Shown here piece after piece: positions 1 to 64,000 of a stretch of 64,000 nucleotides of DNA (its first letter is position 1; each line of letters starts with the position of its first letter). Made by a program: the position numbers and the translations under genes. Source of the DNA: Sphyrna mokarran (Eukaryota); contig JAGIQG010000016.1 in assembly GCA_024679065.1 (NCBI GenBank), forward strand, positions 2,790,001 through 2,854,000, read 5' to 3'. The notes below the pieces were generated by a model. It was not told the DNA's origin, searched no databases, and saw nothing but the letters and a program-made list of their open reading frames with translations.

Positions 1-11030: not shown

Positions 11031-12109
11031 AGGAGCAATTCTCCTATTCCGACCCACTAATTTTTTTGGTGGGTCAGGGTGGGAGATGTGCACCTGCGCC
11101 GATTTGCGGGATTTGCCCACATGCATTCCCGACACGTGTGTTTCCCACTACCAGAAATCTGGAGCAATCAGGGCCACGCAGAAAACTAGCAGGAAGACCA
11201 GGCAAATAATTTTAATTTACTTTTAATGTTATTTGATGCCATTATTGGACCTGGGACTGAATTCTGCGGCTCCGATAGCATCTCCCACCTCATCAGTACA
11301 AATTCACTCTGGTGAGGTGTACAATAGCTCTCCACTTATGGAGAACTAGTGGGAGAACTTGCTGGAGCAAAGGGGATCAATTGGACTGTCCGGGGGGGGT
11401 GGGCTGAGGAGGGGGTGATGTCTCCTGGGCATGAGCACCTAGGTTATGCCAGCCTGTGTGCCTGGCATTGCCAAGTGGCAAAGTGCTAATGCGGAGGGGG
11501 CATCTTGGCACAGCCCACTGGACATGGGGCAGTGCTAACGAGTGGGGATTATTGAGGTGCGGCCTAAGGGGCGATCAGTGGGGCGGGGGACCCGCTACCA
11601 CTTTGCATTGCGATTGATCAGGGTGGCCTGGTGGGGGTGGGTAGTGGTGATTTGCTGGAGGTCTACCTCCTTTGGGGGGGGTGGGGTCTGCCACAAAGAG
11701 GGCAGTTTGTCTTCTGTGGGTAGGGTGGAGCCTGCCGGGCTGGTGATGTGGGGGGCTGGAGACCATGGCCCTCTGGAACGGGAGAGTCAGAGCTGACCCC
11801 CCTGTGGAGGCTGCGATTGGGGCATGGGGGGGTGGGGGGAGTGGGATGCTGGTGGGGCACTGCAGGGATTCTGGGCTGGCTAGCAAACAGGAGGCTGAAA
11901 GTTTGGAGCCACTGTGCATGCGCAGAGTCCCAGAACTGGTATGAATAGGCCCCACCTCTGAGTTTTTAATGATATTCATGATTGTGACCTCTGAATTGCA
12001 CAGAATGTGGGAGGTTCGAGTCTGAACTCCCACTCAAAAAATAATTTTGACTTACAACATTTTTCCCATGGATTCAGCACTTGGAATTTTTTTTGCGAGA
12101 ATCACCCCC
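11031..12109. mobile_element. GC-rich non-autonomous DNA transposon (PIF/Harbinger-like MITE)
   Basis: Imperfect TIR aggagcaattctc / gagaatcaccccc flanked by TAT on both sides; related ~1-kb elements occur elsewhere in the window. Confidence 0.5.
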
Positions 12110-12212
12110 TATGACTCAACGACTGCGACTCCAACTCGCCATGCATCTTGACTTTGAAATACATTGGCTGTTCCTTCACTGTCACTGGGTCAAAATCCTG
12201 ATCATCCTTCCA

Positions 12213-13202
12213 TAAAGATAGGAATCAGTAAGGATAGGCAGCAACATCTCCTCCACGATCATTCTCAGCACTGGTGCCCCACAAGGCCGTGTTCTCAGCC
12301 CCCTAGTATACTCCTTATACCCCTATGGCTGTGTGGCCAAATTCCACTCCAACCTGATATTCAAGTTTGCTGATGACACCACTACAGTGGGTCAGATCTC
12401 AAATAATAAGATGGCTACAGGAAAGAGATAGAGAATCTGGTGAACTGGTGCAGGGACAATAATCTCTCCCTCAATGTCAGCAAAATGAAGGAGATTATCA
12501 TCTAACTCAGGAAGCGTAGTGGCTAACGTGTCCCTGTATACATCAATAGGGATGAAGCTTCAGGTTTTTAGGTGTCTGGATCACCAACAAACTGTTCTGG
12601 CCCTCCCCCACCCCCGCTCACCCATGCCGAAACTACAGTTAAGAAAGCCCACCAAATATCTCTATTTTCTCAGAAGACTAAGGAAATTTGGCATGTCAGC
12701 TATAGCTCTCATCAACTTTTACAGATGCCCCATAGAAAGCATTCTTTCTGGTTGTATCACAGCTTGGTCTGGGCTCCTGCTCTGCCCAAGAGGACAAGAA
12801 ACTACTAAGTGTCATGAACGAAGCCCAATCCATCACATAAACCAGCCTCCCATCCAATGACTCTGTCTACACTTCCTCCTGTCTTGGCAAAGCAGCCAGC
12901 GTAATTAAGGAGCCTAGGCATTCTGTCTTCCAACTTCTCCTGTCAGGAAAAAGATACAGAAGTTTGAGGTCATGTACTGACCAACTCAAAAACAGCTTCT
13001 TCCCTGCTGCCATCAGACTTTTGAATGGACCTACCTTGGATTAAGTTGATCTTTCCCTACACCCTAGCTGTGACTGTAACACTACATTCTGCACTCTCTC
13101 CTTTCCTTCTCTATGAACAGTATGTTTTGTTTGTATAGTGCACAAGAAACAATACTTTTCACTGTATGTTAATACATGTGACAATAATAGATCAAATCAA
13201 AA
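12213..13202 (+). mobile_element. Rex1/Babar-like LINE, 5'-truncated
   Basis: STGAPQG.VLSPL.YSLY…KFADDTT, LYFLRRLRKFGM…FYRC.IESILSGCITAW, and an (aaatc)n tail. Confidence 0.8.
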
Positions 13203-13518
13203 ATTACCTTAACAACACTGTGGGTGTAGCTACACCATACGGACTGCAGCGGTTCAAGAACCGCTAGCTTCTCAAGCATAAAAATAGAGTGCATCTATTA
13301 CATTTTACTGGAAATTGTTTGAGGTTTTCTTTCCTTAAAAAATGAGGCTATTGTGAAACTGCAATGATGTCATCCATGTCTGAACTGATAACTGTAGGAT
13401 CAAACTTATTTTTAATTTAACTGTGTTTCGTTAATGCATTTATTGAAATAAGTGAGTAGATAAATGTGTGAATATGAACCTTATTGAACAGCAGCCTGGT
13501 TTAACAGAATGATTAACA

Positions 13519-13688
13519 GTCTCATAACATCAGGTTAAAGTCCAACATGTTTATTTTGAATCACGAGCTCTCGATATACAGTGCTCTGAAAGCTCGTGAC
13601 TCCAAATAAAACTGTTGGACTTTAACCTGGTGCTGTGAGACTTCTTACTTTGTCCACCTCGGTCCAACGCCTGTATCTCCACATCATG
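13519..13688. mobile_element. Palindromic Penelope-derived mini-element (hammerhead core deleted)
   Basis: Inverted arms …aggttaaagtccaaca… / …tgttggactttaacct… plus the Penelope tail. Confidence 0.7.
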
Positions 13689-13742
13689 ATTAGTGATTGG
13701 AACATTTGAAAACAATACCTGCTCTGACCAGCTTGTGCATGA

Positions 13743-13945
13743 TGGCACAGTGGTTAGCACTGCTGCCGTTATAGCATTAGGGACCTGGGCTCAATTCCTA
13801 GCTTTGGTCACAGTCTATGTGGAGTCTGCACGTTCTCCCTGTATCTGCGTGGGTTTCATCCGGGTCCTCTGGTTTCCCCCTACAGTCTGAAAGATGTGCT
13901 ACTTAGATGCATTGGCCATGCTAAATTTTCGCTCAGTCTACCTGA
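13743..13945 (+). mobile_element. HE1-like V-SINE
   Basis: tRNA-like head ggcacagtggttagcactgctgcc and V-domain tgcacgttctccc…gggttt…ggtttcc. Confidence 0.8.
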
Positions 13946-14467
13946 ACCCGTTCAGATTCCAGCACTTCTAACTTCAGAGTAGCTATTTTAAAAAACCCAG
14001 ACCATTTCACACAGGACAACGCACACACTCACTGCATGGGACTGGCACACTGCTCCCCTCAATCCCACACTGACCACTCAGTGGAACCCCACACATCCTA
14101 AACAGGCAACATGCTGGTTCAGATCATATAAGACGTCTCAGACAGAAAAAAACTGATAGTGCCATCCATACAATCCATCCAAGTTTCATGGGTTAGTTTG
14201 ATGTAGGTGATGGAATATTCCTGGGAAGGATGAAAAGTGTCAGGAGAAGACTAAGGAAACACACTATAAGGAAAAGAGAGGGTCAAGGGATTCACAGAGG
14301 GACAGAATGAGTGAAGGCTCAACAAGCTAATGGCAGATGAACATTTGAAAATATGGCTTTTCAATGCCAGCTTTAGCTACAGAACTCAATGTTTGATAAG
14401 GTACTTCAAAACAAAAAAAATTCTGCATGGGGTGCAGAGATCTTGTTAACACTGCATCTCTGAAAAT

Positions 14468-14772
14468 TAGTTCAATGTGAGAAATTAAACTGAGGGGCCC
14501 ATCTGCCCTCTTGGGTGTGTGTGCAAGACCCTATGGCCACTGTTTGGAAGAAACGTTGCGGAAGGTTGGGGGGGGGAGGTAGTTCTCCCCAGTATCATAG
14601 GACCAACATTTATTACTCAACCAATATCACTGAAGAAATCAGACGATGTGGCTCGCTATTACATTGCTGCATGTGGGATCTTGCTCTGGGCAAATTGGCT
14701 GCTGCATTTTCTACCTTACAATAGTAACTAAACTTCTGAAAAAGATGAACTTCATTGTAGAACTCTTTGGGT
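14468..14772 (+). mobile_element. Deu-domain SINE (SacSINE1/AmnSINE-like), 3' part
   Basis: ttaaactgaggggcccatctgccctc…attgctgcatgtgggatcttgct…caaattggctgctgcatttt, recognised by eye. Confidence 0.7.
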
Positions 14773-16499
14773 TATTTGAAGCTTATACTCTGCACAAGAG
14801 ATTTGACATGTGGAGGAAGCATTTTACTTACACTAGTTTGAGCCGTGGAGTTGTCGAATGAACCCTGTCGGATAGACGACTAATTGAAGAGACTCCAAGA
14901 AGTTGATACAATTTAGGGAATGATTAGTGGAGAGATGATCTTTGCTGTCGTTGCTGTATTGGACATGAGGGGAACTGGCTCTGGGCAAAGGGTCAGTACT
15001 AATACAGTTCCTGTATTTCTGCAGGATGTGAAACAGGGCACGTTGCATGGTTTTTGGTGTGACCACATGTCTTTATTTGGTATAGCATGCGTCTAGTTCA
15101 TGTACACTCTTGAAAACTGAAAAAACCACAGCATGTGCAGTTTAGATCTGTTATCAGTAATTCCAATGCCAGCATCTCTATATTGTCAGAAACACGCACA
15201 GTCTCATCCAATTGTGAAAAAGTAACCCGTAGCAATGTGTATAACTGTAAACCCCAGCTCCACCAGAATAACCACTCACATACTATTATAAAGCCAGCTG
15301 ATGTTGTTACTGGACAGTCAAGCCCCCCTCTCCCCAGTGGAAATCTGGCTCAATCGACCATAACTTCTGTAGTTTAGAGGTATGGATGAACAGAGTCACA
15401 GCGTTGCTAATTAACTTTTAACAAAACATTAAGACATTTATTAAACATGAAAAGATTAACAATAATTTTCAGAGATAGAGTTTTCTAAGGATAACACAAG
15501 CTATTAAATATATCTGATGCTCTAATCCTCTTGGTAATTACATAGCCCAAGTAAACCAACAAACTAACTGTGGTTAGACACACCACAGTCTGAACCCCAT
15601 GGGTTGCAGATGCCACCCAGTGCAACTTCTGTGGATTTCTTATCACATCCCCATAGATATCAGCCAACTGTGGCAGGTGCAACAAGAAGAATTCACCCCT
15701 ACAACTCTCAGTGAAGGCAATTCAAGTGTAAAAAAAGAACAAAGAGAGAGAGAGATGACTGATTGTCCAAGTCTGAATAAAACACAACCAGACAGTGCGG
15801 TGAAGCCTCCTGACTGAAACTGTGAAGTTAAAGACTTAGGGTTGCTGTGGGTGGGAGTCGGTGATGGGTGGATAAGAGAATGGGTACGTATGAATGCGAG
15901 AGAAAATGGGGAAATATTTGGGGAAGTTGCAGTATTGGAGTTGCAAGATTTAATGTGTGGGATGGTGTAAATAGAACCTCCTGAAATGGTGCTGTAAGAG
16001 ACACGTGACTGAAAGTCGAGAGAGAGAATGTACTTCAGCACAGTAACTTCGTGTCATGTATATTTGTATATAGTTTTGTTATGTCACAGCTAGTATTATC
16101 CGCACACAATGGTAAGTGTAACAGACTCTCCTGTGATTACAGCCCACTGGAACTGTTCCAATACAAACAGAAGATTTGGATCAATGTGGTTAACAGATGA
16201 AACCATAGGTGATGACTTACGACTATTGGTCATTGGATTTTTGTGACTTTCTGTGCACTGCCAATGGCATCACAGCTTAAAAAAAGCATTCCACACACAT
16301 TGCACCATATAAGGATTTCTAAGCTTTACCTCAGAAAGTAATGAGTGTACCACCCCCACCATCATGAGAATTCACATCCCCCCCCCCAAAAAACACAGAT
16401 CAGCCCATTAATCCAGATCCTCAGCCCAATACATATTGCCCCTTGTCTGAGAAAGTCAAAAGTAAAAGTTAGACTCCTACAATCCCCTTGACATTTTCA

Positions 16500-19400
16500 G
16501 TTTTACATCTAGTCTAGATAGCGGTTCAAATTGGTTGTTTTGCTAAAAACATTCACTCAACATCCCAGGGGAATTCCATGGTCAGTTTTTTTTTAATGTT
16601 TTCATTGAAAATTTTAAACTTTATATTCAGTATGGTAGGTAAGAAATTCCAGGATTCACAACAAGACTGGTACTAAGCATGCAAAATCAAATAGGATCAT
16701 CGTCCAGTCTTTTCCAACATTGATCTTTCTATCTTTTTACAGTAAAGTTGTGATAAAGCATCTACAATCACATTCTGTCTTCCTGCCACATTTATAATTG
16801 TCAAATTAAATGACTGTTATTCAGCTGCTTCCTCTTTCTTTTCAGAGATCACTCTCTGTTCTCGATCCTGATTTGATTCTGAGTCTGAGCCTGGATCCAT
16901 TGTCACAACTGTAAATTAATCCTGGCAATGCCTCAAAGAGCTGGGCAAGACTTAGAAGGTAAAACTTTACATTGAATGCAAATGCTACTAACCTCTTTGA
17001 ATTTGCTTTGTAATTCCCGTTGCTTCAATTTTGGTTTTCAGAGTGCTAAAATATCGAAATGAAATCATGTTGAGCTGCTCACAAACTTTGTCAAAGAGAA
17101 CTTGTCCCCTTGCATGTTTCCTCAAACTTCACAGATGTGTTTAGAGTCATCCAGAAGGGTCATGATATTCCTGTCGCCTTTCTTTTTAACTGGCCTTAGT
17201 CCCTCTTAGTAGTCCAATCCCCCCTACTGTTGTCAAATGGTACACTCAAAACTTTTTCTAATTGTGTATCTTTCTGTTGCAATATAGTTTATTAATTCAT
17301 TTGTTTGCTCTGGATCTTCCTCATCATTTTCTGTGAATTCTTTTCAAAAGCATATTGCAGACTGTCTTCTTTAGTGTTAGAATTTGTTGTAATTATGGTT
17401 TTAATGATCACTGTGGCAGTCATGATGTTGCGAAAACCACCTTAACTTACTTGAACATTAGATATGTTCCCTGGGCACCTGTTGCTGTGTAAGCTGGATA
17501 TTCATTATTTCAGCAGTTCATTAGAAGCGTTGGTACAATTTCACCAAACAGACTTTGCAGCTTTGTCCTTTTCTTCTGTCTGTGATAGTAAAATGCTTCT
17601 GCTCCTCAATCACCATCTTGAGATCCCATATGATTGCCAACTGATCTACATTTTTGTTCTTACAGATGACAAGTGCTGTTGACAGTCCTGCAGTTCATGC
17701 TCAGTTAATTTCAACAGCTCGGGAAAACGATTGTAATCCTCTGGAAGGTAACTTAGTAATTTATCCCAATTTCTCACTACTTTTTCTTTGTCCAGTTGGA
17801 CTTGAGGAATGTCAAATTCAGAATCATCTGGATTTAGCTTTTCTCTCTGAGCTGTAACAATTAACACATCCTGCTTCTGTTTTCCTTCTGTATTAAAATG
17901 CTGTTTTAATAGTACTTATACTGTCTCCCCACTAACAAAACTGTAAATATTTGATCTCTTATCTGCTTCTTTTTTTATTGCCTGATGTACCCGTTTTAAA
18001 TGCTGTCTACCAACTCTCCAGCCTTAGCTAATCTCTCCCTAAAGTTTGACACATAGTCCAATACTTTAGTCTCAATAATGTAGTCTCAGAACACTGACTC
18101 ATCAAATTGCTCTTTGACCAATTTAAATGGTCCTCTTATCTTATGATCAAAAATCCATTCAAATGGTTTGAATTTTGTTACTTCAATAGGTACATCTGTA
18201 ATTCCAAAAAGTACAAATAGAATTTCTTTATCCCAATCTTTTGGATAATCCTGACTATAGGCCCTCAACATGGTCTTTAAAGTTTGATATAGTTCTAACA
18301 CTCCCTGTGATTCTGGATAATGCAGTTGTTTCAAATTGCTTTACTCCTAAACTATCCATAACTTCCCAAAATAGCTTTGACATAAAATTGGATCCTTGAT
18401 CTTATTGGATTTCTGTGGACATTCCCCATCTGATAGAAGATTTAAGTAATTCCTCTACAATTATTTTCACTGCAATATTACATAATGCAAAGGCCTCAGG
18501 AAATCTAGTAGATACCATTATGGTCAACAGATATGATTTTCACATTTCATTTTGAGTAGGGTCCCACACAGTCATTTAGGACCCTTGTAAAAGGTTCCTC
18601 AAATGCAGGACTGGGTATTAAAGGGGTTAGTTTGATGCTCACTTGATGTTTTCCTGTCACCTGACATTCAAAAACGTCCAGCAAAATTCAACACTTCCTT
18701 ACACAGTGCAGGCCAATAAAAGAGTTTTTCTATTTTAGCTTGAGTTTTCCTTATTCCCAAATGACTTCCTATTGGAATCTCATAAGCCACATGCAGAACC
18801 TCCTTTCTTTAACCCACTGGTAATACCATTAATGCCTGAATATGTAAAGGTCTCCACTTCTTCATTAAGATATTATTTCTAGTGTAATAATATTCCAATA
18901 TATATTCAGATTCTCCTTCTGTCTATGCTTTCTAGTAGTACTTTATCTCTGCATCTTTCAGTTGTAATTCTGCCAACTTTCCTGAACTAAAAATATCTGC
19001 TTGATCCACTCCCTGTTCTCGTTCTTCATCAACCATCTGGTCAGAGAACTTTTTTCTGATAACTGAACATTAACTTCCTTATCTTCACTCTCCAATTTCT
19101 CCTCCTCTAATCCAACCTGTGGCTTTGTGATCTTGTTTGATTTTCCATTGGCTTTTCAACCACAGTAGGTATCAGTGTGATCTAGTTGTATCATCACACA
19201 GGATTATTTGAATCCCTGAAAAAAATAATTTCTCTATTACTCCTACCACCATCACTTTGAACCAGATTCTCCAATTTTTTCTTACATAATGGAATGCTAT
19301 TCTTCTCACAATGAATTCCACATGCTACCATCTTTCCTGGCAGTACTTTTTCCAAACTACATATCTCATCTCTCAGCATTAAAGCTGCTCCCATATCTCT

Positions 19401-21665
19401 TTAAATTTTAAATTCTTTACCTATTCCTCCGAGCACATGAGTAACGTTACCCACACAAGTAAAATCTTTAAAGAAATCTAGCACTTTTTTTTTAACCAAC
19501 CAATACCTGAACAGGCTGTACATTCTTTTGCACTTCTTCAGTTTCAACTCAAGCATCTTTCACCACCTTAACAAGTCCTACTGGCTTATCCTGTTTACCA
19601 CATCTGTCTTCCAGTGCATTTCTTAAAACACAAAAACTGCAATTTTGTATGTCCAACATTATTATAATGAAAATATCTGAGGTTTTAAATTTCTCTCCCA
19701 CCTTCATATGTTTCCTTTTTAACCTGAGGTAAACTATCTTTACTGTCTCCAGTAAGATTTTATTTGCCTTTATTCTTGATGATTTCTCTTTACTCCAGTT
19801 TCTTTCCCTCATAGATTGAAATTGATGTCAAAATCCAAATTTTGATTTATGCACCAACTCAGAATCTTTTGCCATTGCTACTGCTAGTCTTGCAGTTTTA
19901 ACTTTCTGCTCTTTTGAGTGAATTCTCATTACTTTGGGAAGTTAATTTTTAAACTCCTTTAAAATAACCATTTCCCTAAGAGTGCCATATGCCTGGTCTA
20001 CTTTCAGTGCTTTTCTTCACCTGTCCAAGTTACTTTGTTTGATTCTTTCAAATACTATATAGGTTTGACTTGGTTCCTTCTTTTGATTTCTAAGCCTCTG
20101 TTTGTAGTCTGCTGGCACTAGTTCATATGCTCCTAAGATGGCTTTATTCACCTCATCATAATCCATAGATACCTCCTCCGATGGTGCTGCAAACACCTCA
20201 TTAGCTCTACCTGTCATTTTCATTTGAACCAACAATATGTGTGTGTGGTTTGTGGCCATTTTATTGTTTAACTACTTTCTCAAATGAAATGAAAAAGGCT
20301 TCTACATCCTTCTCATCAAACCTTGGCAGTGCTTGAACATATTTAAACAGATCCTCATCAATTTTTGATTTTAATGGGTTTGTGTTTCCTTACAACTTCC
20401 AAGCTTTATCCTCACCTCCACCAGTTTAAACTGACTTTTGAATTCCATTTTCTGAACTTCAAAATCTCTCTCCCTTTCTTCTCTCTTTGTTGCAGTTTGT
20501 TCTGCAATTGCTTTTTTTTCTTTTTCTGCTGCTGTTAATTGCAGTTCAAACCATCAGAATTCAGTTTTCTTTCATTCTTTCTCTCTTTGTTCTGTTGAAA
20601 TTATCATTCTTTGCCTTTCTTTGCTTTTAATTACTGCTGTTTCATTTGTAACTGAATTCTAGCAAATTCCAATGCTTCTGACTGAGTGATCTACTGGTGA
20701 TCTTAAATGTTATCACAGTGAATAATTGTGGTAAAGTCAGGTAAAGTTAGCTGCACTTGTTTGTCAATTCCAAAAGCTTTGGTTTGACTGTCTTTTATAA
20801 AGCATTCCAAGATTTCACATCAGGGGAATTTTAGTCACTGAAAGAGTCCCTAATTACACTAATCGAAAATAATACCTGTAAACAAAACACCAATACTCAA
20901 CATCCACTGTCTTTGAGTTCAATAATCCCAAACCAACAAGGAATTATAGTTTTTAATGCTGTTAGAACTCCCAATTTTGTCCGAGTACCTGAACAGAAAC
21001 TGGAAAGTATTGTCATGAAGCCTGGCTAGATTCCAGGTTTTTGTATTTTGGCACTAGTGTGAGGAGTTTCATTTCTTATCTGTCGTGATTCTACTAACAC
21101 ACTAGGAAGCTTTTATTAAAATAAACTTTATTTAATAATACAGTCTAACTTTAATGAATAAATTAGTGTAAATATTATAATTTGAAATACTTAAAACATA
21201 CAAGATACAATTCCCAACTACTAGCCTACCTCTATCAAACAATATTCCTCTTATAGACTTGAACTCTGACACATAGGTATGTTTGTACTTCTTAACAGTT
21301 TTAGAGCTTTTTGAACAGCTCTGGAGAAAGGGAGAGAAAAAAATGACGTCTCTTGCTCTTTCAGGATCAATTGTGCACTTTCCCTGCAAGCTCATATCTG
21401 CTGAATCACATAATCTGCCTCTGTCAATCAACCTGATCAAAACCCTATTCAGAACCCCAGGAGAAACCAAAATAAACAAAAACACATGAACTCAGATTAA
21501 AACAAACACATCCTGAACTAAAATCAATCATTAGCCAGCATTTTCAGTTATGTGGACTGGCTGGTGCAGACTAATCAGAACTGGTGAAAAACAGCTGAAT
21601 TTTAAACATACACCTGACAAGAAACATGATATAAATACATTTCTTAAAGGTATAGTATCACCACA
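16500..21665 (-). mobile_element. Degenerate Gypsy LTR retrotransposon, Gmr1-like (gag-PR-INT order, RT largely deleted)
   Basis: gag TGRANEVF…DYDEVNKAILGAYELVPADYKQR (20017-20259); integrase YPESQGVLE…LKTMLRAY…DWDK (18086-18334); RNase H end FNLTIINVAGRQNVIVDALS near 16750-16812. Confidence 0.8.
21011..21665 (-). repeat. Putative 5' LTR of the Gypsy element
   Basis: TGT…ACA ends, AATAAA on the minus strand, located upstream of gag. A matching 3' LTR was not confidently found. Confidence 0.5.
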
Positions 21666-21784
21666 AATCTCCTCAGCCCCTATCTCTGTAACTTCCTCCA
21701 GCCCCTACACCCTTATCTCTGGTATTCTCCTCCAGCCCCTACACTCCTCCCTACCTCTGTAAATTCCTCCAGCCCCTACAACCA

Positions 21785-24268
21785 GTTTCACTTCAGTTAA
21801 GCTCAGATATAGGAAGGGTGCCATCACTTTGCCAGGGTTGTACTGTAGTCCTCTTAGTAGTTAGTGAGAGATAAAGGGATAGATAAGTGGACAAATTATG
21901 GAAAAATGTAAAAATAACAGGATTGCTCTAGTGGGTGATTTTAACTTCCCCCATATTAAATATGACTCCCTTAGTACTAGGGGCTTGGATGAGAGGGGAT
22001 TTCCTAGGTGTCTAGGAGGTTTTCTTGAAGTAATATATAAGTAGCTCAACTAGGGAAAGGGACATACTAGACCTGGTATTGGGGAATGAACCCAGCCACA
22101 TGATCAACGTTTCAATGTGGGGGGAGCCCTTTGGGAACAGTAATCATAATTCTGTGAATTTTAAGTTTACTAATGGATAAACGTAAGAATATTCCTCAAA
22201 TGAAAGTACTAAACTGGGAGAGGCTAACTACGACAATAATAGGCAGGAACTTGAGCAATGTAGATTGGGGGATGACTGTTTGAGGGTAAATTCACCTCTG
22301 TAATGTGGGAGTCTTTTAAAGGCTAGTTGACTAAAGTTCAGGACCAACATGTTCCTATGAAAATGAAGAATAAAGAAGTAAGATCCAGGAACCTTGAATG
22401 ACAAGAAAAATTGTGAGCTTAGTCAAAAAAATAAAGGAGGCATATGTAAGGTTTAGAAACTATACTCTCCTTATACACCTATGACTGTGTGGTCAAATTG
22501 CCCTCCAACTCGATTTTCAGGTTTGCTGATGACAGCACTGTGGGGGTTGGATGTCAAACAACTATAAGTCAGAGTACAGGAATGAGATAGAGAACCTGGT
22601 GAACTGGTGCGACAACAATAATCTTTCCCTTAATGTCAACAAAATGAAAAATGTCATTGACTTCAGGAAGCGTAGAGGAGAACATGCCCCTGTCTACATC
22701 AACAGGGATGAAGCAGAAAGGGTTGAGAGCTTCAAGTTTTTAGGTGTCCAGATCACCAATACCCTGTCCTAGCCCCCCCATGCCAACACTATAGTTAAGA
22801 AAACCCACCAATGCCTCTACTTTCTCAGAAGACTAAGGAAATTCGGCATGTAAGCTATGACTCTCACCAACTTTTACAGATGCACCATAGAAAGCATACT
22901 TTCTGGTTGGATCACAGCTTGGTATGGCTCCTGTTCTGCCCAAGACCGCAAGGAACTACAAAAGATTGTTAATGTAGCCCAATCGATCACGCAAACCAGT
23001 CTCCCCTCTATTGACTCTGCCTATACTTCCCTCTGCCTCGCAAAGCAGCCAGTATAATTAAAGACTGTATGCATGGCGGACATTCTCTCTTCCACCTTCT
23101 TTCATTGGGAAATAAATACAAAAATCTGAGGTCCAACCGACTCAAGAACAGCTTCTTCCCTGCTGCCATCAGATGTTTGAATGGACCCGCCTTACATTAA
23201 ATTGATCTTTCTCTATACCCTAGCTATGACTAACACTACATCCTGTAGTCTCTAATTTCTTTCTCTATGAATGGTATGCTTTGTCTGTACAGCGCACACG
23301 AAAAAATACTTTTCACTGTTTGCTAATACATGTGACAATAATAAATCAAATCATATCAAATCAAAGGAAAGTGAAGACAGAGTCCATGAAGAATATAGAA
23401 AAATGTGGAAAGAGCTTAAACACTGAGTGAGAAAGACTAAAAGGAGCCACAAAATGTCCTTAGCAAACAGGATTAAGGAAAATCCTGAGGCATTTTATTT
23501 GTATATCAGGAACAAAAGGGTAGCTAGAGAAAGGGTAGGTCCACTCAGGGACAGAGGAAGGAATTTAAGTTTGGAGCAGATGAAAATAGTTGAGTCCTTA
23601 ATGAATACTTTGCATTGATATTCATGAAGGAGAAGGACATGGTGGGTGGTGAGTCTAGAGAGGGGAATGTTGTATTCTAGGGCATGTTGATATAAAAAAA
23701 GTGAACGTGATGGCTGTTTTTAAAAACATTAAGGGACCTGATGAAATCTATCACAGAATACTGAGGGAAGCAAGAGAAGAAATTGCTGGGATCTTGTACA
23801 AAGTCTCTATATCCTCTTTAGCCACATGAGAGATTCCAGAGGACTGGAGATTAAGTAATGGTTTTCCTTTGTTGAGGAGGGGCAACAAGGATAATCCAGG
23901 AAACTACAGGCCGATGAGCCTTACATCATTGGTAGGGAAATTATTGGAGAAGATTTTTAGGACAGGATTTACTCACATTTGGAACAATATTATTAGTGAT
24001 GGGCAGCCTGGCTTCGTGCAGGGGAGATTGTGTCTCACAAACTTGAGTGTTTTTTGAGGAAATGACAAAGGCGTTTGATGAGGGCAGGACTATATATGTT
24101 GTCTATGTGGATTTTAGCAAGGCCTATGACAAGATCCCTCATGGCAGGCTGATACAGGTGAAGTCACATAGGACCTTCAGTCACCTGCAGTAAGATGGAT
24201 ACAGAACTGATTTGGTAATAGAAGACAGAGAGTAGTGATGGAAGAATGCTTTTCTGACTGGAGATCTG
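21785..24268 (+). mobile_element. Degenerate CR1 (EN-RT), split by a Rex1 insertion
   Basis: GDFNFP, LDLVLGNEP, RIKENPEAFY and KDNPGNYRPMSLTS motifs. Confidence 0.8.
22461..23364 (+). mobile_element. Rex1/Babar-like LINE
   Basis: YRNEIENLVNWCDNNNLSLNVNK…FYRCTIESILSG; aaatc tail. Confidence 0.85.
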
Positions 24269-24269
24269 T

Positions 24270-25027
24270 GTAAGAAGTCTCACAAAGCCCAACAAGTTTA
24301 TTTGATAGTAAACGCACAAGCTTTCGGAACGTTGTTCATTTGTCAGGTGAGTGGAAAGTTCTGATCAGAGAAGGGCATATTAATGCACACACAAGGCCAG
24401 ATTTTACAAATTGGAGGCTAAGTACTGGATCCAGATGTAAAACGGATCTGAGCCCGGAATCCCCATTCAAGATCACCCATAAACTTTTTGACGGCTCTGG
24501 TCTGGTCCTCGCTGTGGCCGGGCTTAGTGCTGTTGGAACGATCGGAGCTCTGAACTGCACATGTGCAGTTTGAAAAAAATCTGAAACAGTGCTCCTGGGC
24601 ACAAAAGACAAAACCAGAGAGAGCCGGGGTGGGAGTGGGGGAGAAGGATGAGCCGCAATCAGACCCCCCGGAAGGCAAGTCCCTGGCAGACGCCTCCCCC
24701 AATCAAATCCCATCAGGAAGGCAGCACCTCTCCCCCTGAGAGGCATCCTCCTCCCTGAAATCACCCGGGAGGCAGACCCCACGGCAGAGCCCCCCCTCCC
24801 CACTCCCCAGCCCCCCACCCTGGCAGGGGCCCCCCCGCCTCAGCACATCACACCCACAACCTATCTAGATCGCTGCTGTCTCTCCATTATCTTTCTGACC
24901 TGCACTCGATATGGAGATGCCGGCATCGGACTGGGGTGAACACAATAAGAAGTCTCACAACACCAGGTTAAAGTCCTGTTGGAAAGTCCTGTTGGAGTTT
25001 AACCTGGTGTTGTGAGACTTGTTACTG
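24270..25027. mobile_element. Penelope terminal pieces flanking a GC-rich insert
   Basis: aagtctcaca…aagctttcgg…tcaggtgag (minus-strand hammerhead remnant) and a short palindrome at 24948-25027. Confidence 0.55.
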
Positions 25028-25163
25028 CACTCATTGGACAGCCTGCAGCACCTTCCTGGCTTTCTGCTGGCATCTGCCGGAGAAGGGGGGAGGTGCTGAG
25101 ATGGATCTCTGGTTAGGGAGGGGCAGTGGAGGATGTGGGGATGATGGATTTGGGAGAATCTCA

Positions 25164-25945
25164 AAGAACAAAGAACAAAAAACAACACAGCACTGGAAAC
25201 AGGCCCTTTGGCCTAACGAGCCCGCGCCGCCATTTTCACAGCGTGAGTTCCCTCTACCACCCATGACCCTTGTCTATGCTGATGGAAATCCACATTGGAA
25301 ACCAGATTGAGTGGAAAATTTAGGGACAATTTGTTTCACCAATCAGCCTAAGAGACATCTTTGGGGTTGTGGGAGTAAACTGGAGCACCCAGAGAAAACC
25401 CACGCAAGCACAGGGAGAATGTGCAAACTCTCACAGATATTGGCCCAAATCCATATCTGCACAGCAAACAGTGAGAGTCACTGAGCTCTTGTGTTGCCCA
25501 TCAACTGGTCCAGTTTAAGCGTATACTAACAACATGAAGCACTAGGCAACTCTCAAAGCAACATCCAAGAGCAGCCCTTGCATGACCCATCGCGTGTATG
25601 CCCCTTGTTGGACAACAAGGTGAATCCAAGCACCTGTGGATTAAAAGAGAAACCCATCAATAACATGCACATCTTATACACATATTCAAGGAATCCCCAG
25701 AAGCTCAAAAGTAAAACAAATCAGCCAAAAAAATATGTTGGAAGGTCCACAGGAATCAGTTGATTCCCAGGAACGTCCCAAGGCTCTTGATCCCTATTTA
25801 AAACAGTCTCCTATATCCCTCCATCTCTATTCTGCTCACGTACCTAACTAAGTATTCTTTAAGCAACTCCAGCGTACCTGCCTCCACCACCTTATTTGGC
25901 AGTGCATTCCATACCCCCACAACCCTCTGTGTGAAAAAACTCCCA
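25164..25945 (-). mobile_element. CR1 3' end whose 3' UTR contains a V-SINE core (copy 1)
   Basis: ORF2 end (…WNALP…) then 3' UTR with a V-domain near 25330-25435 and a (ttctttg) tail; colinear with 62098-63070. Confidence 0.7.
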
Positions 25946-25992
25946 CCACCCCTCGCCCATTTATCTAAAAGGATCCATTCTCTGTGTGTTAA

Positions 25993-26978
25993 ATTTCACA
26001 GATAAACACACAATATTCCCTGCTGAAATTATTGCAGGAGAGTGTGTGAACATAAACTGCACCTGTCGTGGTTCCCCAGGACGACAATATACTTTTAGCT
26101 TATTAAATGAGAGTCTGAGTCTTGGTTTTCCAGGTAGTAAGACTTTATTCTCCAGCACACGAGAACAAAGCCGGGATGTCCGGAACACTCCAGTGAAATG
26201 CTCACTTACAGCTTGTCTTATACAATTTGCAGATACATGCCTTGAGATTCTTATCTCATTCTCAAAGTTAGCTTATCTTTAACCACCATTAGTGCTGGTT
26301 CTGCTAATAATTTATCTTGTCGTGGATTGGTCACTAATCGATGCATTTACGACTCTGTAAAACCAGTTTGTTTATACAACAGTTCTGACCGTTGCCCTCA
26401 CCCCATTAACGTTGTTTATACACAATGGTGGCTTAGCTAGACTTTAAACTAAGTGACAAAGAGAATATATGTACCCCATCCCTGTTTTCTAGGCCATAGT
26501 GTGACCATTGTTTCTCAAGGTTTAACTGCCTACAGCTGCTTACACTCAATGTTTAATAAATGCTTACCATTCCTGATTCTATCACACTAGCCACCATACA
26601 TTCAATTACATTAAATAACATACTGGGCTCATTATATTTCAACATCTTGCCCATCACATGTTGGTGAGACTATATTTCGCATTCTACTGCTACTACTACA
26701 GATATTCTCTTACATTCATGATACTGTTGCTACTACAAATATTCTCTTACACACCTTCAACACAACGTGCAATGGAAAAGCACTTGATTTAACCGGGGAC
26801 ACTCCCACTAACATACCTGGATCAGTCTCAAACACTGTAACTCAGCATGGTGTCACTCTGACCTACACTTCTGTTCTGACCCTGATCCCATCACTCAAAC
26901 ACTATGGACACAATCTCACCTGAAGAGTGAAATATCCATCTGTTTCATCAGAGCGGATCCTCAGACTGACTGTGCCAT
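25993..26978 (+). pseudogene. Siglec-like C2-set exon, disrupted by a solo LTR, a TGA replacing the F-strand Cys and W>G
   Basis: FTDKHTIFPAEIIAGECVNINCT (25995-26063) resumes after the insertion as TFNTTCNGKALDLTGDTPTNIPGSVSNTVTQHGVTLTYTSVLTLIPSLKHYGHNLT*RVKYPSVSSERILRLTVP. TGA at 26921-26923; phase-1 donor T|gtaaat at 26978. Confidence 0.85.
26064..26751 (-). mobile_element. Solo LTR (688 bp) with 4-bp TSD CACC
   Basis: TGT…ACA termini; CACC at 26060-26063 and 26752-26755; removal restores the exon reading frame; AATAAA on the minus strand near 26145. Confidence 0.8.
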
Positions 26979-27009
26979 GTAAATACAGGCTTTCTTTGTC
27001 ATACATTAC

Positions 27010-28950
27010 AGATCCCTTTGTACTGACCTTCTGACACTACAGCACTCCCTCAGTACCGACCCTCTGACATGCGGCACTCCCTCAGCACTGACCCTCTGAC
27101 AGTGCGGCACTCCCTCAGCACTGACCCTCTGACAGTGCGGCACTCCCTCAGCACTGACCCTCTGACAGTGCGGCACTCCCTCAGCACTGACCCTCTGACA
27201 GTGCGGCACTCCCTCAGCACTGACCCTCTGACAGTGCGGCACTCCCTCAGTACTGACCCTCTGACAGTGCGGCACTCCCTCAGCACTGACCCTCTGACAG
27301 TGCGGCACTCCCTCAGCACTGACTTTCTGACAGTGCGGCACTCCCTCAGCACTGACCCTCTGACAGTGCGGCACTCCCTCAGCACTGACCCTCTGACAGT
27401 GCGGCGCCCCTCAGTACCGACCCTCTGACATGCGGCACTCCCTCAGCACTGACCCTCTGACAGTGCGGCACTCCCTCAGCACTGACCCTCTGACAGTGCG
27501 GACACTCCCTCAGCACTGACCCTCTGACAGTGCGGCACTCCCTCAGTACTGACCCTCTGACAGTGCGGCACTCCCTCAGCACTGACCCTCTGACAGTGCG
27601 GCACTCCCTCAGCACTGACTTTCTGACAGTGCGGCACTCCCTCAGCACTGACCCTCTGACAGTGCGGCACTCCCTCAGCACTGACCCTCTGACAGTGCGG
27701 CACTCCCTCAGCACTGACCCTCTGACAGTGCGGCACTCCCTCAGCACTGACCCTCTGACAGTGCGGCACTCCCTCAGCACTGACCCTCTGACAGTGCGGC
27801 ACTCCCTCAGCACTGACCCTCTGACAGTGCGGCACTCCCTCAGCACTGACCCTCTGACAGCGCGGCACTCCCTCAGCACTGACCCTCTGACAGTGCGGCA
27901 CTCCCTCAGTACCGACCCTCACACAGTGCAGCACTCCATCAGCACTGACCCTCTGACAGTGTGGCACTCCCTCAGAACTGACCCTCTGATAGTGCAGCAC
28001 TCCCTCAGCACTGACCCTCTGACAGCGCGGCACTCCCTCAGCACTGACCCTCTGACAGTGCGGCACTCCCTCAGCACTGACCCTCTGACAGTGCGGCACT
28101 CCCTCAGCATGACCCTCTGACAGTGTGGCACTCCCTCAGCACTGACCTCTGACAGTGTGGCACTCCCTGAGCACTGACCCTCTGACAGTGCAGCACTCCC
28201 TCAGCACTGACCCTCTGACAGTGCGGCACTCCCTCAGCACTGACCCTCTGACAGTGCGGCACTCCCTCAGTACTGACTTTCTGACAGTGCGGCACTCCCT
28301 CAGCAGTAACCCTGTGACAGTACAGCACTCCCTCAGTCCGACCCTCTCACAGTGTGGCACTCCCTCAGCACTGGACCCTCTGACAGTGCAAGCAACTCCC
28401 TCAGCAACTGACCCTCTGACAGGGGCACTCCCTCCAGCCTGAACCTCTGACAAGCCGCACTTCCTCAGTCGACCCTCTCACAGGCAGCACTCCCCCAGTT
28501 ACTGACTCTCTGACAGTGCGGGCACTCCCTCAGCAATGACCCTCTGACAGTGCGGCACTCCCCAGCACTGACTCTGAGAACTGCAGCACTCCCTCAGCAC
28601 ATGAAACCTCTGACAGTGCAAGCAACTCCCTCAGTACTGACCCCCTGGACAGTGCGGCCTCCTCAGCACCGCCCTCTGACAGTGCGCACTCCCCCCGCAC
28701 TGGACCCTGATAGTGCGGCACTCCTCAGCACTGACCCTCTGAACAGTGCGGCACTCCTCAGCAATGACCTCTGACAGTGCGGCAATCCCTCAGCATGGAC
28801 CCTTGAAGTGCGGCATTCCCTCAGGCACTGACCCTCTGACAGTGCGGGCACTCTCCGCAGCAATGGACCCTCGACCAGTGCGGGCTCCTCAGCACTGACC
28901 TCGGACAGTGGCGGCACTCCTCAGCCTTGACCTTCGACAGTGCAGCATTC
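27010..28950. repeat. 33-bp minisatellite array 3 (~58 units)
   Basis: Starts ~30 bp after the C2 exon donor; homogeneous to ~28300, indel-rich beyond; followed by a Deu-SINE-like head in reverse (~28985-29080). Confidence 0.95.
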
Positions 28951-29300
28951 CCTCTGTAGTACCCTTTGACAGGCCAAACTCTTTCAATACTGGCCTGAGT
29001 GTCTATCTGGATTTCTTGCTCTGTGGTGCTGGATCCTACATTGATATCAGACATTTCACCTTCTCAGGGTCTCAGCGACAATGTCAGATAACTGATCTTT
29101 ATCACAGTATTACTGCAAAAAGGGACATGTCATCTCATGTTTTTATCCTGTACACAGCACCGTCCATCGGAATGCCTCTATCACTTGCCAACCAATCAGG
29201 CCTCTGTTTTAATGAAGTATAAATTGTTGACCTCTTTTACCATTGGTAACCTTGTGATCTGTTCTGATGTGTCCTGTTTTTACATCTTAATGTCATTAGG

Positions 29301-29423
29301 AATAGAACAAATTCCAACAATCAGCTACGGTTAGTGATTTCTCATGTTACATCCAGAGTCACTGGAAACTATCAGTGTGAGGCAGAGAATAACGTGGAGC
29401 AGTGGAGGTGTCCATAATCACAG
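29301..29423 (+). pseudogene. Remnant of a further Ig C2/I-set exon of the Siglec-like pseudogene
   Basis: NRTNSNNQLRLVISHVTSRVTGNYQCEAENN then a frameshift into GAVEVSII. Contains the GxYxCxAxN motif; the 5' half is missing. Confidence 0.65.
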
Positions 29424-29681
29424 ATACAAATACAGACACACTTACAGAAGTACCATACAGAACCTGCCTCAGGCTTGCGTGAGGTGTTGGCCATGAATTT
29501 AAATTTTTTGTTCCCATTATTATGGAGGAATATGGAGCTTTCAAAGTTTATTACATGTTTTTACAAGCACAAAGATATTTACATAAGCTCTCTCTCCTCC
29601 TTTAAGAAACATCTGAAAACTTAACTTTAACAACTCACCTGTCAAAACCAGTCCTTGTGTAGTTCAGTATCAAAATGGTTT

Positions 29682-29930
29682 TTGATTTGATTTATTATTG
29701 TCACATGTATTAGTATACAGTGAAAAGTATTGTTTCTTCTGCACTCTACAGACAAAACATACTGTTCATAGAGAAGGAAAGGAGAGAGTGCAGAATGTAG
29801 TGTTACAATCATCGCTAGGGTGCAGAGAAAGATAAACTTAGTGCAAGGTAAGCCCACTCAAAAGTCTGATGGCAGCAGAGAAGAGGCTGTTCTTGAGTCG
29901 GTTGATATGTGACCTCAGACTTGGTACCTG
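29682..29930 (-). mobile_element. Rex1/Babar-like 3' end
   Basis: Reverse complement of the 3' UTR and tail seen at 12950-13200. Confidence 0.75.
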
Positions 29931-31057
29931 ACTTCAGACTAGTTTGTGTGCATCTTAAAGTAAATTAGAGACATGGAGTGTTTTATGGAGGGGATTCCGC
30001 TTTCTGAAATTAATGATTAACACGATGTTCAACTTTTCCCATTATGTCCTTACACAGGCAGGTTGAACTGCCTGTGTAAATGTCACATTGTATTTACACT
30101 CTCCTACCCAGTGGTGGTACTGGAGCACTTCTTGTGTCTCTCAGTTTCTCAACCTGTATCAAGCTTAAACCCAACTCTACGGCCTAATTTGTTACACATT
30201 CTGTTAAATCATTGGAAATAAGCTATTTTTTTCAATAGCAATAGATTTGATCAATCAATCTATTGAAACATTCATCAGTGCTACCTGAAGAGTTTACATT
30301 CTCCATGATATAGAAATAGACTGGATGTTAGGAATTTGATATTTTCCCAGAGCATCAGGATCTTCTGAAATGTGCTGTCAGCTGGTGTGATGGCTGCTGA
30401 ATCTCTGTGGCCTTCAAGAGGGATCTAGAGTGGTTCGTGACTCGAGGACAGAACAAGGAAGCATAGAATGATACAGCATAGGAAGAGTCATTTGACCCAT
30501 CAAACCTGTCCTAGCTCTCTTTGAAAGATCAAATTATAAAAATGCTGTAATGGAAAGGGGTAAGGATCGTGTAGAAGTTCTGTGCCTGAATTGGGAGAAG
30601 CTCAATTTCAATACTGTTAGATTAGATCTGGCAAACATAGACTGGAAGCAGCTACTTGTAGATGATTCCACATTTGGAAAGTTGGAGTTTTTTAAAAGTG
30701 AAATAAAGACTTCAAGGCCAATATATTCCTCTACTACTAGCTGGGTTAGCCACATTCCTGAACACAATTAGTTGGAAAAAATCATAAACTGGTGTACAAC
30801 AGCAGAGGCAGCTGCTTCTCTTATCTGTCTTGGATACATGAAAACAAGTCTTATAACACTCTTCACAAATCTCTTAGTGTTACAAAGTTCATTATCCCTT
30901 CTTCATTGGTCCTGGAGTTTCATCTCTGAATTACATAACATTTCCAGACTGAAACAGGCCATCTGTTCCATGTCAGTGTTCCTGCTTCACAAAGGTCTCC
31001 CCCCTTCATTTCACTCACATCACCATATCATTCCATTTGTTTCTCCCACTTGTATTC

Positions 31058-31595
31058 AACCCACATTCTCCCCATAGGAGTGAGTCCCATATTCTCCCCA
31101 TTCCCTCTGGGAGTCAGTCCCACATTCTCCTCATTCCCTGTGGGAACAAGTCCCTCATTCTCCCCATCTCCTGAGACAGTGAGCTCCGCATTCTCTCTAC
31201 TCTCAGTAGGAGTGAGTCCCACATTCTCCCCACTCCTTGGGAGAGTGAATTCCCTATTCTTCCCACTTTCTGTGGGAGCCAGTCTCACCTTCTCCCCACT
31301 CCCTGTGAGATTGAATCCCACTTCTCCCCACTCTCTGTGGGAGTGAATCCCACTTCTCCCCACTCTCTGTGGGAGTGAATTCCACTTCTCCTCACTCCCT
31401 GTGGGACAGAGTCCCATGTTCTCCCCACTCTCTGCAGGAGCGAATCCCACATTCTCCCCACTCCCTGTGGGAGTGAATCCCACTTCTCCTCACTCCTTGT
31501 GGGAGCCAGTCCCACCTTCTCCCCACTCGCTGTAGGAGTGTGTCCCACCTTCTCCCCACTCCCTGTGGGAGTAGGTCCCACGTTCTCCCCACTTT
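31058..31595. repeat. 32-33-bp minisatellite (cccacattctccccactccctgtgggagtgaat)n
   Basis: About 16 tandem units, each with a cccac…gtggg inverted pair; unrelated in sequence to the other 33-mer. Confidence 0.85.
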
Positions 31596-31993
31596 CTGGG
31601 TAAAGTTAGGAACAATTTATTAAATGAGAAAGGTAAATTCACAGTGGGGGGTTCCGTCGCAATCCTGTGTAATTTGCACATGTGGATTTCCAACTTGCTG
31701 TAAATATTTGTAGACATTTCTACAACGTAATCCTGTACACAGCAACGAAGAGAAACATAGAACAAGGAGTCAGATAGAGCACTTCTCCACTCTCACATTG
31801 ATCCACACTGAGGCGAAAGTTCAGACTGTCCACTCTCAGAATGTTTCCATGAAAACATTCCTGATCCATTTAATCCCAGAGGATGGATCAATATTACAGC
31901 AAACAAGGCAGTGATATGAAGCTTAATGGTTTAGCCAGAGTGAGAGATTGAAAGTGGAGCGTAAGTGATGGTTTCTTTCTGTGTGTTTTTTAG

Positions 31994-32133
31994 ACAATGG
32001 AGAAGAAACTCTGAACGTGATGCTGATTCTGGGAATGCGAGCTGTGATATTTACTGTGGGTGTCGTTATCACTATCGCTGGGGTTTGTGCCTGGGAGCGA
32101 CAAACAGTGAAAGGAAGTGGACAGAATGTTTGA
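31994..32133 (+). pseudogene. Transmembrane plus short-tail exon with intramembrane Arg (activating-receptor type)
   Basis: Acceptor gtgttttttag|AC; (D)NGEETLNVMLILGMRAVIFTVGVVITIAGVCAWERQTVKGSGQNV*. CGA Arg at 32038-32040; no Tyr motif. This exon itself is intact. Confidence 0.7.
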
Positions 32134-32219
32134 AGCTTTGTACAGTAACAACATCTGTCAGTCAAGACAAGTAACTGTGTTTAAGTTGCAATGAAACCAC
32201 TCAGTGCTCCTGGTTAGAA

Positions 32220-32810
32220 TCATTTCAGAATCAAAGTGATTCTAACCTGGCAGCGGAGGAGGCCATTTCACCCACCTAGTCCATACTATCGCTCTACATC
32301 AATCCAGTCAGTTCCATTGCCCCCGTTCTATCCCCTTATCTGAAAATTTATTTCCCTTGAGTTTCCACCCAATTTCTTTTTGAAATCATTCATCATTTCT
32401 GCTTCCACCCGTCTCGTGGGCAGTAGGTACCAGGTCATGACCACTCATTGGGTGAACTATCCCCTTCCACTTCCCAAAACCTAAATATGTGCATGCCCCA
32501 CACCCTGCCCCACCTCAGTCCTTGTTCCATCAGCTGACGACAACACGTCTTCATTATCTATCTTATCTAAATCTGTCACCATCTGGTACACCTCAATCAA
32601 ATCTCCCCTCAATCTCCTTCACTCCAAGGAGAATTACTCCGGCTTCTCCAATCTGAATGAGGTGGGTAAAATCCCCTTATCCCTGGACCTATTCTGGTAA
32701 ACCTCCCTCTGCGCCCCCTCAAGGACTCTGCCATCCTTCCCAAAGTGTGGGGGCCAGAACTCAACAATGTTCAGCATAACATCCCTGCTTTTTGTGCTCA
32801 GTCCCTCTAT
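32220..32810 (-). mobile_element. Old CR1 3' fragment
   Basis: EFWPPHFGKD…LEGAQR motif. Confidence 0.6.
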
Positions 32811-33207
32811 TTCTGAAAATCTTATTCTTTCCATCAGCATAAACTGCAATTTACAAGCAGAATGTCATCAGCAGACAGAGAGTAATGGAACATCAGATGT
32901 ATGCTTCTTAATGTACAAAGAGGAACCTAGAACCAGAGATTCTCCTTCTTTCCCTCAGCAAGCTGAAACTTTTCCTTATTCTTGCTGCTCTCCAGTCCTG
33001 CTGTGTAGACACATCATAACTAAGACATTGTCTCACTGTGTGCAGCCAACATGGTCAAATAGTAATCAATAGGAATGTCGCTCAGCTTCATAATAAGATC
33101 AGAACGTGCTTTCAGAATGCTGCACCTTTCTCATGCTGGTTTAGATTTTCAGAAGCATATGGGTTATGAATAATATTACATTTATTAGTGATTAAAATGC
33201 TCAGCCT

Positions 33208-34150
33208 GTTTTGTATGAGGGTATCTGGATGAGGGTATTGAAGGATGGATTAGTAAATTTGCAGATGACACCAAAGTCGGAGGAGTGGTAGATAGTGAAG
33301 AGGGGTGTTATAGTTTGCAGAGAGACTTGGACAAGTTGCAGAGCTGGGCCGAGGGGTGGCAAATGGAGTTTAATGCGGAAAAGTGTGAGGTAATTCACTT
33401 TAGCAGGAATAACAAATGTGTAGAGTATAGGGCTAATGGTAGAACTCTTAATAGTGTTGATGAACAGAGGGATCTTTGTGTATATATGCATAGATCCCTG
33501 AAAGCTGGCAATCAAGTCGATAAGGTTGTTGAGAAGGCATATGGAGTCTTAGCTTTTATTGGTAGGGGGGATTGAATTTCGGAGCCGCAACGTCATGTTG
33601 CAACTGTACAAAACTCTAGTGCGTCTGCACTTGGAGTATTGTGTACAGTTCTGGTCCCGCATTATAAGAAAGATGTGGAGGCATTGGAGAGGATACAGAG
33701 GAGGTTTACCAGGATGTTGCCTGGTATGGAGGGCAGGTCTTATGAGGAGAGGCTGAGGGATTTGAAGTTGTTTTTGTTAGAAAGAAGGCGGCTAAGAGGA
33801 GACCTTATTGAAACATATAAGATGATTAGAGGTTTAGATAGGGTGGACAGTGATAGCCTTTTTCCTAGGATGGAGAAAGCTAGCACGAGGGGACATAGCT
33901 TTAAATTAAGGGGTGGTAGTTATAGGATGGATGTCAGAGGTAGGTTCTTTACCCAGAGGGTGGTAAGGGTATGGAATGCCCTGCCTGCTGCAGTTGTAGA
34001 TGCGCCAAGTTTGGTGGCGTTTAAGAGGTTAGTGGATAAGTTTATGGATGAAGAGGGAATGGTTTAGGTTGGAGGGTCATTGCTTTTTCTTAATTGGTCG
34101 GCGCAACATCGAAGGCTGAAGGGCCTGTTCTGCGCTGTAATGTTCTATGT
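33208..34150 (+). mobile_element. Young 5'-truncated CR1 (same subfamily as 42677-46990)
   Basis: KFADDTK…RLRGDLIETYKMIRGLDRV…WNALP; nearly identical to the 3' end of the long copy. Confidence 0.9.
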
Positions 34151-34439
34151 ATACCTTCACAGAATAAAACTTATTTTGATGCAAATTCTTGGCTCAAATT
34201 TGTTTTTTCCTGTTGTAGCCAGACAGAATTGCATGCTGGTAAAAGCTGCCAATTCGAGGAGTTGGGGGTCTCTAACCAAATATGGGCACAACAAGGACAG
34301 CCTCAACACCAAAGAGAAGTGAATTAACTGAAGTAATGAGATCTTATCTGATGAGACACACACCAGGAAAGAAGCTGCCTCACTGGAATAATGAGGTTGT
34401 TTCTGCTGAAATGACAGTCACATACCTCCTGATAGTCTT

Positions 34440-36550
34440 GACGGTAAAAACAATAAGAAATCTCACAACATCAGGTTAAAGTCCAACAGCTTTATTTGGT
34501 AGCCCAAACCACAAGCTTTCAGAGTGCTACCCCTTTGTCAAGTGAGTGGGAGATTTTGTTCACAAATAGGGCATATAAAGGCTCAAACTCAATTTACATG
34601 AATAATGATTGGAATGCGAGTCTTTACAGCTAATCAAGTCTTAAAGGTACAGACAATATGAGTGGAGGCAGGGTTAAGCACAGGTTAAAGAAAAGTGTGT
34701 TGTCTCCAGACAGGGCAGTTAATGAGATTTTACAAGTCCAGGCAAATCATGGGGGTTACAGATAGTGTGACATGAACTCAAGATCACAGTTGAGGCTGTC
34801 CTCATGTATGCAGAACTTAGCTATCAGTCTCTGCTCTGTGACTCTGCACTGTTGTGTGTCATGAAGGCCGCCTTCAAGAACACTTATCTGAAGATCAGAG
34901 GCCAAATGCCCATGACCGCTGAAATGTTCCTTAACAGGAAGAGAACAGTCTTGCCTGGTGATTGTCAAGAGGTGTTCATTCATCCAAGGTTGTAGCACCT
35001 GCATGGTCTCCCCAGAGTACTACGGCTTGGGACATCCTTTCCTGCAGCATATCAGGTAGACAACGTTGGCCGAGTTGCAAGAGTATGTACCGTATGCCCG
35101 GTGGATGGTGTTCTCATGTAAGATGATGGCATCCTTGTTCATGATCCAGCATATCTTGCAGAAGTTGCTGTGGCAGGGTTATGTGGTACGGTCACTATTC
35201 TCCTGAAGGCTGGGTAGTTTGCTGTGGACAATGATGTGTTTGAGATTTGCGATAGTTTGAAGGCAAGAAGTGGGGGTGTGGGGATGGCTTTGGCAAGATG
35301 TTTGTTTTCATCAATGACATGTTGAAGGCTCTAGAGAAGATGTTGTAGCTTCTCCTCTCCGGGGAAGTAGCGGATGATGAAGGGTATTCTGTCCACTTTG
35401 TCCTGTGTTTGTCTTCTGAGGAGGTCGGTGCGGTTTTTCGCTGTGGCGCATTGGAATTGTCGATCGATGAGTCAGGCACCATATCCTGTTCTTATGGGGC
35501 CATCTTTCAGTGTCTGGAGATATCTGTTGCGATCCTCCTCATCTGAGCAGATCCTGTGTATATGGAGGGCTTGGCCATAGGGGATGGCTTCTTTAACGTG
35601 TTTAGGGTGTTAGCTAAAGAAGTGGAGCTTGTGGGCTTGTGGTATAGTGAAGTGCTGAGGTGATTGTCCTTAATGGAGATGTGTGTGCCCAAGAATTCAG
35701 AAAGTAGTCCATGGTGAGTCTGATGGTGGGATGGAACTTATTGATGTCATCAAGTAGTTGTTTCAGGGATTGTTCGCCATGAGCCCAAAGGAAGAAAATG
35801 TCATTGATGTATCTAATGTATTGCAGTGGTTGAAGGGCCTGTGCGGTGAAAAAGTCTTGTTCAAACTTGTGCATGAAGATGTTGGCATATTGAGGTGCGA
35901 ATTTGGTCCCCATTACTGTTCAGTGTGTCTGGATGAAGACATTGTGGTCCAAGATGAAGCTAATGAGTTGTAAAATTGCATCTGGAAACTGGTGTTGGCA
36001 TTGATTATTGAGGCAGTTGCGGCAATATCATCATAATGCTGGTGTAGAGGGCCGAGACATCCATTGTGATGAGGAGTGCTCCTGGTTCAACTGCTCCATG
36101 TGTGCTGAGTTTTTGTAAGAAGTCACAACAAAAATTCTTTGTAAAACGGATTTCAGGATGCCCTCGAAGTAGCTGGAGAGGTTCTCACACAGGGTCCTAT
36201 TGCCCAATACGATGGGATGGCCAAATGTGTTTGCCTTGTGTATCTTCAGGAGTCAATAGAGATCTCCAATGTGGAGAGTACGTGGGATGCAATCTTCAGC
36301 GTACCCAGTGGTGATGGGAGAGTCTACTGGGAAGAGGAAGTGGAATACGCATAGATCAGATTCCACTAAAATACTGTGTGAAATGGGGAGAGAAGGTGAG
36401 GCGATGGTTTGAGATTCCAGGGACCACGAGACTAACTAGTGGGGGAGAAAAGGACTGAATGGGTCTGTGATTGGCGAGATCGGGAATGAAATTGTTCTCG
36501 AGTGATAACTTGATGGTGAACCACTGGGGGCAGAGATTCAATCACCTCTC
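34440..36550 (-). mobile_element. Penelope-like element (RT plus GIY-YIG), degenerate
   Basis: MGTKFAPQYANIFM…RYINDIFFLW RT motif; SANVVYLICCRKGCP GIY-YIG region; hammerhead remnant near 34510-34545. Confidence 0.85.
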
Positions 36551-36714
36551 TCTAGTCTTTACCTCTTTGCCTTCTTCTGTATCTTTCACTCTCTTTCTAT
36601 CTTGCTCTGTCCCTCACTGGCCCTCTTTCTGACTGGCTGTTCCTTTCTCTCTCTGCTTCTGTTTGTATCTGTCACATTCTCCCTAACTCTCTCTGTTGCT
36701 GCATCTCTTTGTCT

Positions 36715-38112
36715 CTGATTTGATTATTTGATTATTGTCACATGTATTTGTATACAGTGAAACGTATTCTTTACAGACAAAGCATTCCATTCATAGGGAA
36801 GGAAAGGAGAGAATGCAGAATGTGGTGTTACAGTAACAGCTAGGGGACAGAGAAAGATCAACTTTAATGTAAGGTAAGACCATTCAGAAGTCTGATGGTA
36901 GCAGGGAAGAAGCTGTCCTTGAGTCAGCTGGTACGTGACCTCAGACTTTTGTATCTTTTTCCTAAAAGAAGAAGGCAGAAAAGAGAACGTCCAGGATGTG
37001 TGGGGTCCTTAATTATGCTGGCTGCTTTGCCGAGGCCATGGGACGTATAGACATTGGTAATGGGTTGGAGGTTGGTTTGAGTGATGCTTGGGCTCTAATT
37101 CACAACTCTTTTATAGCTTCCTGCAGTCTTGGACAGAGCAGGAGCCATACCAAGCTGTGATACAACCAGAAAGAATGCTTTTTATCGTGCATCAGTAAAT
37201 GTTGCTGAGGGTCACAGCGGACTTGCCAAGTTTCCTTAATCTTCTGAGAAATTAGAGGTGTTCGTGGGCTTTCTTAACTATAGCTCAATTTCTTAAACTG
37301 TAGTTTCTTAACTATATAATTCAGCATTTGGGGGACTAGGACAGGTTGTTGATGATCTGAACACCTAAAAACTTGAAACTCTCAACCATTTCCACTTTGT
37401 TTCTGTTAACGTAGATAGGAACATGTTCTCCGTTATGCTTCCTGCAGTTGATGACTATCTCCTTTGTTTTGTTGACATTGAGGGAGAGATTATTGTCATT
37501 GCACCAGATCACCAGATTCTCGATCTCTTCTCTGTACCCCGTCTCTTCACTGTTGGAGATCCGACATCTACAGTGGTGTCACCAGCAAATTTGAAAATTG
37601 AATTGCAAGGGAATATAGCCAAGAGTATAGTAGGGGCCTGCGAACACAGCATTGTGAGACACCGGTGTTGAGGACGGTCATGGAGAAGGTGCCCTTATTG
37701 AATGTAATCTATGGGTTGGGAAGTTCAGAATCCAGTTGCAGAGGGAGGAGCCGAGGCCCAGGCCAAGGAGTTTGGGGATGAGTTTCATAGGAATAATGAA
37801 GGAAATAATGAAGGAAGCTGAGCTGCAGTTGACGTAAAGGTAGTCTGACATAGATGTCCTTGTTATCTCAGTTGCATGGTTGAGTGAAGGGTCAGGGAGA
37901 TGGTGTCTGCTGTGGACCTATTGCAGCTATAAGCAAACTGTAGTGGTTCCTGGCAGTTTAGGAGGTTGGAATTAATTCTACGGCTAACCTTTCGAAGCAC
38001 TTCATAATGATGGCTATCAGAGCCACCGGCCGATATGCATTAAGGCACCCTGCTTGGCTTTTCTTTGGTATGGGAATGATGGTCATCTTTTTGAAGCATA
38101 TACGGATCTCAG
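36715..38112 (-). mobile_element. Rex1/Babar-like LINE
   Basis: Reverse complement of the Rex1 RT end and 3' UTR. Confidence 0.75.
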
Positions 38113-38289
38113 GAAATAGAGAATTTGATCTTCAGAATCTAGCAGTAAAAAGTGAACGTCAGTAAAAATTGGTAAAGAGAAAGGGAAAAGTACAGACTGA
38201 GTATAGTGATGAGGATGGTGAAGAACAGCAGCATCACAATCAAAGGACTGCTGCAGATATATTTATCCAGAAACTCAATTTATTTTTGG

Positions 38290-40530
38290 TAATGATATAA
38301 CTTGATTACAGATGAGAGCGTGACTACTGTGGTTGAAAAGCCAGTGGAAAATCAAACAACTGAGTTGCTGAAGGACTCATATCCTGGGATTTCTCCTGAT
38401 TATGTAGTGACAAGGTCACAAAGTCACAGATTCGGACAAGAGGAGAAATCAGAGAATGAAGATAAGAAAGTTGAAGTTCAACTCTTAGGAACGATTTTTG
38501 ATCAAGCGACTGGAAAAGAACAAAAACAGGTGGAGAATGAGGTGGATATTTTGTGTTTGAGAAAGTTGGCAGAGGTACAACGTAAGGATTTAGAAATAGA
38601 AAAGTTGTACTGAAGAGAAATCTGCATGTGTACCAGAATGTTATTACATTAAAAATAATGTCTTAATAAGGAAATGGAGACCTTTGCATATTCAGGCAGA
38701 TGAAAAGCGAGCAGTAGTTTATCAAGTGGTATTGCCAGTAGGGTATAGATAGGAGGGATTACGAGTAGCACATGAGATACTGGGTACGAAGTCATTTAGG
38801 AGTAAGGAAAACTCAAGCTAAAATACAAAAATATTTTTATGGCCTGGACTGGAACAAGATGTGGTCATGTCAAGTAATAGGGAATAGAGTGGCACAGTGG
38901 CACAGTGGTTAGCACTGCTCCCTCACAGCGCCAGGGACCCCCATTGAATTCTGGCCTCAGTGAGTGTCTGTATGGAATTTGCACATTTCCCTGTGTCTGC
39001 CTGGGTTTCCTCCAGCTTCTCTGGTTTCCTCCCATAGTTCAAAGATGTGCCTGTTAGGCAGATTGATCGTGCCAAATTGCACATCAGTGACAGTGGGCGT
39101 AGGAGGCTAAATACATTGGGTTACGAGGATGGGTGGGATAGTGGTTGGTGCAAACTCCGACGGGCCAAATGGTGCCTTCTGCACTGTAGGAATTCTATTC
39201 TATGAAAGGCAAACCTGAAGGAGTGATTAAACCAGCACCCTTAATACCCATTCCAGCATTTGAGGCACTTTTTACAAGAGTCTCAGTTGATTGCACAGGA
39301 CCCAACGACACAAGGTTTTGCTATTGCGCAACAAAAGAACAAAGAACAAAACAGCACGGGAAACAAGCCCTTCGGCCCAACGACCACTCCCACATGTAGT
39401 GGAATCAATATCTTTTGATTATAATGGATGTGTCTGTTAGGTTTCCAGAGACCATTCCAAAATGTTATATTACAGTGAAAAGGATTTCAGAAGAGTTACT
39501 TCAATTTTTTACTAAATATGGGTTACTCACAGAAATACAATCAGATCAAGGATCTAATTTTACATCAACATTATTCAAGGAGATTATTAATAGCTTAGGA
39601 GTCAAACAATTTAAATCAACTGCGTACCATCGAGAATGATGTGGAGATACTGGCTGGGGTAAGGATTGTAAGAAGTCTCACAACACCAGGTTAATTTGGT
39701 TGGAGAGTTTGAGCAGTGGCATCAAACTTTAAAGACAATATTGAGAACTTACTGTCAAAGTAATCCAGAGGATTGGAATAAGGGAATTCCATTTGTACTT
39801 TTTGCACTTAGGGATGCACCTACTGAAGCAATCAAATTCAGTCCATTTGAATTGGTTTTTGGTCAAGAGGTAAGCGGACAGACCAGTTAAACTGACGAGA
39901 CAGAAATTGGTTAGTCAGCATTCTGAGACAACACGATTGGAATATGTGTCAAATTTTAGTAAAACGTTGAGTAGAGCAGATGAATTGGCTGGATAACATT
40001 TAAAAGTGGAACAGCACACGGTGAAAAAGGAAACAGATAAGAAATCAAAAATTCATAGTTTTGCTTCAGGGGATGAAGTTATAGGATTGCTACCAATTGC
40101 AGGTAGACCTTTAAAAGCAAGCTTTAATGAGCCTTATCAAATTGATAGGAAATTGAGGTGGATTCTTTTATATAAATGGCAGATAGAAGGAATACTCACA
40201 GTGTGTCATATCAATATGCTTAACAGGTATTTTGATAGGGAAGGAAAGCAAAAGGCAAATATTTACTCGTTATGTCGCCAAGTAAAGAACTGAATCCAGA
40301 ATATTCAGAATTTGACATTCTTCAGGTTGAATCGGATAATGAGAAAGTTATTAGAAATTGAGATATTGAATTACTTCTAGGAGAAAACTGAACTGACCTG
40401 AAAGAGTTATTAATATCACTGTGGGAGTAAGTTGGAAAGTATATCACGTAAATGTGGAAAATACTGTTCCAATTGAGCAACATCTTGCAAACATTTCCTT
40501 TTCAAGTTGGCATAGGTTCAGAAAGAAATC
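38290..40530 (+). mobile_element. Gypsy (Gmr1-like) integrase-region fragment, related to the 16.5-21.7 kb element but inverted
   Basis: VVTRSQ, APLIPIPAFE.LFTRVSVDC.GP, EIQSDQGSNFTS and LKTILRTYC…DWNKGIPFVLFALRD. Confidence 0.85.
38888..39203 (+). mobile_element. HE1-like V-SINE inserted in the Gypsy fragment
   Basis: ggcacagtggttagcactgct…gccagggacc, V-domain and ttcta tail. Confidence 0.85.
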
Positions 40531-40754
40531 CCAATGTTTTCTCAGTCTGAGGTGTAGCAGCCGAAAGTCTGGATCAATCACATAAAACTGGTGAAAGTGG
40601 AGCAAGAGAATCAGATAATGGACAATCATGTGCCTTAAGGAAGTGAGCTGTTGTGGAGATGGATACAAAACAAATTGGTTGTTTTGGAACATGTTCCTAA
40701 ATTGTTCAAATTGCAAATTACAATTAATTTATTAAATTAAATTGTTCAAATTCA

Positions 40755-41120
40755 AATTAGGATTGTATTCACTGGAATTCAGAAAAGAGAGAGGGGGGAT
40801 CTCATTGAAACTCATAAAATTCTAACAAGGTTAGATAGGGTAGATTCAGAAAGAATGTTCCTGTTGGTGAGGGATTAATTAAATTAATTTAATTACAGAT
40901 GTCAGAGGTAGGTTCTTTACCCAGAGGGTGGTAAGGGTATGGAATGCCTTGCCTGCATCAGTTGTAGATGCGCCAAGTTTGGTGGCGTTTAAGAGGTTAG
41001 TAGATAAGTTTATGGATGAAAAGGGAGTGGTTTAGGTTAGAGGGTCACTGCTTGTTCCTACTTGGTCGGCGCAACATCGAACGCCGAAGGGCCTGTTCTG
41101 CGCTGTAATGTTCTATGTTC
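40755..41120 (+). mobile_element. CR1 3' fragments
   Basis: GDLIETHKIL… and RGRFFTQRVVRVWNALP with a ttctatg tail. Confidence 0.75.
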
Positions 41121-41649
41121 ACACATTGTTTTTATGTTTCAGAAAGTCTGTTACCAGACAAAGCCACCAAAAACGAGGCTTAAACTCACTGGACTCCACT
41201 CACATCAATATATGACAATAACTATTGTGATTTTGTGAAAGGAAGTAAGGAAGTTAACCTTTAGTTTTGAAACAGAATGAGACAGTGTGAAATATATAGA
41301 ATGGCAGAGCAGGTATCTTGTTAATTGGAGTCTTTACTCCTGCACTGCACTGGCTCATTCTTCTGCACTGGCCTGTGTTGCAGAGATGCCATCAGCTGAT
41401 TATTATTTCCAGTTGCTTATCAGCAAGTTTCATATTTGCTCACTCAAGACTCAGATACCGCAATCTTTACCATCTTTCTCACAAGAGATAAGCTTAGATT
41501 TCAGCAATTATTCATACAGGCAGGGTTCCACCAGTGAAAAAAGCCGTGATGAAGTTTTGTTTGTTTGTGGGTTCTGTGTTTGAATTTGCTGGGAGCAGGG
41601 TGGGCAGTGAGGGCGTATGTCTGGGAGAGATGTAGAAATTCAAGTCAAT

Positions 41650-42520
41650 GCAGTGCCCCACTGACAGTGCTGAACTCTGTCAGCACTGACCCTCTGACAG
41701 TGCGGGACTCCCTCAGCACTGACCCTCCGACAGTGCGGCACTCCCTCAGCACCGACCCTCCGACAGTGCGGCACTACCTCAGCACTGACCCTCCGACAGT
41801 GCGGCGCTCCCTCAGCACCGACCCCCCGACAGTGCGGCACTCCCTCAGCACCGACCATCCGACAGTGCAGCACTCCCTCAGCACCGACCCTCTGACAGTG
41901 CAGCACTCCCTCAGCACCGACCCTCCGACAGTGTGGCGCTCCCTCAGCACCGACCCCCCGACAGTGCAGCGCTCCCTCAGCACCGACCCCCCGACAGTGC
42001 GGCACTCCCTCAGCACCGACCCTCCGACAGTGCGGCACTCCCTCAGCATTGACCCTCATATACTGCGGCACTCCCTCAGCACTGACCCCTGACAGTGCGG
42101 CACTCCCTCAGCATTGACCCTCATACAGTGTGGCACTCCTCAGCATTGACCCTCTGACAGTGCGGCACTCCCTCAGCATTGACCCCCTGACAGTGCGGCA
42201 CTCCCTCAGCACTGACCCTCTGACAGTGCGGCACTCCCTCAGCACTGACCCTCTGACAGTGCGGCACTCCCTCAGCACTGACCCTCTGACAGTGCGGCAC
42301 TCCCTCAGCACTGACCCCCTGACAGTGCGGCACTCCCTTAGCACTGACCCCCTGACAGTGCGGCACTCCCTCAGCACTGACCCCCTGACAGTGCGGCACT
42401 CCCTCAGCACTGACCCCCTGACAGTGCGGCACTCCCTTAGCACTGACCCCCTGACAGTGCGGCACTCCCTTAGCACTGACCCCCTGACAGTGCGGCATTC
42501 CCTCAGCACTGACTCTTTGA
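41650..42520. repeat. 33-bp minisatellite array 4
   Basis: About 26 units with variant blocks (accgaccc(t/c)ccga in the 5' part, actgacccc(t/c)tga in the 3' part). Confidence 0.95.
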
Positions 42521-42676
42521 CATTGAGTTAGAGGGTCTCACTGGGGAAAGCTGCCCTGCTTTGAGCTATCCTGATGTAGAGATGCCGGAGTTGGACTGGG
42601 GTAAAATCAGTAAGAATATGGCAACACCAATTTTAAATCGATTTATTTGATTATCAAATTTATTTTATTATCAAAT

Positions 42677-45600
42677 AGAACACAGAACATTACAGCGCAG
42701 AACAGGCCCTTCGGCCTTCGATGTTGCACCGACCAATTAAGAAAAAGCAATGACCCTCTAACCTAAACCATTCCCTTTTCATCCATAAACTTATCTACTA
42801 ACCTCTTAAACGCCACCAAACTTGGCGCATCTACAACTGCAGCAGGCAGGGCATTCCATACCCTTGCCACCCTCTGGGTAAAGAACCTACCTCTGACATC
42901 CGTCCTATAACTACCACCCCTTAATTTAAAGCTATGTCCCCTCGTGCTAGCTTTCTCCATCCTAGGAAAAAGGCTATCACTGTCCACCCTATCTAAACCT
43001 CTAATCTTATATGTTTCGATAAGGTCTCCTCTTAGCTGCCTTCTTTCTAACGAAAACAACCTCAAATCCCTCAGCCTCTCTTCATAAGACCTGCCCTCCA
43101 TACCAGGCAACATCCTGGTAAACCTCCTATGTACCCTCTCCAATGCCTCCACATCTTTCTTATAATGTGGGGACCAGAACTGTACACAATACTCCAAGTG
43201 CGGTCGCACTAGAGTTTTGTACAGTTGCAACATGACGTTGCGGCTCCGAAATTCAATCCCCCTACAATAAAAGCTGAGACTCCGTATGCCTTCTTAACAA
43301 CCTTATCGACTTGATTGCCAACTTTCAGAGATCTATGCACATATACACCAAGATCCCTCTGTTCTTCAACACTATTATGAGTCCTACCATTAGCCCTATA
43401 CTCTACACATTTGTTATTCCTGCCAAAGTGAATTACCTCACACTTTTCCACATTAAACTCCATTTGCCACCTCTCGGCCAGCTCTGCAACTTGTCCAAGT
43501 CTCTCTGCAAACTATAACACCCCTCTTCACTATCTACCACTCCTCCGACTTTGGTGTCATCCGCAAATTTACTAATCCATCCTTCAATACCGTCATCCAG
43601 ATCATTTATAAAAATTACAAACAGCAGGGACCCCAAAACAAGGTACACCACTTGTAACCGAACTCCACGATGAATAATTTCCATCAACCACCACCCTCTG
43701 TCTTCTATCAGTTGGCCAATTGCTCATCCAATTAGCTAAATCACCCTCAATCCCATACATCTGCATTTTCTGCAGAAGCCTTCCATGGGGCACCTTATCG
43801 AATGCCTTACTAAAGTCCATATATACCACATTAACTGCCTTACCCCATCCATCTCTTTGGCCACTTTTTCAAAAAACTCAATAAGGTTAGTAAGGCACGA
43901 CCTACCCTTCACAAAACCATGCTGACTATCCCCAATCAATTAGTTTCTCTCTAAATAACTATAAATCCTATATTCTATTTCTAATTCTAATTCTTTCTAA
44001 TTAAATCCTGATTCTTTCCAATACTTTGTCCACAACAGAAGTAAGACTCACTGGTCTATAATTCCCAGGAAAGTCTCTATTCCCCTTCTTGAACAATGGG
44101 ACCACATTCGCTATCCTCCAGTCTTCCGGCACTATACCCGTAACCAACGACGAGCTGAAGATCAGAGCCAGAGGCTCTGCAATCTCCTCTCTTGCCTCCC
44201 AGAGAATCCTAGGGTAAATCCCGTCCGGCCCAGGGGACTTATCTAACTTCAAACCCTCAAGAATATCTAGCACATCCTCCTTATCTACTTCAATACTTTC
44301 CAGTTTGCAACCCTGTATCCCAGTGTTCTCCACAACTACATTTACATCTCCCTGCGTGAATACCAAAGAGAAATATTTGTTCAGTGCCTCTCCAATCTCT
44401 TCAGGTTCCATGCACAACTTCCCACTGCTGTCTCTGACTGGCCCTAATCTTGCCCTAACCAATCTTCTATTCTTAACATATCTAAAGAAAGCTTTAGGAT
44501 TCTCCTTGATCCTATCAGCCAAAGTCTTCTCGTGTCCTCTTTTAGCTCTTCTCAACTCACTCTTTAGCTCCCTCCTGGCTAATCTATAGCTATCCAGTGC
44601 ACTAACTGAGCCTTCAAGCCTCATCCTGACATAAGCCTCCTTTTTCCTTTTAACCAGCGAATTAACTTTTTTAGTACACTTCCCTTACTCGACTATTTCC
44701 TCCTTGCCTGACAGGGACATACTTATCAAGGACTCGCAGTAGCTGCTCCTTGAATAAGCTCCACATTTCAGATGTTCCCAGTCCCTATAGTTTCCTAGTC
44801 CAAACTATGCACCCTAATTCCCTCCTAATGGCCTCATAATTACCATTCCCCCAGCTATAACTACTGCCCCCAGGTTCATGCCTATCCCTATCCATCACTA
44901 AGGTGAACGTAACCAAACTGTGGTCACTATCACCAAAATGTTCACCAACTTCCAAGTCTAACACCTGGTCTGGCGCATTGCCCAGCACCAAATCCAATGT
45001 AGCCTCACCTCTAGTTGGCCTATCTACATACTGAGTCAAAAAACCTTCCTGCGCACTTTGTACAAAAACTGACCCCTCTAACGAGCTAGAGCTATAGCTA
45101 TTCCAATCAATATTAGTAAAGTTAAAGTCCCCCATAACAATTACCCTATTACTTTCACTCCTGTCCAGGATCGACTTTGCAATCCTTTCCTCTACCTCTC
45201 TAGAACTTTTAGGAGGTCTATAAAAGACTCCCAACAGGGTGACCTCTCCTCTCCTGTTTCTAATCTCAGCCCATACTACCTCAACAGACAAGTCCTCATC
45301 AAACTTCCTTTCTGTCACTGTGATACAGTCTTTGACTAATAATGTCACTCCTCCCCCTCTTCTACCTCCTTCTCTACTCCGACTGAAGCATTTGAACCCC
45401 GGAACTTGCAACAACCATTCCTGTCCCTGCTCTATCCATGTCTCTGAAATGGCCACAACATCGAAATTCCAGGTACTGGTCCAAGCTGCAAGTTCCTCCA
45501 CCTTATTGCGAATACTTCTTGCATTAAAGTATACGCATTTCAAACCATGCCCTACTCCACCCGTACGCTGCTGTGCTTTACAGTTCTCATCTATGACCCC

Positions 45601-46990
45601 CCTGTTCTCGTCCCTCTTAACATCCAAGCTACTCAGGATCCCACCCCCCCTCTGAATCAGTTTAAATCCCCCTGCATAGCCTTTGCAAATTTTCCCCCCA
45701 AGATATTGGTTCCCCTCTGGTTCAGGTGTAGACCATCTCTCTTGTAGAGATCCCACCTACCCCAGAATGAGCCCCAATTTTTCAAGAACCTGAACCCCTC
45801 CCTCTTGCACCATCCCCGCAGCCACGAGTTCAAACATTCCCTCTCTCTGTTCTTCTCTAAACTATCCCATGGCACAGGGAAGAATCCAGAGATAACCACT
45901 CTGTCTGTTTTGGCCCTAAGCTTCCACCCCAACTCCATAAATTTCTGTTTAATATCCCCTTCCTTTGTCCTACCTACATCATGTGTCCCTACATGAACTA
46001 TGACTTGGGGCTGACTCCCCTCTCCCTTAAGAATCTTGAAAACCCGCTGAGACGTCTTGGACCCCGGTCCCTAGGAGGCAACACAGCAGTCCTGAGTCCC
46101 GTTCATTACTATTTACTCTCCTATCTGTCCCCCTAACTATGGAGTCTCCAATTACCAGGCCCAATCTCTTATTTCCCCTACCCACCTGAGCATTCACAGC
46201 AGGCTCACCCCCAGAGACCTGCTCCCTTTGGCTATCTCCAGTTGATTCTTCCTCAACTGTAGGCTCCAGGACAGAAAACCTATTTTGGAGGGGAACAGCC
46301 CCGGGGGATTGTCTCCCCAATTGCTTCTTACCCCTCTTCCTAATAGTTACTCAAGAATCTCTTTTAGGAGTGACTATCTCTTTGTAACTCCTGTCAATAT
46401 CCGCCTCAACCTCCCGAATTATCCGGAGTTCCTCTAATTCCAGCTCCAGCTCCTTAACATGATCCTCAAGGAGCTGCAAATGGGCACACTTCCTGCAGGT
46501 ATAATCAGCAGGAACACTACTGGTGTCCCTCACCTCGTACATACCACAGGAGGTGCAATGTACTGCCTGCACTGCCATCACTGATACTTTATTTCTAGGA
46601 GAGAAAAAAAACTTCCTGCACACTTATTAGGTTAGAGGAGGGGGGAGGGTGGGATACTCTACCTGTGTAGAGTATCGGGTTTCCTCTCTGTACCAATTTA
46701 TAGGGTCAGAGAGAAAAACTACAACTACCGGTAAGCCTCCTTATGATGACTTCCGGTTTCCAGTTAGTTTAAAAAAATGGCAAAAAACTACCACCGCTCG
46801 CTACTTCAACCAAAAAGAAAATGTTAAAAATTACCTTAAACTCGAACTTTACACTCGCCCAAATCGCTGCCTCTCCGTGCTGCTTCACAGGAACAATGAG
46901 GACGATACCCAGAGGTTGGTACTTACATAGCTTAAAAACTGCAACTACTGGTAAGCCTCCTTATGACGACTTCCGGTTTCCAGTTAGGTT
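42677..46990 (-). mobile_element. Near full-length CR1 LINE (5' UTR, ORF1 zinc finger/leucine zipper plus SGNH esterase, ORF2 APE-RT), inactivated
   Basis: ORF1 ATG 46578 CTSCGM…CRKC…LELELEEL, then LVIGDSIVRG…DGLHLN. ORF2 LKCVYFNARSIRNK…GDFN…SDH…NYRPVSLTS…KFADDTK…stop 42763. Several stops and frameshifts. Inserted into a Penelope palindrome (42573-42676 / 46994-47035). Confidence 0.93.
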
Positions 46991-47099
46991 TCCAAATCGG
47001 TTGAATTTAAAATTGGTGTTGCCAGATTCTTATTGAGCTATCCTATCATGACAATGTCAGGTTCAACTAGTCAACATTATGTTGAAAGCTCCAAATATT

Positions 47100-47236
47100 G
47101 CAGTTTCTCACTGTTTGTGTACTTCCTCCTTTTGATACATCATCAGTTTCTAAATAAACACACAGTGGGAACAGCACAGGAAGAGGACATTCAGCTCAAG
47201 CAGAGGGTCAGTAGTTACTCTGCAGGCAAAGAGTGG
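47100..47236 (+). promoter_or_regulatory. Gene B: putative ETS/PU.1 promoter and 5' non-coding exon
   Basis: ACTTCCTCCTTTT at 47121-47133 (reverse complement AAAAGGAGGAAGT, PU.1-like); CAGGAAG near 47177; strong donor GG|gtaagt at 47236. Confidence 0.5.
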
Positions 47237-47646
47237 GTAAGTAACGGAATGATTAATTCACTTCCACGAGTGTTTTGTTGATATTTTGACTTTATAAAGA
47301 TAGATTCCAATGATTGATACCTTTGAAAGGTTTGTATTGATTATTGAGAGGCTCAATCTTGTAGTACAGAACATCTTTCTAGTTCAAGGAATGGGGGATT
47401 TGCAGAAATGTGAATTTTGAGATAACCCGATGTGGTGAAAATCCTTCATTGTTTCTCTTTTTTAAAGCCCTGTGACACTTTGCAGAGCACCTATCATCCC
47501 ACACTGAATCCAATAAGTTTGTGAAGACCTTGTCTAAAAGCAATTCTGATCTCTTGAGAGCTGTCAGACAAGAGGTGAGGTCTCATTAACTCCTTTCTCT
47601 TTCATAGCTTGAGAGAAGAAGCTGGTGAAACATCAGTGAGAGGACA

Positions 47647-47686
47647 ATGATTGGGAAAGCTTACTTCCTCCTGCCACTTCTGCAAG
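47647..47686 (+). CDS. Gene B: signal-peptide exon, coding part MIGKAYFLLPLLQ-(V/A) (exon spans 47608-47686)
   Basis: Acceptor cctttctctttcatag| at 47607; ATG at 47647; LLPLL leader motif as in CD33-related Siglecs; phase-1 donor G|gtaata, in frame with both downstream V exons. Confidence 0.85.
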
Positions 47687-48559
47687 GTAATATCGTCAGC
47701 TTGGACAGATTTATGATTAATAGTCTTTGTGAAAGATCATTTTTATTGAGCTCTGATTGGGAAGCAATTCAGCAGTGACCCAGTGTATAAATTCACACCA
47801 AGTCGCATTCATCCATCACCCTGTGCTCACTGATATACACTGACTCCCTGCCTGACAGCAGAGTTAAGCAGAGCAGGAGGAAGATGAGAATCTTAAAATT
47901 GAGGTGTTGCTGGGAGCCAATGTATCTCAGAGAGTGACTGGATAATGATTTGATTAGAGGAACAGGGGTAAAAACTGGGAGAAAAATTCTAACCCAATAC
48001 GAGAGCACCAATGGCAAAGGCCTGAAATGTGTGTCTTTTGCTAATTTTAGTCAGAATTTTCCATGACGGCAATATAGCAGCTCCTAGAATAGACATCACA
48101 CCTCCTGTCCATTCTCACTAGTTTTCAGAACGTCAATAAGGGTGCAAGATAACTGAAAAAGAGGAAGGCAGTGTGTAAAGTTGTGAAATATTTTGAGTTC
48201 TCGTGATTGCCTCTGAGCTGCTGTAAAGCTTAACTATCACACAATCTCTGAGCTTTGCACTCTGAGGGAAGCAAATAACTCACTATCTAAAAAGACTCTG
48301 GAAGCAGATTCAACAGGAACTGTCCAGAGGGGCAATTGGATCAATACTTCAAAGGGATATTTACAAGGCTATGGGGCAAAGAGTAAGGAGTAGAGCGGGA
48401 CAAATTGGACAGATCCTTCAAGGAGCCAACACAGTCAGGATGGTCGAATGGCCTTGTTCTCTCCTGGATCATTCTACAATCTGATGATTTAAGACCCATA
48501 TCTGCAAGTTCTCAGATTGCTGCTGAAGCCATGGGTGTTTCAGTAGGACAGAGAGTGAG

Positions 48560-51500
48560 AGAGTACTGGTGTCATGTCCATGTTTAGTTTCCATTACGAG
48601 AGTTTATAGAGCCAATGAAGCCATCAGTCTCTCAGGTAGAGAGGTAAACTACTGGTGCACCTAGATCTTGTAATGGTGACCTTGTCTGGAAGTTTATTTA
48701 ATTGCTTGCAATGATCTGTGGGATCCTCATTCTGAATATTCTTCCTGGTTTCATTTGGAATCTAATCTGCAGTGCTCCAGTGATTGAAGAATTGGGAAGA
48801 AACAGCTTAGTCCTCGGATACACCTCACCATTCCACCTTTGTGTAGCACGACTGCATAGAACCCTTATTCTGGACAAATCCTTCTGTGAACTTGTCCCAG
48901 CTGTAAACCTGGCAATACCATACCTGCATTTCCTTGTGGACATTTGTCATCTTCTCTTGCAGTTTTAAATGTTGTTGTCTAGTTTCTGAGAGAGTAGAAT
49001 GGATAAGATTGAGTAAATTTATATGCAGTGGTCAAATATGAGCTCTGCTAGTGATGGCATTTAAAGATGTCGGTCTCAGAAAGAACTTTGCAATGTGCAG
49101 ATCTTGCTTGGTCTGTCTACATTTGAGGATTAAGGGTTTCACTCTGCAGATTATTCATTTCAGATCTAGAGTAATGAGAAGTAGTGTGATCAATATTTCA
49201 CTTCTCACTCAAATCCTAAATTGGCTTACCAGTAATTTTCAGACCATTATCTACTATAATTTCTCTGGGCACACCAAATAAACTGAAAATAACACGTAAA
49301 GTGTGTGCGACAGGTGTGTTTGGTGTGTTGTGCAATTGTCGCATAATGGGGTATTTGGTAAAGTAGTTGTTGGCGATGATTAAATCAGTATCACGGACAT
49401 AGAAAAGATGACCTGCAATTTTGAAAAGGGATAGGTAGGAACTTCATGCAAATTCAGTTTATTTTTTCTTGTAGTGACTTGGTAGATGCTCTTGACATAG
49501 TTCATACTTCTTGATGATGACTCAATGTCATTTGACTTCCCCAGCCAATGGATTGCCTCTTTTGTGAGTCTTCTCATCCAATCAGTGGCCATGTTTGAGT
49601 GATCAAGTTGCTGAAAAGTATCAGGTCATAAAGATTCTAGTATGATTGGCTGGCCTGCCTTTAAAAATGATTCTGCAAGATGCTGAACTCATCTTAGACA
49701 TGCTGACCTGAATCAAGCAATTTTTCACTGATATGTGGTGATTTTCCCCCAAAAATTCCAAATTCTGAATTTGTGTGAAAACTGGAGGCAATTATGTTGG
49801 TTTATTTTGCATGATTTTCAGAATGAATCTCCCACAGACCGTGCATCACAGAGTACTGAGCGAGTTTCACTCTGAAAATCAGTGTACTGGGAATATTCCC
49901 ACTGACAGACCGCAGCATAGCAATTGTCTGGGCTACTGAGCATGCACCATCTGTCCGAGCAGAGAACAGCGCATTGCACAATAGCCCCGCAATACCAGCC
50001 TCCTGATCGCTGGCCAACTTCACAACACCACATCTCTACCTCTACGACCCATCAACAACTCCCTCCTCCCCAGAGGACGGCCTCCCGAACCTCTCCGGGC
50101 CAGTCCCAATGTCATGTCCACACCCCACTCCCCACCAGCAGCCCCGATCTGCTCAACCTACCCGCCAGCCTCAACCTCCCCTTCACCCCTCTTCTCCCAC
50201 TGCTTGCCCTCCCGCCACATCCCGGATGGTCAGTCCCGATCACCCCCATCTCTCCCTTTCTCTGACTGCGATTCTCTGGCACAGTGGCATCTGACGCCCC
50301 CACTCCTACCAAAATTGCATCTTTATAGGCCCTGCCCCCAGAAGGCTATGCTCCCTTGGCACAGTCTGCTGCCCCTTGGACAATATTAGGCAGCTAGGAT
50401 GGCCAATCAGGTTGGCACTGCCTGGGGCACCCCTCCACCCCCATCCTCCAGGGGGGGCCTCAATGGCATCTCTTCATTCCAGTGGGGTCAGGCTGCCAGT
50501 TCTCTGCTCATGGGGAGCTGTTGTAAGACTCGCTGAAGTGAACCACTGCTGGTGAACGGGGGAGATGCTTGTGGTCTCGGGGAGTTCAATCCCCGGCCCA
50601 CTAATTAAATTGTAATATTTACATCAGCTCTGTGCCAGTTAATGGTGTGGAGATGATAACTCCACAAAACTCTGGAGCCAGAAATGCACTGATGCCTTGG
50701 TATCCAGCGGGGAGTCTGCTAAATGCTCCGCTGATGTCACCTGACCTGTTGAGCTGCTAATGCAGCACAGAGGGCTGGGAGAACAACCCACCTCGTTTTT
50801 CAGTGTTTGTCGTGTTGAAACCTACGCTGTTTCTTTTTGCATCTGCTAGCCTTTGTATTGTGCAAAATGTATCGGATCAAATGACACCCCTGCATCCTCT
50901 TGCAAACTTAACAATGTACAGCATCCTATTAATTTTGTTGGAACCTTCCTGGTTACTTTAGATCATGAACTAAGTTGGCATGAGTAGTTTTCAGGGTTCG
51001 TCTGCATCTGGTATCTGATTATTCGTGTGAAGTCCCACAGGTGGTAGACCTGAATCACTGGGCCTTTAGTCTCCCCAATGTAGAGTATCTGGAACACCCA
51101 GAAGGCATGATTGTATTTGCACTCCAGGATTATGGAATTCACGCGTGGAATCAATGAACAATTGTGTGCTGGAAGTTTCACAGTGGCAGCTTTCACCATG
51201 GCCTTCCATGTATGTGGATACATGTCATTTAGAATTCACAGGGGCAGTGTATTAGCACTTTCCTCTGTATCAGTCTTAGCCAATGAGTAGTTATCAGCCT
51301 CCTGACGCTAGATAATTCAAACTTTGGCAAACACTTCAGACTGTGACAATATTGGTGTTTTCCATGAGATTAACAGTCTGAAACATGCAAAATTTTCAAC
51401 AATTGTATAATAACTGTTGCACAAACTCTGACATTTTTAGTTTAGTTTGTGTGCCTAGAGATCATTATGGATGACAGTCTGTAATTAATTTTGTATGTGT

Positions 51501-51700
51501 GTAACGTGAACTATCAATTAATGCTTGTGACCTCATCATGTACCCACTCTCATGTTTTGGATTGCCAATAACTTTGTGTCCATGTTTCATGTTGAAACAT
51601 TTCCCGTGCACTCAGCAGCTGTGATTTCCACACTCTCCAACACTGCCACTCTGTTATGGACAGACCAAAATACCGAGAGTAGTCTCATTGATATGTAGTG
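48560..51700 (-). mobile_element. Highly degenerate Gypsy-like pol remnants, interrupted by a MITE
   Basis: HWLGKSNDIE…LHEVPTYPFSKL integrase-like fragment at 49380-49592. Confidence 0.4.
49735..50790. mobile_element. GC-rich MITE-like element
   Basis: Ends ggtgattttcc / ggagaacaaccc; subterminal tttg.gtgaaaactgga shared with the copies at 55635 and 58319. Confidence 0.55.
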
Positions 51701-51840
51701 TAATGTAAGGCTGCTCGCCATGTTGTAGCTGTACTGAATCTTCCTTTCAAACCAAGATCATGTTGTGCTTCGGGAATGATAAAAAGGTGCCAATAATTCA
51801 AAAGGGATTTTGTAACTGTTTTGTGGATTCATTTATTTAG

Positions 51841-52120
51841 GGGGCACACTAGTTAGCACTGCTGCCACTCAGTGCAAGTACCCGGGTTCAATTCCGGCCT
51901 CAGGTCACCGTCTGAGTGGAGTTTGCACGTTCTTCCCATGTCTGCATGGGTTTCCTCTCACAATCCAAAGATGTGTGTGTTAAGCTGATTGGCCATGCTA
52001 AATTGCTCTTGAGTGTCAGGGGGATTAGCAGAGTAAACGAGGGTCATGAGTGGGACTGTCTTTGTTTCAGACTCAGTGGGTCAAATAGCCTCTTTCTGTG
52101 CTGTAGGGATTTTATGATTT
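51841..52120 (+). mobile_element. HE1-like V-SINE
   Basis: gttagcactgctgcc…cccgggttcaattccggcc (B-box) and V-domain. Confidence 0.8.
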
Positions 52121-52129
52121 AGACAAGGC

Positions 52130-53700
52130 ACATGAGGACAGATCTTCTTCTTTGGTGATCACTTGCTAGCGAGTATGATTGTCTAACTCCGAACGTGTGT
52201 GTTACTGGACACGGGTTCTGTGCAGTCTTGCATGGCCAATGTGCCAATCCCAGAGCTGTATCTTTAACCTCACACTCGGCAGGCGTTTCTGGGAGGTGGG
52301 TTTGGTCCTTGGGCTTGAGATCATTGACATTCCTTTCTAGGCTCCTTCTCCAGAACTCCTCTTGCCATCGGGTGTCCTCGAGGAATTGTCACTCCAATCA
52401 CTTCCAAATGAGTCTCTTCTCAGCAAGGGTATCTCGGGCATTGGCGTCCATGCTGCATTTCTTGAAGTAAGCTTGCAGAATGTTTTTGGAGTGCTTTCTT
52501 TGACCTTCTGTTGTTCTGAGCCTTCTTTGTACTGGGTGATTTGCCCTTATAGATTCTGACATCAGAAGCAGGTGGTTGTCCGAGCTGAGTTTCTTTTGGG
52601 TAATTATGACCTCAATGCTCGTTCTCTTGGCTACTTCAAGGTCGTTGATGTTGGTAAAACTGTCCTCCAAGAAGATGTGGAGAATTGTCTCAGACAGTGC
52701 TGATGGTACATCTCCAGGATCTTGAGGGGACATCTGTTTGTGTCCAAGTTTCTGAGCCATATAGAAGAGTTGGGAGGATGACTGTCTTGTAACAAGGATC
52801 TTTCTATCAGCACAAACATAGCAGTGGTTGAAGACTCTTGTCCTTAGGCACCCAAAGGCAGTGCTCGTAGATTATCTGCAATATTGGATCTCGGCACTGA
52901 TGTCAGTCTTCAGTTAGAGGGAGCTCCCTAGTTATGGAAATGTTCCATGTATGGGAAGATTTTTCCATTCATCATGATGGAGGATGATCTTGCCCTGGAT
53001 TTGTTGGTAAAAGACTGAAGTCTTCCTCTTCTTTGGTATGCTTCTACAGAGGTGTCATACCAATTCTTTGGTATGCTTCTACAGAGGTGTCAAGTGTGGC
53101 TTGGAGATACTTTTCTGAGAAAGCAGAGATGGCAATGTTATCTGCATATTGAAGTTCCACCAGCAATGTCAGTGTCATTTTCCTCTCGGATTTCAACCAG
53201 TTGAGGTTGAAAGGTTTTCTGTCCATCCTGTAGATGATGTCCACTCCACTGGGAAGTTGGTTCTGGACAAGCTGAATGAGAGCGCTGATGAAATGGGCAG
53301 AGATGTGATGACACATCCTACTTGATTGCAGGCCTGACCTTGAAGGTTTCTGTCTTATTTTGTTGATGCGGACTGTCACTGAATTCTTGTCATGGAATAG
53401 TCAGAGGGTGTTAATGAATTTTTCTGGACTGCTAGCCTTTGAGAGGCTCATTCAACCCTTACCAAAAAGCTTTGGTCAGTTTAATGAAGGTCATATAGAG
53501 TGATTGATGTTCCTCCTGGCATTTCTCTTAAATTTGTCGAGCAGCGAAAATCGTGTCCAAGGTTCCGGAAGCATTCTGGAAGCTTTACTTCAGAGTCTGG
53601 GAAAAGGTACCGAGGATTTGGGTAATGGTCTCCTGTTGATGTAGAGCAGGGAGATTCTCAGTCATTTCCACAGTCCTCGTTATCTCCTTTCTAGAAGATG
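52130..53700 (-). mobile_element. RTE-clade LINE fragment
   Basis: VDIIYRMDRKPFNLNWLK…ELQYADN RT motif typical of RTE/BovB-like LINEs. Confidence 0.7.
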
Positions 53701-54252
53701 GTGGTGGCGACAACAGCCCTGAAGACATAATGGGACAGAAGCACGCGGATAGAAAGCTTGAAGACACTAGCGGCAGAGCTGTGTGTGCTGTGTTCTGCTC
53801 AAAATGAAACTGAGACTAGATCACATGACACACTTTCCCTTTAGTGCTGTTATGTTGCTATCCGTTAAACACAAATTACAATAACAACCGCAATCTGAGA
53901 AAGTGAAGATCCAGAAAGTGAGGCTAATTAGTGAACGATGGTGGTGGGAGATCTGAGGGCTCTTAATCCATTGTCCAGCCTGCATACATCTGAATTGATG
54001 CATTTTGCAAACTGTGTGTTGGGTGGAATACCAGCTTCATTCTACTTTACAATAAGGTAATGTAGAATGAACATGTCTACTCCTGTGTCCAGGATTCTCT
54101 TCCATCCATTGTGTAACCTTGGGGAGTTCCTTGTGTGTTCTGGGGATGGTTTACACTGCAGCCACTGTGCACAAGTGGGGGTGAGAATGGATTATTGAAT
54201 CTAAAGAATTTACAAACCAGCCAGTATTAAATGTTGATATTTCTCTCCCCAG

Positions 54253-54606
54253 TTGGATTGTCACAGGATTGGAAAGCAACGACTCAGGCAAAGGTGATTG
54301 CGCTGAATTGTTCGTTTGTACAAATTTCGTGTCATTACAAATATCCATCGCGTTTGGCAAAGAAACCACGGGATCGAATCTGGTTTTACAATGACAAGGA
54401 AATTGCCTTTCACTCCAAGGACCCCAATGCGATATCATCACAGTTCCGCCATCGGACCCAGCTGTCTGGAAATCTGAATGATGGAGACTGTTCCCTGATT
54501 ATAAACAACATCACATGGCGAGATGCAGGAAGATATTTTTTCAGAGTAGAATTTACTGGCACTGATAAATTCAATTACAAACCAGATACCCAGCTTCATG
54601 TTTTTG
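54253..54606 (+). CDS. Gene B: Siglec-like V-set exon V1 (354 bp, phase 1-1)
   Basis: Acceptor ttctctccccag|; donor TTT G|gtaagc. QDWK…VQISCHYKYP…W…FHSKDPN…GDCSLIINNI…DAGRYFFRVEF; essential Arg codon at 54543. Confidence 0.9.
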
Positions 54607-54799
54607 GTAAGCGATGTATTAAAATCAACAATTCATATTCAACACTCAATGGAAAACAACACATCCTAGAGTTTGATTTGCTTGTTTTGTGGCCGTGTTA
54701 AACTGCGTTATTATTTTTAAGCATTTGTCTATTTCTACTCAGAGATCCATTAAGTTATTGTGTTTGATTGAATCAACATTAGAACTTTAACAGAAACCT

Positions 54800-57400
54800 C
54801 GCTGAGGAGTGATGACACTTTCCCCCTTGCTTCTTGACTGCCAGACTTCTCCAATGCCCTCAACTCCACAACGATCTCTACTCCCTCCACCCTATCCCTG
54901 AACTCACGTCTTTCTCCAGTTTCTCCCTCATGTCCTCCATGAGAGCCACATCTTATTCCCTCGACCCTATTCCCAGTAAACTGCTGACCGCACAACCTCC
55001 CCTCCTGGTCTCCATGTGAATTGATATTATTAATGGTTCTCTATCTTCATGTGTCATTCCTCCCTCCTTAAATCTGCCATCATCATCCCTCTCCTCCAAA
55101 AAATAATCCAATACCCCACCATCCTTATACACTGCAATCCCATCTCCAACCTCTTTCCTCTACAAAATCTGTGAATTTATCTCCAGAATTCGCTCCACTC
55201 TTTCTTGGATTCTATGTTTGAATCCCTTCAATAACATTACTGCTACAAGCAGCTCTCATCAAAGTCACTTATGATATCCTGAGTGTTGTGACAAAATGAA
55301 TCTTTCCTTCCTCAGTCTTGTTGACGGGGTCTGCAGCCTCTGATATGGTTCACCATGTCATCCTCTGCCAATGCTCTACAATGTTGTCCAGCTGGGTGGG
55401 ACTGCTCTCACCTGGTTCCATTTCTATCCATTAACCATAACCAGACAATCACCTTGAATGGCTTTGCAATATCACTTTTCACATGCACACTGCCAACACC
55501 CAACTCCACTTCACCCCCACCTCTCTCAATTCCTCCGCACTTGTTAAATCATCAAACTTGTTATCCAACATCCTGCAAGAGAAGGAACAGAAATTACTTC
55601 CAAATAAAGATTGGGAAGACTGAAGCCATTGGCCAGGATACTTCCAAAAAAATTCAAGTGTCGGATTTGCGTGAAAACTGGATAAATCCCTGTTTTTTCA
55701 AGTGGGAATGAAAAAATGAATCTACTGCACTCTGTGCACTTTAGAGTACAAGCGTGATTCATGTGAAAAATGAGGTGGTGGGACCTATTTCCACTGGAGA
55801 AGCCGGCAGCATAGCGCTGAGCGGGCCACTGTGCGTGCGCCGATCTATCAGCGCTGAGATTGACGTACGCACACTGGTCTCTGTCTGCCGGCCTCCCAGT
55901 TGCTCTCCAGCTCAATCGCTGGCCCCCGAAGCATATCTGGGCCTAGCCTCGACTGCAGCTCCATCACTCTCTCCCCCTCCTGGCATCCTGAACCCTCCCC
56001 AGCAAGCTATCTTCCCATCATGATGGCCAGTCCCAATGGCCAGCATTCCTCCCTCTGTCACTCAGCACAAATGCAGAGTGGCAGCAGGACCTCCCATCCC
56101 CACAGATCACACTCCTGGAGGCCTGCACTTTGCCCCCCCCCCCCCCCCCACCCCACATTCAGATCCCCTCCACTTGGCACTGCCTCATTCCCGGGTGGGG
56201 GCAATGCGAAGTTGCCCCCTGTGCATTGGTACTTTGCCCTATGGGTAGAGCCAGTGGCCCCAGGCCAATGGCCAGAGAGCATCTCTCTGTTCAACCCTCT
56301 GGGGGGCTCCGTTGCCCTCTCTTCACTCCAGTGGGATCGGGCCACTAGCTCCCCAAAAGTTAGTTCACCCTGCTGGTGTGAAATACTCCTGGCAGTGGGG
56401 GTCAGCTGGGAAGAGGCTGGTGGGAACGGAGTCTAAAGTCCTGGACACACTAATCATATTGAAATCAGATTTATATGCTCATTTGCATGTATAATACAGC
56501 TCCGCGCTGACTTCTGGCATGGAGCTGAAGCTACCGGAAACCCAGCACTGGGAGATGCCCAGCCCGGAACCCACAGATCGAGTGTTATCTAAATCTCCTG
56601 GTCTGTTGTGTGAAGAAAATCAATGCAGTGTATTGGGAGAATCGTCCCCATTGTTTTCAGTCCCCATTTAAACTCCAATCCCCAGCAACTCGGTCAATCT
56701 GTTCACAAACATGCTGTCACATTTGAGCTGGAGATGATTGTCTGAATTCAGATCTGTAATATCACCAAGACTGTCTATTTGTTCCTGCATAACATTGTCT
56801 GACTCTCCTCAGCTCCTCTGCTGTTGAAACCCTCATCCATATCTTCCTTATTTCCAGACTCGACTATTCCAAAGCACACTGTACCCTTCAATAAACTTGC
56901 TGTCATCCAAATCGTGTTAACATGCCCCAAGTCCCATTACCCTATCGCCCTCCCATGCTCACGGAGCTAAACTGACTACTGGTCAAGCAAAGGCTCCAGT
57001 TTAAAAATCTTATCCTTATTTCTCCCTATCTCAATAATCTCCTCCAGCTCCAGAACATTCTGACATCTCTGTGCTCCTCCAATTCCACTCCCATGAGAAT
57101 AGTATGATTTCTATCATTCCACCATTGGTGCCAGTGCCTTCAGCTGCCTGGGGCCCGAGCTCTGGAACTGCCTCTATAATCATTCTGTCTTTCTCCCTAT
57201 CTCCTTCTATCACTATTTTTCTCTCTCTTTCTCTATCTCTTCCTCACTTTAAGACACTATTTAGAAACCAAACTCTCTGACTGAGCTTCTGGTAACCTTT
57301 CCCCAATTTCTCTCCACGTATCTGGGTGTATATACTGTTTTATAATTCTCGTGTGTATCACTGTGGGCCATTTGAATATGTTAACATTGTTCTGTAGTAT
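54800..57400 (+). mobile_element. Old L2-clade LINE fragments, interrupted by a MITE
   Basis: SYSLDPIPSKLL, KTEAI and SRLDYS-like motifs; L2-type 3' end. Confidence 0.6.
55635..56650. mobile_element. GC-rich MITE-like element
   Basis: Same subterminal motif as 49735 and 58319; ends ggagaatcgtcccc. Confidence 0.55.
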
Positions 57401-57729
57401 CAGTTGCTGTTATTGCATCCCACGCTCCAGTTCCATTCTTATTTTTGGGGTAATACACAAACTCCTTATTTTCCTTGTCAAAATATAATTTTATTATTTT
57501 AATTTGGAGAACGCCAAATCCCAAAGCCAAGCGAGAACTTCCTGATTTACTGAATTTAAGGTGGTTACTCCAACACTTAGACTGTTGAGGGGAATTTCCT
57601 CAGTAATGTGGAGCATTGTGTGTCTTTCCACAAGTGCAGAAGGGTGTTAAGCCTCCAGTGACGGAGACTGGCTGCAAAGGGACCTCTGCCTGAACCTCTG
57701 CCAAACATTTTTAGCGAGGAACATGCTTA

Positions 57730-59420
57730 GTACTTCGAAGACTCGAGCCCATTCTGCTACTCAATAGGAACGTGGGTCATCTAACTGTGGTCTCAACTCC
57801 ACTTTCCTGTCTACCTTCACATGACCCTTAACTCTCTTGTCCATGGAAACTCTCTAACTCAGCCTTAATATATTCAATGACCCAGCCTCCACCGCTCTCT
57901 GTGGGAAAGAAATTCACAGACTAGCCACAATCTAACAGAAGAAATATCCCCTCATCTCCATCCTAAATTTGAAACTTTGCTTCCTGGTTCCGCATTCTGA
58001 CAAGTGGAAATACCCTCTTGGCATCCACCCTGATAAACCCTCCTCAGAAACGTAGATGTTTCAATGACATCACCTTTCCTCCTAAACTTCAGTAAATACT
58101 AGCCAAGCCTGCTCAACCTTCCGTCATCAGATAAACCTTCATCCCAGAAATCAGCCTGAGTGAAGCCTCCCTGCACTGTCTCCAATGCAAGTGTAACCCT
58201 CCTTAAATAAGGAGACAAACTGTAATCAGTACTCCAGAGTGGTCTCACCAATGCCCTGAACAGCTGTAGCAAGACTTCCCTACTTTTATACTCCAACCTC
58301 CCTGCAGTAATAACCAAGGAGGCAATCCTCCCAAATAAATTTGAAGTGTCGAATTTGCAGGAAAACTGGAGGAATTCACACTGATTTACTTCAGTGGGAG
58401 TTCAGAGTAGAATCTCCCACACTTTGTTCAATACAGAGACACCGGCGTGACTATTATTAGTTTTCACAGGGTGGAGCCTCTTCACACTGGAGAGGTTGTA
58501 ATAAGTGGGCCTCTGTGTATGCACAGTGGCCCCACACTGTCAGCCTGAAGTTTGATCGCTGGTTGGCCTGAGACACCCAAAGTGCTGCCCACCCACCCCC
58601 CAAACCCTCCCTCACAGCAAGATCACAACCCAGCATTCATTCACAGGCCAGCCCTGAACCACACTCCCCCCAAACCTCCTTGCCCAACCCACCCCGATCA
58701 CTGACCTGCCTCCAACCCCACTGATCTCTATACAGAATGATAGTGGGAACTTCCACACCCCGCCCCCACCGGCCAATTGCCCTTTATGCCCCATCTCTAA
58801 ACTCCATCCTCTTGTCATTGGCCCATGCCTGATGGGTGATGCAAAGGTGCTTCTTTGACATGGGCACTTTACCTCTGGTGCAGTGCCAGGAGCATAGGCT
58901 GGCAATCCCAAGATGCCTATCCCAGAGAGCACCACATCCTCTGCCACTGAACATTCTGGGGGACCCCACTGCCCTCCCTTCATTCCAGCATGGTCAAGCT
59001 GCTAGCCCTCCAAACTTGGAGAGCTACCTTCATCCCCGCTGGAGTGAAGCATTCTGGCTGGGTGGAAGATAATAGCAGACCTGGAGAATTCAGTCCCGGG
59101 CCCGCTGATAGCATTTGAATAATATGTAAAATATGATTTAAGTGCTAGTCCCACCTCCCAGCCTAGTGGCCTGGGAGATGCATGTGCGGTGTGAACGCTC
59201 CTGGGAGCGCTATGAATTAACAGACATATGATTCTCCTGGTCCTCTGCATTAAAACATTAGTGCAGTGGGATGGGAGAATCAAGGCCCAACATTTATCTT
59301 CCTATTCACTATTGTGACTTTCTATGATTCATGGACAACGATACCCAAACCCTCGATATCACATCCTATAGCTTCTCTCCATTAAAATAAATTCTGTTTT
59401 CTATTCGTCGTGCCAAAGTA
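57730..59420 (-). mobile_element. Old CR1 3' fragment split by a GC-rich MITE (58319-59289)
   Basis: LEYKSREVLLQLFRALVRP; MITE ends ggcaatcctccc / gggagaatcaaggccc. Confidence 0.6.
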
Positions 59421-59531
59421 CTACAGTTCTCCTCCGTATTGACTGTTCCCCCAATTCAGTCCCATCTGTAAATTATAAATAAGAGAGTTTACAAATCATT
59501 CAGTGTTAAATATTGATATTTCTCTCCCTAG

Positions 59532-59885
59532 CTACACAGGCACAAGAGTGGAAATGCACCACTCCACAACAGGTGACAGCACAGGAAGGTTTGTGTGTAC
59601 AGATTCCATGTCATTACACTTATCCATCATGTCTAAGAGACCAGCCACGAGCTGGAGTCTGGTCTACTCAGAAACAGCTTAAGGTCTTTCACTCCAAGGA
59701 TCCCAATCACGCAACAGGACAGTTCCATCATCGGACCTGGCTGTCTGGAAACCTGCTAAATGGCGACTGTTCCCTGATTATAAACAACATCAGACGAGAA
59801 GATGCAGGATCTTATTATTTCAGAATTGAATTTGACAATGGTCCCAGCTATACTTTTCAACCTGCAACCCAGCTTCATGTTTCTG
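59532..59885 (+). CDS. Gene B: Siglec-like V-set exon V2 (354 bp, phase 1-1)
   Basis: Acceptor ttctctccctag|; donor TCT G|gtatgt. VTAQEGLCVQIPCHYTYP…GDCSLIINNIRREDAGSYYFRIEF, a classic CD33-related signature; essential Arg codon at 59822. Confidence 0.92.
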
Positions 59886-60322
59886 GTATGTGCTGCATTA
59901 TAATTATTCAATAATTCACACTGAGCACTCAATGGGAAATAACACAAGCTGTGATGTTTACAAATTGTTTTCAAACTCAAACTTATAGTTTGTTCCAAGT
60001 CACAATTTAAAGGGAACAACTGTAATCATGATTACTGATTTAACACAGGCGCAGACTGAAAATGATGACTGACAAATTAAACTGGTTATAGAGTGAACAA
60101 GATGGGAAAAACAAATACAAATTAATAAATGGAAATTATAGTGTAACATTAACAGAATGAAGAAATCAAAAAAAAATGAAAATGGGGTGAAAGTGGAGGG
60201 GAGAGTTCATGCTCTGAAGCTGTTGATCTCAATGTTCAGTACTGCATGCTGTAAAGTGCCCAATTGGAAGATGAGGTGCTGTTCCTCCAATTTGTGTTGG
60301 GCTTCACTGGAACATTGCAAAA

Positions 60323-63300
60323 GATGTGGAGATGCCAGCGTTGGACTGGGGTAAGCACAGTAAGAAGTCTCACAAAACCAGGTTAAAGTCCAACAGGTTT
60401 ATTTGGCACTAATTTTCAGAGTCTCAGGTTCCTTTGTCAGGTAAATGAGGATTTGTGTTCACAAACAGGTCATACACAGACACAAACACAATTTATAAGA
60501 TAATGATTGGAATGCAAGTCTTCACAGATAATCAAGTCTTAAAGGTACAGACAATGTCAGTGGAGAGAGGACCAAGCAGAGGTTAAAGAGATGTGTATTG
60601 TCTCCAGCTAGGACAGTTGGTGAGATTTTGCAAGTCCGGGCAAGTCACAGGGTTACAGATAGTGTGATGTGAACCCAAGATCCCGGTTGAGGCTCTCCTC
60701 ATGTATGCGGAACTTGGCTATCAGTTTCTGCTCAGCGACTCTGTGCTGTCATGCGTCGTGAAGGCCGCCTTGGAGAACGCTTACCCGAAGATTAGAAGCT
60801 GAATGTCACGACTGCTGAAGTGTTCCCGACTGGAAGGAAACACTCTTGCCTGGTGATTGTCGAGTGGTGTTCATTCATCTGTTGTTATAGCGTCTGCGTG
60901 GTCTCCCCAATGTACCATGCCTCAGGACATCCTTTCTTGAAGTATATCAGGTAAACAACATTGGCCAAGTTGCAAGAATATACCATATGCCTGATGGATG
61001 GTGTTTTCATGTGATAATGGCATCTGTGTTGATGATCCGGCACATCTTGCAGAGGTTGCTGTGGCAGGATTATGTGGTGTCGTGGTCACTGTTCTCTTGA
61101 AGGCTGGGTAATGTGCTGCGGACAACAGTCTGCTTGTGGTTGTGCGGTTGTTTGAAAGCAAGAAGCGGGAGTGTGGGGATGGCCTTGGTGAGATGTTCGT
61201 CTTCATCGATGACATGTTGAATACTCCAGAGAAGATGTCGTAGCTTGTCTCCTCCAGGGAAGTACTGGACAACAAAGGGTACTCTGTCCACCATCTCCCG
61301 TGTTTGTCTTCTGAGGAGGTTGGTGCAGTTTTTTCAGTGTGGATCTGAACTGTCGATCGATGAGTTGAGCGCCATAACCGGTTCTTATGAGGGCATAGGT
61401 GTCTGTTGAAGAAGCCATCTCCTATGCACGAGCCCTCTATGTAACAGGATCGGCTCAGATGAAAGGGATTACAACAGAAACCTATAGATGTTGAAAGACG
61501 CCCTCAAAAGAACAGGATATGGTGCTTGACTCATTGATCGACAGCTTAGATCCACAGCAAAAAACACCAAACAATTGCATAACCTCAAACACATTATTGT
61601 CAGCAGCATGATGTGGCGATGCTGGTGTTGGACTGGGGTAAACACAGTAAAAAGTCTGGTGTTGTCAGAAGCCTGGTGTTGTCAGACTTCTTAACACAGC
61701 AAACTACCCAACCTTCAAGAGAACAGTGACCATGACACTACACAGAACTGCCTCCTCTGCAAGATGTGTCAGATCATCGACGCGGATGCTATCACTTTAT
61801 GTGAGAACATCATCCACCAGATACATGGCACATACTCTTGCAACTCTGCCAACGTCGTCTACGTGATATGCTGCAGGAAAGGATGTCCTGAGGCATGGTA
61901 CATTGGGGAGACAATGCAGATGCTGTGACAATGGATGAATGAACACCACTTGACAATTATCAGGCAAGAGTGTTCCTTTCCATTTGGGGAACACTTCAGC
62001 AGTCACTGGCATTAAGCCTCCGATTTTTGGGTAAGCGTTCTCCAAGACAGCCTTCACAACACACAATTTAGAATCGCTGGACAGAAACTGATAGCCAAGT
62101 TCTGGTCACCTTACTACCGGAAGGACGTGGAGACTCTGGAGAGAGAGCAGAGGAGGTTTACCAGGATGCTGCATGGTATGGAAGGTCTGAGTTACGAGGA
62201 GAGGTTAGGCAAATTGGGACTGTTTTCCTTAGAAAGACATAGACTTAGAGGAGATCTAATAGAGGAGTACAAGATTATGAGGGGTATAGATAGAGTAAAC
62301 AGGGCTAAGCTTTTTCCTAGGATGAACACGAATAGCACGAGGGGTCACGGGCTTAGGGTGAGGGGGGTAAGGTATAATTTGGATGCTAGAGGGAGTTTTT
62401 TCACACAGACGGTGGTGAGGGTATGGAATGCGCTGCCAAGTAAAGTGGTGGAGGCAGGTACTCTGGAGTTATTTAAGAAATACTTAGATGGGCACATGAA
62501 CAGAATGGGAATGGAGGGGTATAGAAAACTGATTTAAAATAGGGATCATGAGCCTTGGGAGTCCCTGGGAAGTATGTAAATAGATGATGATATTGATGTA
62601 CTTGTTTTTATCCTACAGGTGCTTTGGTCCACCTTGTTGTCTAACGAGGGGCATACACGCGATGGGTCGTGAGAGGGCTGCTCTTGGATTTTTTTTGAGA
62701 GTATCCTAGTGCTTCACGTTGTTAGTGTACGCTTGACCTGGACCATTTGATGGGCAACACGACAGCTCAGTGACTATCGCTGTGCTGTGCAGATACATGG
62801 ATTTGGGCCTGTGTCTGTGGGAGTTTGCGCATTCTCCCCGTGCTTGCGTGGGTTTTCTCCGGGTGCTCCGGTTTCCTCCCACATCCCAAAGATGTGCTCT
62901 TAGGCTAATTGGCAAAACAATTCTCCCTAAATTGTCTCAAATTTGGTTTTTAATCCATTGATCTATAAACATGGACAGGGATCGCAGGTAGACGTGGGAA
63001 CGCTGGGGTGGCGGCACCGGCTCGTTGGGCCGAAGGGCCTGTTTCCCGTGCTGTTTTGTTCTTTGTTCTGCGCATGAGGACGGCCTCAAGCAGGATCTTG
63101 GGTTTATTCACACTATCTGTGACCCTCACGACTTGCTTAGGCTTACAAAATCTCACTAAGTGTCCTGGCTGGACACCATACACATCTCTTTAACCTGTGC
63201 TTAACCCTCTCTCCACTCACATTGCCTATACCTTTAAGACTTGATTGTCTGTAAAGACTCACATTCCAATCATTATTTTGTAAACTGAGTTTATGCAGAT

Positions 63301-63415
63301 ATGACCTGCTTGTGAACACAAGTCCTCAACTCACCTAATGAAGGGGCATGAGATTCTGAAAGCTAGTGCCAAATAAACCTGCTGGACTTTAACCTGGTGT
63401 TGTGAGACTTCTTAC
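60323..63415. mobile_element. Penelope-like element in inverted (tail-out) arrangement, with a CR1 inserted in the right arm
   Basis: Minus-strand arm 60323-~61400 (DRVPFVVQYFPGGDKLRH). Plus-strand arm ~61410-62100 resumes at ~63070 and carries a hammerhead remnant cac-CTAATGA…GAAAGCTA-gtg at 63332-63368. Confidence 0.8.
62098..63070 (+). mobile_element. CR1 3' end whose 3' UTR contains a V-SINE core (copy 2)
   Basis: ORF2 C-terminus 62127-62537, UTR, V-domain at ~62810-62930, gggccgaagggcctg tail. Confidence 0.8.
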
Positions 63416-63416
63416 A

Positions 63417-64000
63417 TTGCAAAAGGCCAAGGATGGCCAGTTTGGGACCAATGACCACAATTCTATTGGTTTTAAGTTAGCTATGGAGAATAATAAGTCT
63501 GGCCCAAAAATTAAAATTCTACATTGGGGCAAGACCAATTTTGACGGTATCAGGCAGGAACTTTCAAAAGTTAATTGGGGGAGTCTGTGGGAAGGCAAAG
63601 GGAATTCTAATAAGTGGCACACTTTCAAAGATTTGTTAACCAGGGTTCAGGGTAAACATATTCCTCTTAGACTGAAGGGCAAGACTGACAGAAGTAGGGA
63701 ACCCTCGATGCCTCAAGATACTGAGGTGCTGGTCAAGAAGAAAAAGGCACATCACGTGCATAGGCAGCTGGGATAAAGTTAATCCCTTGAAGAGTATAAA
63801 GGGTGTAGTAGAGTTAAGAGAGAAATCAGGAGAGCAAAAAAAGGACACATGATTGATTTGGCAGCTAAGGCAAAGGAGAATCCAAAGAGCTTCTACAAAT
63901 ACATAAAGAGGAAAAGAGAGCAAGGAAGAGAGTAGGACCTCGAAGGATCAACAATATCATCTATGTGCAGATCCACAAGAGATGGGTGAGATTCTAAATG
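63417..64000 (+). mobile_element. CR1 ORF2 fragment (EN end/tether), runs off the window
   Basis: FGTNDHNSIGFKL…KENPKSFYKYI. Confidence 0.8.

Follow-up and report, generated by a model that had tools for sequence, protein, structure and literature searches.

A single leader exon followed by two Siglec-type V-set exons raises the question of whether both V domains are joined in one receptor or whether splicing chooses which of them is attached to shared constant exons. Such a layout lies in the stretch of shark DNA that we analysed (the window, 64,000 nucleotides, G000:C668:2790001-2854000), and an earlier note on this DNA had proposed both options. We find that the V-V receptor is supported by the single leader, an open frame of 670 codons and a cysteine of V2, while the cassette system is disfavoured.

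Exon structure and predicted product

The gene runs past the end of the window (base 64000), and its C2, TM and tail exons are all found within 25 kb downstream (Table 1), with the identity of the C2 domains confirmed. When all nine coding exons are connected through their AG/GT ends, they read as L-V1-V2-C2-C2-C2-TM-ITIM tail without a stop, and the gene model contains the C2-set domains, the single TM segment and the cytoplasmic ITIM and ITIM-like motifs of a Siglec. The leader exon matches the leaders of database relatives and 8 paralogous leaders. Upstream of it we place a candidate 5' non-coding exon, whose sequence is ~70% conserved upstream of paralogous leaders and is homologous to a cytoplasmic-tail exon of paralogues. 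Two database models (P0003 and P0060) extend from the tail of one gene to the leader of the next, which could be read-through transcription or an annotation error.

Table 1. Exons and introns of the gene, and a second gene of the same layout. Positions without a contig name are those of the window.
Feature	Position	Strand	Remarks
Candidate 5' non-coding exon (predicted)	47166..47236	+	GT donor at 47237
Leader exon	47608..47686	+	AG before 47608; ATG 47647; 13 codons + 1 base (phase 1); GT donor
V1 exon (Siglec V-set, leader-adjacent type)	54253..54606	+	354 bp; phase 1-1; AG/GT ends; stop-free
V1-V2 intron	54607..59531	+	GT-AG; 4925 bp
V2 exon (Siglec V-set, internal type)	59532..59885	+	354 bp; phase 1-1; AG/GT ends; stop-free
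V2-C2 intron, first part	59886..64000	+	Continues beyond the window
C2a exon	G000:C668:2860781-2861074	+	Carries the B-C-loop Cys of Siglec domain 2
C2b exon	G000:C668:2864566-2864841	+	
C2c exon	G000:C668:2867763-2868053	+	
TM exon	G000:C668:2870546-2870642	+	
Tail exon	G000:C668:2873702-2873783	+	
Last exon	G000:C668:2878080-2878304	+	ITIM (ILYANI); ITIM-like motif (TEYAQI); stop
Second L-V-V gene, V exons	start at C668:2181969 and 2181148	-	Same B-C-loop Cys pattern

Both V1 and V2 score above the Pfam cut-off for V-set and Ig_CD22, and their top matches among solved structures are sialoadhesin, Siglec-5/7/8, CD33 and MAG. The essential Arg of the F strand is present in both domains, aligned with that of sialoadhesin, which confirms what had been claimed by the earlier note, and both have the B-E intra-domain Cys pair and lack the F-strand Cys. 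By all sequence features tested, save the shifted cysteine of V1 described below, the gene is a Siglec. Its product is predicted to be an inhibitory receptor with two Arg-bearing, loop-divergent putative sialic-acid sites.

The gene is located in a Siglec cluster, together with six single-V genes with open V exons, a second L-V-V gene and pseudogenes; this survey covered a 380-kb stretch, 520 kb away from the window, and 60 kb of other stretches, and the six single-V genes were counted by their open V exons. One open-frame V exon (C668:1970618, plus strand) has Arg in place of the B-strand Cys, and another (C668:2226786, minus strand) has His in place of the inter-domain Cys. A pseudogene on the minus strand (L005, G000:C668:2894910-2896231) consists of a leader that lacks a donor site, 1 kb before a broken V of the internal type that has the B-C Cys, with no first-type V between them. 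Within the window, a more distant Siglec-type V exon (Pfam Ig_CD22) on the minus strand at ~4390-4746 has Tyr at the place of the essential Arg and is similar to domain 1 of a ‘sialoadhesin-like’ model from a sevengill shark (P0093). On the plus strand at 25935-36363 lies a broken upstream paralogue. Its C2 exon contains a stop and is split by ~700 bp of other sequence, and it is accompanied by fragments of C2 and tail sequence and by a TM-like exon. A further family member, with a single V, lies alone on another large contig (G000:C2:75472170-75504327).

Tandem gene clusters are prone to mis-joins and a second contig duplicates this region, as might be expected if the assembly had fused two genes into one. 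We regard such an artefact as barely credible, since there is no N in the window or in the 120 kb downstream and since relatives have the same layout. The second contig (C865) is identical to the window region over 37,707 bases that include L, V1 and V2, which is redundant and hence weak support against a mis-join; its C2a exon differs at 2 bases. We rejected C865 as an independent copy, given its identity over 37.7 kb.

Comparison of the two V exons

Indeed, two intact V exons of the same length and phase (354 bp, phase 1-1) follow a single leader, as had been described, and nothing else of the family was detected between them. A blastn search that recovers 8 paralogous leaders in the 380-kb cluster stretch found no second leader between V1 and V2, and the V1-V2 intron yielded no ATG-hydrophobic-GT exon and no C2, TM or other family exon. 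Similarly, tblastn with 107 related proteins found no family exons in the L-V1, V1-V2 and V2-C2 introns at E<0.01. Thus the earlier report of no C2, TM or second leader between the V exons is borne out by blastn, tblastn and the exon scan, and the separate leader for V2 that was named there as an observation that would count against the proposal was not found between V1 and V2. The V1-V2 intron has five weakly hydrophobic open stretches, with no family match.

Mutually exclusive V cassettes, with V1 or V2 but never both spliced onto the shared constant exons, would fit the equal length and phase of the two exons, the one leader and a divergence focused on loops. However, inclusion of both V1 and V2 keeps the 670-codon frame, so reading frame does not bar their joining, and the 4.9-kb V1-V2 intron poses no steric bar to it either. 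Moreover, the array comprises two V exons only; the further V exons before the first C2 that the earlier note had suggested looking for were not found by tblastn downstream. The homologous intron flanks of V1 and V2, which that note had brought forward, are real, but the same motifs flank the V exons of single-V paralogues; we therefore rejected flank homology as a cassette signal and attribute it to plain paralogy. In addition, V1 and V2 are different positional types, and roughly one in two of the relatives fetched has a joined V-V model (see below). We consider exclusive cassettes highly improbable.

The products of the two exons are identical at 61/117 residues (whole codons, ungapped comparison), close to but not the same as the 62/119 residues counted earlier by hand, and at 241/354 positions in DNA. 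Their C-C' loops are both short, 8 residues compared to 11-13 in 77/89 rows, and either conversion or duplication could be the source of this common feature. V1-V2 identity is above the best paralogue match of both exons in only 1/20 sliding windows. An initial statement from a first tree, that V1 and V2 are not sisters, was withdrawn, because the constrained tree is 40 log-likelihood units better and is not rejected (p-AU 0.844). The concentration of V1/V2 differences in loops that had been noted before is real in dN (0.75 in loops, 0.21 in framework), but dS rises alongside it (1.30 and 0.31, respectively), and thus positive selection on the V loops is not shown.

If V1 were a decaying or orphan exon, the working product would be L-V2-C2. 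The end branch of V1 (0.69) is the second-longest among 89 tree rows, and a conserved Pro is missing from V1 along with the inter-domain Cys usual there. A neutral exon can stay stop-free with a probability of 0.06-0.45 over 0.2-0.05 substitutions per site, and in the broken paralogue at C668:2895k the leader is followed after 1 kb by a V of the internal type. Nevertheless, V1 keeps its frame, both splice sites, the Trp, both intra-domain Cys and the Arg, and it is a leader-adjacent type in a leader-adjacent place, with no second leader and no gene body of its own. A dN/dS comparison of the two V exons had been suggested by the earlier note; run against paralogues (n=8 for V1), it gives 0.39-0.65 for V1 and 0.48-0.84 for V2, so that V1 is no higher than V2. 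A dead V1 is thus very unlikely.

The B-C-loop cysteine of inner V domains

CD33 has a bond between Cys36 in its V domain and Cys169 in its C2 domain, and its intra-domain pair is C41-C101 (PMC6669322). The Cys36 and Cys169 positions align with the shark V and C2 domains, and the first C2 domain has a Cys at +6 from the B-strand Cys in 98/98 models with a pattern match (of 107). Shark V domains often have a Cys at +7 from the B-strand Cys, in the B-C loop, and its presence differs with the position of the domain. Among de-duplicated domains from 107 shark and ray models (13 truncated domains unscored), it is found in 41/55 V domains that follow another V, 4/61 that follow a leader and 3/14 with other starts. 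These numbers supersede a first count of 35/43 versus 1/46, which was made on cluster representatives only. The counts are not independent. In a tree that ignores the Cys column, the trait undergoes 10 changes, of which well-supported branches provide just 4 independent pairs (sign test, p 0.5); this test is underpowered, and the quick tree behind it is not the best one.

The open V exons of this genome follow the same pattern (internal 2/2, leader-adjacent 0/8): V2 has the B-C-loop Cys and V1 does not. Because V2 carries it, V2 looks built to sit behind V1.

Exceptions occur in both directions. Four white-shark models have a V with the B-C Cys directly after the leader, one of them being an annotated V1-skipping isoform, and 14/55 internal V domains are without the B-C Cys, six of these being ray domains with a C-C' Cys instead. 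In the four-V ray models P0009, P0073 and P0090, the B-C Cys is absent from domains 2 and 4, which have a Cys in the C-C' region; domains 2 and 4 of P0009 also have Lys at the place of the essential Arg. Beyond the fetched sharks and rays, a Cys at +6 or +7 was found in 0/22 tandem-V models, hand-picked from the 31 described below. In four frog tandem-V models (P0123, P0126, P0149 and P0217), the inner V domains have additional cysteines, placed on strand A or in the C-C' region; frogs may have met the same need for pairing in a way of their own.

These positions suggest a mechanism. In Siglecs, the A'-B cysteine of the V domain pairs with one in the B-C loop of the domain that follows, a C2; after tandem duplication of the V exon in sharks and rays, the inner V would have acquired a cysteine at the equivalent position (+7, compared to +6 in C2). 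Each domain could then be locked to the next, and the array would extend in the way that V-C2 does. It is likely, for the family, that inner V domains mimic the partner Cys of C2 and that each V could thereby bond the domain that follows it.

For the gene in the window, such a bond between V1 and V2 is put forward only tentatively and may well not form. V2 retains the usual inter-domain Cys in its A'-B region (model residue 153), with the +6 Cys in C2a as the presumed partner, and has the B-C-loop Cys at residue 165. In V1, the usual inter-domain position is Phe, and a new Cys stands two residues earlier, in an N-C-S sequon (residue 33); the bond, if made, would have to use this shifted cysteine. 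The Phe of V1 and an extra A-strand Cys in V2 (residue 140) therefore make the staple less sure here than in the family.

Structural models are consistent with this geometry. For a V-V relative from the basking shark (P0021), the AlphaFold model (pTM 0.46, pLDDT mostly 70-90 in the V domains) overlays Siglec-10 domains 1-2 at 3.8 Å over 207 residues (Z 14.1). Most MAG, CD33 and Siglec-5 rows lie at 4.8-5.5 Å, one MAG row at 20.1 Å and the non-Siglec two-domain rows at 7.6-17.6 Å; in another relative, the V2-C2 unit fits onto CD33 at 2.6 Å. The P0021 overlay fits the geometry needed for a V-V staple, as an overlay of a stand-in protein that carries no S-S distance, and the likeness may be a mere echo of Siglec D1-D2 in AlphaFold.

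Tandem-V relatives and the joined receptor

Adjacent V domains are found in 56/107 of the shark and ray database models fetched (isoforms included), which come from mackerel sharks, catsharks, smooth-hound, carpet sharks and rays and are automatic predictions with automatic names. These relatives have 2-7 tandem V domains, and the shark models are 55-68% identical to V2, the ray models 48%. The seven-V basking-shark model looks like read-through, which may inflate its V count. Two or more V domains are present in 27/50 database matches to V2, in one of the 27 not adjacent. Among the best 150 matches in a 50%-cluster library, 31 further proteins, all of them automatic models, have adjacent V-like matches; the ten with a named source comprise five frog proteins, two from teleosts and one each from a turtle, a lynx and a monkey (Siglec-12). 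Since tandem-V models are common in sharks and rays and present in frogs, turtle, lynx and teleosts, the V-V layout is no invention of one gene. Thus, of the independently evolved V-V Siglec proposed earlier, the V-V receptor stands but its layout is not private to this gene. A search of titles and abstract openings, in which most subscription journals were not represented and whose negative outcome therefore carries little weight, returned no literature on shark multi-V Siglecs or on the B-C-loop cysteine; the whale-shark genome paper names Siglecs once in its available part.

The exon anatomy, the open frame, the Arg in both V domains, the single leader and the family-wide position bias of the cysteine are all observed, and they are best explained if the main mRNA, with splicing predicted from exon ends, is L-V1-V2-C2-C2-C2-TM-tail; we hold this joined V-V receptor to be probably the correct reading. 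The two loop-divergent sites could raise avidity or confer specificity for two kinds of glycan, and SHP phosphatases would be recruited via the ITIM once ligand is bound. Minor skipped transcripts would be permitted by the exon phases.

A stronger role for skipping, in which the joined form exists, single-V isoforms are abundant and tune valency or specificity, and multi-V relatives gain a combinatorial repertoire, seems unlikely. All Ig exons are phase 1-1 and the omission of either V1 or V2 stays in frame (552 aa each), and phase thus cannot discriminate between the models. White-shark XP_041037230 is L-V2-C2, beside XP_041037226-8, which are L-V1-V2-C2 (assigned to one locus by consecutive accessions and identical sequence), but white-shark V1 and V2 are identical over their first 32 residues, and short reads would therefore fail to separate L-V1 from L-V2. 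Catshark isoforms X1 (4 V) and X2 and X3 (3 V, different first V) have a common leader, C2 and tail and presumably share a locus. In contrast, 15/20 isoforms of one basking-shark locus were examined, and all keep identical seven V domains. Skipping would also disturb the cysteines: L-V2-C2 would expose the B-C Cys of V2, and L-V1-C2 would join to C2 a V without the usual Cys. There is a precedent in CD33, which tolerates skipping of its V exon (PMC7992807), and hence a skipped form is not precluded by a Cys left without a partner.

With the joined receptor as the preferred reading, one may ask whether it extends to a shark and ray Siglec subfamily of chains of 2-7 putative sialic-acid-binding V domains, disulfide-stapled through the C2-like B-C-loop cysteine, subsets of which are spliced to vary valency and glycan specificity. 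We regard this as rather doubtful; if true, such stapled chains with subset splicing would make an innate glycan receptor that is modular and polyvalent in a way that no described Siglec is.

Comparison with known systems

Like CD33 and CD33-related Siglecs, MAG and sialoadhesin, the shark gene has the B-E Cys pair, Phe at the place of the F-strand Cys and the essential Arg. The A'-B Cys of V2, with its presumed partner in C2a, likewise resembles that of the CD33-type V-C2 unit, and the tail has an ITIM and an ITIM-like motif as in these Siglecs. CD33-type Siglecs differ in having a single V, with the partner Cys on C2 and not on a second V as proposed here. CD33m skips its sole V exon, with no choice between V exons (PMC7992807).

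Primate Siglec-12 shares with the shark gene two V-set domains in tandem. One paper (PMC7876704) calls it the only Siglec with two V-set domains, and the two V domains are also stated in PMC6288428 and PMC12654080; the earlier note had likewise treated Siglec-12 as the exception, in agreement with PMC7876704 but contradicted by the tandem-V database models. The shark gene keeps both Arg, whereas human Siglec-XII is without them (PMC7876704), and V2 of a snub-nosed-monkey Siglec-12 model (P0187), unlike shark V2, has no B-C-loop Cys. The identity of V2 is 55-68% to shark single-V and multi-V genes and 34% to the monkey model. This sequence comparison points to separate origins of the V-V layout in the shark gene and in Siglec-12.

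The RefSeq ‘Siglec-12-like / Siglec-13-like’ models of sharks and rays have the same leader, V, C2, TM and tail exons, and from these the gene differs in the shortened C-C' loops of both V domains and the shifted cysteine of V1. In cartilaginous fishes, Siglecs with tandem V domains that keep the binding Arg look commonplace, and database models show such proteins again in other vertebrates; polyvalent Siglecs may be a repeated solution and not a primate oddity. The position-biased cysteine provides a marker that separates first from inner V exons in the annotation of clusters, and a handle on how a V domain adapts to its place inside a chain; it also takes away most of the grounds for expecting cassette splicing at this locus.

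Clustered protocadherin and Dscam1 arrays place tandem homologous exons before shared constant exons, with many alternatives and with a promoter for each or enforced exclusion. The shark gene has tandem homologous exons too, but they are two, follow one leader and are joinable in frame; a first exon or leader for each variable exon, as in the protocadherin type, is not what we find.
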